Positions 1-64,000 of a stretch of 64,000 nucleotides of DNA are shown piece by piece. The notes under the pieces are model-generated. The model worked only from the letters and a program-made list of their open reading frames with translations. It was not told where the DNA came from and made no database searches. Numbering within the stretch: position 1 is the first letter of the stretch; every line of letters begins with the position of its first letter. Made by a program: the position numbers and the translations under genes. This DNA comes from an uncultured Spirochaetota bacterium (GTDB lineage Bacteria; Spirochaetota; Spirochaetia; SZUA-6; Fen-1364): positions 2,976,001-3,040,000 of the forward strand of contig CAWGAA010000001.1 in the NCBI GenBank assembly GCA_963820525.1, in the 5' to 3' direction.

Positions 1-156
1 GCCTTCCTGTTTCCCCAGACTCATCCGGACTGGGCGCGGGAGAGAATCGCGTGGGCCAGAGACCGCCTCTCCCCGCGTGAAACGGCTTCCGCGGACCTTC
101 CTCCCGGCCTCGCCCTTATCCGGGGAGGGGTTGTCGCAGCGCGGGAGAGCAGCTGA
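1..156 (+). CDS. Possible 3' end of an upstream gene (partial, unknown product)
   Basis: Frame 1 is open from the window edge to TGA at 154-156 (AFLFPQTHPDWARERIAWAR...); no recognisable motif. Confidence 0.3.
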   Translation, partial: AFLFPQTHPDWARERIAWARDRLSPRETASADLPPGLALIRGGVVAARESS

Positions 157-298
157 ATCCGCCGGAGTGACACCGCGCGCAAGCGGCAAATCCGCCCCGG
201 CGAAATCCTTCGAATTGCCGTCGCGGGAGCGGCTGACGGCATTCGCCGGTCCCACCCGCTGAAAGCGGCCCGCCCGAAACACCCGCCCCGAAACGCGC

Positions 299-328
299 TT
301 GACAGTGTGAGAGGCTTTTTCCTATTAT
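299..328 (+). promoter_or_regulatory. Sigma70-type promoter for tRNA-Ala
   Basis: TTGACA (299-304), 18-nt spacer, TATTAT (323-328), about 75 nt upstream of the tRNA. Confidence 0.6.
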
Positions 329-403
329 GGCGTGGTCTTAATCCACGGGTCGCCGTGTCATGGATTGTCGCCTGTTCGGCGAGCCGGCGGCGGCGTATGG
401 TTT

Positions 404-477
404 GGGGGCGTAGCTCAGTTGGCTAGAGCGCCTGAATGGCATTCAGGAGGTCGTGGGTTCAATTCCCGTCGCCTCCA
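404..477 (+). tRNA. tRNA-Ala(GGC), CCA not encoded
   Basis: Acceptor stem GGGGGCG/CGCCTCC with the G3:U70 alanine determinant; D arm TAGCTCAGTTGGCTAGAGC; anticodon stem CCTGA/TCAGG with loop ATGGCAT; T arm GGTTCAATTCC; discriminator A is followed by CTC rather than CCA. Confidence 0.97.
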
Positions 478-496
478 CTCAGACCAGTAAAGCTCG

Positions 497-2137
497 ATGG
501 CAAAAAACAACGGGTCTTCGAAGGATGGTCTCGATCCCGAACTCGCCCAGCTCCTCTCGATAGAGGGGCCCGGCCAGCAGGGCGAAGGAAGCCCGGAGTT
601 CAATACCCTCTTCACCGATGAAAAAGCGGCAGGGCCGGCCGCTGAAATAGACGTCACCAAGAAGGTCTTCGAGCCCATCACCAAGTTCCAGGAGGAGCCC
701 AAGCCTTACTTCCAGGACAAGGACTTCTACAAGAAAGTGCTTGCAGGCGAGGGCGAGTACGGCCAGAGGGTTCATGAGCTCCTGGGCAAGTTCATGAAGG
801 CAACCGACATCGAGGAGAAGTCCAAGTTCCGGGCCCAGCTCATTTCTGCGTACTGGGAGTTTGCGGGAAGCGTGGCGGGCCGCGTGGGCAAGGACCTCCC
901 GACCCCGAAGAGACTGCTCCTTCGATTCGGCATACTGTCTCCCGGCTTCCTCGCGGCCGAGCATCGCGACATGGTGTCGCGCATCATAGCCGAAAACACC
1001 ACCGGCGAGCCGATCTGGTACCTCGATGAGTGGCTGGAGCAGGTCGCCGCGGGACTGGTCCGTCCCTCCTCCACGGACGAGATCAAGCAGATCCACAAGG
1101 ATGCCGGCCAGAAGCTCGTGGACGAGGTGGAGCGGAAGAAGGGCGTTCGGGAAACGGAGCTCACCCTCCTCAGGGGCAAGATCGGCCAGATGGAGGAGCG
1201 GGAGGCGATCCTGCGCGAGCAGGTGGAGACCCTCACCACGCACGAGACGCGTTTCGAGTTTGGAGGCCTCAAGGCCTCCTTCAACGCGGCGCAGAAGGCG
1301 GCGTTCTCCCAGATCCAGGAGAGCCTGCGGCAGATCACCTCTCTGGACGCCCAGATAACCTCCTCCTACGCCGCCCTTTCCAACATCGACAAAGACCTTG
1401 AATCGCTGGCGCGGAAATCAGACGGGGTCTCCTTCGACAATGTCGCGGACCAGAAGACCGTGGCGCAGGAGTTTCAGAGCATTCGCCAGATGGCGAAGAT
1501 GACGGTCGGCCGTAAGGGAAACCACTTCCCCATCTTCCTGGCCCAATTCGTCCGGCCCGTGCTCCGCGAGATCGGGATCCGGGAAAACGTGATCGCCGCG
1601 ATGACCCAGGTGGAGGCGCTGGACCCGGGGCTTTTCATCCGGACCCATAAGCAGCAGAACGCCCGGATCGTTCCCAACATCCTGCTTCTGCCCAGCTACG
1701 GAGACACGGGGATATGCTGGGAGCCCTTCGAGAAGTTCAACCGCGCCACCAGCCGCGGCCGCATCGCGATTCCCATGTTCCCCAAGAACCTCCAGGTCAC
1801 CGTGCTCACCGCCCTGGCAGACCTGCGCTGGCATGTTGCCAAGGAAAAGGCGGCATACTACTGGATGGAAGAGGGCATTACGGGCAAGTACTACCAGTGG
1901 TTCACGGAGTGCAAGCTCAAGGGCGACGTGCGTGAGTACTTCATCCGCGACTACATGATCTGGATAACCAAGGAGAGCCAGGGGACGCAGAAGCTGGACC
2001 GGGATGTGCGCGGCATCTTCTGGCGCCTGATGCCCTTCCCGCAGGCCATCAAGGACAATCTGAAAAACCGGGGATTCGTTTACAGCGATTTGTATAAAAA
2101 GGACCAGAACATCGCCCGCTCAGACGGCTACTGCTGA
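497..2137 (+). CDS. Conserved hypothetical protein with central coiled coil (spirochete-type)
   Basis: 546-aa ORF with strong GC3 codon bias; C-terminal block GICWEPFEKFNRATSRGRIAIPMFP...YYWMEEGITG resembles conserved spirochete hypothetical proteins. Confidence 0.8.
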   Translation: MAKNNGSSKDGLDPELAQLLSIEGPGQQGEGSPEFNTLFTDEKAAGPAAEIDVTKKVFEPITKFQEEPKPYFQDKDFYKKVLAGEGEYGQRVHELLGKFMKATDIEEKSKFRAQLISAYWEFAGSVAGRVGKDLPTPKRLLLRFGILSPGFLAAEHRDMVSRIIAENTTGEPIWYLDEWLEQVAAGLVRPSSTDEIKQIHKDAGQKLVDEVERKKGVRETELTLLRGKIGQMEEREAILREQVETLTTHETRFEFGGLKASFNAAQKAAFSQIQESLRQITSLDAQITSSYAALSNIDKDLESLARKSDGVSFDNVADQKTVAQEFQSIRQMAKMTVGRKGNHFPIFLAQFVRPVLREIGIRENVIAAMTQVEALDPGLFIRTHKQQNARIVPNILLLPSYGDTGICWEPFEKFNRATSRGRIAIPMFPKNLQVTVLTALADLRWHVAKEKAAYYWMEEGITGKYYQWFTECKLKGDVREYFIRDYMIWITKESQGTQKLDRDVRGIFWRLMPFPQAIKDNLKNRGFVYSDLYKKDQNIARSDGYC

Positions 2138-2221
2138 TCGTGCCCCGGACGAGGTCGCGTCCGAATACCGCGGGCAGGGCGCCCGCTCATCAGGGGCTCG
2201 GCGCCTCGAATCCGAGATCTC

Positions 2222-2740
2222 CTACAGGAAACGCACCACCTCGTCCAGGCTTTTGCGCTCTTTTTCATTTTTCCGAATGAAATCCGGCCGGGGATATCCC
2301 AAAGGGGTCATGCAGAAAACATCTTCGGCCTGGGTAAGGCCGAGGGCTTTTCGAAGCGATCCCGGATCATACGCGGCGATCCAGCAGTTGCCCACTCCCT
2401 CGTTTTCCGCCGCGAGGATCATGTGGTCCATCGCGATGGCAAGGTCCGTCTCAAGCGAGTTGAAGCCGTCTTCCTGCCGTGTCCATGCTTCCGCTGCTTT
2501 TCCAACCACCACCAGGACGTGGGGAGCATCGCGAAACCATGGCTTGGCGTAGCACTGCCGCACCCGCGACAAAGCCTCCGGCGAGGTGACGAGGAGAAAC
2601 CTCCAGGGTTGGCGGTTCGCGGCCGAGGGAGCCATTCGACCCGCCTCCAGGATGCGCAGGAGCACATTCCTTTCCACAGGGCGGGAGGGATCGAAGCTTC
2701 TGACGCTCTCGCGCCGACGGATCAGCTCGCCGTACTCCAT
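2222..2740 (-). CDS. Nitroreductase family protein
   Basis: RRESVRSF, APSAANRQPWRF, DLAIAMDHMILAAENEGVGNCWI and LGYP motifs. Confidence 0.93.
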   Translation of the reverse strand: MEYGELIRRRESVRSFDPSRPVERNVLLRILEAGRMAPSAANRQPWRFLLVTSPEALSRVRQCYAKPWFRDAPHVLVVVGKAAEAWTRQEDGFNSLETDLAIAMDHMILAAENEGVGNCWIAAYDPGSLRKALGLTQAEDVFCMTPLGYPRPDFIRKNEKERKSLDEVVRFL

Positions 2741-2741
2741 G

Positions 2742-3014
2742 TCACTTCCTCTTTTTGAAGAGCTGGGGGATGTGTTTCTCGAGATTGAAGCGCACGACGG
2801 CCTTTTTCATCAGCCAGCCATAGATGAAGAACGCGAGAACGATCGACGCGAGGAATCCGAGGAAGAGCACGATCTGGAATATCACCGGGTTGGATCGGAG
2901 TCCGGGGATGAGGCCGGCAATCACGACGATGACGGCGAGCATGATGAAAATCAGGGCCATGTTGAAGACGAACGCGATTATCATGAAAAGGATCAGGTTT
3001 GTCGTTTTGCTCAT
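2742..3014 (-). CDS. Small two-TM membrane protein downstream of lspA
   Basis: ATG at 3014 overlaps the lspA stop; 90 aa with two hydrophobic helices (MSKTTNLILFMIIAFVF...). Confidence 0.75.
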   Translation of the reverse strand: MSKTTNLILFMIIAFVFNMALIFIMLAVIVVIAGLIPGLRSNPVIFQIVLFLGFLASIVLAFFIYGWLMKKAVVRFNLEKHIPQLFKKRK

Positions 3015-3538
3015 TTTTTGGCTCCCGAAGGGACAAGGAAGGATATGAAGAGCAGTATCCCCGCCACGACCACCGTCATGTCGGCGATGTTGAAGGTCGG
3101 CCATCTCTCAAGGCCCAGGATCCCGTAGAACTTGAAATCGAGGAAGTCGACGACCCCGGCGGGCCGGAAGATCCGGTCGACGTAGTTGCCGAGGCCGCCC
3201 CCGATCAGGGCCGCGAAGCACCATTTCTGGAACCCGGTGATCTCGTCTCGGGTGAAGAGGTAGTAGAGGAAGATGATGGCGATCACCACCAGGGGGAGCA
3301 GCCCGAAGAGGGTCCGCTGCGTTCCCATGGGGAGGTTGCGGCCGATGCTGAACGCGATGGCCGTGTTCTGCACGCGAACGATGCGGAAGAAGTCCCCGAT
3401 CACGCTCACCGGATGCCCGTAGGGGACGAGGCGGATCACGATGAGCTTGGCGATCTGGTCCAGGAGAATGATCCCCGCCGAAAGAGAGAGAGGGATGAGC
3501 CGAGATTTGAGGTCCCTTTTCTTTTTTCCCAACAGCAT
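3011..3538 (-). CDS. lspA: Lipoprotein signal peptidase II
   Basis: LDQIAK, NTAIAFS, GGGLGNYVDR, VVDFLD and PTFNIAD motifs. Confidence 0.96.
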   Translation of the reverse strand: MLLGKKKRDLKSRLIPLSLSAGIILLDQIAKLIVIRLVPYGHPVSVIGDFFRIVRVQNTAIAFSIGRNLPMGTQRTLFGLLPLVVIAIIFLYYLFTRDEITGFQKWCFAALIGGGLGNYVDRIFRPAGVVDFLDFKFYGILGLERWPTFNIADMTVVVAGILLFISFLVPSGAKK

Positions 3539-4300
3539 CTATAACCCCGTCGGTAGATCGAGATAATGGGTTTCCAGGCCGGTCTCCCGCGCCAGCTTTT
3601 CGCACAGGAGCCGCACCCCGAAAGTTTCCGTAAAGTAATGTCCCGCAAAGATAACATGGATTCCCGCCTCGAGGCAATCGTGATAGATCCCATGGGCCGG
3701 CTCCCCCGTGACGTAGAGGTCGAGGCCCTCGCGCACCGCCTGCTGGGACTCGAAGGGCGCCCCCCCCGACACGATGCCGACGCTCCGCACCTCCTTCGGC
3801 CCGAAGGGGAGAGAACGGACGGCAGTCGAGTCGCCGCCGGTGAGCCTGCCGGCCACCTCCTCCACGGTCATGGGCGAGGGGAGCACCCCCTTGAAGCCGA
3901 CCTTGACGCCCTTGTATTCGCCGAAGGGCTCGATCTCTTCCAGGCCGAGGTGCCGGGCGATCGCGATGTTGTTGCCCACCTCGGGGTGCATGTCCAGGGG
4001 AAGGTGAGCTGCGAACAAGGCGATGTCCTTTTCCACCAGGAGGCGCACCCTCTGGTACAACGTGCCGTCGAGCCGCACGGGGGCGCCCCAGAAGATGCCG
4101 TGGTGTACCAGGAGCATATCCGCCCCCCATTGGGCCGCCCTTCGGAAGGCTTCCCGGGAAGCGTCGACGGCAAAGGCGACCTTCGTCACCTCCTGGCTGT
4201 TTCGGGAAACCTGGATTCCGTTCTGGCTGGGGTCGATGGCCTGGGTGAGCTCGAAATGCAGCAGGTCTCTCAGCCACGTGTCGAGATCCTTGAGCTTCAT
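3539..4300 (-). CDS. Nif3-like dinuclear metal centre protein (YbgI/DUF34)
   Basis: NGIQV, VHHGIFW, AHLPLDMHPEVGNN and GHYFTETFG motifs. Confidence 0.95.
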   Translation of the reverse strand: MKLKDLDTWLRDLLHFELTQAIDPSQNGIQVSRNSQEVTKVAFAVDASREAFRRAAQWGADMLLVHHGIFWGAPVRLDGTLYQRVRLLVEKDIALFAAHLPLDMHPEVGNNIAIARHLGLEEIEPFGEYKGVKVGFKGVLPSPMTVEEVAGRLTGGDSTAVRSLPFGPKEVRSVGIVSGGAPFESQQAVREGLDLYVTGEPAHGIYHDCLEAGIHVIFAGHYFTETFGVRLLCEKLARETGLETHYLDLPTGL

Positions 4301-4435
4301 CGGGAAGGATTATACAGGAAAGCGCCGTGGGGTGGTACGTCGGGGCGATCACGCGTGTGATGGCCTGCCCGCTTGCGTTCACCCCCGCCATGCCATAAAG
4401 TCAAAGAAACCCGCCTTGCGGGGAGAGGAGGGGTC

Positions 4436-5803
4436 ATGGCTACCGCTTCTCGGCTATCCCGTTTCTCCAAGATCCTCTACGGCTCGGGCGACATCGGCTT
4501 CAGCCTCACAACAACGATCGTGGCCGCGTACTTCGCCATATTCCTCACGGATGTCGTGGGCCTGGCCCCCGCCGTTGCCGCGGCCGCCATCTTCATCGGC
4601 AGAAGCTGGGACTACGTGAACGATCCCATGATCGGCTACATCTCGGACAGCACCCGCACGCGGTGGGGCAGGCGGAGGCCTTTCCTCCTCTTCGGGGCGC
4701 TTCCCTTCGGCCTCGCCTTCGCCCTGATGTGGTGGAGGCCGCCCCTGGCGGGGCTTGCCCTTGCCGTGTACTACGGGGCCGCATACCTGCTCTTCGACAC
4801 GGCCGCCACGTTCGTCTATATGCCTTATTATGCCCTTACTCCCGAGCTCACCTCGGACTACGACGAGAGGACTTCGATCACATCGTATCGAATGTTCTTC
4901 TCAATCGCGGCGAGCCTCGTCGCCTTCACCGTGCCCATCGCCATAGTCGGAGCCTTCCGGCCGGAGAGCTCCGGCAGGGTGCTCACCATGGGGGGGATCT
5001 TCGGACTGGCCAGCGCGCTTCCCCTGTTCCTGGTTTTCTCCGGGACGCGCGAGAGGAAGGAGTACACGGAGGCGAAGCCTCCCCGGCTGCGTGAAACGCT
5101 CAAGGCGGCGCTGGGAAACAAGCCGCTCCTGCTCAGCCTGGGGATCTACATCTTCACCTGGGTCAGCATGGACATCATGCAGACCATCCTCCTGTACCTC
5201 ATCACCTACTGCTTCAAGCGGCAGGCTCAAAGCGACCTGATCATGGGAGTCATATTCGTCACGGCGATCGCCGCGCTTCCATTCTGGAACTGGGTGGCGC
5301 GGCGGTGGAACAAGAGGGCGGCCTATATCGCCGGGATCGCCTTTTGGGCCGCGGTCCAGCTCGTGATCATCACCCTTGGTCCCGGCACCGGCCTCGGCCC
5401 CATCATCGCCCTGTGCGTCATGGCGGGCATCGGCGTGGGAGCCGCGCACGTTCTGTCCTGGGCAATCCTGCCCGACGCCGTGGAGTGGGACGAATGGAAG
5501 ACCGGGGAAAGGCACGAGGGCACCTTTTACAGCCTGGTGACATTGTCCCAGAAGATCGCCTCTTCGGTGGCAATTCCCCTTGCCCTGCTTCTCCTGGGGG
5601 TGCTCGGCTACAAGGGCGGCGCCGCCGAGCAGCCGCCTTCCGCGCTTTTCGCAATCCGTCTCATCACCGGTCCCATTCCCGCCGTGCTTCTCTGCCTGGG
5701 AATCCTCTGCGCCATCCTCTATCCCGTGACTCGAACTATGCACGAGACGATCCTGAAGGACCTGGAGGCGAGGCGCGCGGCGAAAAAGGCGGACCCCCGG
5801 TGA
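4436..5803 (+). CDS. Glycoside-pentoside-hexuronide (GPH/MelB-like) MFS transporter
   Basis: DYVNDPMIGYISD.TRTRWGRRRPF, PYYALTPELTSDYDERT and R.EG.FY motifs; GAGGAG SD before ATG 4436. Confidence 0.92.
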   Translation: MATASRLSRFSKILYGSGDIGFSLTTTIVAAYFAIFLTDVVGLAPAVAAAAIFIGRSWDYVNDPMIGYISDSTRTRWGRRRPFLLFGALPFGLAFALMWWRPPLAGLALAVYYGAAYLLFDTAATFVYMPYYALTPELTSDYDERTSITSYRMFFSIAASLVAFTVPIAIVGAFRPESSGRVLTMGGIFGLASALPLFLVFSGTRERKEYTEAKPPRLRETLKAALGNKPLLLSLGIYIFTWVSMDIMQTILLYLITYCFKRQAQSDLIMGVIFVTAIAALPFWNWVARRWNKRAAYIAGIAFWAAVQLVIITLGPGTGLGPIIALCVMAGIGVGAAHVLSWAILPDAVEWDEWKTGERHEGTFYSLVTLSQKIASSVAIPLALLLLGVLGYKGGAAEQPPSALFAIRLITGPIPAVLLCLGILCAILYPVTRTMHETILKDLEARRAAKKADPR

Positions 5804-6933
5804 GCGGTATCGAGGTCCTCCCCGTCAAAAACGCCCGCGAAAAGCGGATCTTCCTCACCTTCCCCTGGCACGTCTACGCTCACGATCCCCTGTGGGTTCC
5901 GCCGCTCCTGCCCGAAAGGGCCAAGGCCATCGACCCCGCGCAAGGCGCGTTCTTCCAGCGGGGGGAGGCCGAGTTTTTCATTGCATGGCGGGATGGAATA
6001 CCGGCGGGCACGATTTGCGCCGGTGAGGACCGCGCCCTCAATGAGCGGGCACATAAGCGCGAGTGCATATTCGGCTTTTTTGAGTGCGTGGAGGACGGCG
6101 AGGTTGCCCGGGCCATGCTGGACCGGGTTTCCCGGTGGGGTGCGGACAGGGGGCTTACGTCGCTCTCCGGCCCCTTCAACCTGGATTACGAAGACTCCTA
6201 CGGCGTGCTGGTGGAAGGCAGGGACCGGCCCCCGGTGCTTCTCTGCGGGCACACGCCGCCCTACTACCAGGGGTTCTTGGAAAGCTACGGATTTCGCCCC
6301 CTTCGGGGAGACAATATCGCCTACGAGGTCGGCCTGGATTCGGAAGCCCCCGCCTTGCGCCGCGTAGCCTTGCTGGCGGAGAGGATCAGGAAAAAAGGGT
6401 GGATCTCCATCAGGACGCCGGATTTGAGCCGCTGGGAAGACGAGGTCGACGTGGTCCATAACCTCTTGAACCGCTCGACGGAACACCTGCCCGATTTCAG
6501 GCCCTACGAGCGGCAGGCCGTGGAGGCCCTGGTGGCTCCGTTTCGAAGCATCGCGGATCCCGACCTCATCCTCTTCGCGCAGGTGGACGGAAAGACCGTG
6601 GGGTGGTTCCCCGGCGTGGCGAACCTGAACGAGATCCTCATCCACGCCAACGGGCTTCGGTATCCCTGGGATCGCATCCGGGTTCTTCCCCACCTGAGAA
6701 AGAAGATCGCCTGTCTTACCATAAAGAGCGTCCTGGTCCTGCCCGAGTATTGGGGAAGCGGCGTCGCCCTCCTCCTGTTCGACGAGATGTCCAAGCGCGC
6801 CCGGGCCAAGGGGTACCGCTGGGTCGACCTCTCCCTCACCTCTGACGACAACCCCTATACGCCCGCCCTGGCTGCGCGCATGGGCGGACGCATCTACAAG
6901 CGCTACCGCGTCTACGGCAAAAAAGTGGGCTGA
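5800..6933 (+). CDS. GNAT family N-acetyltransferase (YghO-like)
   Basis: GTG overlaps the upstream TGA; FPWHVYAHDPLWVPPL, FGFFEC, GPFN, VLPEYWGSG and KRYRVY motifs. Confidence 0.85.
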   Translation: MSGIEVLPVKNAREKRIFLTFPWHVYAHDPLWVPPLLPERAKAIDPAQGAFFQRGEAEFFIAWRDGIPAGTICAGEDRALNERAHKRECIFGFFECVEDGEVARAMLDRVSRWGADRGLTSLSGPFNLDYEDSYGVLVEGRDRPPVLLCGHTPPYYQGFLESYGFRPLRGDNIAYEVGLDSEAPALRRVALLAERIRKKGWISIRTPDLSRWEDEVDVVHNLLNRSTEHLPDFRPYERQAVEALVAPFRSIADPDLILFAQVDGKTVGWFPGVANLNEILIHANGLRYPWDRIRVLPHLRKKIACLTIKSVLVLPEYWGSGVALLLFDEMSKRARAKGYRWVDLSLTSDDNPYTPALAARMGGRIYKRYRVYGKKVG

Positions 6934-7024
6934 GCAGGCTCATCCCACGGCTTGACATGATTTTTGGTTCTGGGGCACTCTAATGTGACTTTTTTTGTAA
7001 ACATTCAGGCAAAAGGAGATTGCC

Positions 7025-8188
7025 ATGAACTATTTCCTCACTGAAGAGCAGAAAATGATAAAAGACTTGGCGGCCCAGGTTGCCAAGGAGAAGATCGCCC
7101 CTATCGCGGCGGAGTTCGACGAGTCCGGCGAGTTCCCCTGGGAGGTCGTGAAAACCCTGGCCAAGGCCGACCTGTATCGGGTATTCATCCCCACGGAGTA
7201 CGAGGGGCTTGGCGGCGGGATCATGGAGATGGCCCTCGTGGTCGAGGAGCTTTCCAAGGCCTGCGGCGGGATCGCCCTGTGCTATGCCGCCTCCGGGCTG
7301 GGCACCATCCCCATAATCCTGTTCGGCACCGAAGAGCAGAAGAAGAAGTACCTGCCGCGCCTGGCGGCCGGCGAGATCCTGGGGGCCTTTGCCCTCACCG
7401 AGGCCAATGCGGGAAGCGACGCGGCCGGGGTAAAAACCAAGGCTATTGCCGACGGCGACAACTACATCATGAACGGCACAAAGCAGTGGATATCCAACGG
7501 CGGGGAGGCCTTCATTTATACCGTCATTGCCCTCACGGATCCCACCCGGGGAGTACGGGGATCATCGGCAATCCTCGTTGAAAAGGACACCCCGGGATTC
7601 ACTTTTGGAAAAAAGGAAAACAAGATGGGGATCCGCGGCTCAACCACCCGCGAGCTGATTTTCCAGGACTGCAAGGTGCCCAAGGCCAACCTCCTGGGCA
7701 AGGAAGGCATGGGATTCCTGGTGGCCATGAAGACCCTGGACCAGTCGCGGCCCGGCGTCGCGGCCCAGGCCTTGGGGATTGCCCAGGGAGCCCTGGACAA
7801 GGCCGTGGAGTATTCGCGGGAGCGTGTGCAGTTCGGAAAGCCCATCTCGTCGTTTCAGGGCATGCAGTTCATGCTGGCCGACATGGCAACCCAGGTGGAG
7901 GCTGCCCGCGCCCTCACATACTATGCGGCGCGGACTATCGACTCGGGCGAAAAGGACGTTGCCAAGATCGCGTCCATGGCCAAGGTTTTCGCCTCCGACA
8001 CCGCGATGCGGGTCACCACGGACGCCGTGCAGGTGTTCGGCGGTTACGGCTACATGAAGGAATACCCCGTGGAGAAGATGATGCGGGACGCCAAGATCAC
8101 CCAGATCTACGAGGGCACCAACCAGATCCAGCGGGAGGTGATCGCTCTCCACATGATCAAAGAGAGCGTGCGCTCTTCCAAGAAGTGA
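7025..8188 (+). CDS. bcd: Acyl-CoA (butyryl-CoA-type) dehydrogenase
   Basis: FALTEANAGSD, GTKQWISNG, KMGIRGS.T, R.QFGKPI, GGYGY and KITQIYEGTNQIQR motifs; AGGAG SD. Confidence 0.93.
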   Translation: MNYFLTEEQKMIKDLAAQVAKEKIAPIAAEFDESGEFPWEVVKTLAKADLYRVFIPTEYEGLGGGIMEMALVVEELSKACGGIALCYAASGLGTIPIILFGTEEQKKKYLPRLAAGEILGAFALTEANAGSDAAGVKTKAIADGDNYIMNGTKQWISNGGEAFIYTVIALTDPTRGVRGSSAILVEKDTPGFTFGKKENKMGIRGSTTRELIFQDCKVPKANLLGKEGMGFLVAMKTLDQSRPGVAAQALGIAQGALDKAVEYSRERVQFGKPISSFQGMQFMLADMATQVEAARALTYYAARTIDSGEKDVAKIASMAKVFASDTAMRVTTDAVQVFGGYGYMKEYPVEKMMRDAKITQIYEGTNQIQREVIALHMIKESVRSSKK

Positions 8189-8198
8189 GGACACGCGC

Positions 8199-8996
8199 GT
8201 GAAGGTCATCGTCTGCATCAAGCAGGTCCCCGACACCACCAATGTCCGCATCAACCCGGAGACCAACACCCTGGTGCGGGAAGGGGTCCAGTCCATCATC
8301 AACCCCTTCGACGTGTACGCCCTTGAAGAGGGCGTCCGCATCAAGGAGAAGCACGGCGGCACCGTTGTCGTGATCACCATGGGCCCGCCCCAGGCGGCGG
8401 AAGCGCTCCGCGAGGCCATCTCCCTGGGGGCCGACGACGCGTTCCTCATCTCCGACAGGGCCTTTGCCGGAGCCGACACCCTGGCCACCGCGTATGCACT
8501 TGCCTGCGGCATCCGCAAGCTCGGTGGCGCCGACATCGTGCTCATGGGCCGCCAGGCGATCGACGGCGACACGGGGCAGGTCGGCCCCGGCGTGGCGGAG
8601 AACCTGGGCATTTCGCATATCACCGACATCAGGAAGATCGAGGAGATTGCCGAGGGGAAGATCACCGTGGAGCGGCTCCTGGAGGAAGGATACGCCAGGC
8701 TCCGCACCGGCCTTCCGGTGGTGCTTACCGTGGTGAAGGAGATCAACGAGCCGCGGCTGCCCTCCTTGAAAGGGAAGATCGCGGCCAAGAAAAAAGAGAT
8801 CGTCGTCTTGAAGGCGGCCGATATCGGCGCGGACCTCGAACGGGTTGGCCTGAACGGATCTCCCACGCAGGTCATGAAGATCTTCACGCCACCAAAGCCC
8901 TCGGGCGGCAAGAAGTTCACCGGAGAGCCGTCCCGCACGGTGGCGCAGCTCCTCGACGAGCTCACCGCCGCGGGAATCACAATCAGGAAGAGTTAG
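8199..8996 (+). CDS. etfB: Electron transfer flavoprotein beta subunit
   Basis: KVIVCIKQVPDT, INPFD, FAGADTLAT, GRQAIDGDTGQVGP and INEPRLPS motifs. Confidence 0.96.
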   Translation: MKVIVCIKQVPDTTNVRINPETNTLVREGVQSIINPFDVYALEEGVRIKEKHGGTVVVITMGPPQAAEALREAISLGADDAFLISDRAFAGADTLATAYALACGIRKLGGADIVLMGRQAIDGDTGQVGPGVAENLGISHITDIRKIEEIAEGKITVERLLEEGYARLRTGLPVVLTVVKEINEPRLPSLKGKIAAKKKEIVVLKAADIGADLERVGLNGSPTQVMKIFTPPKPSGGKKFTGEPSRTVAQLLDELTAAGITIRKS

Positions 8997-9064
8997 AGGC
9001 GGCGGGCGCCGGCCGTGAAGGCCGCAATGGCCATGAGGCGGCCCGTCCCTTGGAGAGAAACGGC

Positions 9065-10399
9065 ATGGATCCGATACGTGTCATTACAGAGAATTGCACC
9101 GCCTGCAGCCTGTGCGTGAAGGCGTGCTCCTACGCGGCTATCGCCCTTTCCGGCCCGCCTGTGGCGAAGACGGGCAAGCCATCTGCCGTCATCGACCTGG
9201 CGAAGTGCACGGTTTGCGGCGCCTGCGTCGAGGCATGCAAACGATTCAAGGCAATCGTCATCACCCGTGTGACCTTCAAAGGACAGGAAATCAAGGCGTA
9301 CTCGGGCGTGGCCGTGCTGGCCGAGCATCGCAGGGGAAAGCTCGCCTCGGTCGTGCCTGAGATCATCGGCGCGGCGCGCGAGCTGAAGAAGGAGCTTGCC
9401 GAGGCCGAGAAGGCGGGCACGGGCACGGAGGCCCAGGGCGCGGATGGCCAGGCGGCCGCCGGTGCCTCCCCTTCCTCAGGTGACCAGGCGTCCGCCGGGG
9501 CTTCCCCCAACGCGTCCGTCCCTGTTTGCGCCATCCTGGTTGGAAGCGGCGTGAAGCGTTTCACCGACGAGCTTCTTTCCTACGGGGTGGACGAGGTGTG
9601 GATGGTCGACAACCCGACCATCGGAGACTTCGACGAGGACGTTCAGGCGGAGCTCGTTGCCCAGATCATCATGGAAAGAAAGCCGGAGATCTTCCTGGGC
9701 GGAGGAACGGTTGTCGGCCGCTCTCTTCTTCCCCGCGTCGCGGCCAAGATCCTCACCGGGCTTACGGCGGACTGCACGGAGCTTGCGATAGATTCGGCAA
9801 CGAAGCTCCTGAAGCAGACCCGCCCCGCCTTTGGCGGAAACATCATGGCCACGATCCTCACCCAGAACCACCGACCCCAGATGGCCACGGTCCGGCACAA
9901 GGTGATGAAGCCGGCGGACAAGGTAGGGCAGCCCACCGGGAAAGTGATCGAGATCACTCACATCCCTGTTCCCAAATCCAAGATCGAGTTCCTGGAGTTC
10001 GTGGAGGAGAAGGGCGAGACCGTGAACCTGGTGGAAGCAGACGTGATCGTCTCCGGCGGCCGCGGGATCAAGGATCCGAAGAACTTCGCGGTGCTTGAAA
10101 AGCTGGCCCTCGCAACCGGCGGCGCCCTTGGCGCATCGCGCGCCGCGGTGGATGCGGGCTGGATTCCCTACTCTCACCAGGTTGGCCAGACCGGAAAAAC
10201 CGTGAAGCCCAAGGTCTACATCGCCTGCGGAATCTCCGGGGCCATCCAGCACCTTGCCGGCATGAAGGGCTCCGACATGATCATCGCCATCAACTCGGAT
10301 CCTTCGGCTCCCATCTTCGACGTTGCCCACTACGGAATCGTGGGAGACCTGTTCCAGGTTGTGCCGGAGCTCACCAAGAGGCTGGAGAACGGGGGGTAG
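9065..10399 (+). CDS. etfA: Electron transfer flavoprotein alpha subunit with N-terminal 2x[4Fe-4S] ferredoxin domain
   Basis: [11 protein letters not shown] and [11 protein letters not shown] at the N-terminus; [25 protein letters not shown] and [12 protein letters not shown] motifs. Confidence 0.95.
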
Positions 10400-10471
10400 G
10401 GGAAAGCGTGATTCTGCGAATGGCTTGGATATATGCCTCCATTGCTGTAATATTATCCGTGGAGATTTAGG

Positions 10472-10663
10472 ATGACCCGGTTAAGGTATGTTCATTGGCA
10501 GGAAGAGGATTTTCATCTCGGATATTTCGAGGATTATCCTGACTATTTGACGCAAGGAAAGACTCTTGAAGAACTGCGTGAGAATTTGAAAGACCTGTAT
10601 AAAGACATTTCTTCCAATACGGTTCCCTATCTTAAAAAGATCGATGAGCTTGTGCTTTCCTGA
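10472..10663 (+). CDS. hicB: HicB-family antitoxin (short, no DNA-binding domain)
   Basis: YPDYLTQGKTLEELRENLKD motif; 63 aa; AT-rich. Confidence 0.85.
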   Translation: MTRLRYVHWQEEDFHLGYFEDYPDYLTQGKTLEELRENLKDLYKDISSNTVPYLKKIDELVLS

Positions 10664-10839
10664 TGAAAAGAAGCGATCTTATTAAAAAACTGTCCGACCT
10701 GGGCTGCATCTTGACCAGGCATGGCGGGAAGCATGACTGGTATACTAACCCGAAATTGAAAATGTCCCAGCCCGTGCCTCGACACATGGAGATAAACGAG
10801 CATTTAGCAAAGCACATTATTAAAAAACTTGGCGGGTGA
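10663..10839 (+). CDS. hicA: HicA-family mRNase toxin (58 aa, absent from the ORF track)
   Basis: Translated by hand: MKRSDLIKKLSDLGCILTRHGGKHDWYTNPKLKMSQPVPRHMEINEHLAKHIIKKLGG; G.KH and VPRH.EI motifs; TGATG coupling with hicB. Confidence 0.9.
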   Translation: MKRSDLIKKLSDLGCILTRHGGKHDWYTNPKLKMSQPVPRHMEINEHLAKHIIKKLGG

Positions 10840-11548
10840 TTACTGATTTGGCCCGTGGGGGCATGAATGAAAGTATTATTTCCTTTCGCGCTCGATAAGC
10901 TTTGTCCTCTCGCTCAATAAGTCCATATTCAACGAGTGCGTTCATGTCCCGAGTGATAGTTTTGGAAGTGACCCTTGCATATGCTTTCGCCATGCGGGGG
11001 GTAATCTCTGGAACCAGTGAAAAGGGTACCGGGTCCGGTCGACGGGAAATGTCGAGCACCAAATGTCTGCGGCGGATATCCGCCTTGCTGGTTTTATCAC
11101 GGAAGAACTCGTGCACGTAGTTTCTCCATGTAATGTCCCACTGCTGAGACCAGATCGCGTCGAGCTGCTCCTTGAGGCCATCCAGGAGTCCCTGGGTTGC
11201 ATACACCAGGAAAGGAACAAGATCCCCGCCGGATTTGCTCGCCATTTCGAGCTGCCTGTAATACTCGGTTCTGGTGAGATTATAGTGGTTGCTCAATAGG
11301 TGCGCCGATGCGGCGGAAACGCCGGCCTTCATTAGGATTTGCACTTCAAGAAGCCTTGCCGTTCGGCCATTGCCATCCCCAAACGGATGGATCCACGCGA
11401 TATAAACATGGGCGGTAACAGCTTTAAGAATCGCGCGTACGATTGAATCGCCCTTTCCAGCCTGGAAAGTGTCGCTGTTGAGCCATTGGCACAACTTATC
11501 AAGAAGAAAAGGACAATCCGCAGCAGGCGCTCCCTTGTAACTTCCTAC
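10820..11548 (-). pseudogene. 5'-truncated Fic-domain protein with C-terminal HTH
   Basis: HPFGDGNGRTAR Fic motif; the frame reads Fic-like (VGSYKGAPAADCPFLLDKLCQWL) up to about 11548 and then runs into an unrelated gene; no credible start or SD. Confidence 0.8.
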
Positions 11549-11551
11549 CCA

Positions 11552-12691
11552 GGGCTTCGCCCCTTTATGTCGCAGCTTCTTTGCGAGCAGGTTGTGGGGC
11601 GAGGGCTTCGACGCGCAAGCTATGAAATCGGGCCTGACGGGAAGCTCACGGAGGAAGTATCAAAAGTCTTCGGTGTTCCTTTCGAGGCTTCCAGCGAAGG
11701 GCCACTGCTGCCGCCGCCGGCACGTAATCACGTGCATGCTCTGCCCGATCGCGCCGGATTGGAAATCAAGTTCCCAAGGGTTGAAGGGTATCGGCAGGCG
11801 ATTCGCAATCGCGTCACAGTCAACAGGGAAGCCCTGGCACCGGTTGAGCTAGATCCACTTAGAATTCCCCCTGAAGTGGAAATGAAAGCCGGCCTGCCCA
11901 ATAATGTCGGTAGACACTCTCTAAGCGGACCGGGCAGACTTGTCAGCCTGGACCTCAACCCCTACCGCAAGGGAAGGCGCGTTCAGGAGCTTGCCTTCGA
12001 GCTTGCCCGGGATCTCACGAGAGACTATTGCAGGCAGTCAGACTGTCTGGCTCCTGCCCATGTGCTGTTTCCGCAGATCGTGGGAATCGTCCACCGCTAC
12101 CTGGAAGAGAAGGTCATTGCGATAGCTCCCGCGGATCGGTTGGACATCTTCCTCTCTCCTTATTGCGGATGGGTCATCGAGCGTATTGTAGAGGCAATCA
12201 AGCCCGATGCCGCCCAGGGCGAGGCACCGGAAATGCCGCGCTTTGAAACCAACCGCGCGCCCGGCTCAACTGTGGATGTTGATTTCTGGACAAGCCGGGA
12301 GGTTCGGGAAACCGTCCATAGCCACGTCAACTTCGTTGTTGCGGATACCAGGGTATGGGAGCAATCGGCGGCCTATTTCATCGATACTCATGAGGCCATA
12401 GATGCTTTCGTCAAGAATGCAGGTCTGGGCTTCGCAATCCCTTACCTGCATAACGGACAGCCCCATGACTATATCCCCGACTTTATTATCAGGCTCAAGG
12501 GGGATCCAGTCGTTCACTTGATCCTCGAGACCAAGGGATTCGACGAGCTTGCTGAGATAAAGGCCCAAGCGGCGGAGCGCTGGGTAAACGCCGTCAATGC
12601 GGATGGCCGGTTTGGCGTTTGGCGGTATGCAATGGCTAGAGAACCGTCAGAGGTGGCTTTGAAGATAGAAGAAAGCCGAAAAAGCACATAA
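11552..12691 (+). pseudogene. C-terminal fragment of a type III restriction enzyme Res subunit
   Basis: Begins at GLRPFMSQLLCEQVVGRGLRR (helicase motif VI region) and retains the nuclease motif YIPDFII...LILETKG; the N-terminal helicase motifs are absent. Confidence 0.82.
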
Positions 12692-12720
12692 GCCAGGGAT
12701 TTGCGAAACGGGGCGCGAGG

Positions 12721-14715
12721 TCATTCTGTACATTCCCCCGTGGAGCAGAACTCCCGGATCGCTTTCAGAAAGGCATCCCCATACTCTTCAAGCTTGTACT
12801 CGCCCACGCCATGACAGCGCAGGAGCGCGGTGGAATCAGTGGGCCGGTTTTTCACGAATACGCGAAGCGTCTTATCGCTGAACACGACATACGGCGGGAC
12901 TTCCCGCGCGCGGGCTATCCGTAATCGCACGCGCTTGAGACACCGGAAAAGCTCTTCTTCGTCCGGGCGATGAAAAGCTGACGCACCATCGTCCGGCTCG
13001 GTGATGCCTGCCTGCTCGCTGGCGGGCTTCCTGATAACGGCGCGCGGCCGTGTGGCCTGCTCCTCAGTGGCGCGAGACGATGAAGGCCGCTCGCGCTCCC
13101 GCGCCGGCAGCTCTTCTGAAGGCCTCTCCTGCGCCCGTTCCGCGCGTGCCTTCGCGCGGCCCGCCTGCTCCGCAGGCTGCAATGCCAGAAAGCTTTCCTT
13201 GCCGTTCAATAAAAGACGGCCGCGGGTGGAGAGGCGGAATCCGGCGGTCTCTCCTTCCCCGCGCAGCAGGTAGTCTCCGGCTTCAAGCTCCCGGATGAGA
13301 GAGAGCCACCAGCTCTTGTCGTGCTCCTTGCCGATGCCGAATGTCGGAAGCCGGTGATGGCCGCGCTCCAGGACCTTGTCGGTGGCGTTTCCGACAACGA
13401 TGTCCGCGAGATGGTGTGCTCCAAAGCGCTCCCCGGTGCGCACGGCGGCGGACAGCGCCTTGCGGGCGGCATCCGTCAGGTCTTCCAGCTCGAGCTCCCC
13501 GGTGCAGACGTCGCAGCGGGCGCAGCCGCCGGGATGCTCCTCCCCGAAGTGCGCAAGCAGCTGCCTGCGCCTGCAGCCGCTCGATTCGACGTAGCGCAGG
13601 ATATCGCGCAGGCTCGCTTCGGCGCGCCGTCGTTCCACGGGCGATTCGATTTTGTCGATGTGCCAGCGGATGGAGGCGATATCTCCGGGACCGAAGAACA
13701 GCGTGGCGTCCGCCTTCTCGCCGTCACGCGCAGCCCGGCCGGTTTCCTGATAGTAGCCCTCGATGCTTCGGGGAAGATCCCCATGCAGGACCCATCTTAC
13801 GTTGGATTTATCGATGCCCATGCCGAAGGCGATGGTCGCGACGACCACGAGCACCTCGTCCTTGACGAACGCCTCTTGCCGGCGCTTGCGATCATCGTCA
13901 TCGATGCCGGCATGGTAGGCCGTCGCTGAAATGCCATGAAGAGATAAAAAAGAGGCGGTTTTCTCCACCGCCTTCCGCGTGCCCCGATAGACGATCCCCG
14001 GCTCGCCTTCGTGCCTGCGGATGAAATTGAAAAGCTGCTCATCCGCGCTGCCCTTCTTCGGGACCACCCTGTAGAAGATCTCGGGCCGGTCGAAGCTCGC
14101 GCGCACGATGAACGGATCTTTCAGGCCGAGGAGCCTCACCACGTCGTCCTGGACCTGTCGGGTGGCCGTGGCCGTGAACGCGGCGATCGGCACATCGGGA
14201 AGCTCATTGCGCAGCAGTCCGAGCGCGCGGTAGTCGGGACGAAACTCGTGACCCCATTCCGAGATGCAATGCGCTTCGTCGACGGCGATCAGAGAGAGGC
14301 CGAGGGATTTCAGCCATTGCCTGAAGTCGGGGATGGAAAGACGCTCCGGGGAGACATACAGGAGCTTGATTCGGCCCTCAGAAAGCTCCCGCCGGGTCTT
14401 CGTCGCCTCTTCCGCAGACAGGCTGCTGTTGAGAAACGAGGCCGCGATCCCGTTCTCCCGCGCCCCGTCCACCTGATCTTTCATGAGGGAGATCAGCGGG
14501 CTCACGACCACGGTCAGCCCCTCTGCGAGGAGGGCGGGAAGCTGGTAGCACAGGGACTTGCCGCCCCCGGTGGGCATGGCGGCGAAAACGTCGCGCCCGC
14601 TGAGGATGGCCCGTACGATCTCTTCCTGGTTCGCGCGGAAGGACGAAAAACCGAAGTGCTTATGGAGCGCCCTCGCGATCCCGGCGTCATCGAGGGTCTG
14701 GTGCGATCTTTCCAT
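12721..14715 (-). CDS. recQ: ATP-dependent DNA helicase RecQ
   Basis: MPTGGGKSLCYQLP, DEAHCISEWGHEFRPDY, ATIAFGMGIDK, YYQETGRAARDG, Zn-binding CRR...C..CDVC, RQC and HRDC (VPPYVVFSDKTL); GGAGGA SD before ATG 14715. Confidence 0.96.
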   Translation of the reverse strand: MERSHQTLDDAGIARALHKHFGFSSFRANQEEIVRAILSGRDVFAAMPTGGGKSLCYQLPALLAEGLTVVVSPLISLMKDQVDGARENGIAASFLNSSLSAEEATKTRRELSEGRIKLLYVSPERLSIPDFRQWLKSLGLSLIAVDEAHCISEWGHEFRPDYRALGLLRNELPDVPIAAFTATATRQVQDDVVRLLGLKDPFIVRASFDRPEIFYRVVPKKGSADEQLFNFIRRHEGEPGIVYRGTRKAVEKTASFLSLHGISATAYHAGIDDDDRKRRQEAFVKDEVLVVVATIAFGMGIDKSNVRWVLHGDLPRSIEGYYQETGRAARDGEKADATLFFGPGDIASIRWHIDKIESPVERRRAEASLRDILRYVESSGCRRRQLLAHFGEEHPGGCARCDVCTGELELEDLTDAARKALSAAVRTGERFGAHHLADIVVGNATDKVLERGHHRLPTFGIGKEHDKSWWLSLIRELEAGDYLLRGEGETAGFRLSTRGRLLLNGKESFLALQPAEQAGRAKARAERAQERPSEELPARERERPSSSRATEEQATRPRAVIRKPASEQAGITEPDDGASAFHRPDEEELFRCLKRVRLRIARAREVPPYVVFSDKTLRVFVKNRPTDSTALLRCHGVGEYKLEEYGDAFLKAIREFCSTGECTE

Positions 14716-14722
14716 CCCGTTC

Positions 14723-15270
14723 CTATCCTCCGGCCCGCTCTGCAAGCTCTTCCCAGCGGCTCATCTTGGCGTCGAGCAGGCTCTCGATCTCCCGGTAGCG
14801 CCTGTTGTTTCTCTCTATCTGCGCCGGATCGCGGGCCGGGCTCTGAAAGCCGGATTCAAGGTCCCGGGTCTCTGCCGCTGCTTTTCCGGCTGCGCACGGG
14901 CCCGTCGAACGGTTTCTTCAGCGCGCATGTCTCTGTAATCCCCGTAGCTCCCCGTGAATCCACGGATCCCGCCGCTGCCGTCGAAGATGAAAAGATAATC
15001 GGTAAGGCGGTCGAGCAAGGCGCGGTCGTGGGAAACGACATGATACAACCGCCGAACTCGGCAAGGCAATTCTCCAGCAGCCTGGTCGTGTCGAGGTCCA
15101 GATCGTTGGTCGGTAGCCCTTTTTTCCACGCACCTGCTCCGCCAGCTCCTTCATGTATTCTATGACCGTCAGCTTCCCGTTTATGAAACTTCCGGTCTCC
15201 AAACACCGTGGAATCGCCCTTGACGGCCGTTCCGCTATCAGGGGTGAGGGCGCCGGATAGCAGATTGGAC
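14723..15270 (-). pseudogene. Decayed ABC-F ATPase (Uup-like)
   Basis: Ordered fragments across different frames: LLSGALTPDSGTAVKG, PTNDLDLDT, VVSHDRALLDRLTDYLFIFDG, and C-terminal REIESLLDAKMSRWEELAE ending at TAG 14725-14723. Confidence 0.8.
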
Positions 15271-15379
15271 GCCTTCATCATGACCATCGACGTGAAATAG
15301 GAAGGGCGGAAGCGGGAAAGAAAAAACCCCGGACGCTGAGCGGAAGTGGCCCGGTGGAGGTACTCGCGTCAGGAGAGTG

Positions 15380-15763
15380 CTACTCGGCGGCCTGCTGCTC
15401 GACAATGCTTTCGACCAGCTTGAGGATGGTGCGCTTCACGTGCGGGCTTTGAATCCTTGCAAAGAGCCGAAGGAGCGCCCGCTCCTCCCTGAGGGTACGC
15501 CCCGAGTCCTGTTCAGCGGCGGTGTCCGGCCCTGAGGCGTCCGACATTTCCCGTGAGTTAAGCTCGGCGATGAAGGCCTGCACGGGGGTGTCGAGGGCTT
15601 TCGCAATAAGGAAAAGGCGTTGGAGTGTGATCTGGTTTTTATTTGCCTCGTACTTCTGGATCTGCTGGTAAGAGACGCCGATGCGATCGGCCAGTTCCGT
15701 CTGGGTGAGCCCCTGCCGCTGACGATGGAACCTGATTTTGTGGCCAATTCCTTCGGCTTCCAC
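15380..15763 (-). CDS. XRE-family HTH transcriptional regulator
   Basis: IGHKIRFHRQRQGLTQTELADRIGVSYQQIQKYE. Confidence 0.9.
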   Translation of the reverse strand: MEAEGIGHKIRFHRQRQGLTQTELADRIGVSYQQIQKYEANKNQITLQRLFLIAKALDTPVQAFIAELNSREMSDASGPDTAAEQDSGRTLREERALLRLFARIQSPHVKRTILKLVESIVEQQAAE

Positions 15764-15812
15764 TGATCGACCCGCGCATACAAGCTACCTTATTTCTTGA
15801 AACACATTCTAC

Positions 15813-15863
15813 CAACTCAGGGTTGCACGTTCAATTGACAAACACAACCTTGGGTGGTATAAT
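15813..15863 (+). promoter_or_regulatory. Consensus sigma70 promoter with two CAAC-N5-GTTG operator-like sites
   Basis: TTGACA 15835-15840, 17-nt spacer, TGnTATAAT (TATAAT 15858-15863); CAACTCAGGGTTG 15813-15825 and CAACCTTGGGTGG 15845-15857. Confidence 0.8.
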
Positions 15864-15946
15864 GAAATAAAGAAATATGCGCTTTCCGGCCTTAAGCCGT
15901 CGGCGGAGCCGTTCAGCGCTTCTATTAAAATGTGAGGACAAAACCG

Positions 15947-16294
15947 ATGACCAGAGTTCTCATAGTGGACGACGACGCCACGGTCCGAAGCACGATGGCG
16001 CTCATCCTGGAAGGATTCCAATTCGATCCCTCCACCACGGATACCGCCGAAAAAGCGCTCAAGCTGCTTGAAAAAGAGCACTACGACGTGCTGATAACCG
16101 ACTATGAGATGCCGGGGATGAACGGAGTCGAGCTGATCAGGAGCGTTCAATCCGTCTTCCCCAGGCCCGCCGTCATCCTCATGACCGGCTGCGGCGATGA
16201 AACTGTATTGAAGCTTTCAGGGGCAGATATGTATCTGCGCAAGCCCTTTTCAGCCATGCTCCTCAAGGACTGCATCGACAAGCTCATTACGTAG
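15947..16294 (+). CDS. Single-domain response regulator (CheY-like receiver)
   Basis: VLIVDDD, DVLITDYEMPGMNG, ILMTG and YLRKPF motifs. Confidence 0.92.
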   Translation: MTRVLIVDDDATVRSTMALILEGFQFDPSTTDTAEKALKLLEKEHYDVLITDYEMPGMNGVELIRSVQSVFPRPAVILMTGCGDETVLKLSGADMYLRKPFSAMLLKDCIDKLIT

Positions 16295-16332
16295 ATGATG
16301 GGGGAAAACGGCCGGAGAGAAGCCTGCTGGGA

Positions 16333-17097
16333 TTAGAGCAATCCCCGTGCGGCGAGGCTGCAGTCATTCTTCGGCTCCCTGCCAAGTATCACATGATCGA
16401 GGATCCCAATGCCGAACAGGCCGCACGCATCCCTGATCGCGTACGTGAGGCAAATGTCCTTTTGGGACGGCGCCCCGTCTCCCGAGGGGTGATTGTGAAC
16501 CAGCACCAGCGAGGAGGCGGAGGCACGGAGCGCTTCCCGTACGATCTGCTGGGGATCCACCGCGACCGAGCCGACGGAGCCCCGGCACAACTCGACGATG
16601 CGAATCGGCCTGTGTTTTCTATTCAAGAGGACGAGGTGAGCCGATTCGCTCTGCGCGTCCCTGAGATACGGACCGAAATAGAGAGCGACGTACGTAAGCG
16701 CCTTGCGTGCGCTGTCGATGCATTCCTTGTCTTTTGCCTCTTCCCGAAACAGTCTCCTGCCGATCTCCAGCGCCGCCTTGATCTGCGAGGCCTTGGCGGG
16801 ACCGATACCTGCGACCCCGCATATATCCCAGACGGAGGCGGCGTCCAGACCACGAAGTCCGGAGAAAACGTCGAGAAGCCTTCGTGAAAGCTCTTCCGCG
16901 TTCACTCCGATTTTTCCCGTCCGCAGGATGATCGCGAGGAGCTTGGAAAGCGGGAGAGATTCTGTGCCATGGCGGATGAGAAGATCCCGGGGCCGGTCTT
17001 CTTCGGACCACCGGCGTATCGGCACTCCCTCCACGCTTCGACGCTTCAAGCCGCCGTACCGCTTCTCCCCGCTCTTCTTGTCCTCCTTGCTCCACAT
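16333..17097 (-). CDS. radC: RadC/JAB-domain protein
   Basis: DRPRDLL..G...L...LLAIILRTG, GIGPAKA, HNHPSGD..PSQKD and LDHVILG motifs; start uncertain. Confidence 0.9.
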   Translation of the reverse strand: MWSKEDKKSGEKRYGGLKRRSVEGVPIRRWSEEDRPRDLLIRHGTESLPLSKLLAIILRTGKIGVNAEELSRRLLDVFSGLRGLDAASVWDICGVAGIGPAKASQIKAALEIGRRLFREEAKDKECIDSARKALTYVALYFGPYLRDAQSESAHLVLLNRKHRPIRIVELCRGSVGSVAVDPQQIVREALRASASSLVLVHNHPSGDGAPSQKDICLTYAIRDACGLFGIGILDHVILGREPKNDCSLAARGLL

Positions 17098-17161
17098 CTC
17101 GATTGGCGCCAGCACCCCTAATGAGATACGCACAAGACGCTCCCGGTGCTTCAACCGGCCG

Positions 17162-17191
17162 TACGCTCGCGCCGGTTGATACGCTCGCGCC
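17162..17191. repeat. Short direct repeat upstream of radC
   Basis: TACGCTCGCGCC at 17162-17173 and 17180-17191. Confidence 0.5.
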
Positions 17192-17257
17192 CGCTATAGA
17201 TTCGCCTCCAGAGTCACGGGAACGACGCAGAAGGTTTCGGGGATGCGGGTGACCGTC

Positions 17258-17839
17258 TCAGTGCACCAGCTTGAATCCGATCTCCACGCCCATCTTCATG
17301 GTGAATCCGAGCTGGATGTTGAGGTAGCCCAAGGCCTCCAGCCATCGGGCATTCTTGAGCGGACCCGCGTCCACGGCATCGAAGCCGATGTCCCGGCCGA
17401 GAGACAGGACCATCCCCTTCGCACCGGCGTCATCGCCGGCCGCCAGGAGCGAGAGCGTCTGTCCCTTCGCTTTCCCGCTGCTCATTGTGCCGGCAAAAAG
17501 CGTGTTGAACGCTTTCACCACTTTTGCCCGTGGCGCCTTCTTCTGCAATTCCTCGGCGCCGCTGGTTGAATAGCCCAGGGCGAGCTGGAAGTCGGGCGTG
17601 AGGGCATTGGTCGCGTCGACGAGCGTCTTGCCGATAACCCCATCGCCCAATTCCTGAAGGGCGTCGTCCAGGGCCCAATAGGGAACGGCGAGTATCACCA
17701 CTTCCGCCCATGCTCCCGCTTCACGAACCTTGGGCGGGTCCTTCCCGACCACCCTCATCTCGTAGCCGGCGCGCGCGAGACCCTTCTGGATTGCGCTTCC
17801 GACATTCCCGTCCCCGATGATCGCGACCTTTGGCTTCAT
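17258..17839 (-). CDS. NADP oxidoreductase, F420-dependent family
   Basis: IIGDGNVG, VILAVP, DATN, SGAE, VVKAFNT and GFDAVDAGPL motifs. Confidence 0.9.
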   Translation of the reverse strand: MKPKVAIIGDGNVGSAIQKGLARAGYEMRVVGKDPPKVREAGAWAEVVILAVPYWALDDALQELGDGVIGKTLVDATNALTPDFQLALGYSTSGAEELQKKAPRAKVVKAFNTLFAGTMSSGKAKGQTLSLLAAGDDAGAKGMVLSLGRDIGFDAVDAGPLKNARWLEALGYLNIQLGFTMKMGVEIGFKLVH

Positions 17840-18004
17840 GATTTCGCTCCTCTTCTTTGATTTGAATCAAAAGTAGCGAGGCCTGTGCTGCCGGTCAAAC
17901 AATCATGAGCCGGTGAGGCCGCCGTGCCGGCATCAGGGATCATCGTATCGACATGCGGCCGTCTCGTGCAAATCCGTCGTGGTCCGGTGTATACTGGCCC
18001 GGCA

Positions 18005-18949
18005 ATGAGCCACCTCGTCGTCCTGCTCTACGTCCTCTCTCTCGGGAGCGGGATCGCCGCATTCGCGCTTTTCGCTTTCCTTTTATCGCGGACCCGCGAC
18101 CTCGCCATCCGGAATTACCTGCCCTATCTCGCCGTATACACGCTCCTCATCACGGCCGTTTCCGTGATGACCTACATCACCGCGAATGGCCTTGTCGACC
18201 TTGAGGATTTCGAAGCGCTTCTGCGGTTCCTGAAGCTCTACCTTGCCGTCTTCGTGCCGTTTCTTGGCGGATTCATTTTGGTCATGCCCAGGTTCTATGC
18301 GGCATTCCTCGGTTTTTCCATTTCCAGCCGGTGGAGGAAGGCGACGCTTGCCCTGACGGCGGCGGCCGCGCCCGTATTCGCAGTCCTCGTGTCCGGTCTG
18401 GGTTTCTTCCTGTCGCTCGTCACGTTTTTCACGTACGCCGCCGCCTTCGTCGCGGTCTCGACGTGGGTGGCGGTCATCGTCGCGCGGCGAAGGCCGTTCG
18501 TCCGGGATCCCCTCATACGCGCGGCCATTCCCGTGATCTCCGTGTTGTTCGCATTGAGCATGGCCGGCGCATTCGCGGAATCGTTTCTGATGGCCAGGCT
18601 CTACGCAGACTCAAGCGGCCGCGCGGTCTATTTCTCCATCGTGAATCCGATCTTCTACTTGATCTGGAACGTCCTGTCGATCGCCTTCGCAATGAAGCGC
18701 TACCTCCGCCGCGACGAGCCGTCCGACGGGATTGTCCTGTCCGGGGATTTCCTCGAACGACATGGGATCACCGATCGGGAGGCCGAAATCGTTCGCGCCG
18801 TCCTCCAAGGACAGAGCAACAAGGAGATCGCCTACAACCTCGGCCTGTCGGCCAACACGGTGCGTAACCACGTCCGCAGCGTATTCGTCAAGGCCGGGGT
18901 GGCGAGCCGGGTTCAGCTCTTCAACAAGATCCGGGCAAAGACCTCGTGA
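18005..18949 (+). CDS. Membrane-anchored LuxR-type regulator (multi-TM N-terminus plus HTH)
   Basis: About 7 hydrophobic segments followed by ITDREAEIV....QGQSNKEIAYNLGLSANTVRNHV. Confidence 0.88.
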   Translation: MSHLVVLLYVLSLGSGIAAFALFAFLLSRTRDLAIRNYLPYLAVYTLLITAVSVMTYITANGLVDLEDFEALLRFLKLYLAVFVPFLGGFILVMPRFYAAFLGFSISSRWRKATLALTAAAAPVFAVLVSGLGFFLSLVTFFTYAAAFVAVSTWVAVIVARRRPFVRDPLIRAAIPVISVLFALSMAGAFAESFLMARLYADSSGRAVYFSIVNPIFYLIWNVLSIAFAMKRYLRRDEPSDGIVLSGDFLERHGITDREAEIVRAVLQGQSNKEIAYNLGLSANTVRNHVRSVFVKAGVASRVQLFNKIRAKTS

Positions 18950-19083
18950 GCTCGGGAATCGAGCCACGCCGGCCCGTTGGCTCCAATAGTATGAAAGTAC
19001 CATGATGGAATCCCTCCTCGTGGCTGTATAAATGGATCGACAGCGGCCGGACCATGAAAAACCCGCGGCCGCGAGGAGGTCGT

Positions 19084-19968
19084 ATGAACATCAGGAAAGC
19101 AGCCGCGAACGTTGTTCGCTATCTCGCCGTGTTCTCCGCCGTGTGCGTGGCGGTCTTGGTCTCCACCTGGATCGTCCCGGTGCGCGCCGAGCTCATGACC
19201 AGGATCACGGAGCTGGGCGCCGCCTTCATGGCGATCACAACGGTGAACTTCGCGATCACCGCGCTCGTTCTGTTTCTCTTCCTGTCCTTCGCCCGAACGA
19301 GCGGATGGCGGCTCGCCCTGGGACTGATCGGCGTATTCTGGGGCGTGCTGTACTTCATGAGCCAGATCGAGAGCCTGATCTTCAATGAGGCGCTCACCTC
19401 GATGACCACGAGCGACATCATCGAGAACGTCCTGCGCGGACTCGTGTCCACGGCGCTGTCGGTTCCCGCGGCGATGCTTCTCACCGGAGGATTCAAGAAG
19501 AAGGCGACGAGGGACGGCGCGTCCCTCCGCGTCGACATCGCGGATTATGCCTGGAAGCTCCCCGCAGCCGGTGTTGTCTTTGTGCTGGTGTACTGGCTCT
19601 TCGGCTATTTCGTGGCTTGGCAGTTCCCCGCCCTCCGGCAGTACTACTCGGGAACGACGGAACTGGTTCCTTTCTTTCCCTATACGGCGGCCATGCTCGC
19701 CAACTCGCCGTGGTTCGTTTTCGTGCAGTTCGGCCGCGGTCTTCTCTGGGGCCTGCTCGCCCTGCTGTCCGTCCTGCTCATCGGAAAAAGCAAGACTCGG
19801 AGCGCGTTCGGGGTCGGCGCGGTTTTCACCCTGTTCGGCCTCCAGCTCCTCGTTCCCAATCCGATGATGCCGACGGAAATCCGGGTCCCTCACCTCTTCG
19901 AGACGACAAGCTCGATGCTCTTGTACGGATCGTTCCTGGGGTGGTTCCTGCATCCAAGAAGAATTTAA
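19084..19968 (+). CDS. Hypothetical polytopic membrane protein
   Basis: GGAGG SD; about 8 TM segments; FGYFVAWQFP.LRQYY and NPMMP..IR.PHLFE blocks. Confidence 0.78.
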   Translation: MNIRKAAANVVRYLAVFSAVCVAVLVSTWIVPVRAELMTRITELGAAFMAITTVNFAITALVLFLFLSFARTSGWRLALGLIGVFWGVLYFMSQIESLIFNEALTSMTTSDIIENVLRGLVSTALSVPAAMLLTGGFKKKATRDGASLRVDIADYAWKLPAAGVVFVLVYWLFGYFVAWQFPALRQYYSGTTELVPFFPYTAAMLANSPWFVFVQFGRGLLWGLLALLSVLLIGKSKTRSAFGVGAVFTLFGLQLLVPNPMMPTEIRVPHLFETTSSMLLYGSFLGWFLHPRRI

Positions 19969-19974
19969 AGCCCT

Positions 19975-20316
19975 TCACTCAGCCGCGGCCCCCTCCTTGT
20001 CCTTCTGGTAGAGGTCGATGACGCTCTTTTTCCAGAGCTTCACCTTGGAGCGGTGCGCGCCGCGGGCGATGGCGTGGGCCGCGGTGGGTGAGGTGATCAG
20101 GATGAACAGGAGGCAGAGAAGCGCCTTGATGCCGAGGGAGGTGAAGCCGGACCAGGCCAGGACCCCGATCAGCATGAAGATGGTGCCGAAGGTGACGCAC
20201 TTGGTTGCGGCCTGGAGACGATTGTAGACGTCCGGCAGCCGCAACAAGCCGAGGCAGCCGAAGAAATTGAAGAAGATGCCGACCCCGAAGCAGATGATGG
20301 AGGCGATGTTACTCAT
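19975..20316 (-). CDS. mnhG: Mrp/Mnh antiporter subunit G (MbhC-like)
   Basis: GLLRLPDVYNRLQAATK and TSPTAAHAIARGA motifs. Confidence 0.93.
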   Translation of the reverse strand: MSNIASIICFGVGIFFNFFGCLGLLRLPDVYNRLQAATKCVTFGTIFMLIGVLAWSGFTSLGIKALLCLLFILITSPTAAHAIARGAHRSKVKLWKKSVIDLYQKDKEGAAAE

Positions 20317-20575
20317 CGAAACCCCTCCCTTCCAGGTACTTCGCCAGTGCGACCGTACCGATGAAGCTCAAGAGGGCCCACGTGATGGCCACGGTGATGA
20401 AGAACTCCTGCCCCGTGACGACCGAGAGCAACGCACAGAAACCTACTATTACGATCCCGATGATGTCGATCGCCACGGTCCGGTCCGGGGCGGTGGGTCC
20501 GCGGGCAATGCGGTAGAGGCACATGAAACAGCAGAGCAGGAGCACGCCGGTGAAGATCTGAAATACGACGCTCAT
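20309..20575 (-). CDS. mnhF: Mrp/Mnh antiporter subunit F (MbhB-like)
   Basis: RIARGPTAPDRTVAID and LSFIGTVALAKYL motifs. Confidence 0.93.
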   Translation of the reverse strand: MSVVFQIFTGVLLLCCFMCLYRIARGPTAPDRTVAIDIIGIVIVGFCALLSVVTGQEFFITVAITWALLSFIGTVALAKYLEGRGFDE

Positions 20576-20585
20576 GCACTCCCCC

Positions 20586-21113
20586 TCAGTCGAACATCTT
20601 CGACAATATGCGCTCGAAATCGGATACGATCTTCCGCGTGGCTTCCTCCACATCCGTCGCCTCCACGTTGATCCAATGGATGTAGAGGTAGCCGTCGTCC
20701 GTCATGTCCACCGTCATGGTCCCCGGCGTGAGGGTTATGGAGTTGGCAAGAACGGTCCTCCCCGATTCGCTGGTGAGTACGGTCTTCACCTTCACGATCC
20801 CTGGCCGTATCGGAAGCGCGGGATGGGCCACACGGTAGAGAACGTCGAGGTTCGCCTTGAGCATGGCCCAGAAGAAAACGGCAAGATAGACCGGCACCCA
20901 CAGCCAGCGTGCGATACTGCGCGGCCGCGCGGGGCGGCGCGGGGAAACCGCCGGGAATGTGAAAATCCTCGAGAAGAGAAGGCTGGCGGCCGCCGCCAGG
21001 ACCACCCCGATGATGAGCGGCTGCCAGTCCATCGTGCGCGTTCGAAAATCGTAGGGCCAGCTCACCAGGTACCAGAGAACCAGGGAGACGAGAAACAGGG
21101 TGATCCTTCGCAT
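20586..21113 (-). CDS. mnhE: Mrp/Mnh antiporter subunit E (MbhA-like)
   Basis: ANLDV, IRPGIV, LANSITLTPGT and LYIHWI motifs. Confidence 0.93.
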   Translation of the reverse strand: MRRITLFLVSLVLWYLVSWPYDFRTRTMDWQPLIIGVVLAAAASLLFSRIFTFPAVSPRRPARPRSIARWLWVPVYLAVFFWAMLKANLDVLYRVAHPALPIRPGIVKVKTVLTSESGRTVLANSITLTPGTMTVDMTDDGYLYIHWINVEATDVEEATRKIVSDFERILSKMFD

Positions 21114-21114
21114 C

Positions 21115-22638
21115 CTAACCTCCAGACCCCGGGAAGACAGCCGCGGCGTATCCAAGGCCCGCCGACAGCGCGTTCACGGCAGGCTCGAGGAACTGCCCTC
21201 GAAGCCCCCCGACGAGGAGCAGTCCCATCCCCGCGCACAGCACCGCCAGAGCCACCATGGCCAGCGACATGGCCAGAGGGGATTCCTTCACCTCCCGGAG
21301 CCGCTCCGGCAGGCTCCCGAGGAATGCGTAGCGCAGGACCTTCAGGAACGAGACCAGGGTGACGAAGCTCACGAGAATCGTGATCGCCCCCAGCCAGTGG
21401 AACCCGGCCTGGAACGCCGCGATGATGATCAAGAGCTTGCTCCAGAACCCGTTGAACGGCGGCACCCCGGCGATGGAAAGAGAAGCGATGGTGCAGGCTA
21501 TCCGGGTGACGGGGAGTTTCTGCCACAACCCCCCCATCTCCTTCAACTGCCGCGTGCCCGTGGCGTATTCGATGGAGCCCGAGCAGAGAAACAGGAGGGA
21601 CTTGAAGACCGCGTGGTTCGCCAGGTGGAACACGCCTCCCAGGATGGCGAGTGAAGCCACGGCGGCGCTTCCGCCCGTGGCCAGAAGGTAGCCGCCCATG
21701 CCGAACCCCAGGATCACGTAGCCCATCTGGCTGATGCTGTGGTACGCGAGAAGACGCTTGAGATCCCATTGGCCGACGGCGAGGAAGACCCCCACGGTCA
21801 TGGAGAGCACCCCAACGGCAATGAGAACCGCGGCGAACCTTCCGTCCATGCCGATGACGTTGAAAAGCACGCGGGCAAGAGCGTAGATCCCCAACGCCTT
21901 GATCAGCACCCCGGAGAGCATGGCCGAGATGGGAGCCGGAGCCGAGGGATGGGCGTCGGGCAGCCAGGGATGGAAGGGGACCAGGGCCGCCTTGATCCCG
22001 AAACCCACGATGAAAAGCACGACGGCCATGGCCACCTGCGGCTTCATGGCGGAGCCCGCGAGCGCCCGGGAGATGCTCGCCATGGTGAGGAAGCCGGTCG
22101 TTCCGTACAGGAGAGCGATCCCCACGAGGATGAACGTGGAACCGATGCTGCCCAGCACGAGGTACCGGAACGACGCCTCCAGCTCCTCGTGCTCGGTGCC
22201 GAAGGCGACCAGCGCGTAGGATGACACGGAGGCGATCTCCAGGAACACGAAGAGGTTGAACAGGTCCCCGGTGATGATCACCCCGTTCATGCCCGCGACC
22301 ATGAGGAGGAAAAGCCCGTAATACCGATGCTTCGACGTGAAGCGCCTCATGTACGGAACCGAGAAGAGCGTGACGGAGAAGCTCACGCAGCCGATCACCA
22401 GGAGCATGAACGTGGAGAGGCCGTCCATCACCCACGCGATGCCCAGGGGAGGAGGCCAGCCGCCGACCGCGTAGACCCCGCGGGCTCCCCGCAAGAGCAC
22501 CGCCAGTGCCAGAAGCGCGAGGGTGCAGGCGTTGCCGAGTATGTCGCAAACCGCAGATGACTTCCTGCCCAGCACGGTGACGAGGAAAGCGCCGGCAAGC
22601 GGGACGGCCACCAGAAGCGGAACGAGGATGCCGCTCAT
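21115..22638 (-). CDS. mnhD: Mrp antiporter subunit D (MbhH-like, NuoN/M homologue)
   Basis: GDLFNLFVFLEIAS, KAALVPFHPWLPDAHPSAP, LKRLLAYHSISQMGY, NHAVFKSLLFL and GVPPFNGFWSK motifs. Confidence 0.92.
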   Translation of the reverse strand: MSGILVPLLVAVPLAGAFLVTVLGRKSSAVCDILGNACTLALLALAVLLRGARGVYAVGGWPPPLGIAWVMDGLSTFMLLVIGCVSFSVTLFSVPYMRRFTSKHRYYGLFLLMVAGMNGVIITGDLFNLFVFLEIASVSSYALVAFGTEHEELEASFRYLVLGSIGSTFILVGIALLYGTTGFLTMASISRALAGSAMKPQVAMAVVLFIVGFGIKAALVPFHPWLPDAHPSAPAPISAMLSGVLIKALGIYALARVLFNVIGMDGRFAAVLIAVGVLSMTVGVFLAVGQWDLKRLLAYHSISQMGYVILGFGMGGYLLATGGSAAVASLAILGGVFHLANHAVFKSLLFLCSGSIEYATGTRQLKEMGGLWQKLPVTRIACTIASLSIAGVPPFNGFWSKLLIIIAAFQAGFHWLGAITILVSFVTLVSFLKVLRYAFLGSLPERLREVKESPLAMSLAMVALAVLCAGMGLLLVGGLRGQFLEPAVNALSAGLGYAAAVFPGSGG

Positions 22639-22982
22639 CCCTTCAACCTCCTGATCTCCGTGATGTCGAAGGTGCCGTATTTCTCGTAGAGGCGGATGCA
22701 CAGCGCGATGCCCAGGCTCGTGATCCCCAGCCCGATCACGATGGAAGTGAGCACGAGCGCCTGGGGAAGCGGATCCACCGCGCGGGAGAGGAAGTCGGTG
22801 AGATTGGTCGCCGGTTCGAGGATGGGCACGGCGCCGTTCTTCCTGTAGCCCAGGAGCACGAGGAAGAGGTTCACCGCGTATTCGATGATGGAAAGACCCA
22901 CCACGATCTTCACCGTGTTCTTCTTGGTCAGAACGCCGTACAGCCCCACAAGGAACAACACGAGGCACAACGCGTAGACCAT
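22635..22982 (-). CDS. mnhC: Mrp antiporter subunit C (MbhG-like)
   Basis: VDPLPQALVLTSIVIG motif. Confidence 0.94.
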   Translation of the reverse strand: MVYALCLVLFLVGLYGVLTKKNTVKIVVGLSIIEYAVNLFLVLLGYRKNGAVPILEPATNLTDFLSRAVDPLPQALVLTSIVIGLGITSLGIALCIRLYEKYGTFDITEIRRLKG

Positions 22983-22985
22983 GGG

Positions 22986-23468
22986 CTACTCCTCCTCTTC
23001 GGTCTGAACCATTTTTGAGGCGCCGTCCGCGTCCACCACGATCCGCAGCACGGAGAGGATCACGAAAATCGAGAACAGCGAGGCGCTCACCTTCAGGCAA
23101 ATGGCGATGTTGTTCACGGGTATCGTTCCCGCGCTCAGGATGTGAAAGCTCCTCCCGGGGAAGCGCTCCTGCAGGAAATTGGCGAAAAAGATCCCGCCCC
23201 ACCCGACGCCCAGGAGCCCCACCGTGAGAAAAATGAGCGCTCCGGCGCTGTCCAACCCGGCGGCGGTGCCCAGTCCGGCGCGCCCGAGGCTCGCCTCCTT
23301 GCCGAAGGCGAGGGTGAGGAGGATGTAGGCGCAGGCGATGATAACGCCGCCCGCGAACCCTCCGCCCGGAGAGAGGTGGCCCGTCAGGGTGATGTATGCC
23401 CCGTAAAGGACGATGAAGACCGTCACCCAGCGGGTGACGGTCTTCACGATCACCGTCATCCCTTTCAT
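22986..23468 (-). CDS. mnhB: Mrp antiporter subunit B (MbhF-like)
   Basis: GHLSPGGGFAGG motif. Confidence 0.92.
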   Translation of the reverse strand: MKGMTVIVKTVTRWVTVFIVLYGAYITLTGHLSPGGGFAGGVIIACAYILLTLAFGKEASLGRAGLGTAAGLDSAGALIFLTVGLLGVGWGGIFFANFLQERFPGRSFHILSAGTIPVNNIAICLKVSASLFSIFVILSVLRIVVDADGASKMVQTEEEE

Positions 23469-24016
23469 TTGTCTTTCCCCCTCTTTGACCTGCCCCGCAG
23501 GATAGTCAGGGCGCCCAGAATGGAGGCGAAAAGGACCGTCGCCTCTCCCATCGTGTCGTAGCCCCGGTAGTCGAGCACGATCGACGTGACGGCGTTCGCG
23601 GAGCCCGTATCGCGCAGCGTCTCCTGGAGGTAGCGGTTGGCGGGCGCTTCCACCACCCGGGAGATGATGGGCGTGCCGAAGGGCGGCAGGCCGCGAAGGG
23701 CGAAAATCCCGAACGCCAGGAAGACCGCCAGGAGCGCGACCGAGAGGGCAAGCCCGGCCCACCCGATGTGTCCGCGGGCCGGAGTGACCTCCCGGGAAAT
23801 GGTTGCGCGGATGAGGAAGATGAGGGCCACGACCTCAACGGCGACCTGGACGATGGCGAGATCCGGCGCCCAGAGGAAAAGGAAGGCGATGCTCACCCCG
23901 ACGCCGACGGCGCCGAGGGAGATCACGGAAGAGATGAGGGCCGGGGTCTCCAGGGCGATAAAGCCCCCGAGGATCATGAAGGAAAGCAGTGCGATCAGAA
24001 TCGTCTCTGTTCCCAT
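23465..24016 (-). CDS. MrpA C-terminal-like subunit (MbhD/DUF4040 plus MbhE fusion)
   Basis: APDLAIVQVAVE and NAVTSIVLDYRGYDTMGEATVL motifs. Confidence 0.88.
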   Translation of the reverse strand: MGTETILIALLSFMILGGFIALETPALISSVISLGAVGVGVSIAFLFLWAPDLAIVQVAVEVVALIFLIRATISREVTPARGHIGWAGLALSVALLAVFLAFGIFALRGLPPFGTPIISRVVEAPANRYLQETLRDTGSANAVTSIVLDYRGYDTMGEATVLFASILGALTILRGRSKRGKDK

Positions 24017-24025
24017 AGGCTTACC

Positions 24026-25858
24026 TCACAGGAAAACGATCACGGCGAAGAGCGCCAGGAGCCCCGCAATGCTCCAGGCCAGGTACCACGGGAGCATGCC
24101 GTTGTGCAGCTTGCGCAGCGCCCAGGTGATCCCGGCGCCGGCCCTGCCTATCTGGACGTAGGGATCGAAGGCGCCCTTCTCCTGGCCGCGGTACATCCTG
24201 CCCAGGAGCGGGAGGCTCCTGAGCGTCTCGTAGAAGCCGACGCCCGAGACGCGAAGCCGTTCGGCGCTCATGCTCTCTCCCCCGATGAACGGCTCCGCGA
24301 TCCGCGCCTTTTTCCTCAGGCGGCCGAGGCCATAGAGGAGCAGCCCCGCGGCCAGGCCGATAAGGAGGAGCGCGGTGGCAAGCGTCGAGTCCCAGACTCC
24401 GCCCGCCTCGGCAGAGAAACCCAGGGCAGGAAAGATCAGGGCCCTCAGGGTGAATCTGTAGAAGATCCCGATGCCGACGCAGGCGAGAGCAAGCACGGCA
24501 GGGGGCGCGAGCATCGCCCAGTTCACCTCGCCCGAGATCTCCCGCGTCCGAAGGGACCTCTGGCCGAGAAAGACGGAATACAGGGCCTTGATGAAGGAAG
24601 CGAGGGTAAGGGCGCTGCCGAACATGGCGGTCACGAGGAACAGCATCGAGGCCCATCCCCCGGCTTGAATGGCGCCCTGGTAGATCATCCACTTGGAGGC
24701 GAAGCCGTTGAGGGGTGGGATGCCGGAGATTGCGAGGGATGCCACGAGAAAGGAGGCGAAGGTGACGGGCATGGCCGCGGCAAGGCCGCCCAGATCCTCC
24801 AGGTTCGTGGTCCCGGCCTTTTTTTCCACCGATCCTCCGCCCAGGAAAAGGCAGCTCTTGTACAGCGTGTGATTCAGCATGTGGAACAGCCCGCCCGCGA
24901 TGCCGATCGGGGTCAGCGTACCGATGCCGAGCACCATGTACCCGACCTGGCTGATGGCATGGTAGGAGAGCAGGCGCATGAGGTCGTGCTGCACCATGGC
25001 CATGAGCACCGCGGCGACGATGGTCACCGCGCCGACGGTCATCAGCACCGTACCGATGGCGGCCGTGGGAATGAAGATGCCCGTGCAGATCCGCACCAGC
25101 AGGTAGATTCCCAGGAGCTTGTCCAACGCGGCCGGGAGGAAGGCCATCACCGCGGCAGGCGCTCCTTCGCTCGCGGCGGGTATCCAGGAGTGGAAAGGCA
25201 TGGAGCCCGCCTTTGTCAAGGCGGCAGTCCCGATCAGGAGAAAGGCGATCGAGAGGAGCCATCCCTGGACCGGCACGTGGATCGCGCTCATGGAGAACGA
25301 GCGCACCGCGTACCACAACAGTCCGATGCCCAGGAGCAGGCAGCCGTCCGTGGCGCCCAACATGACGAAGCTCTTCGTCGCCCCCGCCCTCGCCTCGGCC
25401 GTGCCGGTGGCGACCAGGAAGTACAGGGAGGCGGTGACGATCTCCCAGAAGATGAGGAAGGCCAGGAGATGGTCGGCAAGGAGCACGCCGCTCGAGCCTC
25501 CGATTGCGAAGAGCAGGAACGCGTAGTATTCCCGCAGCCTGGCTTTTCCCGCCATCGCGGGAAGGGAGTACAGGGTGATGAGCAGGCCGAACGCCGCGGA
25601 GAGCAGGAGCGCGAAGGAGCCCAGAGGGGTGAGGGTGAGATCGAGGGAAAGGGAGAAATCCCCGATGGAGATCAGCGGCAGCATGAAATCTGGCCCGCCG
25701 GCGATGAAGAGCCAAAGGGAGAAGGCGAAGGTGGCTGCCGCCGCCAGGAGGGCGAGGGATTCCCTCACCCATTTCATGGCACGGGGGATCGCGAGGGCGA
25801 GAATCCCGGCGGCCAGCGGAACGACGACCGGCAGGAGCGTCACGGCTTGCGTGCTCAT
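24026..25858 (-). CDS. Large antiporter-like subunit (NuoL/HyfB/MrpA-type)
   Basis: FLIFWEI, KAGSMPFHSWIP, RLLSYHAISQVGY, NHTLYKSCLFL, GIPPLNGFASKW and C-terminal LRKLHNG.L.WY. Confidence 0.9.
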   Translation of the reverse strand: MSTQAVTLLPVVVPLAAGILALAIPRAMKWVRESLALLAAAATFAFSLWLFIAGGPDFMLPLISIGDFSLSLDLTLTPLGSFALLLSAAFGLLITLYSLPAMAGKARLREYYAFLLFAIGGSSGVLLADHLLAFLIFWEIVTASLYFLVATGTAEARAGATKSFVMLGATDGCLLLGIGLLWYAVRSFSMSAIHVPVQGWLLSIAFLLIGTAALTKAGSMPFHSWIPAASEGAPAAVMAFLPAALDKLLGIYLLVRICTGIFIPTAAIGTVLMTVGAVTIVAAVLMAMVQHDLMRLLSYHAISQVGYMVLGIGTLTPIGIAGGLFHMLNHTLYKSCLFLGGGSVEKKAGTTNLEDLGGLAAAMPVTFASFLVASLAISGIPPLNGFASKWMIYQGAIQAGGWASMLFLVTAMFGSALTLASFIKALYSVFLGQRSLRTREISGEVNWAMLAPPAVLALACVGIGIFYRFTLRALIFPALGFSAEAGGVWDSTLATALLLIGLAAGLLLYGLGRLRKKARIAEPFIGGESMSAERLRVSGVGFYETLRSLPLLGRMYRGQEKGAFDPYVQIGRAGAGITWALRKLHNGMLPWYLAWSIAGLLALFAVIVFL

Positions 25859-25871
25859 CGAAACACCGCCT

Positions 25872-26813
25872 CTACAGCCAGGTCAGGCCGAGCGCCCGCC
25901 CAATGAAGGCGAGCGCGAACGAAACCAGCGACAAAAGAGTGAGAGGTCTCCAGAAAAATTTCAGGGATTGGTCCACCCTCACCCTCGGATTCGTGTTCTT
26001 GATCACGATGATCAGGACGAGGATTCCCGCGTACTTGAGCACGGACCACAGGGATTGCCATCCGCCGAAGCGCAACCCGCCGAGGAAAAGGGCGCACAGG
26101 AACACGGGGAGGGTAAAGAGCAGCATCGCCTGGGTGAGCTTGAAGACAGCAAGGGGCAGCCCCGAGTACTCGATGAGGAACCCGCCCATGATCTCGGTCT
26201 CCGCCTCCGAGATGTCGAAGGGGATCATGCCGAGCTTCGCCTGTACGCACAGCAGGGAGACGACGAAGGCGAGAGCGCCGGAGACGCTCGCGACAACGGG
26301 GGAGGAGGCGATCCGGGCGATCTGCAGGCTGAATCCGCTGTGGACGATGACGACGACAATGCAGATGAGGAAGGGAAGCTCGTAGGAGAGGATGAGCTTC
26401 ATTTCACGGCTCGCTCCCAGGCCGGCGAGGGGATTTCCCGAGGCGAGGGCGCCGAGCATCAGCGCGAGGGAGGGGAGCATGAGGAAATACACCACAACGA
26501 CCAGGTCTCCCATGAAGGAGCTCCCGCGCAGGAATGCGAGCCAGAGAACGGGGGATACGGCGGAGACGGCGATCAGGCCGATGAAAGGAGCGAAGAGGAA
26601 GAGGCCGTGGTTGCCGCCCTTGGGAAGGATCACCTCCTTGCCCATCAGCTTTACAATGTCGTAGACCGGCTGCGCCAGAGGCGGGCCCACCCGCCACTGC
26701 AGCCGCGCGGTCACCTTCCTGTCCACCCAGCTGGCCAGAAGCCCCAGGATCGCGGTGAAGAGGAAGCCGGGGAACACAAGGAAGGCAAAGACGTCTCTTG
26801 CCACGTGAGTCAC
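25872..26813 (-). CDS. NuoH-like membrane subunit (MbhM/HycD)
   Basis: DRKVTARLQWRVGPP..QP.YD..KL, GASRE and PFDISEAETEIMGGFLIEYSG motifs. Confidence 0.94.
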   Translation of the reverse strand: MTHVARDVFAFLVFPGFLFTAILGLLASWVDRKVTARLQWRVGPPLAQPVYDIVKLMGKEVILPKGGNHGLFLFAPFIGLIAVSAVSPVLWLAFLRGSSFMGDLVVVVYFLMLPSLALMLGALASGNPLAGLGASREMKLILSYELPFLICIVVVIVHSGFSLQIARIASSPVVASVSGALAFVVSLLCVQAKLGMIPFDISEAETEIMGGFLIEYSGLPLAVFKLTQAMLLFTLPVFLCALFLGGLRFGGWQSLWSVLKYAGILVLIIVIKNTNPRVRVDQSLKFFWRPLTLLSLVSFALAFIGRALGLTWL

Positions 26814-27346
26814 CCTCCCTTCGCGGGGGCGTGCTTTCCCGCGGTGCGGCGCCCTCTTTCGGACGCGTTGGTGAGGAGAGCCGCCGAGATGAGATCCGCC
26901 AGGAGTCCCGCCGCGCGCCGCAGATCATCCGAGAGAGGCGAGCCGATGCGGAGGCAGGCGGGCTGGATGCCGAGGACGTGAACCGCCGCGCCCGTCTGGG
27001 AGGAAATGATGCCGGACAGCTCGGCCAGGGGCATCGCGTGAGTGGTGAGGCACGCTCCGTCCAGACAGGCCGGATCAAGGATCTCGAACTCGCCCGGCGG
27101 CCTGCCCAGATGGGCGGCGTCGATCAGCAGGACCGTGTCGGGCAGCTCCCGGACCATGCGTCCGAGGTGGTTCTCCGGCGCATCCGCGGCCTCCAGAACC
27201 CCGGCCCCGGGGGCGCCGCGCAGCAGGCGCGCCACCGAAAGCCCAACGGCGTCGTCTCCGCGAAGCTCGTTGCCGATCCCGACGAGCATCACCTTCCCCC
27301 GCAGAATCGGGATGAAGGGATTGCCTGCCGCGCTTCCTTCTCTCAT
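26810..27346 (-). CDS. Hydrogenase maturation endopeptidase (HycI-like)
   Basis: VGIGNELRGDDAVG, APEN, LIDAA, TTHAMPL and LGIQP motifs. Confidence 0.93.
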   Translation of the reverse strand: MREGSAAGNPFIPILRGKVMLVGIGNELRGDDAVGLSVARLLRGAPGAGVLEAADAPENHLGRMVRELPDTVLLIDAAHLGRPPGEFEILDPACLDGACLTTHAMPLAELSGIISSQTGAAVHVLGIQPACLRIGSPLSDDLRRAAGLLADLISAALLTNASERGRRTAGKHAPAKGG

Positions 27347-27350
27347 CTGC

Positions 27351-27962
27351 CTATCCCGTGGTGAGCGTGGTCCGCCTGCGGCAGCGGGCGCAGAGAATCT
27401 TTGCCCGGTCGGACCGCCCGCGATCCGCGATGGCGGCGGCGACGTTGTCGTCAATGACCCCCATGCTCCGCAGGCGCGAGTGGAAGAGGGTGGGGCTGGA
27501 GAACTCCAGCTCCCCCACCCGCTCGGCGATCCATGAGAGGTGATCCCTGCACGCGATGACGTCACCGCAGACTTCGCAGAGGGCCAGCTCCTTCTCTATG
27601 GTCTCGAAGGATTGCGTCTTTCGGTCGAAAAAGGACAGCTCCCAGTCGTTGGAAAGCGCTATTCCGAGGTGATCCGCGATGCATGCGGCTTCACAGCAGC
27701 CGCAGAAGATGCAGGTATCGGTGTAATGGATCATGACCCGCCTGGCGACGCCGCCGTTCACCTCGTCCCGGTGGCCGATGGCATCCACCGGGCATACCTG
27801 CTCGCAGGCCAGGCAGCCGACGCATCGCTCGGCGTCGAATTTCGGCTGTCCCCGGAAGTTGCCGTGGGGAACGTGAGGGGTGCGGGGGAACGTCGAGGTG
27901 TAGGGCCGGCTCATGAGGGCCTTGATCGCCTCAGCGAGCTCCCGCATCTTGGGAAGCTTCAT
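27351..27962 (-). CDS. NuoI-like [4Fe-4S] subunit (MbhN/HycF)
   Basis: FRGQP, CVGCLACEQVCP and CIFCGCCEAAC, plus C-terminal CEVC...CARC. Confidence 0.92.
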   Translation of the reverse strand: MKLPKMRELAEAIKALMSRPYTSTFPRTPHVPHGNFRGQPKFDAERCVGCLACEQVCPVDAIGHRDEVNGGVARRVMIHYTDTCIFCGCCEAACIADHLGIALSNDWELSFFDRKTQSFETIEKELALCEVCGDVIACRDHLSWIAERVGELEFSSPTLFHSRLRSMGVIDDNVAAAIADRGRSDRAKILCARCRRRTTLTTG

Positions 27963-29140
27963 ACGCCCATCTCCTTGCGCAGCGCCTCCGTCTTGCATTG
28001 CGAGAGGCGGATGATGTCCTGGCCGTTGTACAGCAGCCTGCCGTCCGTCGAACGGACCGCCATGCGTTCCGTGCAGCAATAGCAGGGATCCACCGCGGCA
28101 AGAATGATCGTGGCGTCCGCGATCGATTGGCCGACCACGGTGGAATAGCAGGTGGGAATGTTCATAAAAGAGGGCGCCCTGACCTTGTGCCGTACGGGCC
28201 GGTTGGTGCCGTCGCTGCGCACGTAATGGAAGACCTCGCCTCGTGGGGCTTCGTGGGTTCCAATCCCTTCGCCGGGCGGCACACCGGTAAGGTTGAGGTC
28301 GATCTCCCCTTTGGGCAGTCCGGCAAGGCACTCCTTCACGATTTTCACGGATTCGAAGATCTCGAGGACCCGCACCAGAAGCTTGTCGAAAACGTCGCCG
28401 TGGGTCGCGCTCACCATCTTCCACTCCACCCGGTCGTAGGCAGCGTAGGGTGAGTCTTTTCGTATGTCCCGGCAAACGCCGGACGCCCTGGCGGTCGGAC
28501 CCACGGCGCACCAGGCAATGGCGTCGTCATGGCTGAGCACGCCGATTCCTTTCAACCGGGCGTGGAGCACGGGGTCGTCCAGCACCGCCTTTTTCAGAAG
28601 GTCAAGGGTGGGCAGGATGGAGTCGATCTTCTTCACTACGACGGGGATGTCGTCGTCCTTGATGTCACGCCGGACCCCGCCGGGCTTGAACATGGCGTAA
28701 TTGTTCCGGTTGCCGGAAAGGATCTCCATGACGTCGAGGATTTCCTCCCTCAGCTTCCAGACCCACATGTAGACCGTGTTGTATCCCAGAAAGTGGCCGG
28801 CCAGGCCGAGCCACAGAAGGTGGGAGTGGATGCGCTCCCCCTCCGCGATGATCGTGCGGATGTATTTGGCCCGTTCGGGCTCCTGTACGCCGAGGATGTC
28901 TTCAACGGCACGCGTGTAGGCGAAGGGATGGCTCGTGGAGCAGATGCCGCAGATCCGCTCGACCACGAAGGTGGCCTGGTCGAAGGTCTTGCTTTCCGAA
29001 AGCTTCTCGATTCCCCGGTGGTTGTACCCGAGGGCAAGGTCGACGCCCACGACCTTTTCGCCCTCCACCGTGAGGCTGAAGAACTCGGGCTCCTCCTGCA
29101 GGGGGTGGAAAGGCCCTAGGGGAATGATCGAGCGCTGCAT
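27959..29140 (-). CDS. Group 4 [NiFe]-hydrogenase large subunit
   Basis: GPFHP..EEP, GYNHRGIEK, L1 motif ERICGIC, EAPRGE, and L2 motif DPCYCCTER followed by a 34-aa cleavable extension. Confidence 0.95.
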   Translation of the reverse strand: MQRSIIPLGPFHPLQEEPEFFSLTVEGEKVVGVDLALGYNHRGIEKLSESKTFDQATFVVERICGICSTSHPFAYTRAVEDILGVQEPERAKYIRTIIAEGERIHSHLLWLGLAGHFLGYNTVYMWVWKLREEILDVMEILSGNRNNYAMFKPGGVRRDIKDDDIPVVVKKIDSILPTLDLLKKAVLDDPVLHARLKGIGVLSHDDAIAWCAVGPTARASGVCRDIRKDSPYAAYDRVEWKMVSATHGDVFDKLLVRVLEIFESVKIVKECLAGLPKGEIDLNLTGVPPGEGIGTHEAPRGEVFHYVRSDGTNRPVRHKVRAPSFMNIPTCYSTVVGQSIADATIILAAVDPCYCCTERMAVRSTDGRLLYNGQDIIRLSQCKTEALRKEMGV

Positions 29141-29613
29141 CACACCCCCCTGTCTCTCACGGCCTGCGGGTCCCACTCCACGTATTCGCTCCTGAGAGGA
29201 TGGACCCCTTCGGGCCACTCCTCGGGCAGCAGCAGCCTCTCCGGTCTGGGATGCCCGCGGAAGGTGACGCCGAGAAGCTCGCGCATCTCCCGCTCGATCC
29301 AGTTGGCTCCCTTGATGAGCGGGGTGAGGGAATCCACCTCGGGCCGCTCGCGGTCCAGCTTCACCCTGAGGCTCACCAGGAGGTTCTGGCCCTCCAGGGA
29401 GAAGTGGTAGAGGATCTCCATGCGGCCCCGGGCATCCACTCCCGACGCCGTGTTGAACCTGGCGCCGAGATCCCTGAACAGGTAGGTCGCCACCGCGAGC
29501 AGGGCCTGCGGCCTGATCTCGACGTACACCCTGGCTGCGGACTTTTCGGCGACTTCCACGATGTCGGCCGCGAATTGCCGCCTGATGGCGGCGAGCGCTT
29601 CATCCCGGCTCAT
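29140..29613 (-). CDS. NuoC-like subunit (MbhK)
   Basis: EILYHF and ANWIEREMRELLGVTFRGHP.PERLLLPEEWPEGVHPLR motifs. Confidence 0.93.
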   Translation of the reverse strand: MSRDEALAAIRRQFAADIVEVAEKSAARVYVEIRPQALLAVATYLFRDLGARFNTASGVDARGRMEILYHFSLEGQNLLVSLRVKLDRERPEVDSLTPLIKGANWIEREMRELLGVTFRGHPRPERLLLPEEWPEGVHPLRSEYVEWDPQAVRDRGV

Positions 29614-30041
29614 GATTTTCCTCCCAGCTTTGCGATGAGCTTCACCACGCCCGCGATGATCGCCTCCGGCTTCGGGGGGCATCCGGGGATATAGACGTGC
29701 ACGGGGATGACCCGGTCCAACGGCAGCGGGCAGTTGTAGCTCTTCATGAACATGCCGCGGGAGAGCGCGCACTCCCCGATGGCCACCACGACGCAGGGCT
29801 TTGGGACGTGCTCCTCCCAGATCTTTTTCACCCGGTGCATCGTTTTCCTGTTGCAGGAGCCGGTCACCAGGAGGACGTCCGCGTGGCGGGCGCTTCCGGC
29901 CAGCCGCATGCCGAACCGCTCGACGTCGAAGCGCGGGGTGAGGCAGTCGAGGACTTCGATATCGCAGTTGTTGCAGCTCCCCGTGGAAAGATGGAACACC
30001 CAGGGGGATTTCAAGAGGGCCTTCAAGGTGATGCCGCCCAT
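29610..30041 (-). CDS. Hydrogenase small subunit, NuoB-like (MbhJ/HycG)
   Basis: SCNNCDIE, DVERFG, RHADVLLVTG, AIGEC and YIPGCPPKPE motifs. Confidence 0.95.
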   Translation of the reverse strand: MGGITLKALLKSPWVFHLSTGSCNNCDIEVLDCLTPRFDVERFGMRLAGSARHADVLLVTGSCNRKTMHRVKKIWEEHVPKPCVVVAIGECALSRGMFMKSYNCPLPLDRVIPVHVYIPGCPPKPEAIIAGVVKLIAKLGGKS

Positions 30042-30598
30042 TACGCCTTCTCCCTCATCCAGTGGGTGGAATGGATCACAAGATTGTCTCCCACCAGAAA
30101 CGTTCGATCCGGCAGCGCGGCGTCCGCCTGCCGGAGGGCGAGCGCCCCATGGGGGCAGCTGGCGATGCACAGGGGTTCGCCCGCCGTGCCCCTTCGGTCA
30201 AGGCAGAAATCGCAGTTGTGGACTATAAGGGGAACGATCTCCGGGTAGATGGTGCCGTACGGGCAGGCGTGGGAGCAGGAGCGGCAGCTCACGCAGCGCA
30301 TCGTGTGCCGTAAAAGCAGCCTCTCCCTGGCCTGTTGCTGTTCCAGCGCCTGAACGGGACAGCTTTTCACGCAGTGCGGGTCCTCGCAGCGGCGGCAGAC
30401 CAGGGCATACGTGGCCAGCTCGACCACGGAGAGGATGCCGTTGTTCGACGGGTGGTAGAAGTAGCTGCAGAGCGCCGTGCATCCCGCGCAGTCCCCCGAT
30501 GCGCACACGTCAAGGTCGACGAACAACCGCGCGTGAGCGGCGGGACGCGGCGTGGTGCCCGGAATGCCGAGGTAGACCTCCTCCGCGCTCGTGCTCAT
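30041..30598 (-). CDS. Multi-[4Fe-4S] electron transfer protein (HycB/DmsB-like)
   Basis: Four Cys groups: CASGDCAGCTALC, CRRCEDPHCVKSCP, CVSCRSCSHACP and CDFC...CIASCP. Confidence 0.88.
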   Translation of the reverse strand: MSTSAEEVYLGIPGTTPRPAAHARLFVDLDVCASGDCAGCTALCSYFYHPSNNGILSVVELATYALVCRRCEDPHCVKSCPVQALEQQQARERLLLRHTMRCVSCRSCSHACPYGTIYPEIVPLIVHNCDFCLDRRGTAGEPLCIASCPHGALALRQADAALPDRTFLVGDNLVIHSTHWMREKA

Positions 30599-30609
30599 GT
30601 GCTCCCTCC

Positions 30610-31434
30610 TCAGTCCCAGATATCGTGAAAGCGGCTGATCGAATCGTAGCGGAACACCGGACCGTCCTTGCACGCATAGAAGGTGCCGATCCTGCAATGT
30701 CCGCACTTGCCCAGGCCGCAGGACATGTTTTTTTCCATGGAGAGAAAGATGCGGTTTTCCGAGAACCCGAGATCCCTGAGCTTGCCCGTCGCGTATTTCA
30801 TCATCACGGGGGGACCGCAGACCACGGCGATCCCCTCCGCGCGGTCGATGTCGGCGCCGTCCAGGATCGTCGTCACCACCCCTACCTTGCCCCGCCAATC
30901 CCCGTTCGCCTGGTCCACGGTCAGCACGACGTCCAGGTCCCCTCGTTCGGCCCACCCCTCGATCTCCTTGCGATAGAGAAAATCACCCGGGGTCTTGCAT
31001 CCACCCCGAAAGGCGAGCTTTTTCAGCCGTCCCGATTGATTGAAGAACTCGTACATCAGGCTGCGAAGCGGCGCGAACCCGCAGCCTCCGCCGACCACGA
31101 GCACTTCCTTGCCCGCAAACACCTCCAGCGGATATCCGGTGCCGAAAGGCCCCCGCAACCCCACCGTTGCCCTGGGTTGAAGCTCGTGGATGGCGGAGGT
31201 CACCCTGCCCGCCTTCATTACCGTGAAAGAAAGCACCTGGGGTTCGGATGGATTGGACGAGGGGGTGAACGGCGCTTCCCCGAGGCCTGGCACCGTCAAC
31301 TCCATGAATTGACCCGTCTTGAAGTCCAAGGGCTCCTTCGGTTCCACACGAAGCGTCTTGATTGTGGGGGTCTCGGCAATGACCTCGACCACCTTCGCCT
31401 CCACGGGCTGGTAGGGATTTTCGCTCTTATCCAT
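30610..31434 (-). CDS. FAD/NAD(P)-binding subunit with [2Fe-2S] (sulfhydrogenase gamma/AsrB-like)
   Basis: NPY.P, GQF, GEAPF, RGPFG.GYP, GGGCGFAPLRS, CGPPVMM and SMEKNMSCGLGKCGHC...CKDGPVF motifs. Confidence 0.93.
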   Translation of the reverse strand: MDKSENPYQPVEAKVVEVIAETPTIKTLRVEPKEPLDFKTGQFMELTVPGLGEAPFTPSSNPSEPQVLSFTVMKAGRVTSAIHELQPRATVGLRGPFGTGYPLEVFAGKEVLVVGGGCGFAPLRSLMYEFFNQSGRLKKLAFRGGCKTPGDFLYRKEIEGWAERGDLDVVLTVDQANGDWRGKVGVVTTILDGADIDRAEGIAVVCGPPVMMKYATGKLRDLGFSENRIFLSMEKNMSCGLGKCGHCRIGTFYACKDGPVFRYDSISRFHDIWD

Positions 31435-32467
31435 TTCTCGCCATGCCCCCCAGAATCCTTCGGATGTCGATGCGGCCGGGACATGCGGAGATGCAGCGGC
31501 CGCATCCTGTGCAGGCATACAGGCTGCGGGTCTTGGGGAAGAAATCGAATTTCTTCTCGAAACGGTTGCGCAGCCGCATCCACAGCTGGGGCCGGGGATT
31601 GGCCCCGCCGGCAACCTTCGCGAAATCCTTGATGAGGCAGGAATCCCACATCCTAAACCGCGCAGCCTCGTCGTCTTTTTTCTGGTCGTAGAGCAGGAAA
31701 CAGTGGCAGGTGGGGCAGATGGTATTGCAGGCACCGCATTCCACGCACGTGGACGCCTCCTGCCCCCAGAGTCCGGACTCCCAGCTCTGCTCGAAGGCGC
31801 CTTCCAACAGCTCCTGTGCGGGAATACGGTGCTCCTGGATGTTGCCGCGGACTTTCTCTTCCGCCTGCCGGCGCAGCCGTTCACGTTCATCCATTTCTTG
31901 CTGCGTCGCCTCGCGCGGACGGGGAGCGGCGCTCTCCATCAGGGTCTCGCCGCGGGTGGAGCCCGCTTCCACGACGAACCCGCCCGCGATCTCGGAGAGG
32001 TTGATGTCGAATCCCTGCCTGGGGAACGGCCCGGTGTGGAGAGCCATACAGAAGCAGGTGTCGATGGGCCGTGGGCAATCTGAAGATATGACGAGATTCT
32101 CTTCTCGATGCCTGCGGTACAGCGGGTCAGGCCGTTCATCATCCAGAAACACTCTGTCCAGCACGTCGAAGCCCTTCAGGTCGCAGGCCTTGACCCCGAC
32201 GATGCAGATCGGCTTCTCGGAGACCTCCGGGACGGCATTGCTGAACCCCGAAGCGACCCGCTCGCGCGCCCTGAAGTAGAACGCCTTCAGCGGCTCGCAA
32301 GGGCGCACCTCGCCAATCGAAGCGCACGCCCTCTCCCGCGGGATGGACTCCAGCCGTTGAAGGTACTGGCGCTTGTCCTTTGTAACGGGAGCGAGGACCG
32401 TGTACCCTCCCGAAAGGGAAGAGAGCAGGACGGTAAGGTCTCCCGGCGAGAGAAACGCCGCTTTCAT
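31427..32467 (-). CDS. Fe-S subunit (sulfhydrogenase beta/AsrA-like)
   Basis: GVKACD, DP.Y...R, TCFC, CVECGACNTICPTCHCF, R.WDSC and CTGCGRCISACP..ID motifs. Confidence 0.93.
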   Translation of the reverse strand: MKAAFLSPGDLTVLLSSLSGGYTVLAPVTKDKRQYLQRLESIPRERACASIGEVRPCEPLKAFYFRARERVASGFSNAVPEVSEKPICIVGVKACDLKGFDVLDRVFLDDERPDPLYRRHREENLVISSDCPRPIDTCFCMALHTGPFPRQGFDINLSEIAGGFVVEAGSTRGETLMESAAPRPREATQQEMDERERLRRQAEEKVRGNIQEHRIPAQELLEGAFEQSWESGLWGQEASTCVECGACNTICPTCHCFLLYDQKKDDEAARFRMWDSCLIKDFAKVAGGANPRPQLWMRLRNRFEKKFDFFPKTRSLYACTGCGRCISACPGRIDIRRILGGMARNG

Positions 32468-32764
32468 GGGATGTCCCTGCCGGTCTGGTTGTAATGAAGA
32501 GGAGGATCGATTCGCGACGCGCTTTTTTCCGTGCGCCGCTTCCGGGTGCCCCAGAAGGGAAAACGCCTTGCCTTTTTTAATGCACCAACTTCAGTCCGCA
32601 CAAGCTCGGAAGCGCATTTTTCCCCTCTGGCCGCGCCTGCATTCGGTGAGTTCACCTTTTCCTCCGCTATTTGAATTAAGGAGGACCGCAGCTGCCGTAG
32701 CCAGAACGCCTGCACAGGATCCTGAACGGTTTTTCAGATTATTGGAAATCGGCTCTCCTGTCAA
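32468..32764 (-). promoter_or_regulatory. Promoter and ~260-nt structured 5' leader of the hydrogenase operon
   Basis: TTGACA (32764-32759), 17-nt spacer, TAATCT (32741-32736); several complementary segments in the leader (see findings). Confidence 0.55.
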
Positions 32765-32773
32765 GCGTGGAAA

Positions 32774-34165
32774 CTAGCGAGATTGGGATTCCGCCTTGTG
32801 GAGGGAGATCCGAAAGAGCGTGCCCTTCCCCTCTTCGCTGTCAAATTCGATTGTTCCGCCGTAGCGCTCGACATTGGCTTTCACGATTGCGAGGCCGAGA
32901 CCGGTTCCGATCTCCGACGTTGCTTTCGCGTTGGAAGCCCGGAAAAACTCGCTGAAGATCCTGTCGCGCTCCTCCCGCGGGACGCCGATGCCCGTATCCT
33001 TCACCTCGAGCAGGATTCGATCCCCCTGTTCGCCGATACGGACGGTTACGAATCCTCCCCTGGGGGTATACGCGATCGCGTTGGAGAGGAGGTTGGTGAT
33101 CACCGAGCGAAGCCCATCCTCGGCGCCGCTCACCGAGGCGTCGGGGACCGCGCAGTCGAATGCGAGCACGACCCCGCGCTCCCGGGCGCGCGATTCGTAA
33201 AGCTCCACGATTTCCCGCGCCAGCCGATCCAGGGAGACGGCCACGGGTTTGAAGCTCGACTGCTCCATCCTGCCCCGCGTGAGCACGTGCAGGTCGCTCA
33301 CGACCTCTGAAAGCGTTTGAGCCCGCAAGTGTATTCTGCCGATCAGCTCTCGCTGCCGCTGCGTGATTTCACCAAGATACCCGTCGAGCAGCGTGGAGGC
33401 GATCGAGCTGATGGCATTCGCCGGGGAGCGCAGCTCATGGGAGGCGTGGAGCAGGAACATCGTCTTCGCATCCGACAGGCGCTTGACTTCTTTATAAACC
33501 ATCGCGTGCGCGATGGCGAGTGAAATCACGTCCCCGAGACTGGAGAGAAGGGAGATCATTTCATCCGACAGTCTCCTGCCCGGCTCGCCGTAGATGCAGA
33601 TCGAGCCGAAGATCCGCTCCTCCAGTCGGAGCGGAACGCAGATGAGGGATTCGATCTCGTCATCCACCTCGGGAAACTCCCGGGCCAGGGTGTCGCGAAT
33701 CACCAGCGGCTTGCCCGATAGCAGGCGCGACTGGTAGGTGGCGCGCTCGATCGCCACGTCGCGCTGCACGCCGACCCGCGCCCGGGCCGTCATCTTGCCC
33801 GTATCCTCCTCGAGGAGGTTGATCGAGCAGCCTTCGACTCCCGTGACCTCCGCGACTACCCGCACGGAAGCGTCGAGAATCTCCTGCAGCTCCAGCGTGC
33901 TTGCCGCTTTCTTTATCGTCGCGCAGAACAATTGGAGCTGGCGCGCCCGGTTGGAAATGGATTTGTAGCGCGGCGCGCTTCGCAGAATCAGGTCCGTCAC
34001 CAGGGCGGAGAGGCAGCCGACGGCGACGGCGATCGCGAGCCGGAGCTCCAGCGACTCGCTCAGCCGCAACGGCAAAAAACCCAGGAAGCAGAGAAGAGAC
34101 GTGACTGCCCCTGCGGCGGCAACCAGGTGGGCACCGAAACCATGCGGAGCGTTCTCTCTTTTCAC
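32774..34165 (-). CDS. Membrane sensor histidine kinase with GAF domain
   Basis: Two N-terminal TMs, GAF (SLICVPLR), H-box ASHELRSP, NLLSNAIAY, DTGIG and GTGLGL motifs. Confidence 0.93.
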   Translation of the reverse strand: MKRENAPHGFGAHLVAAAGAVTSLLCFLGFLPLRLSESLELRLAIAVAVGCLSALVTDLILRSAPRYKSISNRARQLQLFCATIKKAASTLELQEILDASVRVVAEVTGVEGCSINLLEEDTGKMTARARVGVQRDVAIERATYQSRLLSGKPLVIRDTLAREFPEVDDEIESLICVPLRLEERIFGSICIYGEPGRRLSDEMISLLSSLGDVISLAIAHAMVYKEVKRLSDAKTMFLLHASHELRSPANAISSIASTLLDGYLGEITQRQRELIGRIHLRAQTLSEVVSDLHVLTRGRMEQSSFKPVAVSLDRLAREIVELYESRARERGVVLAFDCAVPDASVSGAEDGLRSVITNLLSNAIAYTPRGGFVTVRIGEQGDRILLEVKDTGIGVPREERDRIFSEFFRASNAKATSEIGTGLGLAIVKANVERYGGTIEFDSEEGKGTLFRISLHKAESQSR

Positions 34166-34285
34166 GTCTCCGATAGTATAAGAGCAACACCCTGGTCGGG
34201 CAAGGATTCTCTCACAGCGCTATGCGCAGCTGCCGCATCCCGTGGGGTTCGCTTTCGGAGTTGTCGGACTGATCCGTGCCTGTCT

Positions 34286-35473
34286 TCACCGCGCTACAGG
34301 AAAGAGCCTTTTCCCAAAGCGAAGGAGAGCGAATATCCCGACAAGCGGGACCACGGCGTACGAAATAAAGAGGACGGGGAATCCCCGCGCTTCCAGGACG
34401 TACCCGCCGATGACGCTGGCCAGAAAAGTCGGCAATCCGATGCCCACTGCATTGTAGAGCGCCATCCCCATTGCCCTCCTGCCCGGCTCTATCCTGGCGT
34501 TCACGTAGGCGACCGCGGCCGTATGAAAGGTGCCGAAGGTGAACGCGTGCAAGAGCTGGGAAAGGGCGACCAGCGCGATGGAATGCGAGAAGACAAAAAA
34601 GGACAGCCGCACGCTGATCGCGAGAAGCGACAGCACCAGGAGCATCCGAAGCCCCAGGGCGGCGATCAGGCGGCCTGAAAAGTAAATCGTGAGTATCTCG
34701 GCAAGCGGGCCGATGGCCCAGATCAGGCTGACCCCGGCCGCGGGGAAGGTTGCCTGGAGGTAGAGCGAAAAGAAAGAGTAGTAGGCGCCGATGCCGAAGC
34801 GCCCGAGAAAGATTATCGCTATCACAAGCCAGAAGCTGGCGTCGAACCCGCCAAGGGAAACCGGCCCGCCATGGCGCTGCCGCATTTCCTTCCACTTCAG
34901 CGTCCGAGGATCATCCGGCGAGATTCTGGGTAAAAAGACCGTGGCGAGCGCGGCTGCGGCGGCCGACAGCGCGAAGGCGACTGCAATCCCCCGGGAAGAC
35001 CCGAGAAGAAGCGGGCCGGCGGCCTGAAGAACAAGCGAGGCTGCGATGAAGCCGAAGCTTCCTGCCACCCGCAGAGGTCCGTACTGACGGTCGGGATCGT
35101 GGAGAGCGCGGCTCACGATCGTGTCGAGCATCGGAACCGTGGAGCGATACATGAAGCCCATGAGGAGCATGCAGGACAGAAAAAGGGCGAGGTGAGGGCC
35201 TATCTCCAGGGGGAGGAACAATGCCGCGGGCACAAGGAACCCCGCGGCGAGCAATGCCCTGTACGTTTTCCTCCTGTCCGCAATCCGGCCCAGAATGATA
35301 GGTCCGGCAATTCCCGCAAGCTCGAAGCATCCCAGGAGAACGCCGATGCTGGACGGCGGAAAACCGCGCTCCTTGAGGTAGATCTGCAGGTACGGCGAAA
35401 GGACGGCGTAGCCGGCAAAGAGAAGGAAGTAGTTGGTCCACGCAGCCTTCGTCGTCGCGGATGGGGGGCGCAC
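34286..35473 (-). CDS. MFS transporter (MFS_1_like/nucleoside symporter-like)
   Basis: PYLQIYLKERG, GRIADR, YGPLRVAGSFGF and SQLLHAFTFG motifs; about 12 TMs; GTG start at 35473. Confidence 0.88.
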   Translation of the reverse strand: MRPPSATTKAAWTNYFLLFAGYAVLSPYLQIYLKERGFPPSSIGVLLGCFELAGIAGPIILGRIADRRKTYRALLAAGFLVPAALFLPLEIGPHLALFLSCMLLMGFMYRSTVPMLDTIVSRALHDPDRQYGPLRVAGSFGFIAASLVLQAAGPLLLGSSRGIAVAFALSAAAAALATVFLPRISPDDPRTLKWKEMRQRHGGPVSLGGFDASFWLVIAIIFLGRFGIGAYYSFFSLYLQATFPAAGVSLIWAIGPLAEILTIYFSGRLIAALGLRMLLVLSLLAISVRLSFFVFSHSIALVALSQLLHAFTFGTFHTAAVAYVNARIEPGRRAMGMALYNAVGIGLPTFLASVIGGYVLEARGFPVLFISYAVVPLVGIFALLRFGKRLFPVAR

Positions 35474-35570
35474 GGAAATCCAATGTAACAGATTGCGGCT
35501 TTTACGGTCCACTCCTTGACCCGAGCTCTTTTCACAATTACCTATAATCAAGGGGTAGGAGGAGCGCCCC

Positions 35571-38230
35571 ATGCCCGAAGCAACATGGCACAGCCTGAGC
35601 GTGGAAGAAATCCTTCGCGAACTGTCGGTGGGCCCGGACGGCCTCACCTCCGATGAGGCCGAGCGGAGGCTCTCCCGCTTTGGACCCAATGAAATAACAA
35701 AGAGAAAGCGCGTTTCCCCCCTGCGCGTGCTGCTGAAGCAGCTCGCCAACTTCTTCATAGCGGTATTGTTCTTCGCGGCGGTCCTGGCCTTCTCCGTGAG
35801 CTTCCTTCCCGGGGAGGAGGGGAGACGGCTCACCGCTTTCTTCATCCTTGGAATCATCGTCATAAGCGTTGGTTTGAGCTTTTTCGAAGAGTACCGGGCG
35901 CAGAAGGAGCTGGAAGCCCTGGACAAGCTGCTCGTTTTCAAGGCGGGCGTTCTCAGGAACGGAGCCACGGTCGAGCTGGACGCATCGCGCGTGGTCCCCG
36001 GAGACGTCCTCGTCCTGCGCCAGGGGCAGAAGGCCCCGCGGACGCGCGCCTGATCGAGGCGAACGGCCTGCGGACCGACGAGTCCTCCCTCACTGGAGAA
36101 AGCCTCGGAGTAGACAAGTCTCCGGAGCCTGTCGCCCCCGATGCCCCCCTGGCCGAGCGGACAAGCATGGTCTACGCGTCCACTTTCATCACGCATGGCA
36201 CAGGCTTGGCGGCGGCCGTGCGCTCCGGCATGGGGACGGAAGTCGGAAAGATCGCCGCGACGCTTGAGCGGATGACGGAAAGGCCGACGCCCTTCCAGAC
36301 GGAAGTCCGGAGAATGGCCGGGCAGATGGCCGCCATCGTGGGGGCTCTCGCGGTCGGCATCGCCCTTCTCCTTCTTTTCGCTCTTCGCGAGCCGCCGGTC
36401 GACGTAGCCCTCAACACTCTGAGCCTAGCCGTTGCAACCATACCGGAAAGTCTTCCCATCGTCCTGATCTTTGCCTTGGCCCTTGGCGCGCGCGTCATGG
36501 CTTCCCGAAAAGCGGTCGTCCGTCGGCTGGCGGTTGTAGAGTCCCTGGGCTCCGTGGATACCATCTGCACGGACAAGACGGGAACACTGACGCGCAATGT
36601 CCTGACCGTCCAGGAGCTGTATGTCGACGGCCGGCGGATCGCGGCCGCGGGCAAGGATGCGGCGCCTGGCGTAGAACGCTCCCTGCTGGATGCCGGCCTG
36701 CTCTGTAACGATGCCGTGGCGGAGGATCCGCAGGGGACCTCGATCATGGGGGATCCCGTCGACACCGCCCTGCTCGAGGCGGCCCTCTCCGCGGGCATCG
36801 ATATCGAAAGTGTCCGCCGCGGTCGGCCGAGGACAGGCGAGATCCCCTTCAGCTCGGAGCGCAAGATGATGACCACCCTCCATTCGACGGATGGAGGGCT
36901 CGTCACCTTCAGCAAGGGAGCGCCGGGGGCCATTCTTCCGCGCTGTTCGGCGTATATGCGCGGCTCGGGCCGCCTGCCCATGGACGATTCCGCGCTGCGC
37001 GAGATCAGGTCTGCGATAGAAGAGCTGGAAGGAGAGGCTTGGTACGTCCTGGCTTTCGCTGCCAACTCGCTTTCATCGGCGGACGCTCCCGCTACGGCTG
37101 AAACGGGGATGACCTTCCTCGGTCTCCAGGCCATGAGGGACCCCCCTCGCCCCGAGGTCTTTGAAGCTCTGTCCCAGGCGCGGGAGGCCGGCATACGCGT
37201 CGTGATGATCACGGGGGACAGCGCGCTCACCGCGCGGGCCGTCGGCAGGCAGCTCGGAATAGGGGATCGGTGCGTCGAGGCGCGGGAGATCGAGAGCCTG
37301 GACGGCGGTCGGCTTCGCGAGCGGGCTCAGAGCATAGATATCGTCGCGCGCGCCACGCCGCAGACCAAGCAGAGCGTTCTCCAGGCGCTCCAGGAGGACG
37401 GCCATTTTGTCGCCATGACGGGGGACGGGGTGAACGACTCTACCGCGCTGAAGCAGTCCGACGTGGGGATCGCAATGGGACTGCGGGGTACGGATATCGC
37501 CAAGGAGTCCTCCGCCATGGTTCTCCTGGACGACAACTTCGCCACCATTATAGAGGCGATACGGGAGGGCCGGCGGATATTCGACAACATCCGCAAGTTC
37601 ATCAACTACCTTCTCAGCACCAGTCTCGGCGAGGTGTTTGTCGTTCTTGCCCTTTCCATCGCGGGCTTCTTCCCGCTCTCCGCCAGGATGCTTCTCTGGA
37701 TCAACGTGGTGACGGACCTCGTCCCCGCGGGCGCGCTGGCCGCGGACCCCGTGGTGCCCGGGGTGATGAGGCGGCGTCCAAGGCGTCACGACGAGCCGAT
37801 CCTCAACGCGTCGATATACGCCACGATCGCGGGCAGTGTTCTGCGCACCCTGATCTCCTACGGCCTCATCTTCTGGGCCGGCCTGCGGCTGGGTGACCTC
37901 GCCTACGCTCGGACCATGCTCTTCACAAGCATCGTCCTGCATTCCTTCACGAGGATCATGGTGGTCCGCCAGATGGACAACCTGCCGCTCTGGTCCAATC
38001 CCGCGCTTCTGTGGAGCTACGCGGCGGCGGTAGGGCTCCAGCTCCTTGCCCTGTACACGCCTCTTCGGGCGCTCTTCGACGTCGTGCCCTTGGATTGGCG
38101 CGCGTGGGCGGTGATGATCCCGGTGGTCGCGGGCTCCTCGGCCGCGGGTATCTTCATGACCCGCTGGATCCTCAAGCTCGTTCCTCTCTGGGACGAAGGA
38201 AACGGCCGCCCGAAGCGAAGGGGTCGCTGA
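35571..38230 (+). pseudogene. Cation-transporting P-type ATPase (type IIA-like) with a 1-nt frameshift near 36035
   Basis: VPGD in the first frame; DESSLTGES, IPESLP, DKTGTLT, FSSERKMM, KGAP, MITGD and TGDGVND in the -1 frame; could be a sequencing error. Confidence 0.85.
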
Positions 38231-38263
38231 AACGAGCCGATTGACGAATACAGGAGGAAAGAA

Positions 38264-39111
38264 ATGTTCGAGACTAATCAGCCGGGCGCTCAGGCTCAAG
38301 AGACAGGTGTGCGACGCCGCCGCTATTGGTGGCGGGCCTCTCCTCCTCCTTCGGCGCCTATGTCCTGGGCATCGCCATTCTCGTGCTCACGGGCAATCCC
38401 AATCTTTTCCCGACGGTCATCATGCTGGGAAGCTTCATGGTCCCCGTCACCTACGTCGTCTTCTTCTCCGAGCGCCGGGCCATCCACGGGTCCAACATCA
38501 CCGCCACGGCGCTCACCTTCCTGTATGGCGGCATCCTGGGGACTTTTTCCGCGGCGTTGTTGGAGCCGATATTCATCAGCAAGCTGGACTTTCAGACCGC
38601 TTTCATCGTGGGAATCATCGAGGAGTTCACGAAGATCCTGGGCGTCCTGGCGATCGCGCGCCGCAGGCGGCACGATTCGCAGTTGGACGGCCTGATACTC
38701 GGCGCGGCGGCGGGGATGGGTTTCGCGGCTTTCGAGAGCGTCGGCTACGCCTTCAGCGCTTTCCTGAGGAGCTCGGGAAGCTTCTCGATTGCGGTCGCCG
38801 TCACGATGATCCGCGGCATCCTCTCACCCGTAGGGCACGGGCCCTGGACTGCGATCCTGTGCGGCGTACTTTTCCGTGAGAGCCGTTCGAGACGTTTCCG
38901 CATCGATCTGAAGGTCGTCCTCGCGTACGTGACGGTAGTCGTCCTTCACGGATTGTGGGACGGCCTGCCGGGGTTCCTGGCGAGTATCGTGTCAAATGGG
39001 ATTGAGGTCACCATTGCCCAGTTCCTGGTCGGTGCGGCGGGCCTTCTCATCCTCTGGCGGCTCTGGCACGAAGCCGAAAGGCGGCCTGACGATGAGGCCC
39101 TTGCGGAATAA
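38264..39111 (+). pseudogene. PrsW-family intramembrane metalloprotease with a 1-nt frameshift near 38340
   Basis: AGGAGG SD and ATG 38264 start one frame; IIEEFTK, GMGFAAFESVGY, GHGPWTA and LHGLWD motifs lie in the -1 frame. Confidence 0.8.
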
Positions 39112-39243
39112 CAGCAATGGCCATTGAAATGACGCGGGCCCGGCGAGCGACGGAAAGAAAGGCCGCATTTCACCCGGTCCCGGGAATTCCGTATACTTAC
39201 CCTGTCCCATGCGTGGACGTGAAAACGTCAACAGGGAGGGAAA

Positions 39244-41190
39244 ATGTTGGTAAAAGATCCTAACAGGTCCCGACTGCCGTCACCGCTCAACCGGGGGCAG
39301 CTGCACTTCTCGCTCTGGTGGGTGGCCGGCTCCCTCCTCCTGCTCCTGGCCCTGAACTTCCTCTTGATCCCCAAGCCCTCCATCACGATGGTCGATTTCA
39401 GCGCTTTCAAGAAGCTGGTCGTGGACGGTTCGATCAAGCGCGTGGAAATGACTCCAAGCGCCTATTACGGATTCACCCTCACCAAGGAGCAGGAGGATGC
39501 TCTGCGGCAACAAGCGCAGCAGGGTAAGAGCCCCCAGGGGGGCGCGGCTCCCGCGAAGGAGTACCAGACCGCCCCCGTGCAGGACGCCGGGTTCGTGGCG
39601 CTGCTGGATTCCCGGGGGATCGAATACTACGCCGTCCTGCCGCAAAACCATCCTCTGCTCAGCCTCCTGGTGAGCTGGATCCTTCCGCTGGGCGCCATGT
39701 TCCTGATCTGGCGGCTCTTGTTCCGGCGCATGGGCGGCATGGGACGCGGCGTGATGAGCTTCGGGCAGAACAAGTCCGTCCTGGTGGCCGAGGGGAATAC
39801 GGGGGTCCGATTCGACGACGTGGCGGGAGCCGAGGAAGCGAAGACGGAGCTCGTCGAGGTCATCGACTTCCTCAAGCATCCCGCCCGCTACACCGCGATC
39901 GGCGGGAGAATCCCCAAGGGGGTGCTGCTTGTCGGGGCGCCGGGGACGGGCAAGACTCTCATGGCGCGGGCCGTGGCCGGGGAGGCGGGCGTGGCCTTTT
40001 TCAAGATCAGCGGCTCGGAGTTCGTGGAGATGTTCGTGGGCGTGGGCGCGGCGCGTGTGCGCGACCTGTTCCAGCAAGCCAGGGCCAAAGCCCCCTGCAT
40101 CATCTTCATCGACGAGCTGGATGCCATCGGCAAGAGCCGGGCGCAGGCTCTTTCCAGCAACGACGAACGGGAGCAGACGCTGAACCAGCTCCTGGTGGAA
40201 ATGGACGGGTTCGATTCGCGCACCGGGGTCATTATCCTCGCGGCCACGAACCGGCCGGAGGTCCTGGACCCGGCCCTGCTGCGTCCCGGACGGTTCGACC
40301 GGCAGGTCCTCATAGACAAGCCTGACCTGAACGGCCGTGAGGCGATCCTTCGCATTCACAGCCGGGAGGTGCGGCTGGACGATTCGGTGAACCTCAGGGA
40401 CGTTGCCCGCAGGACCCCGGGGTTCGTGGGGGCGGACCTCGCCAACCTGGTGAATGAGGCGGCGCTCCTCGCCGTCAGGGCGGGCAGAGCAAAGGTGACG
40501 CAGCCGGACTTCGATTCGGCCTTCGAGAAGCTGGTCGCGGGCCTGGAGAAGAAGAACCGGTTGATCAACCCGAAGGAGCGGAAGATCGTCGCCTACCACG
40601 AGACCGGCCACGCCCTGGTTGCCCACATGACTCCGGGGGCGGACCCGGTGGAGAAGATCTCCATAGTGCCCCGCGGCATCGGCGCCCTGGGTTACACCAT
40701 GCAGCTCCCCACTGAGGACCGTTTCCTGATGACGGAAGGCGAGCTCTACGGACGGATCGACGTTCTGCTCGGGGGACGGGCGGCGGAGCAGCTCGTCTTC
40801 CAAGAAGTCTCCACGGGGGCCTCGAACGACCTGGACAAAGCGGGAGAGATAGCCCGGCGGATGATCACCGACTTCGGGATGAGCGAGAAGTTTCGCAACA
40901 CCTTCCTGCCCGCGAGGAGGCAGGGCCAGCTTCTCGGAGATTCCAACGCTATGATACTGCGCGAATATTCGGAGGCCACCCAACAATACGTTGATGAGGA
41001 ATCCGCCAGGATCATAAACGGCAGGTACGACAAGGTGGCCGAGCTGCTCCGCCGTCATGAAGGCCTCCTCCACGAGATAGCCGACAGGCTTCTGGAGGTC
41101 GAGGTATTGGAAAAGACGCAGTTCGAGGCCATGATACAGGGGTTTTCAAACGGAAAGGCGGCGCTTGCCGGCACCGCGCAGGCGACGTAG
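39244..41190 (+). CDS. ftsH: ATP-dependent zinc metalloprotease FtsH
   Basis: Two TMs, [30 protein letters not shown] and STGASND motifs. Confidence 0.97.
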
Positions 41191-41208
41191 AGCGAACCGC
41201 GGTTGACC

Positions 41209-42069
41209 CTACGCCGTTTGGGCGGGCTTCCTGTCCGCGCGAACCCGTTTCCAGGATAGAACGAAGGCGGGAAAGGCGATTCCGGCCATGAAAAGCCCGA
41301 TGAGAGCGTAGCCTGCAGCGAAGGGAAGAAAACGGTCCCAGCCCAACAACGTCAAAGCGCCGAAAGCGGCGAAAAGCAGGCCTCCGAAGAACAGAGTCCT
41401 GCCTCCCGTTTGCGCTCCGATACGCCTGATCTCCTGCTCCGTCAAGGAGCGCGTCAAGCGCAGGGACGCCCCGAAAAGGGCTCCGACGATCACGAGCATG
41501 ATCATCGTGCCCAGACCGAAAAGCAGACCGGGCAGGAAGCCGAGCCACGGGCTTCTCATGGCGGGAGCGGCGACCGTGTTGATAAAAAGGGAAAATCCGC
41601 CGAAACCGAAGCCGGCGATGAAGCCGTGCACGAGTGTCCATCCCGCCGGCGGCGGCGAGCTTCCCCGCACGGCGGGCTCTCTGTGGGTCCGGCCGAGGAC
41701 CGAGAGCGCAGTCCCCATATCTCGTGCTTCCTCGTGGTGGTGCCCCAGGACGTGGAGATGGATGTAGAGGTTGCGCCGCAGCACGATGTAGCCGGCGATC
41801 CACATGAAGAGTCCCACAACAGAGTAGACGATACCGTTGACGGAGGGCGTGAGCAGGAAACGGCCGAGCGCGAGGTTGGAGGCTTCGGAGAGCAGCGCGC
41901 GCTGGAGGGTGAACGCCGCTGAAAAATATAGGCCGGCTTTCATCCCCGCTTTCCCGCCGGCACCGCCGATCGCATAGCTGAAGGTGATAGGCCACGTGTG
42001 CTCATCGGGCAGGATCCCGTGCAACAGGCCGAAGAAGAACGAGTAGAGAAGGGCAACGAGCGGGGTCAC
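41209..42069 (-). CDS. Putative Ni/Co transporter-like membrane protein (NiCoT/UreH/DsbD_2 superfamily)
   Basis: GLLHGILPDEHTWP resembles the H-x4-DH Ni-transporter signature; His-rich loop HLHVLGHHHEE; HGFIAG and FGLGTM motifs. Confidence 0.7.
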   Translation of the reverse strand: MTPLVALLYSFFFGLLHGILPDEHTWPITFSYAIGGAGGKAGMKAGLYFSAAFTLQRALLSEASNLALGRFLLTPSVNGIVYSVVGLFMWIAGYIVLRRNLYIHLHVLGHHHEEARDMGTALSVLGRTHREPAVRGSSPPPAGWTLVHGFIAGFGFGGFSLFINTVAAPAMRSPWLGFLPGLLFGLGTMIMLVIVGALFGASLRLTRSLTEQEIRRIGAQTGGRTLFFGGLLFAAFGALTLLGWDRFLPFAAGYALIGLFMAGIAFPAFVLSWKRVRADRKPAQTA

Positions 42070-42120
42070 TGTAATATCTTCATTGAGATAATGTACGGAT
42101 AGTCCGCACTCCCCAGCAAG

Positions 42121-42457
42121 ACGTTGCATCTCCCCGGCACTTTCGAGGCCACCATCCTCATCGGCACGCAAGCGACGTCGACCTGGATGCCCGACTACAA
42201 GGAGGGCTACAGGATGGAGACGCCGGAAGGTCTTCTGGAGGTGAAGAAAATCAACGGCTTCCTCGTGTTCTTCCATGTTCGAGAATGAGGGCGGGTCCGG
42301 CGGAATCGTCGTGCTGCTGCAGGATACGGCAAGCAAGCCCGACACCGGGGCCGTGCTGGCGATCAGCTTCGAAGGCTTCGCCAGGGAGGAGGCCTTGAAG
42401 ATGGCGCAGCGCTTCAACTGGGCAAAGATGAAGGAACAGGTTGCCAGGCGGAAGTAG
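42121..42457 (+). pseudogene. 3' remnant of an unknown gene with a frameshift
   Basis: Coding-like run FEATILIGTQATSTWMPDYKEGYRMETPEGLLEVKKINGFLVF continues in the +1 frame as MFENEGGSGGIVVLLQD...RRK*; no clear start. Confidence 0.45.
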
Positions 42458-42597
42458 CCGGCGCGTGACGGCCGCCGGCGGTGGAAGGAAAAAAGTCTCG
42501 AGATCCTTAATTTCCTTGACTATTTAATACCTCAATATTATTCATCGAAAAGAAAGCCTTGTTCGGGGGCATTCATTCCCCGTGCAGCGCGCGAGGC

Positions 42598-43065
42598 ATG
42601 AAGATGAGAGAAGAAGCCGGCGACTATGGGGATTTTTTCAACGCGCAAAACGAGCTCGAGGCGCTTTTTGCCCGCACTCTGGAGGGCATGCTGAAAGCGG
42701 AAGGCATTACAGTGCCTCAGGCCTTCGCGCTCAAGACGCTCAAGGAGCAGGGCGTGGCGTGCAAAATGTCGGACCTCGCCGCCATGAGACTCCAATCTCC
42801 CGCGTCGATGACGGGAATAGTCGACAGGCTGATCCATCTCGAGCTGGTGGCGCGCAAGTCGGACGCTCACGACAGGAGGGTTATCCTGCTGACGCTCACC
42901 GCAAAGGGCGAGGCCACTCTCTCTCGGGCGGAGCTCAAGGTTCAGACCATGATGAAGCGTTTTTTCGAAGGAATCCCCGCGGCTGACCGCGCTACGGTGA
43001 TGCGAATGTTCGAAAAGCTCAAAGAGTATCTGAAGGAAGAATTGATCTCCCATAAGAGGAATTGA
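42598..43065 (+). CDS. MarR-family regulator
   Basis: MSDLA, SMTGIVDRL...LVAR and DRRVILLTLTAKG motifs. Confidence 0.92.
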   Translation: MKMREEAGDYGDFFNAQNELEALFARTLEGMLKAEGITVPQAFALKTLKEQGVACKMSDLAAMRLQSPASMTGIVDRLIHLELVARKSDAHDRRVILLTLTAKGEATLSRAELKVQTMMKRFFEGIPAADRATVMRMFEKLKEYLKEELISHKRN

Positions 43066-43066
43066 T

Positions 43067-44509
43067 ATGAAGCCGGCCATCTTGCTATTCGCAACTCTTG
43101 TCTCCATTGTCACCGCTTTTGGGCAGGAGCCCACCGCCACTCTCACACTCGCTCAAGCCGTCGATGCGGCGCTTTCCCAGGGGGCCGACAGCAGGATCCT
43201 GCAGCGAAACCTCGATGTCGCAAGGGAGCAATACCGTCTGAGCGTCTCGCAGAACTCCTTTGCCTTGTCCGGGTCTCTGGGAGAAAGCGGGACCTACGGC
43301 TTTGGCGATGAAACACTGCTATCCGGAAGCTCCCTCGCATCGGGTTTCAACCAGACCCCTCAGGCGGGACTTTCCCTCAACGCGCCCCTGACCAGCATCG
43401 GGGTCAACGTCTCTCCCTACGTGGCTGCCAGCCCCTTGGCCACAGAGTTTTCCAATTTGTTGTCGATCTTATCGCCCGGCCCACCTCCCGCTGCGCCGGG
43501 ACCGATGGGCAATGTCGGCATCAGCGTGAGTCAAACGCTGTGGAACGGCTACCCCGGCGGACCCATCAGGGCGGCGGTTGAGAAGAGCCAGCTCGCGCTC
43601 CGCGGCAGGGAGCTTTCTGTCGAGTCTGGAAAGCTCAACGTCATCTCCGCGGTGACGCAGGCATATTTCGTCATGCTCGGCGCCCAAAGGAATCTGATTG
43701 TCAAGAAACAGATCCTCGAGCAGCAGAACACCCTGCTCTCGCAGATCAGCGCGCTCCAGAGAATAAATCAGGCTACCGCGGTCGACCTGCGCGGCGCCCA
43801 GATCAACGCTCAGAGCGCCGATATAGATGCGCGGAGCGCGGAGAACGACCTTCACATTGCGCGCATCAGGCTGGCGCAGCTCATTGGCTGGCCTCGCGAC
43901 AGGGAGTTCTCCATCACTGAGGAAGAAGACCCGCAGATCCTGGCTGCGAGCGTTGGGGAAGCGGTGGCAGAGGCGATGAAACGAAGGACCGAATTCCTCC
44001 AGATCGAGCTGAACCGGCAGTCTTTAATGATAGATCGAGCCATGATCGAGGGACAGAGGACCCCGACGATCAGCGTGAATGGCGGAGTCACCGTCATCGT
44101 GGACTGGAATAAACTCAATTCGGCGGGGCAGGGCAGCCTGGGCGTCAAGCTCGGGATGCCGATTCTCGACGCCGGAGCCGCGGACCACCAGCTCGAAGCC
44201 AATCGAATCCAGAACGAGGCGTACGGCGTTCAGGAAGACCAGCTTCGCGCGAGCATCGCAACGGACGTCGAAGAAGCGTATGAGCTCGTGCAGATCAGTC
44301 TGCAGAGACTGCAGGTCGCGAGACTCACGGCGGAGAAATACGAGCTCACTTTCAAGCTCAAGAAGACCGAGGCGCAGTACGGCGCAGCGACCACCCAGGA
44401 TCTTTTAAATGCATCGGTGGATACCGCGAACGCGCAATCGGCGGTCGTGCGCGCCCAAAGGGATGCCCAGCTCGCGGTCCTTCAACTGCGCAATGCAATG
44501 GGGTATTAG
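43067..44509 (+). CDS. TolC-family outer membrane efflux protein
   Basis: Signal peptide, LTLAQAVDAAL, VTQAYF, long helical repeats; located in an RND operon. Confidence 0.88.
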   Translation: MKPAILLFATLVSIVTAFGQEPTATLTLAQAVDAALSQGADSRILQRNLDVAREQYRLSVSQNSFALSGSLGESGTYGFGDETLLSGSSLASGFNQTPQAGLSLNAPLTSIGVNVSPYVAASPLATEFSNLLSILSPGPPPAAPGPMGNVGISVSQTLWNGYPGGPIRAAVEKSQLALRGRELSVESGKLNVISAVTQAYFVMLGAQRNLIVKKQILEQQNTLLSQISALQRINQATAVDLRGAQINAQSADIDARSAENDLHIARIRLAQLIGWPRDREFSITEEEDPQILAASVGEAVAEAMKRRTEFLQIELNRQSLMIDRAMIEGQRTPTISVNGGVTVIVDWNKLNSAGQGSLGVKLGMPILDAGAADHQLEANRIQNEAYGVQEDQLRASIATDVEEAYELVQISLQRLQVARLTAEKYELTFKLKKTEAQYGAATTQDLLNASVDTANAQSAVVRAQRDAQLAVLQLRNAMGY

Positions 44510-44520
44510 GAGACGAGGAT

Positions 44521-45786
44521 ATGAGAGGTATATCGAGAGTGTTTCGCGGAGGAGCGATTGCAGCCGCGCTGGCGCTCCTCATGGTGGGCTGCGCGCCAAG
44601 ACAGAAAGCGGCGGACCCGTCGGCAGGGACGTCCGCTCAAAGCAAGGGCCCGGACCTTGCCGAGATTTCCGTGCAGGCGGTATCGGTGAATGCCGGCGGC
44701 CTAGTCGTCGAACACCAGACCTCGGGCACCGTGAAGCCCGTCATGCAGAGTCAGGTCGCGGGCCAGGTGGGCGGCGTGGTCTTGAGCGTTCTCGCCAAGG
44801 CCGGCGACTGGGTGGACAAGGATGAAGCGGTCATTCAACTCGATGACAGCCAGATGAAGCTTTCCGTGAAGACGGCCCAGGCGGCCCTGGAAACCGCCCG
44901 TATCAATTTGTCCACGGGACAGGACACAACCCAGCAGGCCAACCCCCGGCTGGAGCTTCAACTGCGCTCAGCCGAGTCCGCCCGTTCCGTCGCGCAGAGC
45001 AACTATGATGCCAGGAAGGCTTTGTTCGACCTCGGAGGAGCGACCAGCACGGACGTTGACAAGGCCAAAGGAGACCTGGAGATGGCGCAGGCGAATCTCG
45101 AGGCTGCAAAGACCGCCCTCGACCAGAATCAGAAATCAGACGTTCAAAACATCGCCCAGCTGAAGCTCGCCGTGGAGCAGGCGGACTTCGCGCTCCAGCA
45201 GGCACAACTGAATCTCCAGCATGCGTCGATCAGGGCGCCTTACGCGGGACGGCTGGTTGCCGTCAACGTGATGCCGGGCGAGTTTGTCGGCCAGAACGCG
45301 CCCGCTTTCATCATTGCAAGCCAGGAGCGCGAGGTGGATTTCGCGGTGCCCCCCGCGGACGCGGCAAGCCTTCCCCTTGGCGCTCCTGTGCGCTTCGCTC
45401 TGGGGGGAAAGAGCTATGCCCTTCGCGTGAGCCAGTCGCCGGACGTTCCTCTCGGAGGAGTGGTCGCCCTCGTTGCGGCCGTGCCGGGCTCCCTCCTGCT
45501 CTCCTTCGGAGCGATCGGCACGGTAAGCTACTCCCTGACTTTGGCGCGCGGGATCCTCCTCCCGACAGGCGCCCTTCAGACCAATGAGAATCAGAACTTC
45601 GTATTCGTGGTTGAAGGCGGGAAGGCTCTCGTTCGCAGCATCACGCTCCTCGCCGAAAGCGGGAGCGCGGCCGCGGTGACGGGAGTGAATGCCGGGAGCA
45701 TGGTGGTGGTGAACCCGCCCCCCGGGCTTCTGGACGGATCCGCCGTGAAAGTGCTGCCCCTTGCCGCCCCGGGAGGAAACAAGTGA
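44521..45786 (+). CDS. RND efflux periplasmic adaptor (lipoprotein)
   Basis: Lipobox MVGC, lipoyl halves (VAGQVGGVV...GDWV and IRAPYAG), long coiled coil. Confidence 0.9.
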   Translation: MRGISRVFRGGAIAAALALLMVGCAPRQKAADPSAGTSAQSKGPDLAEISVQAVSVNAGGLVVEHQTSGTVKPVMQSQVAGQVGGVVLSVLAKAGDWVDKDEAVIQLDDSQMKLSVKTAQAALETARINLSTGQDTTQQANPRLELQLRSAESARSVAQSNYDARKALFDLGGATSTDVDKAKGDLEMAQANLEAAKTALDQNQKSDVQNIAQLKLAVEQADFALQQAQLNLQHASIRAPYAGRLVAVNVMPGEFVGQNAPAFIIASQEREVDFAVPPADAASLPLGAPVRFALGGKSYALRVSQSPDVPLGGVVALVAAVPGSLLLSFGAIGTVSYSLTLARGILLPTGALQTNENQNFVFVVEGGKALVRSITLLAESGSAAAVTGVNAGSMVVVNPPPGLLDGSAVKVLPLAAPGGNK

Positions 45787-48700
45787 AGACGACGCGAGAC
45801 CTCCAGACGCGGATTTTCAACAGGATCAACCCCGCGGTCAATTTCTCGGTGACGCGCTACGTGTTCGCCATAGGCGTGTTCGTGGCCATCTTCGCGTTCG
45901 GGCTCATTTCGCTCATCAACCTCGGGGTGGACCTGTTTCCCTCCATCAACTTTCCCTTTGTCGTGGTCACCACGGCCTACCCCGGAGCCTCCCCCAGCGT
46001 GGTGGATCAGCAGGTTACACAGGTGATCGAGAACGCCGTCTCCACTTTGAGCGGGATCACGGACCTCAACTCCGCGAGCTCAACGGGGGCAAGCCAGGTC
46101 ATCATCAGCTTCGAGCAATCCACGGACCAGGCGAGCGATGCAAACCAGGTCGCCTCCCTCGTCTCGGCGGCTTCCCGCAGGCTCCCCCAGGGCGTCAACT
46201 CGCCCATTGTGCAGACGTTCAACCCCTCGTCCCAGCCGATCCTCCAGTTCGGAATCTCGGGAGGGGGGGCCAGCCTCGGGGAGGTGAACACATACGTCAC
46301 CAACGAGCTCACGCCGCTCCTGGAGCGGGTTTCCGGGGTGGCCAACATCCAGGTGGACGGAGGGCCGTCGCGCCAGTTCCAGGTCCTCCTGAACCCGGAC
46401 CGTCTCGCCTCCTACGCTCTCACCCCCCAACAGGTCGTCGGCGCAATCGCGGGATCCGCAATCAACCAGCCGATCGGAACGATCAACAGCCACGACAATG
46501 CCCTCACCTTCGCAACGCAGAACGTCCCCGAGAACACCGAGAACGTCGCCAACACCCTTGTGGATCCCGTCAAGGGGATCCGGGTGGGCGACATTGCCGT
46601 CGTTCGGGACATCCCCATATCGACCAACTATGCGAGGGTGAATGGGAGGCCGGTGGTGCTGGTCTCCATCCAGCAGACCACGACCTCCAATGCGGTTGCC
46701 GTTGTCAGAAACGTGCGCGCGCTTCTCCGCGACACGAAGCTGCCGCAGGGATACGAAATCGGCTTCAGCAACGATACCACCGCCCCGATCCAGGCGTCGC
46801 TCAATTCGACCTACCGCGAAATCATCATCACGGCGATCGTCGTCGCCCTGATCGTCCTTCTCTTTCTGGGCAAGCTCAACACGGCCTTCTCGGTGATCCT
46901 TGCCGTGCCCATCGCTCTTTCGGCTGCGCCGGTCCTCTACAATCTCACCGGCTTCACCCTGAATCTCGTGTCGATGCTCGCCATGATCGTGGCCATCGGC
47001 ATCGTGGTCGACGACTCCATCGTCGTTGCCGAAAACGTCGAGCGCTACCGCGCAATGGGCTTCAGCCAGAGGGAATCCGTGCTCAAGGGGGCAAGCGAGA
47101 TATTCAGCGCAGTTGTGGCCGCAACCCTTTCGCTTCTCTCCGTCCTCATTCCCGTGAGCTTCATCGGCGGCATCATCGGAGATTTCCTGCGGCAGTTCGC
47201 CCTCGGGCTCTCAGCCGCGGTCGCCTTCTCGCTCCTGGAAGCGATCCTCTTTCTCACGGTTCGCCTCGCCTACACCCCGGAGTCCAACCGGACGCTTGAT
47301 TGGCGCGACCTTGCCCAGAGCTTCGGGAAGTTGGGAGAGTCCATGCGCTGGGGCCTGACGGCCTGGAGAAAGGCGGGGGGCATCGTGGTTGGGGCTTTCG
47401 TCATCATCGCCCTTGTCGCGACACGGCATTTCATTTTCCTGCCGGCGATGCTGCTCTACCCCTTCCTCCTGGGCATCCTTCGCTACGTGGGGCTGCTGCT
47501 CTTGAGATTCTTCCAGGCCCTGACCACAACCCTTCACGGCTGGACGGAAGCCGGCCTCGAATGGGTGCGGGAAGGCTACGCGAAATCTCTTGTCGGCCTC
47601 CTGGAGCGCAGCGCCATCGTCCTTATCGCCACGGCGGGCGTGCTCGCCGTCATCGTCGTTCTCGTCCTGCCGAGGATCACCTTCAGCTTCGCGCCCCGAA
47701 GCGACAACGGAACAATCACGGTGAACGTCAGCATGCACAATGGTGCAACTCTGGCCGCGACAAACGCAACGACGGGCGCGCTGGAGAGGTTTCTCCTGCG
47801 GCAGCCCGCCGTGAGAACCGTCCAGACGATCGTGGGGAGCGTCGGTATTTTCACCGTAGGCGTGAACCGGCCCGAGAACACGACCATGGTCGTCCAGCTC
47901 GTTGCGCTTGCGCAGAGAGCGGGGGTCTATGACCTGATGGAGAGATACCAGAAGGAGATGGGAGATCTTCTGCTCCGCGATGATCCATCGGCAACCCTCA
48001 GCCTGAGTGCGGGCGGGGGCCCTCCGGGATCGAACTCGACCATCAGCATGAGCCTTCTTTCTTCGGACCAGGGCCTGCTGCAGGCGAGAAGCGCGAAAAT
48101 CCTCCAGGCCGTGAAGAACCATGCCTTCGTCACCGGGGCGACCTCCAGCCTCTCCAACGTCACCATTGAGCGGGACTTCACCCCGGACGAGTCGCAAATG
48201 GAAGGCACCGGAATAACCCCCGGCACGGTGGCAAGCCTGCTTCAGACTTACACCTCCGGAACCCGCGCAGGAGATGTCCAGATAAGCGGACAGAGCTATC
48301 CCATCGTCGTCCAGGCAGATCCCACGTACCTGGAGGGAGGGCAGTCCCTCCTGAACCTTCCCATCTATTCCGCTGCCCGGCAGTCGAGGCTGCAGGTCGG
48401 CCAGCTGGGAAGCCTCGTCGTGCGGCAGTCCCCCATCAGCATCCTGCGCTACAACCGTCTCTATACGGCGACGCTCTCGATCAACCTGGCTAAAAACGCG
48501 CCGCCCGCCCTCACCTTCCAGAACACGCTCACCGGTGAGCTAACGCGGCAGGGCCTCCTGGACAGCAGGGTAACGATCGGCTCCGGCGGCGTTTTCGGCG
48601 CGAGCACCCTGGCGCGGCAGGTTTCAACATCGGGCACCACCGCGTTCCTGCTTGCCCTCCTGCTCACATACCTGGTGATGGCGGCGCAGTTCAACTCCTG

Positions 48701-49166
48701 GCGCTACCCCATCTATCTGCTCCTGCCGGTCCCCCTGGCCATCGTGGGGGCCCTGCTCTTCGTTGTGCTCCTGGGAGGCGGGCTCGATACCTTCGGGCTC
48801 CTGGGAATGCTCCTGCTCATCGGCCTCTCGGCGAAGAACGCGATCCTGTACCTCGACTTCGTCGTCGAACGTCTGGGCAAGATGCCGCTCAAGGAGGCGC
48901 TCATCGAATCGGCGCGGCTGCGCTTCCGCCCCATCATCATGACCACCCTGACGGTCCTCGTGATTGCAGGCCCGCTGGTGTTCGGCCACGGCCAGGGCTC
49001 CGAGTTCGGCCAGAGGCTCGGCGTGGTCATGTTCGGAGGAATACTCTCTTCGGCCATCCTCACCTTCTTCGTCGTTCCCGCCGCGTTCTTCCTCTTCGAG
49101 CGCAGGCGCGCGGAAAAGCCGGTGGAGCGCGAAGCTGCCGAGGATCGGCAGGCCGTCGAGGCGTGA
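45783..49166 (+). CDS. RND efflux permease (AcrB/HAE1 family)
   Basis: VDLFP.I.FP, YPGASP, AIGIVVDDSIVVAENVER, KNAILYLDF and RFRPIIMT motifs. Confidence 0.95.
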   Translation: MKTTRDLQTRIFNRINPAVNFSVTRYVFAIGVFVAIFAFGLISLINLGVDLFPSINFPFVVVTTAYPGASPSVVDQQVTQVIENAVSTLSGITDLNSASSTGASQVIISFEQSTDQASDANQVASLVSAASRRLPQGVNSPIVQTFNPSSQPILQFGISGGGASLGEVNTYVTNELTPLLERVSGVANIQVDGGPSRQFQVLLNPDRLASYALTPQQVVGAIAGSAINQPIGTINSHDNALTFATQNVPENTENVANTLVDPVKGIRVGDIAVVRDIPISTNYARVNGRPVVLVSIQQTTTSNAVAVVRNVRALLRDTKLPQGYEIGFSNDTTAPIQASLNSTYREIIITAIVVALIVLLFLGKLNTAFSVILAVPIALSAAPVLYNLTGFTLNLVSMLAMIVAIGIVVDDSIVVAENVERYRAMGFSQRESVLKGASEIFSAVVAATLSLLSVLIPVSFIGGIIGDFLRQFALGLSAAVAFSLLEAILFLTVRLAYTPESNRTLDWRDLAQSFGKLGESMRWGLTAWRKAGGIVVGAFVIIALVATRHFIFLPAMLLYPFLLGILRYVGLLLLRFFQALTTTLHGWTEAGLEWVREGYAKSLVGLLERSAIVLIATAGVLAVIVVLVLPRITFSFAPRSDNGTITVNVSMHNGATLAATNATTGALERFLLRQPAVRTVQTIVGSVGIFTVGVNRPENTTMVVQLVALAQRAGVYDLMERYQKEMGDLLLRDDPSATLSLSAGGGPPGSNSTISMSLLSSDQGLLQARSAKILQAVKNHAFVTGATSSLSNVTIERDFTPDESQMEGTGITPGTVASLLQTYTSGTRAGDVQISGQSYPIVVQADPTYLEGGQSLLNLPIYSAARQSRLQVGQLGSLVVRQSPISILRYNRLYTATLSINLAKNAPPALTFQNTLTGELTRQGLLDSRVTIGSGGVFGASTLARQVSTSGTTAFLLALLLTYLVMAAQFNSWRYPIYLLLPVPLAIVGALLFVVLLGGGLDTFGLLGMLLLIGLSAKNAILYLDFVVERLGKMPLKEALIESARLRFRPIIMTTLTVLVIAGPLVFGHGQGSEFGQRLGVVMFGGILSSAILTFFVVPAAFFLFERRRAEKPVEREAAEDRQAVEA

Positions 49167-49290
49167 GGTGGAGCCGGAGATGTCGGGGGTTGGGCCGCGA
49201 TCGATGTCGCGACGGCCGCACGGGCCCGGAAGCGTGAGGCGCGACGAAGCTCTGAACCCCGCCGCGCGCGGCCTAAGCCCCAGCGACTGA

Positions 49291-49425
49291 GAGGACGGCG
49301 GGAAGACCTGGACCGAGAGAGATATCGATGCTGGTTTCGGTCCCGTCTATCTCTCCCGTGACGGCAAGTATCTGAGCATCACGAATATGACCCAACAGAG
49401 CGTCACGGTGTTCAGGAAGGGCTGA
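49291..49425 (+). pseudogene. C-terminal remnant of an Asp-box/BNR beta-propeller protein
   Basis: EDGGKTWTERDIDAGFGPVYLSRDGKYLSITNMTQQSVTVFRKG*; Asp-box (DGGKTW), preceded directly by an in-frame TGA. Confidence 0.6.
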
Positions 49426-49593
49426 GTCGTTTCGGGGCGGCCGCTGCACGGTGGGCCGCCGCACGCTGCGCTCTGCGGCGCCCGCCCGTTTGATGCCTGA
49501 TGGCAGACGGCGCCGCTGCCTCCCCATTCTCCCCCTTGCGCAAAACATCCTCGATTGACGATACTGTTGTGAATTCCTCAAGGAGGTGAGACC

Positions 49594-49905
49594 ATGAAAG
49601 CCGTTGGCACGCTGGTAGTTTTACTTCTCCTGCTCTCCGTTCTTGTTGGCTGCGCTCCGGGGCCGAACCAACTGGTCAACTCCGCCAATGAAAAGGGGCA
49701 ATTCTCCGGCTTCTGGCAGGGTCTATGGCACGGATTCATCTCACCCGTGACGTTCATCATCTCCCTTTTCTCCAAGAGCGTGCAGGTCTACGAGGTGCAC
49801 AACAATGGAAACTGGTACAACTTCGGATTCCTGCTCGGAGTGATCATCATCTTCGGCGGCGGCGCAGGAGGGTCGGCGGCCAGGCGGTCGAGGCAGGTGC
49901 AGTAA
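49594..49905 (+). CDS. Small conserved membrane lipoprotein
   Basis: AGGAGGT SD; lipobox LVGC; GFWQGLWHG and YEVHNNGNWYNFGF blocks. Confidence 0.85.
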   Translation: MKAVGTLVVLLLLLSVLVGCAPGPNQLVNSANEKGQFSGFWQGLWHGFISPVTFIISLFSKSVQVYEVHNNGNWYNFGFLLGVIIIFGGGAGGSAARRSRQVQ

Positions 49906-50097
49906 CAGTCTGAAGGCGGAGTGTACTGGCGGCGGCCGAGGGCAATCGCCGGGATTGAGGCGCAGCGAACTCCCCGCAACGCCCTTTTCGCAAAGGATTG
50001 TCTTCATCGGGCGCGCAATGTAATTTCTCAGGTGATAGGCAAACCTTTGTCCGGCCGCTGCTTGAATTGGCTGGAGAGTTAAAAAAAGGAGAGGGAA

Positions 50098-52368
50098 ATG
50101 AAGAAGTCGGCAGGTCCGCGCAAAGTTCGGGAAACCGAGAGATTCTCTCCCTGGTGGCGCTACGGGGTGTTGATTGTGTTCGTTGTCGGTTTCGGCACTC
50201 TCATCTGGGTCTCCGCAACCGCCTACAAGACAAGCCCCCCCATTCCGGAACAGATCCTCGACCCGAGCGGCGTCGTTGTTTTCACGGGTGAGGACATCCG
50301 CTCCGGGCAGGAGGTGTTTCTCAAACACGGTCTCATGGATAACGGGACTCTCTGGGGCCATGGGAGCTACCTCGGCCCCGATTTCTCCGCCACGTATCTG
50401 CACAACCTCGTGTTGGAAACAAGAAGCGCTTTGGCGATGCAGAGCGGAGGAGGCGCCGGCCTCTCACTGGATGAATCTACGGGCCGACTCCTTTCGGAGA
50501 ACCGTTATGACGGCCAGACTCATTCGCTTCGCTTCACGCGCATTGAAACAGATTCGTACCAGAAACAGCAGGGATGGTGGAAGAGCTTCTTCGCTTCCTC
50601 TGAAAGCACCCGAGGGCTTCTTCCCGGAGCCATCAGCGACGACCAGGAGATCAGGCAATTGACGGCCTTCTTCGCCTGGGCGGCGTGGGCTTCTGCCGCC
50701 CATGTGCCGGGCCGCGATTATTCCTATACGATCAACTTCCCCTTCGATCCTCAAGCCGACAACAATCCCGCGGGGGATTCTCTTCTGTGGAGCGCCCTTG
50801 CCCTCGTGGCGCTCCTGGCCGGAACGGCCGCCGTCCTGTTCGCCTTCGGGAGGTTCGACTATCTGGGCTGGCACGGCGACAAGGCCGCCCCGGTCTCTTT
50901 CGTCATGCCGCAGGGCGTCAGTCCCAGCCAGAGGTCCACGCTGAAGTATTTCGTCATCGTCCTGCTCCTCCTCATGGCCCAGGTCCTGGTGGGGGGGGCG
51001 GTCTCCCATTTCAGGGCCGACCCGAAGAGCTTCTACGGGATCGACCTGGCATCCCTTCTCCCCTCCAACCTGCTTCGCACCTGGCATCTTCAGACCGCCA
51101 TCTTCTGGATCGCAACCGCTTATGTGGCCGGCGGCCTCTTCCTTGCTTCCCTCATCGGCAAGAAAGAGCCCAAGGGGCAGACCACCCTCAGCCACGTTCT
51201 CTTCGGCGCCCTTTTCGTGGTCGTGGCCGGAAGCCTTTTGGGCGAGCTTCTGAGCGTTCGGCAGCTCCTGGGAAAGCTCTGGTTCTGGTTCGGGCACCAG
51301 GGCTGGGAGTATCTGGAGCTGGGCCGCGCCTGGCAGTACGCCATGGCGCTGGGACTCATTCTGTGGGTGTTCATGCTCCTGCGGGGCGTGGGAAAGGGGC
51401 TGTCCAAACCGGGGCAGAAGGAGCTCAACCGGCTCTTCCTCGTGGCGGCCCTTGCGATCCCGCTGTTTTACATTCCCGCGTTCTTTTTCAATGGTCGAAC
51501 GAACTATACCGTGGTCGACACCTGGCGGTTCTGGATCATTCACCTCTGGGTCGAGGGGTTCTTCGAGCTCTTCGCCACGACGATGGTGGCCGTTCTGTTC
51601 TTCAACCTCGGCATGGTGAGCGAGCGCACTGCCAAGCGCGTGATCTACCTCGACGCCATCCTCTTCCTGGGCGCCGGCATCATCGGCACCGGGCACCACT
51701 GGTACTGGACCGGTCAGACCACGATCTCAATGGCCCTTTCAGCCGTGTTCTCTTCCATGGAGGTGATTCCCCTCATCCTGCTGACGCTGGATGCCACGGC
51801 CTTCATCAACCTGACGCGGGGATCCACCGAGGCGTCGAAGAGGAAGGATTACCTGCCCCACCGCTGGGCATTCTATTTCCTCATTTCCGTGGGCGTGTGG
51901 AATTTCATCGGCGCCGGCGTCTTCGGGTTCCTCATCAACCTGCCCATCGTGAGCTACTACGAGGTGGGCACGAACCTCACGCCGAATCACGGGCACGCGG
52001 CCCTCATGGGCGTTTTCGGCATGCTTGCCCTCGCGTTCGTGGTTTTCGGCCTGCGTCAGGCCTCCGATGAGAAACACTGGAAGCGCATCGAAAGCTACAT
52101 CCGGGTGTCCTGGTTCGGGCTCAATATCGGGCTGGGGGGAATGGTGGTCTTGAGCCTGTTTCCCGTGGGCATCCTCCAGATCATGGACGTTATGCGAAAC
52201 GGCTATTGGCATGCGCGCTCGGCCGCGTTCATGGATCAGCCGATCATACGGACCCTGGAATGGCTGCGGCTCCCCGCTGACCTCACCTTCATCCTTGTGG
52301 GAGTGCTGCCCCTGTTGATTGCAACGGTCTGGACCTATTTCAAGGAGAGAAAACCCGCGGTTTCCTGA
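50098..52368 (+). CDS. norB: Quinol-dependent nitric oxide reductase (qNor)
   Basis: WGHGSYLGPDFSA, RTWHLQ, IIHLWVEGFFE, GTGHHWYW, LINLPIVSYYE and HGHAALMG motifs. Confidence 0.96.
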   Translation: MKKSAGPRKVRETERFSPWWRYGVLIVFVVGFGTLIWVSATAYKTSPPIPEQILDPSGVVVFTGEDIRSGQEVFLKHGLMDNGTLWGHGSYLGPDFSATYLHNLVLETRSALAMQSGGGAGLSLDESTGRLLSENRYDGQTHSLRFTRIETDSYQKQQGWWKSFFASSESTRGLLPGAISDDQEIRQLTAFFAWAAWASAAHVPGRDYSYTINFPFDPQADNNPAGDSLLWSALALVALLAGTAAVLFAFGRFDYLGWHGDKAAPVSFVMPQGVSPSQRSTLKYFVIVLLLLMAQVLVGGAVSHFRADPKSFYGIDLASLLPSNLLRTWHLQTAIFWIATAYVAGGLFLASLIGKKEPKGQTTLSHVLFGALFVVVAGSLLGELLSVRQLLGKLWFWFGHQGWEYLELGRAWQYAMALGLILWVFMLLRGVGKGLSKPGQKELNRLFLVAALAIPLFYIPAFFFNGRTNYTVVDTWRFWIIHLWVEGFFELFATTMVAVLFFNLGMVSERTAKRVIYLDAILFLGAGIIGTGHHWYWTGQTTISMALSAVFSSMEVIPLILLTLDATAFINLTRGSTEASKRKDYLPHRWAFYFLISVGVWNFIGAGVFGFLINLPIVSYYEVGTNLTPNHGHAALMGVFGMLALAFVVFGLRQASDEKHWKRIESYIRVSWFGLNIGLGGMVVLSLFPVGILQIMDVMRNGYWHARSAAFMDQPIIRTLEWLRLPADLTFILVGVLPLLIATVWTYFKERKPAVS

Positions 52369-52448
52369 GAAGGAAAGAGAGGGGGGCGCTTCGCAGTGGC
52401 CGCCCGAAATCCGCCCTCTTCTCGTGCGCCGCCAGGGCCTGATGAAAG

Positions 52449-52817
52449 CTACACGATCACTGCCCAGCGTCCCACCGCGGCGAACACGGCAAGCCCCAGA
52501 AGAACCGCGTTCATCGGAAGGGCGTTGTACTCCTTGCGCGGAACGTGGACCGCGGCGACGGCAAGCACCTGGATCACGGCGAGCCCGATCGCGGCAAGCG
52601 GAGTGAGCCAGGGCAGGATGCCCGTGAGCAGGGGAAGCACGATCCCCAGGGCGCCCGCGAGCTCCGCGGCGCCGACGAATTTCACGTAGCCCGCGGAGCT
52701 GTCCTTGGCCCAGGGGAGCTGCTGCTGCGCCCGATTGGTCATGAAAAGCTTCAATACCCCGGCGGCTCCATAGAAGACGGCAAGCGCCCCCTGGACAACC
52801 CACAAAGCAATGTTCAT
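52449..52817 (-). CDS. DoxX-family membrane protein
   Basis: MNIALWVVQGALA and AELAGALGIVLP...ILPWLTPLAA motifs; AGGAGG SD. Confidence 0.9.
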   Translation of the reverse strand: MNIALWVVQGALAVFYGAAGVLKLFMTNRAQQQLPWAKDSSAGYVKFVGAAELAGALGIVLPLLTGILPWLTPLAAIGLAVIQVLAVAAVHVPRKEYNALPMNAVLLGLAVFAAVGRWAVIV

Positions 52818-52862
52818 TTTGACCCTCCTTGCAGTCGGCAGTATAATTACTACAAGCGATGC

Positions 52863-52884
52863 TTAAACAACATCTGTTGCTTAA
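52863..52884. promoter_or_regulatory. Palindromic operator between divergent doxX and tetR
   Basis: TTAAACAACA-TC-TGTTGCTTAA, an inverted repeat with one mismatch. Confidence 0.7.
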
Positions 52885-52947
52885 TTTAGGCACGGGGAAA
52901 ATCGAAGTCAAATTCCTTCGACCCGGGGCCCGTCACGGAGAGGAGCC

Positions 52948-53607
52948 TTGATGGCTGGAGCACGAGCGGCTCAAAAAACGGATCCGCGGATACGACGCAC
53001 TCGGGCGCTTGTCGTGCAGGCCTTCGAGGAGGTGATGGGCGAGAAGGGATTCCATGCCCTGTCGGTGCAGGATGTCGCCATGAAGGCCGGCATCAACCGC
53101 GCGACCTTTTACGATCATTTCAAGGACAAATACGAGCTTCTCAACTATTCCATCCGCCTGGAGTTCGACCATGAGCTCGACAAGCGAAGGCTTAAGGAGG
53201 AAGTCGTGAGCGCTAATGCGCTGCAGCGGCTCCTGATCGCCGTTTGCGAGTTCATTTCGAGAATCCACGCGCACTGCAAGCCGCCTCTCGACCAGCTCGA
53301 TTCGCTGGTGGAGACGCAGGTCAAGGAGGTGATGTCGGAATTGCTTGCGGGGTGGCTGAGAGGGAACGGGTCTGGAGCGAAATCCAGGCGTACTCGCGCG
53401 GGGAAGCTCCCCGCGAAGGCTGCAAGCTGGGCCCTCTATGGCCTTGCCCTGCACTGGGCCCGGGAAGAACGCCCACAGCCGATAGAGACCTTCGCGAACT
53501 CGGCAGTGCCGCTGGTGTCCGGTATTCTCGGGCAGCTCACGGCGAGAGAATCTCGCAGGAGCGGGGAAAGCAGGAGAGGAGGGAGAAACGCCAGCCGGCA
53601 TCGATGA
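52948..53607 (+). CDS. TetR/AcrR-family regulator
   Basis: DPRIRRTR and SVQDVAMKAGINRATFYDHFKDKYEL motifs. Confidence 0.93.
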   Translation: MMAGARAAQKTDPRIRRTRALVVQAFEEVMGEKGFHALSVQDVAMKAGINRATFYDHFKDKYELLNYSIRLEFDHELDKRRLKEEVVSANALQRLLIAVCEFISRIHAHCKPPLDQLDSLVETQVKEVMSELLAGWLRGNGSGAKSRRTRAGKLPAKAASWALYGLALHWAREERPQPIETFANSAVPLVSGILGQLTARESRRSGESRRGGRNASRHR

Positions 53608-53608
53608 T

Positions 53609-54919
53609 TTGAAGTCGGTTTCCTCGAGGATCATTGAAGCCGTCATTCAAGCCGTGGATCCCCGCGCCGCGGTGAGGAGGGCTCTCGGCTTTCGCCGTAA
53701 TGCCCTTGTCGTGTGCGGCGAGGAGCTCGCTCTCAGGGGCAGGCTCGCGCTGGTGTCCGTGGGAAAGGCATCAGTCCCGATGGCGGAAGCCGCAATCGGG
53801 ATCCTTGGCTCCCGGATATCCGGAGGGGTCGTGGTGGCCCCGCACGGCTATTCACACTCCATCTCTCAAGGACTTCCCGCAATCGAAACCATCTTGGCTT
53901 CCCACCCCGTTCCCGACGAGAACAGCATCCGAGCCGCCGGCCGCATCCTCGCGCTCACCGCTTCCCTCGATGAAAATGACGTCTGCCTCGTGATGCTTTC
54001 AGGCGGGGGATCGAGCCTCATGAGCCTGCCCCGGCCTCCCGTGAGCCTGAAGGACCTCCAGGCGACAACGGCCCTCCTTGTAAAATCAGGAGCCGATATA
54101 CGGCGGATCAACACGGTTCGAAAGCACTTGAGCGCGGTTGCCGGCGGGAGGCTCGCGGAAGCGGCCCGCTGCCGCGTGGCCACGCTCGTCATTTCCGACG
54201 TTGTGGGAGATGCGCTTGAAGACGTCGCCTCCGGCCCGACGGTAGCGGATCCCAGCAGCTTCGCGGATGCCCTGGAAATTCTTGAGGAGCGCAATCTTGC
54301 GGCCATGGTTCCGGCTGCTGTCCTCTCGCTGTTGGAGGACGGCGCTGCCGGCCGGGTTCCTGAAACGCCGAAGAGCCTCCCCTCGAAGCACTTTGCGCGC
54401 ATCATCGCGTCCAACACGCTGGCAACGCAGGCTGCGATGAACGAAGCTGCCTCCCTCGGGTATTCTCCATTCCTTCTCACCTCATCGCTCGTGGGAGAAG
54501 CGCGCGACGCCGGCCGGCTCCTTGCAGGCATCGCGGTCGATGTGAAGGAAAACGGCCGACCCATTCCGCCTCCTGCCTGCATCGTCGCCGGCGGCGAAAC
54601 GACTGTCAGCGTGAAGGGCCCAGGACGGGGAGGGAGAAACCAGGAGATCGCCCTCTCAGCCGCGATGGAAATCCGGGGAAAGGAAGGGATCCTTGTCACC
54701 GCCTTCGCCACCGATGGCGTGGACGGAAACACGGACGCCGCCGGCGCCTGGGCATCGGGGAGCACCGTGGAAAGGGGCCGGGCGGCTGGCCTTGATCCTG
54801 TTTCGAGTCTCCGCGACAACGATACCTATGGCTACCTTTCCCGCATCGGAGAGCTTATCGTCGCGGGGCCGACATACACAAACGTGAACGATGTCTCCTT
54901 CGTGCTCGTCGATGGGTGA
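53609..54919 (+). CDS. Glycerate 2-kinase (MOFRL family)
   Basis: GKAS..MA, SHPVPD, LSGGGSSL, SDVVGD...VASGPT, GGETTV, GGRNQE, TDGVDG and TNVND motifs. Confidence 0.94.
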   Translation: MKSVSSRIIEAVIQAVDPRAAVRRALGFRRNALVVCGEELALRGRLALVSVGKASVPMAEAAIGILGSRISGGVVVAPHGYSHSISQGLPAIETILASHPVPDENSIRAAGRILALTASLDENDVCLVMLSGGGSSLMSLPRPPVSLKDLQATTALLVKSGADIRRINTVRKHLSAVAGGRLAEAARCRVATLVISDVVGDALEDVASGPTVADPSSFADALEILEERNLAAMVPAAVLSLLEDGAAGRVPETPKSLPSKHFARIIASNTLATQAAMNEAASLGYSPFLLTSSLVGEARDAGRLLAGIAVDVKENGRPIPPPACIVAGGETTVSVKGPGRGGRNQEIALSAAMEIRGKEGILVTAFATDGVDGNTDAAGAWASGSTVERGRAAGLDPVSSLRDNDTYGYLSRIGELIVAGPTYTNVNDVSFVLVDG

Positions 54920-54986
54920 TGCGCGGGCTTGATTTCGGCTTTTTTCGTGCCTATTTTAGCGCAATGACCGGTCGAGGAGGCATCCC

Positions 54987-56345
54987 ATGGCGCATCCCGT
55001 GAGCGACAGCATCTCCAGGCGATTGGACGATCTTCCCCTGGGCGGTTTCCACCGCAGGCTCCTTGTCGTGAGCGGGCTCGGGTGGATGTTCGACGCGCTG
55101 GACGTCGGTCTCATCGGCTTCGTTCTGGCGGCGCTGGTGGGGGAGTGGAAGCTGCACCCGCAGCAGGTGGGGCTCATCAGCAGCGCGGGATTCGCGGGAA
55201 TGTTCGCCGGAGCGCTGATCGCGGGTCTCCTCGCGGACCGATTCGGACGTAAGCCCCTGTTCCAGGCCACGATGCTCGTCTACAGCCTCGCGACGGGCCT
55301 CTGCGCTCTTGCCGGAGGCCTGGCCTCCCTCCTCGGCCTTCGGTTCCTGGTCGGACTCGGACTCGGGGGAGAGCTTCCCGTGGCGAGCACCCTGGTGAGC
55401 GAGCTTTCCCCGGCTCGTCGAAGAGGCCTCATGATAGTGCTCCTGGAGAGCTTCTGGGCATACGGGTGGGTCATCGCCGCGCTCATCGGCTACCTGGTCA
55501 TCCCCCGTTTCGGCTGGCGCGTTGCATTCCTGATCGGAGCGCTTCCGGCCCTGTACGTGCTTCTTCTCAGGCGGGGCATTCCCGAATCGCCCCGCTTCCT
55601 TGCGGGAAGGGGAAGGCGTGAAGAAGCCGAGCGGGTGGTCCGGCAGGTCGAAGGAGACCGTCGTGAGGCGACCGCGAAGTCGCGCGTCAAATCCTCAGAG
55701 CCACCCGCGGAGCGCGGCAGGTGGAGAGAGCTCTTCAGCCGGCCCTACATCCGGAGGACCGTGATGCTCTGGGTTCTGTGGTTCGGGATCGTGTTCTCGT
55801 ACTATGGGATCTTCACCTGGCTGCCCAGCATCCTTCGCGCCCGGTTCCCCCTGGTCACGAGCTTCGAGTACACGCTGATCATCACTCTGGCCCAGATACC
55901 CGGATATTTCAGCGCGGCATTCCTCGTGGAGCGTTGGGGCCGTAAGATCACCCTGACGGTCTATCTCCTTGCCTGCGCCGTCGGCGCCTATCTCTTCCGG
56001 CAGGCCGGAAGCCCCGCGATGATCCTGCTCTGGGGCTCGGTCATCTCCTTCTTTAACCTCGGCGCCTGGGGCGTCGTCTACACGTACACCCCGGAGTTAT
56101 ACCCGACCGGGATCAGGGGCAGTGGTGCCGGATCCGCGGCGGCATTCGGACGCATCGGAGGAATCATTGGACCCTACGTGGTCGGCCTTCTCCTGCCCAC
56201 CTGGGGAGCGGGAATAGGGGCTATATTCGCAATGTTCGCGGCCGTGTTTCTCGTCATTGCGGCGGTTGTTTTCATCCTGGGGGAGGAAACCCGCGGGGCG
56301 AGCCTTGAAAAGATCGCGATGAAAAAGAATCCCGTAAGCACTTGA
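54987..56345 (+). CDS. MFS transporter (YceI/NiaP-like)
   Basis: GWMFDALD, LADRFGRK, GLGLGGELPVA, PESPRFL and YTPELYPT motifs. Confidence 0.93.
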   Translation: MAHPVSDSISRRLDDLPLGGFHRRLLVVSGLGWMFDALDVGLIGFVLAALVGEWKLHPQQVGLISSAGFAGMFAGALIAGLLADRFGRKPLFQATMLVYSLATGLCALAGGLASLLGLRFLVGLGLGGELPVASTLVSELSPARRRGLMIVLLESFWAYGWVIAALIGYLVIPRFGWRVAFLIGALPALYVLLLRRGIPESPRFLAGRGRREEAERVVRQVEGDRREATAKSRVKSSEPPAERGRWRELFSRPYIRRTVMLWVLWFGIVFSYYGIFTWLPSILRARFPLVTSFEYTLIITLAQIPGYFSAAFLVERWGRKITLTVYLLACAVGAYLFRQAGSPAMILLWGSVISFFNLGAWGVVYTYTPELYPTGIRGSGAGSAAAFGRIGGIIGPYVVGLLLPTWGAGIGAIFAMFAAVFLVIAAVVFILGEETRGASLEKIAMKKNPVST

Positions 56346-56370
56346 CAAGAGAGGATTGTTTTATTATTCT
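56342..56370 (+). promoter_or_regulatory. Sigma70 promoter, probably producing a leaderless arsR mRNA
   Basis: TTGACA 56342-56347, 17-nt spacer, TATTCT 56365-56370; GTG start 6 nt downstream. Confidence 0.65.
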
Positions 56371-56376
56371 ATAACC

Positions 56377-56664
56377 GTGAAACTAACCGAGCGGGTGAAG
56401 ATCTTCAAGGCTCTCGCCTGCGAGCAGAGGATCCAGCTCCTGCAGCTTCTCAAGCAATGGGAAGGCCTGGACGCCTGTTGTGACGGGGTTTTGAAGGCAT
56501 TCACCAAGGCGAGCGAGGAGCTCAGTATTTCCCGCTCCACGCTTTCGCATCATTTCAAGGAGCTCGAGAATGCTGGCCTCATTGTCTGCCATCGAAATGG
56601 GCAGGCCATGGCGTGCAAGATCAACGAGGACGCGATCCGGGAGGTCCAGGAGTTCATGAAGTAA
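56377..56664 (+). CDS. ArsR/SmtB-family regulator, Cys-rich
   Basis: IFKALA.EQRIQLL and ELSISRSTLSHHFKELENAGLI motifs; five Cys including vicinal CC. Confidence 0.92.
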   Translation: MKLTERVKIFKALACEQRIQLLQLLKQWEGLDACCDGVLKAFTKASEELSISRSTLSHHFKELENAGLIVCHRNGQAMACKINEDAIREVQEFMK

Positions 56665-56733
56665 GGGTGTCGTTTTTTTTTCTGAGAATTGTTCGACAGT
56701 TGTAGTATTCTAAACATCAGAAAGGATAAAACA

Positions 56734-58122
56734 ATGATTCGATCAGATCAAGGACAAGACTCAGGCGGCTCAACAAAGCCCCTTTCGGATTTTCGCTGGG
56801 GCGTGGAGCGCGAGACGCATCGTGTGCTTCCTGACGGCTCCATCAGCCTCTCCGCCCACCCCGAAGCCCTCTCGAAGCCGGGTTTCACCCGTGATTTTGC
56901 CGAAAGCCAGCTCGAGATCGTGACCGCTCCAAAAACCAGCATCCCAAAGGCGCTCGCGGATCTCGAGCATCTCACTGCAGAGGCCGATCGCGCCCTCGGC
57001 CAGGAGCTTCTCTGGCCCTTCAGCATGCCGCCAAGGCTTCCAGAGGAATCGCGGATCCCCATCGCAAGGTTTGGAACTGGAGAATGGGCGCGCCGTGCAG
57101 AGCTCTACAGGCTGGGGCTCGCTTCCCGCTATGGAAAAGCCAGGCAGATGATCTGTGGGGTACATCTCAACGTCTCCTTCGGGGAGGCGCTCCTGAGCCG
57201 AATGTCGGCCGAATCCCCCCTTACCCCGGAGGAGGCGCGAAGCGGCCGACCTTCAGACGGGTATGCCCTGCGGCTCGCAAGAAATCTCTACGAGCAGCTT
57301 CCCCTGTTGATTCTGCTCTTGGGCGCTTCACCGCTCATGGGAGGCGTGGACGAGACCGAGGAGCTCTACGCGGTTTCCTACCGCAACAGCCGGTTCGGCT
57401 ATGCGGGAAGCGAGTACCGCCCCTACCTGGATCTCCAGTCATTCCCGTCCTATCTCTCGGGGATCCGCAAAGGAATGAGGACGGAGTCTCCCGCATTCAA
57501 GTCTCTCGGTCTGGTCCAGGACGGCCGGGCAACCCAGCTCAACGGCATGATCTTCCAGTCTGAAAAGGAGTTCTACGCTCCCATTCGCCTGAGGCAGCGC
57601 CTCCTGCCCGGCGAATCCACCCTTCAAGCTCTCTCCAAGCGGGGCGTGGGGTACCTCGAGCTTCGGTTCCTGGATGTGGACCCCTTTGCCGGAACAGGGG
57701 TGAGCGAGGAGACGCTCCGGCTCATCCATCTTTTTATCCTGGACGGATTGGCAAGACCAACCCAGCCACGCGGACGAGAGGCCCTAGGCGAAGATCTATC
57801 CCGGGCTACCGACGCCGCCCTGAAGAATCCGCTCCAGCTGATCGCATCCGCCGGCTCCGACCTTCTCCTTCGAGCGGCGGATGAACGGCTGGCCGATCTC
57901 GATTCCTGGGCCAGGCGGCTGAACGAGGAGACGTGGGACGATACCTACACGGCCGTGCTCGAACTGTTCAGACGGAGGATCTGCGATCCGCGCCTTCTCA
58001 CCTCGGCGGCTCTCATCCGGGCTTTCGAGAAGAGCGGCTTGGACTGGTCCTCTTTCGGCGTTCAAACGGCAGTCGAACACAGGCAAGGAGCTGAACATGA
58101 ACTGGAATACGCCAGGCTTTAA
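56734..58122 (+). CDS. gshA: Glutamate-cysteine ligase (GshA domain of the GshF type)
   Basis: GVERETHRV, TRDFAESQLEIVT, LWPFSMPP, RYG...QMICGVHLN.S, S.RNSRFGY, EKEFYAPIR and GVGYLELRFLD motifs. Confidence 0.9.
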   Translation: MIRSDQGQDSGGSTKPLSDFRWGVERETHRVLPDGSISLSAHPEALSKPGFTRDFAESQLEIVTAPKTSIPKALADLEHLTAEADRALGQELLWPFSMPPRLPEESRIPIARFGTGEWARRAELYRLGLASRYGKARQMICGVHLNVSFGEALLSRMSAESPLTPEEARSGRPSDGYALRLARNLYEQLPLLILLLGASPLMGGVDETEELYAVSYRNSRFGYAGSEYRPYLDLQSFPSYLSGIRKGMRTESPAFKSLGLVQDGRATQLNGMIFQSEKEFYAPIRLRQRLLPGESTLQALSKRGVGYLELRFLDVDPFAGTGVSEETLRLIHLFILDGLARPTQPRGREALGEDLSRATDAALKNPLQLIASAGSDLLLRAADERLADLDSWARRLNEETWDDTYTAVLELFRRRICDPRLLTSAALIRAFEKSGLDWSSFGVQTAVEHRQGAEHELEYARL

Positions 58123-59092
58123 GGGATTCGAGCTGTCCACTCAGCTCGTGATAAAGGAGGCGCTCCAGCGCGGCCACGCCGTCGAGGTGTTGGACCCGAA
58201 GTCGAACTTCATCCGCATCACGGGCAACGGCAAGACGGAGTATATCCGGCAGGCCACCAGGACATCGGCGGATACCTATGTGAGCTCTCTCATCATGGAG
58301 AACAAGAAGGTCACCAAGACGGTTCTCAAGGAAGCGGGGATTCGGGTGCCGACGGGAAAGGACTACGCGGACATCGGCGAGGTTATAAGAGATTTCGGGC
58401 TGTGGAAGGGCAGGGATACGGTGATAAAGCCCAACACGACAAACTTCGGCAAAGCGGTCTCCATCCTCATCGCCCCGTTCAACGAGGAGGAGTACCTCCA
58501 TGCGGCCAGGAGCGCGTTCGCGGAAGACGAGGTTATCCTGGCGGAGGAGTTCATCCCGGGAAAGGAATACCGGTTCCTCGTCATTGGCGGGGCGGTCCGG
58601 GCTGTCCTCCACAGGGTCCCGGCCAACGTCACGGGAGACGGCATCAAGACGATCGCCCAGCTCATTGCCGAGAAAAACTCCAACCCACTTCGGGGAAAGG
58701 GCTATACGAGCCCCCTGGAAAAGCTCCGCGCGGGAGCCGAGGAGGAGGAGTATCTCCGCGCCCAGAGGCTTTCATTCGAATCGGTTCCCGACGCGGGGCG
58801 TACGGTGTTCTTGCGCAAGAACTCCAACATCAGTACGGGAGGCGACAGCATCGACTTCACAGACGACGTTCACCCCGGATACAAGGACATCGCTGCCGCG
58901 GCGGCCGCGTCGGTCGGGGCCCTCATCTGCGGAGTCGACATGATGGTGCGGGACGTGACGGCAGAGCCCACCGGGGACAACTACGGCGTGATCGAGCTGA
59001 ACTTCAACCCGGCCCTCCACATCCACGATTTTCCTTACAAGGGAAAGAACCGCGGCGTGGAGAAGCACGTGCTGGATCTCCTGGATTTGTGA
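58097..59092 (+). CDS. ATP-grasp ligase equivalent to the GshF C-terminal glutathione synthetase domain
   Basis: ELSTQ, QATRTSADTYVS.LIMENK.VTK, IKPNTTNFG, EYRFLV, R.PANVTGDG, NSNISTGGDSID and IELNFNP motifs; has its own AAGGAG SD. Confidence 0.9.
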   Translation: MNWNTPGFKGFELSTQLVIKEALQRGHAVEVLDPKSNFIRITGNGKTEYIRQATRTSADTYVSSLIMENKKVTKTVLKEAGIRVPTGKDYADIGEVIRDFGLWKGRDTVIKPNTTNFGKAVSILIAPFNEEEYLHAARSAFAEDEVILAEEFIPGKEYRFLVIGGAVRAVLHRVPANVTGDGIKTIAQLIAEKNSNPLRGKGYTSPLEKLRAGAEEEEYLRAQRLSFESVPDAGRTVFLRKNSNISTGGDSIDFTDDVHPGYKDIAAAAAASVGALICGVDMMVRDVTAEPTGDNYGVIELNFNPALHIHDFPYKGKNRGVEKHVLDLLDL

Positions 59093-59099
59093 GGCGGCC

Positions 59100-60032
59100 A
59101 TGCTGAGTATTCACGGATTGACGAAAAGCTATAAAACCTCAACCGAGCCCGCCTTGGCATCCGTCGGATTCGACGTGCAAAGGGGAGAGTTCCTGGCGCT
59201 CCTGGGCCCCAACGGCGCGGGCAAGTCCACGCTGATCGACATCCTCTCCGGGAGGGTGGACGCGGATTCGGGAACCATCCGTATCGATGGGGAGGAGCTC
59301 AAGGCGGGCAGGCCGGACCTCCGTGCGATGATCGGGACAGTGCCCCAGGAGATCCGCTTCGACTACGTGTTCACGGTCGAGGAGCTTCTCCGCCTGGAGA
59401 GGGGGTTCTACGGGCTCCGCAGGGACGACGCCCACATCCGCTACCTCCTGGAAAGACTTTCGCTTGCCGATAAGAGGCGCGTGCGCGTTCGAGCCCTTTC
59501 CGGAGGGATGAAGCGCAGGCTCATGATCGCCAGGGCTCTGGTTCACAAGCCGCGCCTCCTGCTCCTTGACGAGCCGACCGCCGGAGTAGACCTCCAGCTC
59601 CGGCTGGACATGTACAGCTTCCTTCGGGAGCTTTCCGCGGGCGGGCTGACGATCATCCTGACAACACACTACCTGGAGGAGGCGGAGCAGCTCTGCGGCC
59701 GGATCGTCGTCCTGGACAGGGGGCGGCTGGTGGCGAACGAATCGCGGGACGCATTCCTGAAGATGGGCGGAGATTCCCTCACCGTGGAGATCAAGACGGG
59801 CGCCCAAGAGAAGATCCGGGCCCTTTTCGAAGCTGATGGAGCCCTGCAAGTGACGGGCGGCCATGACGGCCTGAAGTTCGTGTTTCCCGAATCCTCCCGC
59901 ATGTCCCTGCTACGGACCCTCTCGATTGCAGCCCCGCATATCGAATCTTTTCAGATCAGAAAACCGAAGCTGGAGGAGGTTTTCGTGAAGCTCACCGGCA
60001 GGAAGGAGGCTTCGGATGTCCCTGTCCTCTGA
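59100..60032 (+). CDS. ABC exporter ATP-binding protein (YadG-like)
   Basis: GPNGAGKST, LSGGMKRR, LLDEPTAGVD and TTHYLEEAE motifs. Confidence 0.94.
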   Translation: MLSIHGLTKSYKTSTEPALASVGFDVQRGEFLALLGPNGAGKSTLIDILSGRVDADSGTIRIDGEELKAGRPDLRAMIGTVPQEIRFDYVFTVEELLRLERGFYGLRRDDAHIRYLLERLSLADKRRVRVRALSGGMKRRLMIARALVHKPRLLLLDEPTAGVDLQLRLDMYSFLRELSAGGLTIILTTHYLEEAEQLCGRIVVLDRGRLVANESRDAFLKMGGDSLTVEIKTGAQEKIRALFEADGALQVTGGHDGLKFVFPESSRMSLLRTLSIAAPHIESFQIRKPKLEEVFVKLTGRKEASDVPVL

Positions 60033-60807
60033 TATGTCCTTCAGCCGCTGGATTGCCTTCTTCACGCTTCTCAAGCGTGAGGTGATGAGGTACATGAAGC
60101 TCGCCGTCCAGACCGTGGTGGGCCCGTTTCTGTCCAACCTCTTCTTTCTCGCGGTGTTCGGCGGTCTCCTGTCCGCCCGTTCCAGCGGCCTGGAGGGAGT
60201 TCCCTATGTCAGGCTCCTGGTTCCCGGCCTGATCTTCATGGGCGCTTTTCTCTCCTCGTTCCAGAATCCCGTGTTCTCGCTCATCTCCATGAAATACCAG
60301 AACACCCTGCAGGATCTCTGCCAATATCCGCTCTCGGCGGTATCCCGCTTCCTCGCCTTTTCTTTTGCAGGCGCCCTTCGGGGGCTCCTGGTCGGGGGAA
60401 TGACATACGCGGCAGCAGGCCTTTTCGCCGGCTATGCCATCCACAACCCCCTGCTGTTCTGGGCCTACATCGCCTCCGTCTCTTTCATAGGGGCGACGGG
60501 GGGCATCGCGGCCGGGCTGTACCTCGATTCCTTCGAGAAGGCGAACTTCATCGTGGGCCTCGTCCTCACTCCGGCCCTTTACCTGAGCGGCGTGTTCTAC
60601 TACCCCGACGGCGCCACTTCGTGGCTGGGCATCCTGGCCCGCTACAATCCCCTCACCTTTCTGGTTGGTGCGGGTCGGAATCTCTTTCTGGGCGTCGGCG
60701 CGCTGGGAGGTCCCGTGACCATCCTGCTGGCCGGCGTCTTCTGCGCGGCGCTGGTGGCGCTTTCAGCAGCGGCGATCCTTTCCGGCAAGGGAATGAAGAT
60801 AGAGTGA
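60016..60807 (+). CDS. ABC-2 type exporter permease (YadH-like)
   Basis: KREVMRY, QT..P, Y...LVPGLI.M, LSGVFY and NPL motifs; about 6 TMs; AGGAGG SD. Confidence 0.9.
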   Translation: MSLSSDMSFSRWIAFFTLLKREVMRYMKLAVQTVVGPFLSNLFFLAVFGGLLSARSSGLEGVPYVRLLVPGLIFMGAFLSSFQNPVFSLISMKYQNTLQDLCQYPLSAVSRFLAFSFAGALRGLLVGGMTYAAAGLFAGYAIHNPLLFWAYIASVSFIGATGGIAAGLYLDSFEKANFIVGLVLTPALYLSGVFYYPDGATSWLGILARYNPLTFLVGAGRNLFLGVGALGGPVTILLAGVFCAALVALSAAAILSGKGMKIE

Positions 60808-60823
60808 TGAAAGGGGGAATTCG

Positions 60824-61468
60824 ATGAAAGAGATCGAGTTCGGCGTCGGGGCCTGTCCTTTCCCGACGGGCGCGAACAGGGGACCCGTCCGGCGCTATAT
60901 CCGCGGTATCGCGTGCTCGCTGATGAGGGTGGCCTTTTTTCCTGCCGATGTCATGACCATTTGGAGGAAGGATCCGGCGCTCCACGGCAGACCGCTCGCG
61001 TTCCTGGAGGTGCCGCTCTACGCTTCGTTCTGGGCGATGCTTTTCCACAGGGTGGCCCATCCGCTGCATTCCATCGGCGTGCCGTTCCTGCCGCGCCTCT
61101 TGAGCCAGATCGCACGATTCCTTACCGGGATCGAGATCCACCCCGGGGCGGTCATCGGAGCCGGCCTGTTCATCGACCACGGCATGGGGGTTGTGATCGG
61201 GGAGACCGCCATCGTCGGCGATGAAGTGCTCCTGTTCCATGGGGTGACGCTGGGCGGCGTTGACGCGCGGCCGGGCCGCCGCCATCCCCTCGTGGGAAGC
61301 AGGGTCGTCGTCGGCGCCGGGGCGAAGGTGCTGGGCGCGATCACGATCGGAGAGGGGGCGAAGATCGGCGCCCAATCCGTGGTCCTGGCGGACGTTCCGG
61401 CGGGGGCCACCGCCGTCGGGATTCCCGCGAGAGTGCTCCAGAAGCAGGGATTGGAGAAGGCGGTATAA
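60824..61468 (+). CDS. cysE: Serine O-acetyltransferase
   Basis: KDPA, HRVAH, TGIEIHPGA.IG...FIDHGMGVVIGETA, GVTLGG and RRHP motifs with hexapeptide repeats. Confidence 0.92.
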   Translation: MKEIEFGVGACPFPTGANRGPVRRYIRGIACSLMRVAFFPADVMTIWRKDPALHGRPLAFLEVPLYASFWAMLFHRVAHPLHSIGVPFLPRLLSQIARFLTGIEIHPGAVIGAGLFIDHGMGVVIGETAIVGDEVLLFHGVTLGGVDARPGRRHPLVGSRVVVGAGAKVLGAITIGEGAKIGAQSVVLADVPAGATAVGIPARVLQKQGLEKAV

Positions 61469-61547
61469 GAGTCGCGGCGGAGAGGGTGCCGCTGTGGCCG
61501 GCGCCGTCCGGGCCATTTACGGCGCGGACGGTCGGCTCCTGCCGCCC

Positions 61548-63896
61548 CTATTTGAAGCTGTAGCCCTTTTCAGTGAAGAGCTTCACGCACGTGTCGACGA
61601 CATCGGAATCGTAGAGAACGGCCTTGTTCCTGCCGATTTCCTTCAGGGCCTCTTCAACCCCGACGGCGGGCCGGTACGGCCGGTGCGATGCCATCGCTTC
61701 CACAACGTCAGCCACGGCGAGAATCTTCGACTCGAGCCGCATCTGCTCCCCGGTAAGGCCCTGCGGGTAGCCCGAGCCGTCGAGCCTTTCGTGGTGCTGA
61801 TACACGATGTCGGCCAGCGGCCAGGGAAAGTCGATCGTCTTGAGGATGTCGTAGGCCACCTGGGGGTGGATCTTGATCAGGTTGAACTCCACAGGGAGGA
61901 GCTTTCCCGGCTTGTTGAGGATCTCCGAGGGGACGTAGATCTTGCCCAGGTCGTGCACGATGGAAGCCAGTCGAATTCCCTCGATTATTTCCTTGGGAAG
62001 CCCCATCTCGGTGCCGATCGTGCGGGCCAGGTCGGCAACCCGACGCTGATGCCCGGCCGTGTACGGGTCTCTCGCCTCGACCGTCTTGGAGAGGGTCTCG
62101 ATCATGCCCCCCATGACCTTGCGCAACTCGGAGAGCTGCCGCGTCTGCGCCCTCAGGTGATCTGTCTGGGCCTGCAGCTGGCTGAACATCATCGCGCCCT
62201 GCAGGCGCGCGCTGATGACCCTGCGCAGCTCTCCGTAAAGCCTCCCCTTGCGCTCCTTCAGCTCGAAGAGGGCGTAGCCGATGTCGTTCTGGTGATAGAG
62301 GGCCTCGACAATGAAAGCGAACCGCCGATCCGCGGGGAGGAAACCGTCGGCAGCGATGGAAAGCGAGGGAAACTCCGCCGCGTAGCTTTCCGGCGGGAGC
62401 ACCCCGTCCTTCTGCATGACGAAAATCGGTCTCGCCCTGTCGGGGGTGCCTTCGTAGCGGCAGATGAAGCAGGAATGAATCGCCAGCCGCGGAAGAGCCC
62501 AGGAGAGGGTCTCGAGGACCCTGCGCTCGTCGAACACGTCGATCAGCTCCTCGTTGACCGTGTGAAGCACCCAGAACTCATGGACGTAGCTCTCGACGCT
62601 CCTGTTTTCCTCGGCCTTCGCCCGCTCGGCAGTGAGGATGCGGGCCTGCTGGAAGAACACCTCCGCCTTCTGCCGCATCGCCTCGGTTGAAATCAGGCCC
62701 TGCCGATATGACTCGGTCCGAAGCTCCGATACGAGCCTGTTTGCGGACGTGAAAAGACCTCCCGGCCATCTGATGCCGTCCATGAGGCCGCTCCAGGCCA
62801 GCATCATCGATGTGTCGATGGTCCCGGCGGCCAGATACCCTTCAAAACGCTCGATCAGCTCGCCGATCTTCTTTTTTGCGCCGGAATCTCCATCCGACAT
62901 CCCCAGGCGCGTGATGATCGCCTGGGCCAGCCGGCTCCCGGCCTTGGCATTCTCCGCTCCGTCCGGCGCGGGGCGAAGGGCCGGATGCGCCGCGGCAACC
63001 TCCATGACCTCGTCCGAAAAGCACCCGCAGGATTCCCTGACGATCAGTTGAGGCGAAAAAACGGTCTTGTTCGGCAGGCCTTTGCCTTCGATGAGATCCA
63101 GAAGCAGCTCCACCGAGCATTCACCCTGCTTCCGGAAGGATTGGCTCACCGTGGTGAGCGGCGGGGAGGAGTACTTGCTGGCATCCGTATTGTCGAAGCC
63201 CGTGATCGCGATATCCGCGGGAACTCTCTTTCCCATTTCCCGCAGGGCCTGGATGGCCCCCAGGGCCATGTCGTCATTGGCCGCCATGAGCGCGTCGAAT
63301 TGTACCTTCCTCTCGTTGACGAGGGTGTAGGCGGCCGAAGCGCCGGATTCCGCCATGAAATCCCCATTCACGACGAGAGCATCGTCCAACTCGATTCCGG
63401 CTTCTTTCAATGCGTCGACGTACGTGGAGTATCGCTCCCCGGCGTCGTGATTGTTCTCAGGGCCGCCGATGAAGGCGATCTTTTTCAGGCCGTGAAACCT
63501 TGCGAGGTGGAGCACCAGATCGCGTATCCCCTTGCGATTGTCCGTGAAGAGCGATGGAATGCCGTCCAGCTCGTAAGAGATGCTGAAAACAGGCATGGGC
63601 AGGAATTGCTGGCAGAACTTCTCCGTTTCCTTCTGTCCGGCGTGATGGCACAGGGAGCCGGTCAGGATGATGAGGCCGTCCACCAAGGGGCTTGAAGCGA
63701 AGCGGTAGATGAGGTTGTTGTGCGTTTCGTAGGTTTTGGCGGAGCCGATTCCTCCCCCTTCGAAGACGAGGAGATTGACATCCCTTTCTTCAGCTTTCGA
63801 GATGATGCCGTCGAGGATGCTCTGCTGGTAAGGGCCGTCAAGCCAATCGACGATGAATCCGACCGTCGCCCGTTTTGTCTGCCCCTTCGCCTTCAA
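61548..63896 (-). CDS. LacI-type ligand-binding domain plus HD-GYP phosphodiesterase
   Basis: IAFIGGP, AANDDMALG, RVPADIAITGFD and PPLTTV; then ARDPYTAGHQRRV, HDLGK, HHERLDGSGYP and VADVVEAM..HRPYR; start uncertain. Confidence 0.92.
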   Translation of the reverse strand: MKAKGQTKRATVGFIVDWLDGPYQQSILDGIISKAEERDVNLLVFEGGGIGSAKTYETHNNLIYRFASSPLVDGLIILTGSLCHHAGQKETEKFCQQFLPMPVFSISYELDGIPSLFTDNRKGIRDLVLHLARFHGLKKIAFIGGPENNHDAGERYSTYVDALKEAGIELDDALVVNGDFMAESGASAAYTLVNERKVQFDALMAANDDMALGAIQALREMGKRVPADIAITGFDNTDASKYSSPPLTTVSQSFRKQGECSVELLLDLIEGKGLPNKTVFSPQLIVRESCGCFSDEVMEVAAAHPALRPAPDGAENAKAGSRLAQAIITRLGMSDGDSGAKKKIGELIERFEGYLAAGTIDTSMMLAWSGLMDGIRWPGGLFTSANRLVSELRTESYRQGLISTEAMRQKAEVFFQQARILTAERAKAEENRSVESYVHEFWVLHTVNEELIDVFDERRVLETLSWALPRLAIHSCFICRYEGTPDRARPIFVMQKDGVLPPESYAAEFPSLSIAADGFLPADRRFAFIVEALYHQNDIGYALFELKERKGRLYGELRRVISARLQGAMMFSQLQAQTDHLRAQTRQLSELRKVMGGMIETLSKTVEARDPYTAGHQRRVADLARTIGTEMGLPKEIIEGIRLASIVHDLGKIYVPSEILNKPGKLLPVEFNLIKIHPQVAYDILKTIDFPWPLADIVYQHHERLDGSGYPQGLTGEQMRLESKILAVADVVEAMASHRPYRPAVGVEEALKEIGRNKAVLYDSDVVDTCVKLFTEKGYSFK

Positions 63897-64000
63897 AAGA
63901 TGCGCCTCTCTCCGCCAAGCCGGTACAAGGATATCTATGTCAGCGCCAGCCCCGGTTCCGTGCCCTTGTATAGGGCAATACTATATATCCATGGGGCAGG

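What the first reader, a model, noticed from the sequence alone, without database searches (positions are those of the whole stretch)
19975..32467. 17-gene operon joining a sulfhydrogenase-type NAD(P)H module to an Mrp-linked group 4 [NiFe]-hydrogenase
Seen: one tightly packed minus-strand operon with many overlapping stop/start codons. Order: AsrA/HydB-like, AsrB/HydG-like, 4-cluster Fe-S protein, NuoB-, NuoC-, NuoD-like (Ni ligands RICGIC and DPCYCC intact), NuoI-like, protease, NuoH-like, NuoL-like, MbhDE, mnhB, C, D, E, F, G. Known: beta/gamma pairs of this type are the NAD(P)H diaphorase of soluble group 3b hydrogenases and of AsrABC, while Mrp-Mbh complexes use ferredoxin, formate or CO. 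No group 3b alpha/delta subunits or AsrC are in the window. Inference: an ion-translocating H2:NAD(P)+ oxidoreductase, a complex-I analogue with a non-NuoEFG input module. It could pump ions during H2 oxidation or use the gradient to drive H2 evolution from NAD(P)H, which would suit syntrophy. I cannot confirm this architecture is unreported.
Basis: partly seen in the sequence, partly recalled or inferred. Interest (0 to 1): 0.82.

Follow-up and report, generated by a model that had tools for sequence, protein, structure and literature searches.

The report
Spirochaete variant of Hun hydrogenase operon
This is an intact 17-gene spirochaete copy of the already named but untested 'Hun' membrane hydrogenase, which likely links NADH to hydrogen gas and ion pumping; this copy appears to be a hybrid whose membrane arm keeps a pump residue that most Hun copies lack.

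Summary
The operon is real: 17 intact genes, 9 of 16 junctions overlapping, no gap over 13 nt. The architecture is not new. It is the 'Hun' complex of Glass et al. (group 4g, AsrA/B-like pair without AsrC, CGIC/CYCC, Mrp arm). The AsrA-AsrB-FeS genes sit upstream in 70 of 80 related loci; the other 10 are cut by contig ends. This scan has reported Hun, with Rex control, in at least eight other genomes. Relatives often carry rex (25 of 80) and Rex-like boxes (21 of 63); this copy has neither. The genome's group 3b-type hydrogenase has its own beta/gamma, and no AsrC was found. Particular to this lineage: the genes are regrouped into soluble and membrane blocks with conflicting trees (p-AU 0.001-0.003), and the MrpA/NuoL-like subunit keeps GluTM5, which is Gly in 70 of 73 relatives. 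Electron partner, direction and pumping remain unmeasured.

The parts
31427..32467 (-). HunA: AsrA / sulfhydrogenase-beta-like Fe-S protein, 346 aa
   Evidence: NCBIfam ShyB 1e-50, HydB 5e-46, AsrA 4e-34, all under cut-off; PDB 9nez_B 3e-44; 15 invariant Cys in 58 sequences
30610..31434 (-). HunB: AsrB / sulfhydrogenase-gamma-like FAD, NAD(P), [2Fe-2S] protein, 274 aa; Asp174 at the coenzyme-selecting position
   Evidence: Pfam FAD_binding_6, NAD_binding_1, DHODB_Fe-S_bind; PDB 9nez_C 5e-51; D174 in 68 of 68 relatives
30041..30598 (-). HunC: four-cluster Fe-S protein of DmsB/HycB/CooF type, 185 aa
   Evidence: Pfam Fer4_11; PDB hits FdnH, ArrB, HycB3/4
29610..30041 (-). NuoB-like hydrogenase small subunit, 143 aa
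   Evidence: Oxidored_q6; four Cys in 78 of 78 relatives
29140..29613 (-). NuoC-like subunit, 157 aa
   Evidence: Complex1_30kDa
27959..29140 (-). HunG: group 4 [NiFe] large subunit, 393 aa; L1 RICGIC, L2 DPCYCC, C-terminal extension
   Evidence: Best PDB hits MbhL 6cfw_L 2e-88 and HycE 7z0s_E 3e-78; CxxC pairs in sequence
27351..27962 (-). HunP: NuoI/HycF-like Fe-S protein, 203 aa; two 4Fe-4S motifs plus four extra invariant Cys (129, 132, 191, 194)
   Evidence: Top NCBIfam hit formate hydrogenlyase Fe-S subunit; 12 invariant Cys in 45 sequences
26810..27346 (-). Hydrogenase maturation protease, 178 aa
   Evidence: TIGR00072 over cut-off
25872..26813 (-). NuoH-like membrane anchor, 313 aa; first gene of the membrane block
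   Evidence: Pfam NADHdh
24026..25858 (-). MrpA/NuoL-like antiporter subunit (MBS H'-like), 610 aa; keeps GluTM5 (E139) with K216, K247, H326, K389
   Evidence: Aligns over residues 11-543 with MBS chain 6u8y_X; E139 is Gly in 70 of 73 relatives
23465..24016 (-). MbhD-MbhE fusion (MrpA C-terminal part), 183 aa
   Evidence: Pfam MbhD and MbhE; R, D and E of the RGYDTMGE motif invariant in 66 of 66
22986..23468 (-). MnhB, 160 aa
   Evidence: Pfam MnhB
22635..22982 (-). MnhC, 115 aa
   Evidence: Oxidored_q2; NCBIfam antiporter subunit C
21115..22638 (-). MnhD antiporter subunit, 507 aa; key Glu, Lys, His intact
   Evidence: the Glu, three Lys and two His examined are invariant in 54 of 54
20586..21113 (-). 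MnhE, 175 aa
   Evidence: Pfam MNHE
20309..20575 (-). MnhF, 88 aa
   Evidence: Pfam MrpF_PhaF
19975..20316 (-). MnhG, 113 aa
   Evidence: TIGR01300 over cut-off
32468..32773 (-). 306-nt leader; no Rex box and no sigma-70 consensus
   Evidence: Best matrix score -6.2 against a training minimum of 15.5

Best explanation
The operon encodes a Hun-type group 4 [NiFe] hydrogenase with an Mrp arm, which likely disposes of NADH as H2 and would couple that flow to H+/Na+ export when hydrogen is kept very low. Shown: gene content, intact cofactor ligands, conserved linkage. Inferred electron path: NADH to FAD and [2Fe-2S] in HunB, the HunA clusters, four clusters of HunC, HunP, the NuoB-like cluster, then the Ni-Fe site of HunG. 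Inferred coupling: NuoH-like subunit to two antiporter-like subunits and the MbhDE/MnhB/C/F/G sodium path. NADH to H2 yields about -5, -10 and -16 kJ/mol at 10, 1 and 0.1 Pa H2 (NADH at -320 mV; about 8 kJ less at -280 mV), so pumping on NADH alone needs an H2-scavenging partner and less than about one ion per turnover. Ferredoxin may feed the same wire as a second donor. This lineage is likely a recombinant: a main-clade soluble arm on a spirochaete membrane arm with both antiporter-like channels intact.
For: Same gene set and CGIC/CYCC signature as Hun. HunB: FAD, NAD and Fe-S domains, glycine-rich and Cys motifs essentially invariant in 68 relatives, D174 in 68 of 68. In the PDB alignments that position is Asp in PyrK and the Nfn small subunit, and Ser-Val-Thr-Arg replaces Thr-Val-Asp-Gln in sulfhydrogenase I gamma. 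An Asp-to-Thr change is listed as switching cytochrome b5 reductase from NAD to NADP (table row, PMC5817062); that D174 equals D239 is my register from recall. rex gene in 25 of 80 loci, 20 of them directly before hunA. Rex-like boxes in 21 of 63 leaders against 0.12 expected; 18 of 24 loci with rex, 3 of 39 without. Rex is described as repressing NADH-oxidation genes at low NADH/NAD+ (PMC5317091). hypF, D, E, B flank 23, 19, 12, 5 of 80 loci. Mosaic: window plus L028, L038, L046, L108 form one clade in NuoH (99) and MnhD (100) trees but are rejected as a clade for HunG (p-AU 0.0012) and HunB (0.0029); NuoL-like tree 100/99.
Against: No biochemistry was found for any Hun. This copy has no Rex box and no adjacent rex. 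Rex also controls the Ech [NiFe] operon of Caldicellulosiruptor (Ech is ferredoxin-coupled), so it shows redox control, not the substrate. The box resembles CRP/FNR-type sites (recalled). The energy from NADH to H2 is small and turns positive above about 10-100 Pa. An intact second channel would, if it raises the ion count, make NADH-driven pumping harder in this lineage. The genome already has two Rnf, a Nuo, a 3b-type and a Hox-type hydrogenase for NAD(H) balance. AU tests without L108 did not reject a single main clade for NuoH (p 0.73) or NuoL-like (p 0.19), so the mosaic rests on one genome, and that group was named after seeing the NuoL-like tree.
Confidence: 0.5

Rival explanations
1. 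Published Hun model: HunABC take electrons from reduced ferredoxin and the complex evolves H2 while exporting H+/Na+, like MBH; the NAD site is secondary.
For: Proposed in Glass et al. and for group 4g in HydDB. Ferredoxin (-450 mV) to H2 gives -24 to -36 kJ/mol at 100 to 1 Pa, enough for pumping, and would suit two intact channels.
Against: It leaves the invariant FAD/NAD/[2Fe-2S] machinery of HunB unexplained. The MvhAGD-HdrA partner that paper invokes was not found here: no MvhD/FlpD match in a 96.7% complete genome.
Confidence: 0.22
2. One reading: reversed coupling, so H2 oxidation with NAD+ pumps ions out, and the gradient can drive NADH to H2 uphill.
For: H2 to NAD+ gives -18 to -26 kJ/mol at 1 bar. 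Gradient-driven H2 evolution would fit Rex induction and remove the need for very low H2. The Gly/Glu change in one antiporter-like subunit shows the membrane arm differs from solved complexes.
Against: Characterised group 4 enzymes couple H2 evolution to ion translocation. At 1000 Pa H2 oxidation to NAD+ gives only -7 to -14 kJ/mol, and less below that. Nothing in the sequence shows a reversed polarity.
Confidence: 0.17
3. The CYCC site reduces a higher-potential acceptor such as polysulfide, making this an NADH:acceptor pump like MBS or complex I rather than a hydrogenase.
For: The membrane arm has the two-antiporter layout and an MBS H'-like subunit. The extra Cys in L2 is unusual. A higher-potential acceptor would solve the energy problem.
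Against: All four Ni-Fe Cys, a C-terminal extension (30-47 aa after the motif in 80 of 80), an in-operon protease and flanking hyp genes. HunG is nearer MbhL (2e-88) than the MBS subunit 6u8y_L (7e-47). One complete Hun operon has plain CYSC (L093/L108).
Confidence: 0.07
4. HunAB is co-transcribed but works apart, as a soluble diaphorase for another enzyme.
For: No physical contact between HunA and the hydrogenase arm has been shown.
Against: Linked in every locus long enough to show it (70 of 70). The 3b-type hydrogenase has its own pair (28% and 39% identical). No AsrC.
Confidence: 0.04

Closest known systems
Hun supercomplex, hunA-P (Glass et al., bioRxiv 10.1101/536078; passages read)
   Same: AsrA/B-like pair without AsrC, Fe-S protein, group 4g core with CGIC/CYCC, Mnh antiporter set.
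   Different: Here hunP and a protease follow hunG and the NuoH-like gene opens a separate membrane block; most relatives have NuoH before NuoB and hunP last. GluTM5 is kept. No molybdopterin protein between hunB and hunC. The paper proposes ferredoxin as donor; its main text has no 'Rex', and 'NADH' only once, in a legend on complex I.
Saganbacteria RX5A group 4 hydrogenase (PMC6349859, passages) and the 'Mbh-Mrp-oxidoreductase type' of Elusimicrobia (bioRxiv 10.1101/765248, passages)
   Same: Group 4 core, Mrp subunits, asrA, asrB and a cooF-like gene in one region (Saganbacteria); donor called unknown.
   Different: The Saganbacteria region adds a molybdopterin oxidoreductase, absent here.
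Pyrococcus furiosus MBH (PDB 6cfw; HydDB group 4d) and MBS (PDB 6u8y)
   Same: Large subunit closest to MbhL; Mrp-type arm; NuoL-like subunit collinear with MBS chain X.
   Different: MBH has one antiporter-like subunit and uses ferredoxin; MBS lacks Ni (recalled). Neither has a flavoprotein module.
Sulfhydrogenase I / group 3b beta-gamma (PDB 9nez) and AsrAB
   Same: HunA and HunB are full-length homologues.
   Different: No alpha/delta or AsrC; scores are far below the equivalog cut-offs; Asp rather than Thr at the coenzyme-selecting position.
E. coli formate hydrogenlyase (PDB 7z0s)
   Same: HycE-like large subunit with processing tail, HycF-like HunP with extra Cys, HycB-type four-cluster HunC.
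   Different: A diaphorase pair stands where FdhF would be; a full Mrp set is present.

Membership tests
Hun complex | AsrA- and AsrB-like genes heading the operon, AsrC absent | tested here: met
Hun complex | Large subunit with L1 CGIC and L2 CYCC | tested here: met
   also 80 of 80 relatives, but one of six search patterns held CYCC, so that count is partly selected
Hun complex | NuoH-like anchor plus MnhA-G-like antiporter set | tested here: met
Hun complex | Large subunit groups with HunG of the named phyla | tested here: met
   Inside a 73-row clade (SH-aLRT 100, quick tree) with Atribacterota L011 (76% identical), Omnitrophota and Elusimicrobiota. The paper's own reference sequence was not in hand.
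Hun complex | Canonical gene order (NuoH before NuoB, hunP last) | tested here: not met
   Order is rearranged, as in spirochaete loci L028, L038, L046. Canonical order is taken from the majority of relatives; the paper's figure was not visible.
HydDB group 4g | HydDB classifier assigns the large subunit to 4g | not testable with these tools
   Assignment taken from Glass et al. for HunG
Group 4 [NiFe] hydrogenase | Four Ni-Fe Cys, complex I-like core, maturation tail and protease | tested here: met
Group 4 [NiFe] hydrogenase | Nickel content, H2 activity, ion translocation | not testable with these tools
   needs biochemistry
Group 4d Mrp-MBH | Single antiporter-like subunit and no flavoprotein module (recalled) | tested here: not met
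   two antiporter-like subunits and an FAD/NAD protein
Group 3b sulfhydrogenase | beta-gamma-delta-alpha operon with a group 3 large subunit | tested here: not met
   ShyA/HydA models match only the N-terminal part, 44 and 36 bits; the true 3b-type operon is at G000:C2:620787-625265
AsrABC sulfite reductase | AsrC sirohaem subunit | tested here: not met
   best TIGR02912 score 26 bits against a cut-off of 324

The most novel reading that the evidence does not exclude
Hun is an NADH-linked, ion-coupled hydrogenase: a complex I analogue with an FNR-type input instead of NuoEFG. Its ion count is tuned by a Glu/Gly switch in one antiporter-like subunit. Most lineages have silenced one channel to run on the small NADH-to-H2 energy gap, while this spirochaete recombinant keeps both, and so may use the gradient to push NADH to H2 or take a lower-potential donor.
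Probability: 0.2. Interest if true: 0.75.

Novelty: new variant of a known kind. Interest (0 to 1): 0.4.

Why it matters
No characterised group 4 hydrogenase in the HydDB table uses NAD(H). If Hun does, it adds a route for NADH recycling with energy conservation in many uncultured anaerobes: about 1100 stored genome stretches match the search patterns by the tool's estimate. The natural Glu/Gly pair of variants offers a direct test of how many ions each antiporter-like subunit moves. A cultured carrier exists among the loci (Desulfosarcina variabilis, L044, Gly type). The operon itself is published and this scan has met it repeatedly, which caps the score.

Tried and rejected
Complex prediction of HunA with HunC (58-row alignments): no verdict, score 0.01 against a mark of 0.32; not evidence either way. 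Promoter and terminator scan: nothing above chance. Rex box in this copy's leader: none. A molybdopterin gene between hunB and hunC: not in any of 70 loci, largest gap 240 nt. First test of a membrane-arm swap without L108: not rejected for NuoH or NuoL-like, unfinished for MnhD. The careful HunG tree did not finish; the quick tree is used. [FeFe] hydrogenase and MvhD were not found in the genome. Literature searches that found nothing; two searches returned only Glass et al., only the Saganbacteria paper, one complex I paper. PMC8542988 and PMC9324843 (passages) treat Mrp-linked 4g enzymes as ferredoxin-coupled and did not mention the Asr-like pair in the passages seen. Rejected: orphan group 3b subunits, AsrABC, a chance gene cluster.
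Full report
Observation. The 17 genes lie on the minus strand from 32467 to 19975 in the order given, all open, with 9 of 16 junctions overlapping and no gap above 13 nt. Family scans confirm each assignment. The large subunit has RICGIC and DPCYCC, a C-terminal extension, and a maturation protease two genes downstream. Its best solved relatives are MbhL and HycE. The host is inferred to be a spirochaete: the closest protein with an organism name is from Spirochaetes bacterium RBG_13_68_11 at 81%, and a same-order genome's HunG is identical to that of a Spirochaetales locus. Six DNA runs from five wetland or freshwater-sediment studies hold at least half of the sampled words; one may be the source.

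It is the Hun complex. Glass et al. (bioRxiv 10.1101/536078; passages read, figures and supplements not seen) describe a 16-subunit complex with AsrA/B-like HunAB, no AsrC, a group 4g large subunit marked by CGIC-CYCC and an Mnh antiporter set, and propose ferredoxin as donor. Matheus Carnevali et al. (PMC6349859, passages) noted the same combination with a molybdopterin protein in Saganbacteria. AsrA, AsrB and the Fe-S gene lie upstream on the same strand in 70 of 80; the other 10 are cut by the contig end less than 3 kb upstream. CYCC is in 80 of 80, though one search pattern contained it. Among sampled kin, a HunG-type match (61% or more) is in 0 of 24 same-family and 6 of 16 other same-order genomes, so the operon is patchy. 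After forming this reading I looked at the scan's notes: eight earlier reports already file other copies under Hun, most with Rex control.

The beta/gamma pair belongs to this operon. The genome has a separate beta-gamma-delta-alpha operon with its own pair (28% and 39% identical), a Hox-type hydrogenase, a second group 4 complex and a Nuo operon (types read from gene order and sequence, not from HydDB). It has two RnfC over cut-off. No AsrC, [FeFe] hydrogenase or MvhD was found in this 96.7% complete genome.

Electron partner. HunB carries FAD, NAD(P) and [2Fe-2S] domains with essentially invariant motifs in the 68 near-full-length copies among the 80 loci. Asp174 is present in all 68. In the PDB alignments PyrK and the Nfn small subunit have Asp there, while NADPH-dependent sulfhydrogenase I gamma reads Ser-Val-Thr-Arg (the program offsets that loop by a gap, and the register is mine). 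A review table lists D239T as switching cytochrome b5 reductase from NAD to NADP (PMC5817062); equating D174 with D239 is recalled. A rex gene (over NCBIfam cut-off) is in 25 of 80 loci, 20 times directly before hunA. Boxes within two mismatches of the Rex consensus (consensus seen in PMC5317091) occur in 21 of the 63 loci with a readable leader, against 0.12 in base shuffles; 18 of 24 with a rex gene and 3 of 39 without; 23 of all 27 sites fall in 25 kb of leaders out of 1.32 Mb. Kin are not independent. Against: this copy has no box (best score -6.2, training minimum 15.5) although the genome has rex elsewhere, and Rex also controls an Ech operon (PMC6391272, passages). I read this as NADH being the likely partner and reductant disposal the likely role, neither shown.

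Energetics. NADH to H2 is +18 to +26 kJ/mol at 1 bar, +1 to +9 at 100 Pa, -10 to -3 at 1 Pa and -16 to -8 at 0.1 Pa, for NADH at -320 or -280 mV; ferredoxin at -450 mV gives -24 at 100 Pa (potentials are textbook values). HydDB lists group 4 as respiratory H2-evolving enzymes that translocate ions (PMC5037454, passages). With that polarity NADH can drive pumping only at about 1 Pa or less. This is the main unresolved point and the reason confidence is 0.5.

What is particular to this copy. All soluble genes come first and all membrane genes second, an order shared with spirochaete loci L028, L038, L046. GluTM5 is one of the key residues of antiporter-like subunits (PMC7434922, passages). In the MrpA/NuoL-like subunit it is Gly in 70 of the 73 loci that cover it and Glu only in those three and the window; MrpA, MbhH and the MBS chain have Glu, as does the MnhD-like subunit in 54 of 54. 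All six further same-order genomes examined have Glu; some are the same or near-same organisms as L028-L067. Spirochaete loci L019 and L053 have Gly, so host alone does not explain it. One genome (L108) has the canonical order and a distant soluble arm (HunG 61%, CYSC; HunA 39%; HunC 33%) but a close membrane arm (MnhD 74%, MnhF 81%, MnhG 72%). Window, L028, L038, L046 and L108 form one clade for NuoH (99) and MnhD (100) and are rejected as a clade for HunG (p-AU 0.0012) and HunB (0.0029) in 17-row quick trees; a careful 25-row NuoL-like tree separates 9 Glu rows (100/99) from 15 Gly rows (100/97). The block-wise order makes this lineage the more likely recombinant. Caveats: tests without L108 did not reject a single clade, the result leans on one genome, rows were subsets of the 80 chosen by me for spread, and the group was named after one tree was seen. 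A word search of the scan's notes found nothing on this, and paper searches found nothing relevant, but the library lacks most subscription journals.

Verdict. Real and coherent; architecture already described; electron partner probably NADH; direction and pumping unknown; a modest new variant. Interest 0.4.

Noticed in passing
window 32774-34165 (-): GAF-HisKA-HATPase sensor kinase directly upstream on the same strand; a 52% identical kinase lies just downstream of the operon in L038, so it may replace Rex as regulator in this lineage. Four other loci match only the kinase domain at 33-35%.
   Followed up: partly
G000:C1:2146010-2155848 (outside the window): Second group 4 hydrogenase operon with three antiporter-like subunits; its large-subunit gene is split between two frames near C1:2153070, an assembly error or a pseudogene.
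   Followed up: partly
window 7025-10399 (+): Acyl-CoA dehydrogenase with EtfB and an EtfA that has an N-terminal 4Fe-4S domain; a possible electron-bifurcating Bcd-Etf.
   Followed up: no
window 50098-52368 (+): Quinol-type nitric oxide reductase (NorB with cytochrome c-like domain).
   Followed up: no
window 56689-59092 (+): Glutamate-cysteine ligase followed by an ATP-grasp protein, apparently glutathione synthesis as two genes.
   Followed up: no
L023:16790-18097 and 6 other loci: After the Hun operon, a HypC-like N-terminus fused to a HydE-type radical SAM domain, often next to rex; the HypC likeness is by eye.
   Followed up: no
L019 and L041, about 60-90 nt before hunA: A shared palindrome of a different type (GTTAA-N3-TTAAC core) in the leaders of two split-operon loci.
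   Followed up: no
G000:C1:428338-429579 and C3:1053997-1055331; C1 near 184464, 227266, 1338175, 1478172: Two RnfC genes and four loci with ATPase c/K subunits: an unusually redundant set of ion-coupled machines.
   Followed up: no

Follow-up and report, generated by a model that had tools for sequence, protein, structure and literature searches.

The six co-oriented genes at positions 56342-61468 of the window (the whole 64,000-nucleotide stretch of DNA from an uncultured Spirochaetota bacterium analysed here) raise the question of why an ArsR/SmtB-family repressor should head genes for glutathione synthesis, an ABC-2 transporter and cysteine supply. A sequence-only reading had answered that they form an inducible detoxification module that makes glutathione and secretes it, or its metal(loid) conjugates. 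This interpretation was supported in part: the gene identities, the layout and the association of arsR with the two glutathione genes stood, whereas the ABC pair and cysE proved to be accessories. The best explanation, which we consider to have an even chance of being right, is that the six genes are a self-contained, self-regulated thiol module that has spread horizontally. A literature search found no published description of an arsR-gshA-ATP-grasp-ABC-cysE operon.

An ORF check placed all six ORFs on the forward strand at the positions first reported (Table 1), and the identities given to them held in profile searches and, for the ATP-grasp protein, in a structure-database match. A 69-nt gap separates arsR from gshA; from gshA onward the genes are as tightly packed as had been described, each junction overlapping or spanning less than 20 nt (a 26-nt overlap of gshA with the ATP-grasp gene, a 7-nt gap to the ABC ATPase gene, a 17-nt overlap of the ATPase and permease genes and a 16-nt gap to cysE). 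The likelier gshA start is preceded by AAAGGA 7 nt upstream, and the start Met of the ATP-grasp protein is invariant in alignment A1. The operon is taken to end with cysE because the next downstream gene (61548-63896) is convergent.

Table 1. Genes and regulatory elements of the operon, in window coordinates.
Feature	Position	Strand	Description
arsR promoter	56342-56370	+	-35 TTGACA 56342-56347, 17-nt spacer, -10 TATTCT 56365-56370
arsR	56377 (GTG, likelier) or 56356 (TTG) to 56664	+	ArsR/SmtB-family repressor; 95 aa from GTG, 102 aa from TTG
arsR-gshA intergenic element	56673-56715	+	nine-T run 56673-56681, then TGTTCGA-type box 56687-56715
gshA (GCL)	ATG 56734 (likelier) or TTG 56689, to 58122	+	type-1 glutamate-cysteine ligase
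ATP-grasp gene	58097-59092	+	stand-alone C-terminal half of split GshF
ABC ATPase gene	59100-60032	+	DrrA/NodI/YadG type
ABC-2 permease gene	60016-60807	+	YadH-like
cysE	60824-61468	+	short-form serine O-acetyltransferase (CysE/EpsC type)

Conservation of the locus and its regulatory elements

The operon was compared with 101 related loci, ArsR being counted where a homologue of at least 85 bits was encoded directly upstream. ArsR was present in 25 of the 35 assessable split loci, in which the glutamate-cysteine ligase (GCL) and the ATP-grasp ligase are separate genes, vs 0/48 assessable fused gshF loci. The ABC pair and CysE were absent from fused loci (0/47 and 0/44, respectively) and occurred in 7/49 and 11/49 non-fused loci; among the 28 split loci for which 2.8 kb or more of downstream sequence was available, two had the pair, nine had cysE and 19 had neither. 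Split forms lay on one side of the ATP-grasp tree (45 rows, SH-aLRT 89) and fused forms on the other, and the ABC-bearing loci were scattered over it with eight changes and no clustering. The exact six-gene order of the window was found again in three loci (L094, L058 and G256), and a search of 40 relatives of the host did not turn up the cluster. Among 401 sampled genomes of the phylum, the assessable ArsR homologues of at least 48% identity numbered five, all of which adjoined a GCL. The arsR-gshA-ATP-grasp association is no chance neighbourhood. This core of the gene set put forward by the sequence-only reading proved strongly conserved, and the full order was upheld in the three loci; the ABC pair and cysE, which had been expected to accompany it, are recurrent accessories of split loci and not universal parts.

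The promoter that had been placed ahead of arsR was borne out by conservation and not by its scan score. In a scan of 7.2 kb, TTGACA-17-TATTCT was the sole match, one found vs 1.4 expected and so not above chance, but the promoter is considered real because its -35 and -10 elements are conserved at a fixed distance from the start codon in arsR homologues. In a comparison of 26 rows (the window and 25 loci), TANNNT ending 6 nt upstream of the arsR start was found in 26/26 and TTGAC at -35/-34 in 24/26. Since the -10 ends 6 nt before GTG 56377, a leaderless arsR mRNA is implied. A palindrome (GTTY-N10-RAAC) lies across the -10 in 18/26 rows and is degenerate in the window. A GTWCKA box occurs no more than 260 nt past the arsR stop in all 26 rows, GTWC-N10-RAAY in the arsR-gshA region in 23 (the window not among them) and a T-run after arsR in 19; no hairpin was found ahead of the T-run in the intergenic element, and an Rfam search of this element gave no match. 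The TGTTCGA-type box before gshA may act as a second operator or as an internal promoter. The conserved leaderless promoter, the overlapping palindrome and this second box agree with the view of ArsR as the leading gene and probable controller of the operon, although both operator copies of the window are degenerate and neither fits the palindrome pattern, which counts against the best explanation.

Signal, pump and product

Judged from sequence, the operon may best be read as an inducible unit for glutathione synthesis and thiol export, with an even chance of this being so. ArsR, translated from a leaderless transcript, would occupy the palindromic operator on its own -10 and the second box before gshA, until a thiol-reactive signal engaged its Cys cluster (the CC between alpha2 and alpha3 and the two wing Cys), released the repressor and turned the operon on. 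Among such signals a soft metal or metalloid is favoured (As(III), Sb(III) or Cd(II), for example), with oxidant, disulfide or persulfide stress almost as likely. By homology, the extra serine acetyltransferase would raise the supply of cysteine, the GCL would form gamma-Glu-Cys and the GshF-type ATP-grasp ligase would add glycine to give glutathione. The ABC-2 ATPase and permease would then carry glutathione, GSSG or a glutathione adduct out across the cytoplasmic membrane, a role in thiol export to which their gene neighbourhood points.

ArsR scored 31.8 bits against PF01022 and 52.8 bits against NF033788 (cut-off 55). It is as Cys-rich as the sequence-only reading had it, with the vicinal CC of a DACCDG motif in an inserted alpha2-alpha3 loop and three more Cys, one in alpha2 and one on each beta-wing strand. 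In an AlphaFold2 model (pLDDT 90.6), the CC is predicted to lie in the loop just ahead of a short strand running into alpha3, and the best fold match of the model was 6J05, an As(III)-responsive ArsR (TM 0.81, 22% identity). Among 49 close homologues, conservation reaches at least 90% at C34, C35, C71 and C80, and the wing Cys is invariant in 27/27 ArsR sequences. In the subfamily as a whole one Cys is invariant and the others vary in position, and on these grounds no one defined metal site can be assigned. This pattern resembles that of one-Cys and two-Cys redox sensors and lends some credit to a different regulator, with rather less than an even chance of being correct: a redox or thiol-homeostasis switch in which a wing Cys disulfide, S-glutathionylation by GSSG or persulfidation would free the DNA, the operon would set the glutathione pool and reduced thiol would reach the periplasm or the outside through the pump. 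Such a switch would fit the finding that neither ars nor metal-efflux genes regularly adjoin these loci, and the ties of a distant pump in the spirochaete family f27 (see below) to grx, gst, ggt and a disulfide reductase, not to metal genes. An ArsR paralogue in genus g112 adjoins a DsbD/CcdA-type thiol-disulfide membrane protein, an arrangement also in keeping with it. However, known As(III) sites in other ArsR proteins combine a vicinal Cys pair with a third Cys, the fold match is likewise to an As(III)-responsive protein, and the host is a poor fit to a recycling redox buffer, there being no glutathione reductase above cut-off in its genome (two lipoamide dehydrogenases are present). No GGT or GST was recognisable there either, whereas glutaredoxin-like and GPx-like genes are present. 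Without reductase, GGT and GST, glutathione would be a consumable rather than a recycled thiol in this host, which we count in favour of the self-regulated thiol module.

The ABC ATPase, which has a DrrA-like C-terminal domain, matched PF00005 (125.4 bits) and TIGR01188 (217.5 bits, under the cut-off of 312). The permease matched PF01061 (71 bits) and, as its best curated model, the YadH-type NF011648 (137.7 bits, under the cut-off of 225); it fell under the cut-off of every curated subfamily, and a PDB sequence search gave no match at E<=1. The pair is presumed to be an exporter because no substrate-binding protein gene is adjacent. The ATPase has orthologues (42-67% identity) at the corresponding place in L031, L036, L058, L069, L094, L097, L100, G256 and G437, and the full pair (40-65% permease identity) is present in all of these except L069 and L097, where the ATPase gene alone is visible and the contig ends. 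The pair could instead be a YadGH- or DrrAB-like general efflux pump with no thiol substrate, a repeated hitch-hiker beside genes that make glutathione for intracellular use only. This seems unlikely to us, although most split loci lack the pair, its loci are scattered on the ATP-grasp tree and the permease scores under every curated subfamily cut-off. In genus g142, moreover, three genomes (90-96% complete) carry an equally similar pair (41% permease identity) adjoining signalling genes, and searches throughout these genomes gave no GshF-type ligase. The closest family with a name, that of E. coli YadGH, is reported as a macrolide efflux pump in the abstract of PMC13462070. A literature search found no glutathione link for YadGH. 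Against a hitch-hiker stand the constant slot of the pair directly after the ATP-grasp gene in genomes of Bacillota, Fidelibacterota and Spirochaetota and in metagenome contigs, the presence in the host of the pair together with the gsh genes when neither was found in 40 relatives (best permease match 30% identity, no orthologue), and a separate, more distant ABC-2 pair inside the f27 glutathione gene island.

The two glutathione-synthesis enzymes of the proposed module were each found in a single copy in the genome. The GCL scored 283.6 bits against PF04262, 224 bits against TIGR01434 (under the cut-off of 393) and 210 bits against the GshF model NF002688, matched over its N-terminal half. 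The ATP-grasp protein by itself covered positions 424-751 of NF002688 with 446.7 bits, above the cut-off of 425 for the full model, matched PF18419 (77 bits) and aligned to residues 427-752 of the 757-residue gshAB protein 3ln7_A (E 1.3e-83). That this enzyme adds a substrate other than glycine, or that gamma-Glu-Cys is the end product, so that the exported thiol is not glutathione, is improbable: it could draw on an ATP-grasp specificity assigned from sequence, on lower-scoring matches of the fold to cyanophycin synthetase and other ligases and on the GCL score under equivalog cut-offs, but is opposed by the full-model score, by the match to the synthetase half of solved gshAB proteins and by a 48%-identical split homologue in the f27 island, the gene content of which probably links it to an L. 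interrogans locus with reported GS activity. CysE (TIGR01172, 207.5 bits, cut-off 210.65; NF041874, 207.3 bits, cut-off 150) is a second copy in the genome, the other being a 326-aa protein encoded on contig C2 (42% identity).

Comparison with known systems

The two synthetic enzymes share their modules, a type-1 GCL and a D-Ala-D-Ala-ligase-like ATP-grasp synthetase, with GshF/GshAB of Listeria, Streptococcus and Pasteurella (PDB 3ln6, 3ln7). GshF/GshAB is one polypeptide, whereas the window has two overlapping genes, and ArsR, ABC and CysE partners were found with split forms only.

The window ArsR has the winged-helix ArsR/SmtB fold of the As(III)-responsive ArsR proteins (AfArsR, 6J05; R773 ArsR) and of CzrA/SmtB and, like these, is a small Cys-bearing repressor encoded first in its operon, with a palindromic box overlapping the promoter. 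It differs in an insertion of some ten residues between alpha2 and alpha3, which bears the CC, in carrying Cys on both wing strands, in the implied leaderless mRNA and in the genes it would regulate, which are for glutathione synthesis and not ars or metal efflux. The CzrA chains of known structure exceed it by about ten residues, with the alignment ending near residue 84 of the window protein, and alpha5-site ligands appear to be absent from that protein as judged by eye. An alpha3 CXC motif was likewise not apparent where the alignment would place it.

A split GCL and GshF-type ATP-grasp enzyme (48% identity) also lie within a few kb of an ABC-2 ATPase (41%) and permease (27%) in f27, a large spirochaete family, in an island with ggt, gshA, the ATP-grasp gene, grx, bolA, gst and a disulfide reductase gene. 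The f27 island has neither ArsR nor cysE, and its pump, with a distantly related permease, is convergent to the synthetase genes amid grx, bolA, gst, rhodanese and disulfide reductase genes. Its gene content matches LIMLP_08950-09000 of L. interrogans (listed in PMC10294975 and PMC8638967), a relative with split enzymes in whose lysates GCL and GS activities were measured according to passages of the review PMC10294975; the reviews consulted make no mention of the pump.

As in E. coli YadGH, DrrAB and NodIJ, the window pump consists of an ATPase and a six-helix-type ABC-2 permease encoded by two genes with no binding protein, differing in scores that lie under the curated cut-offs. The likeness to eukaryotic GS-X pumps drawn by the sequence-only reading holds in the proposed functional sense only. 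GS-X pumps (ABCC/MRP, Ycf1) and E. coli CydDC, the bacterial glutathione exporter cited in the reference list of PMC11719327, would share the job of ATP-driven export of glutathione or its adducts, but are ABC_membrane (PF00664) full or half transporters, whereas in the window the ATPase is separate from the permease, which is of the ABC-2 (PF01061) and not the ABCC type. The window pump, analogous to these transporters rather than a member of their family, is a candidate bacterial glutathione exporter.

Composition of the arsR-led glutathione operon

Six co-oriented ORFs were called in the operon, encoding an ArsR-family regulator (95 or 102 aa, depending on the start), a glutamate-cysteine ligase (GCL, the gshA product), an ATP-grasp ligase (331 aa), an ABC ATPase, an ABC-2 permease and a serine acetyltransferase (CysE, 214 aa). 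A 69-nt spacer leads from arsR to the likely gshA ATG, gshA overlaps the ATP-grasp gene by 26 nt, 7 nt separate the latter from the ATPase gene, the ATPase and permease genes overlap by 17 nt, and 16 nt lie before cysE. The next gene downstream is convergent, so that the unit ends at cysE. Its 782-aa product combines a LacI-type periplasmic-binding-like sugar-sensor domain, without HTH, with an HD-GYP (HD_5) domain and is possibly a sugar-responsive c-di-GMP phosphodiesterase. The sequence-only reading had described the operon correctly in each detail checked.

Family assignments are given in the table. The GCL match spans profile positions 11–354 of 372, i.e. a full-length Glu_cys_ligase domain, with scores under the equivalog cut-offs (TIGR01434, 224 vs 393 bits), and CysE, just under the TIGR01172 cut-off (207.5 vs 210.65 bits), reached equivalog level via NF041874. 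The ATP-grasp protein is a GshF-type C-terminal module and not of the classical GshB type (NF002688; PF18419, 77 bits), and it matched the synthetase half of the solved gshAB structures 3ln7 (E 1e-83) and 3ln6 (E 1e-76). Whereas GshF (bifunctional GshAB) is one polypeptide, the window carries its two halves as overlapping ORFs in different frames. The ABC pair consists of an ABC2_membrane permease and a separate ABC ATPase, with no binding-protein ORF in the operon. Curated ABC cut-offs were not reached for YadH (NF011648, 137.7 vs 225 bits), DrrA (TIGR01188, 217.5 vs 312.45 bits), NodI (175–184 vs 424–549 bits) or NodJ (28.7 vs 206 bits), and the permease gave no sequence match to any solved structure at E ≤ 1.

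Coordinates of the operon, its promoter elements and related features, with the profile match of each operon protein
Feature	Location	Profile	Score (bits)	Cut-off (bits)
Operon	window 56342-61468 (+)
-35 element, TTGACA	window 56342
-10 element, TATTCT	window 56365-56370
GTG start codon	window 56377
Half-box, TGTTCGA	window 56690
Likely gshA ATG	window 56734
ArsR		PF01022	31.8	22
GCL		PF04262	283.6	27
ATP-grasp ligase		NF002688 (GshF), positions 424-751	446.7	425
ABC ATPase		PF00005	125.4	25
ABC-2 permease		PF01061	71	26.9
CysE		NF041874 (EpsC-type SAT)	207.3	150
782-aa LacI-type/HD-GYP protein	window 61548-63896 (-)
Best glutaredoxin-domain match in the host genome	G000:C1:3047018-3047197
Second ArsR, transporter and rhodanese-domain protein	L019 2796-5947
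Two half-transporters	L101 3055-6551 (-)
Reductase and transposase after the six-gene cluster (genome G256)	L161 10869-13118
f27 island, L163	G424:C1:1852000-1871000
f27 island, L164	G111:C1:1891000-1910000

A conserved core with optional parts

Loci with ATP-grasp relatives were collected from species genomes (80, the best 80 of 600 pattern-matched stretches) and from metagenome contigs scanned with query-specific patterns (22), the locus counts being those of a sample; ORFs were called in each locus and compared with the six window proteins, and related loci are not independent of each other. An ATP-grasp ORF was present in 101 loci, 52 with a fused gshF gene, 42 with GCL and ATP-grasp in separate genes as in the window (“split”) and 7 without a detectable adjacent GCL, one of them (L100) cut by a contig end. 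An ArsR homologue (at least 85 bits) lay directly upstream in 25 of the 35 assessable split loci and in none of the 48 assessable fused loci, and fused loci also had neither the ABC pair (0/47) nor cysE (0/44). The ten assessable split loci without ArsR came from Opitutales (four), Epulonipiscium (two) and others (four). In the reverse direction, all five assessable ArsR homologues of at least 48% identity in a 401-genome phylum sample adjoined a GCL, and weaker homologues (38–46% identity) did not. The synteny expected by the sequence-only reading, which had proposed an inducible make-chelate-export detoxification operon, was borne out for arsR, gshA and the ATP-grasp gene and only in a minority of loci for the remaining genes: of the 28 split loci whose downstream sequence spans 2.8 kb or more, 2 had the ABC pair, 9 had cysE and 19 had neither, so that both are minority accessories. 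Genes flanking the cluster had nothing in common in 18 loci examined and gave no hint of a signal. The unit behaves as a self-contained module, in which arsR, gshA and the ATP-grasp gene form the fixed core while the ABC pair and cysE are optional. The split form of GshF is probably ancestral.

The ABC pair comes after the ATP-grasp gene in Clostridia MAGs (L031, L069), in Fidelibacterota (L036) and Spirochaetota (L058), in metagenome contigs L094, L097 and L100 and in genomes G256 and G437, only the ATPase gene being visible before the contig end in L069 and L097. cysE lies downstream in L015, L017, L035, L058, L094, L096, L100, L101, L102 and G256, and between arsR and gshA in L021 and L076. 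L094, L058 and G256 show the complete window arrangement of six genes, and L100, cut by its contig end, is compatible with it. Protein match lists hinted at further co-location, in at least 14 cases for ArsR and at least 8 for the permease, which was not counted as evidence. Near the gshA/ATP-grasp/cysE cluster of L101, which lacks the ABC-2 pair, two half-transporters (586 and 578 aa; ABC_membrane plus ABC_tran) with a CydDC-like architecture may be an alternative exporter. Five Eubacteriaceae loci (L027, L030, L053, L054 and L075, the last with two copies 3.4 kb apart) have a stand-alone GshF-type ATP-grasp gene with no type-1 GCL detectable alongside, and its partner ligase may be of another type. 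A split gshA/ATP-grasp pair labelled as from a Methanobacteriota archaeon MAG (L048) was nested among Bacillota sequences on the tree and could reflect a mis-binned contig or a transfer.

Three observations point to horizontal acquisition of the operon by the host. The G+C content is 0.57–0.58 over arsR and the start of gshA vs 0.60–0.65 around; a quick IQ-TREE phylogeny of the ATP-grasp protein placed the window in a clade of 11 (SH-aLRT 99) that includes a Treponema MAG and metagenome contigs, copies from other spirochaetes lying elsewhere on the tree; and no orthologue of the ATP-grasp gene or the permease was found in 40 relatives (24 of the same family and 16 of the same order, several genomes being incomplete). 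An empty-site comparison was uninformative on insertion, the flanking MFS gene being present in only 2 of 24 relatives, in neighbourhoods not syntenic with the window. Downstream of the six genes in genome G256 come an FMN-dependent reductase (Flavodoxin_2) and a DDE transposase, an arrangement that fits mobility.

The host genome (5.05 Mb, 96.7% complete) has no copies of GCL and the GshF-type ligase other than those found in the operon, a second, longer CysE elsewhere, two GPx-family genes, one ArsC-family ORF and four glutaredoxin-domain matches, the best of them ~10 kb past the operon and barely beyond the window edge. A search of this genome recognised no glutathione reductase (the two best disulfide reductases are lipoamide dehydrogenases), no GGT and no GST, for which the sole match was a glutaredoxin ORF. 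A cell that synthesises glutathione and shows no dedicated enzymes for its recycling or breakdown is more in keeping with a thiol that is consumed or exported than with a redox buffer that cycles. The agreement is weak, since in Leptospira, according to PMC10294975, reductase activity is present although the gene is not annotated.

Promoter architecture and the ArsR sensor

Upstream DNA was aligned for 26 arsR genes, that of the window and those of 25 loci, leaving out L097, whose 5′ end is missing. TTGAC occurred at -35/-34 relative to the start codon in 24 genes, a TANNNT hexamer ended exactly 6 nt 5′ of the start codon in all 26, and a GTTY-N10-RAAC palindrome lay across the -10 in 18. With the -10 so near the start codon, a leaderless mRNA is predicted. 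On the 3′ side of the arsR stop codon, a T-run was seen in 19/26 and a GTWCKA box, at most 260 nt away, in 26/26; in 23 of these the box lies within a GTWC-N10-RAAY palindrome of the same type as that of the promoter, which suggests that the box before gshA may be a second operator or an internal promoter. The window has intact -35 and -10 elements and degenerate copies of both palindromes, of which only a TGTTCGA half-box is clear. As a terminator the T-run was rejected, the RNA before it folding no better than shuffles (z +1.9); a terminator scan found none after arsR in the window, and the T-run there is not a terminator because no hairpin lies 5′ of it. A riboswitch or leader RNA was likewise rejected, with no Rfam match in 56150–56850 at E ≤ 1. 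Control of the operon by ArsR is likely.

The AlphaFold2 model of ArsR (pLDDT 90.6) has the helix order α1-α2-α3-αR-β1-β2-α5 of an ArsR/SmtB winged helix-turn-helix protein. The best Foldseek hit was 6J05, an As(III)-responsive ArsR (TM 0.81, 22% identity), followed by CzrA (TM 0.72), SmtB, CadC, HlyU and SqrR. The sequence fell narrowly under the NCBIfam metalloregulator cut-off (NF033788, 52.8 vs 55 bits), which is consistent with a divergent ArsR subfamily. Canonical ArsR/SmtB sensing sites are a CXC or CXXC motif in α3, or His/Asp/Glu residues in α5. In an alignment with CzrA, the window protein has about 10 extra residues between α2 and α3 that carry a vicinal CC pair; in the model this loop runs into a two-residue strand directly before α3, each wing strand holds one Cys and the protein ends shortly after a short α5. 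Among 49 close homologues, conservation reaches at least 90% for the CC pair and for both wing Cys; across the wider subfamily the second wing Cys alone is invariant (27/27), and in the Bacillota branch the Cys have shifted into α3.

A putative cluster of three to four thiols close to the wing that contacts DNA would fit a soft metal(loid) site, the As(III) site pattern of other ArsRs being a vicinal Cys pair plus a third Cys. The same arrangement would also fit a thiol-disulfide or S-thiolation switch, by which ArsR would serve redox homeostasis and not metal sensing, an alternative that concerns the signal only. No ars or metal genes were consistent neighbours in the 18 loci examined. A metal(loid) signal is tentatively placed slightly ahead of a redox signal, which is possible but somewhat doubtful. 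One locus (L019) has, directly upstream of its arsR-gshA cluster, another ArsR that is unrelated, a transporter of the SBF/ACR3 type and a rhodanese-domain protein resembling CoA-disulfide reductase, the sole arsenic- or sulfur-flavoured neighbourhood among the loci examined. In genus g112, a Cys-rich ArsR paralogue (38–46% identity; L184-L186) lies away from gsh genes and, in L184, adjoins a DsbD_TM/CcdA-type thiol-disulfide membrane protein and two ORFs without a Pfam match.

The ABC-2 pump and comparison with known systems

In the gsh-linked loci, drawn from three named phyla and from metagenome contigs, the ABC pair keeps a fixed slot with tight spacing. A phylum-wide permease search revealed a second, independent architecture in the large spirochaete family f27, in which a more distant ABC-2 pair (ATPase ~40%, permease 25–30% identity) is present in 73 of 75 sampled genomes. 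In two of these genomes the pair lies between bolA/gst/grx genes and rhodanese plus disulfide reductase genes, convergent to ggt, gshA and the ATP-grasp gene, in the order ggt, gshA, ATP-grasp facing grx, grx, bolA, gst, bolA, ABC-2 permease, ABC ATPase, rhodanese (UPF0176) and disulfide reductase (L163 and L164). Among the 24 permease loci (one of them from a family other than f27) listed after the five close orthologues, 14 had an ATP-grasp gene within the 1.5-kb flank; in G424, outside the 14, it lies 2.4 kb from the pump. The gene content of the island appears to match that given for L. interrogans LIMLP_08950-09000 in passages of PMC10294975 and PMC8638967, which do not mention its pump.

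An alternative is a pump that hitch-hikes with the cluster as an unrelated efflux system. In genus g142, three genomes carry a pump that resembles the window's as closely as the gsh-linked ones do (48% identity for the ATPase, 41% for the permease), and no GshF-type ligase was found anywhere in these genomes; in L159 and L160 its neighbours encode a LUD-domain protein and, for signalling, a response regulator and a hybrid PAS/GAF histidine kinase. Loci with the ABC pair are spread over the quick ATP-grasp tree (8 changes), and YadGH, a named relative of the pump, is reported to export macrolides in the abstract of PMC13462070. Against such hitch-hiking stand the constancy of slot and spacing, the joint absence of pump and ATP-grasp gene from the 40 host relatives and the second ABC-2/glutathione architecture in f27, and it is considered unlikely. 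A thiol substrate for the pump is given slightly less than an even chance.

From homology and gene neighbourhood, the operon may work as follows: the ArsR repressor would keep it off until a thiol-reactive signal frees the repressor, CysE, GCL and the ATP-grasp ligase would then raise cysteine, γ-Glu-Cys and glutathione, respectively, and the ABC-2 pump would send out glutathione or an adduct. The chances of this scheme as a whole are about even. Its synthesis half is very likely, homology predicting γ-Glu-Cys-Gly as the product, and a product other than glutathione is improbable. More speculatively, and at somewhat less than even odds, the ABC-2 pair could be a dedicated bacterial exporter of glutathione or glutathione-metal(loid) complexes, a GS-X counterpart on another fold, with the Cys-cluster ArsR as a new sensor class setting synthesis and export upon thiol-reactive stress and a diverged lineage of the pump serving the f27 island.

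Transcriptional control of bacterial glutathione synthesis and the exit of glutathione from the cytoplasm are both poorly known, and the module offers clonable candidates: a repressor-operator pair for glutathione genes, a split GshF and a two-gene pump genetically tied to glutathione. It occurs in lineages not classically seen as glutathione producers (Clostridia-type Bacillota, Spirochaetota and Fidelibacterota), its closest named homologues being in Holophaga and Geothrix, and because it moves horizontally it could underlie the patchy thiol chemistry and metal(loid) tolerance of sediments and guts. Its enzymes are of possible interest for glutathione production, since GshF is reported not to be feedback-inhibited (PMC10295655).

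Every part of the operon belongs to a known family, and it is not a new kind of system. A literature search with most subscription journals outside its reach turned up neither a glutathione operon led by an ArsR nor an ABC-2 exporter of glutathione. Within that scope, what is new is a putative ArsR-subfamily regulator devoted to glutathione genes, with a conserved, predicted leaderless promoter and candidate operators, the restriction of regulator, pump and cysE to split gshF, and the recurrent genetic link, in two architectures, between an ABC-2 pump and glutathione genes. Earlier papers may have described split gshF genes as such, possibly Gopal et al. 2005. The exporter usually cited for bacterial glutathione is E. 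coli CydDC (as in PMC11719327). GS-X pumps (ABCC/MRP), to which the sequence-only reading had likened the operon, and CydDC have the ABC_membrane domain PF00664, whereas the window permease matches PF01061 and PF12698 only. CydDC has been reassigned to haem transport by recent structural work. The likeness of the window pump to GS-X pumps and CydDC would be one of functional analogy only.
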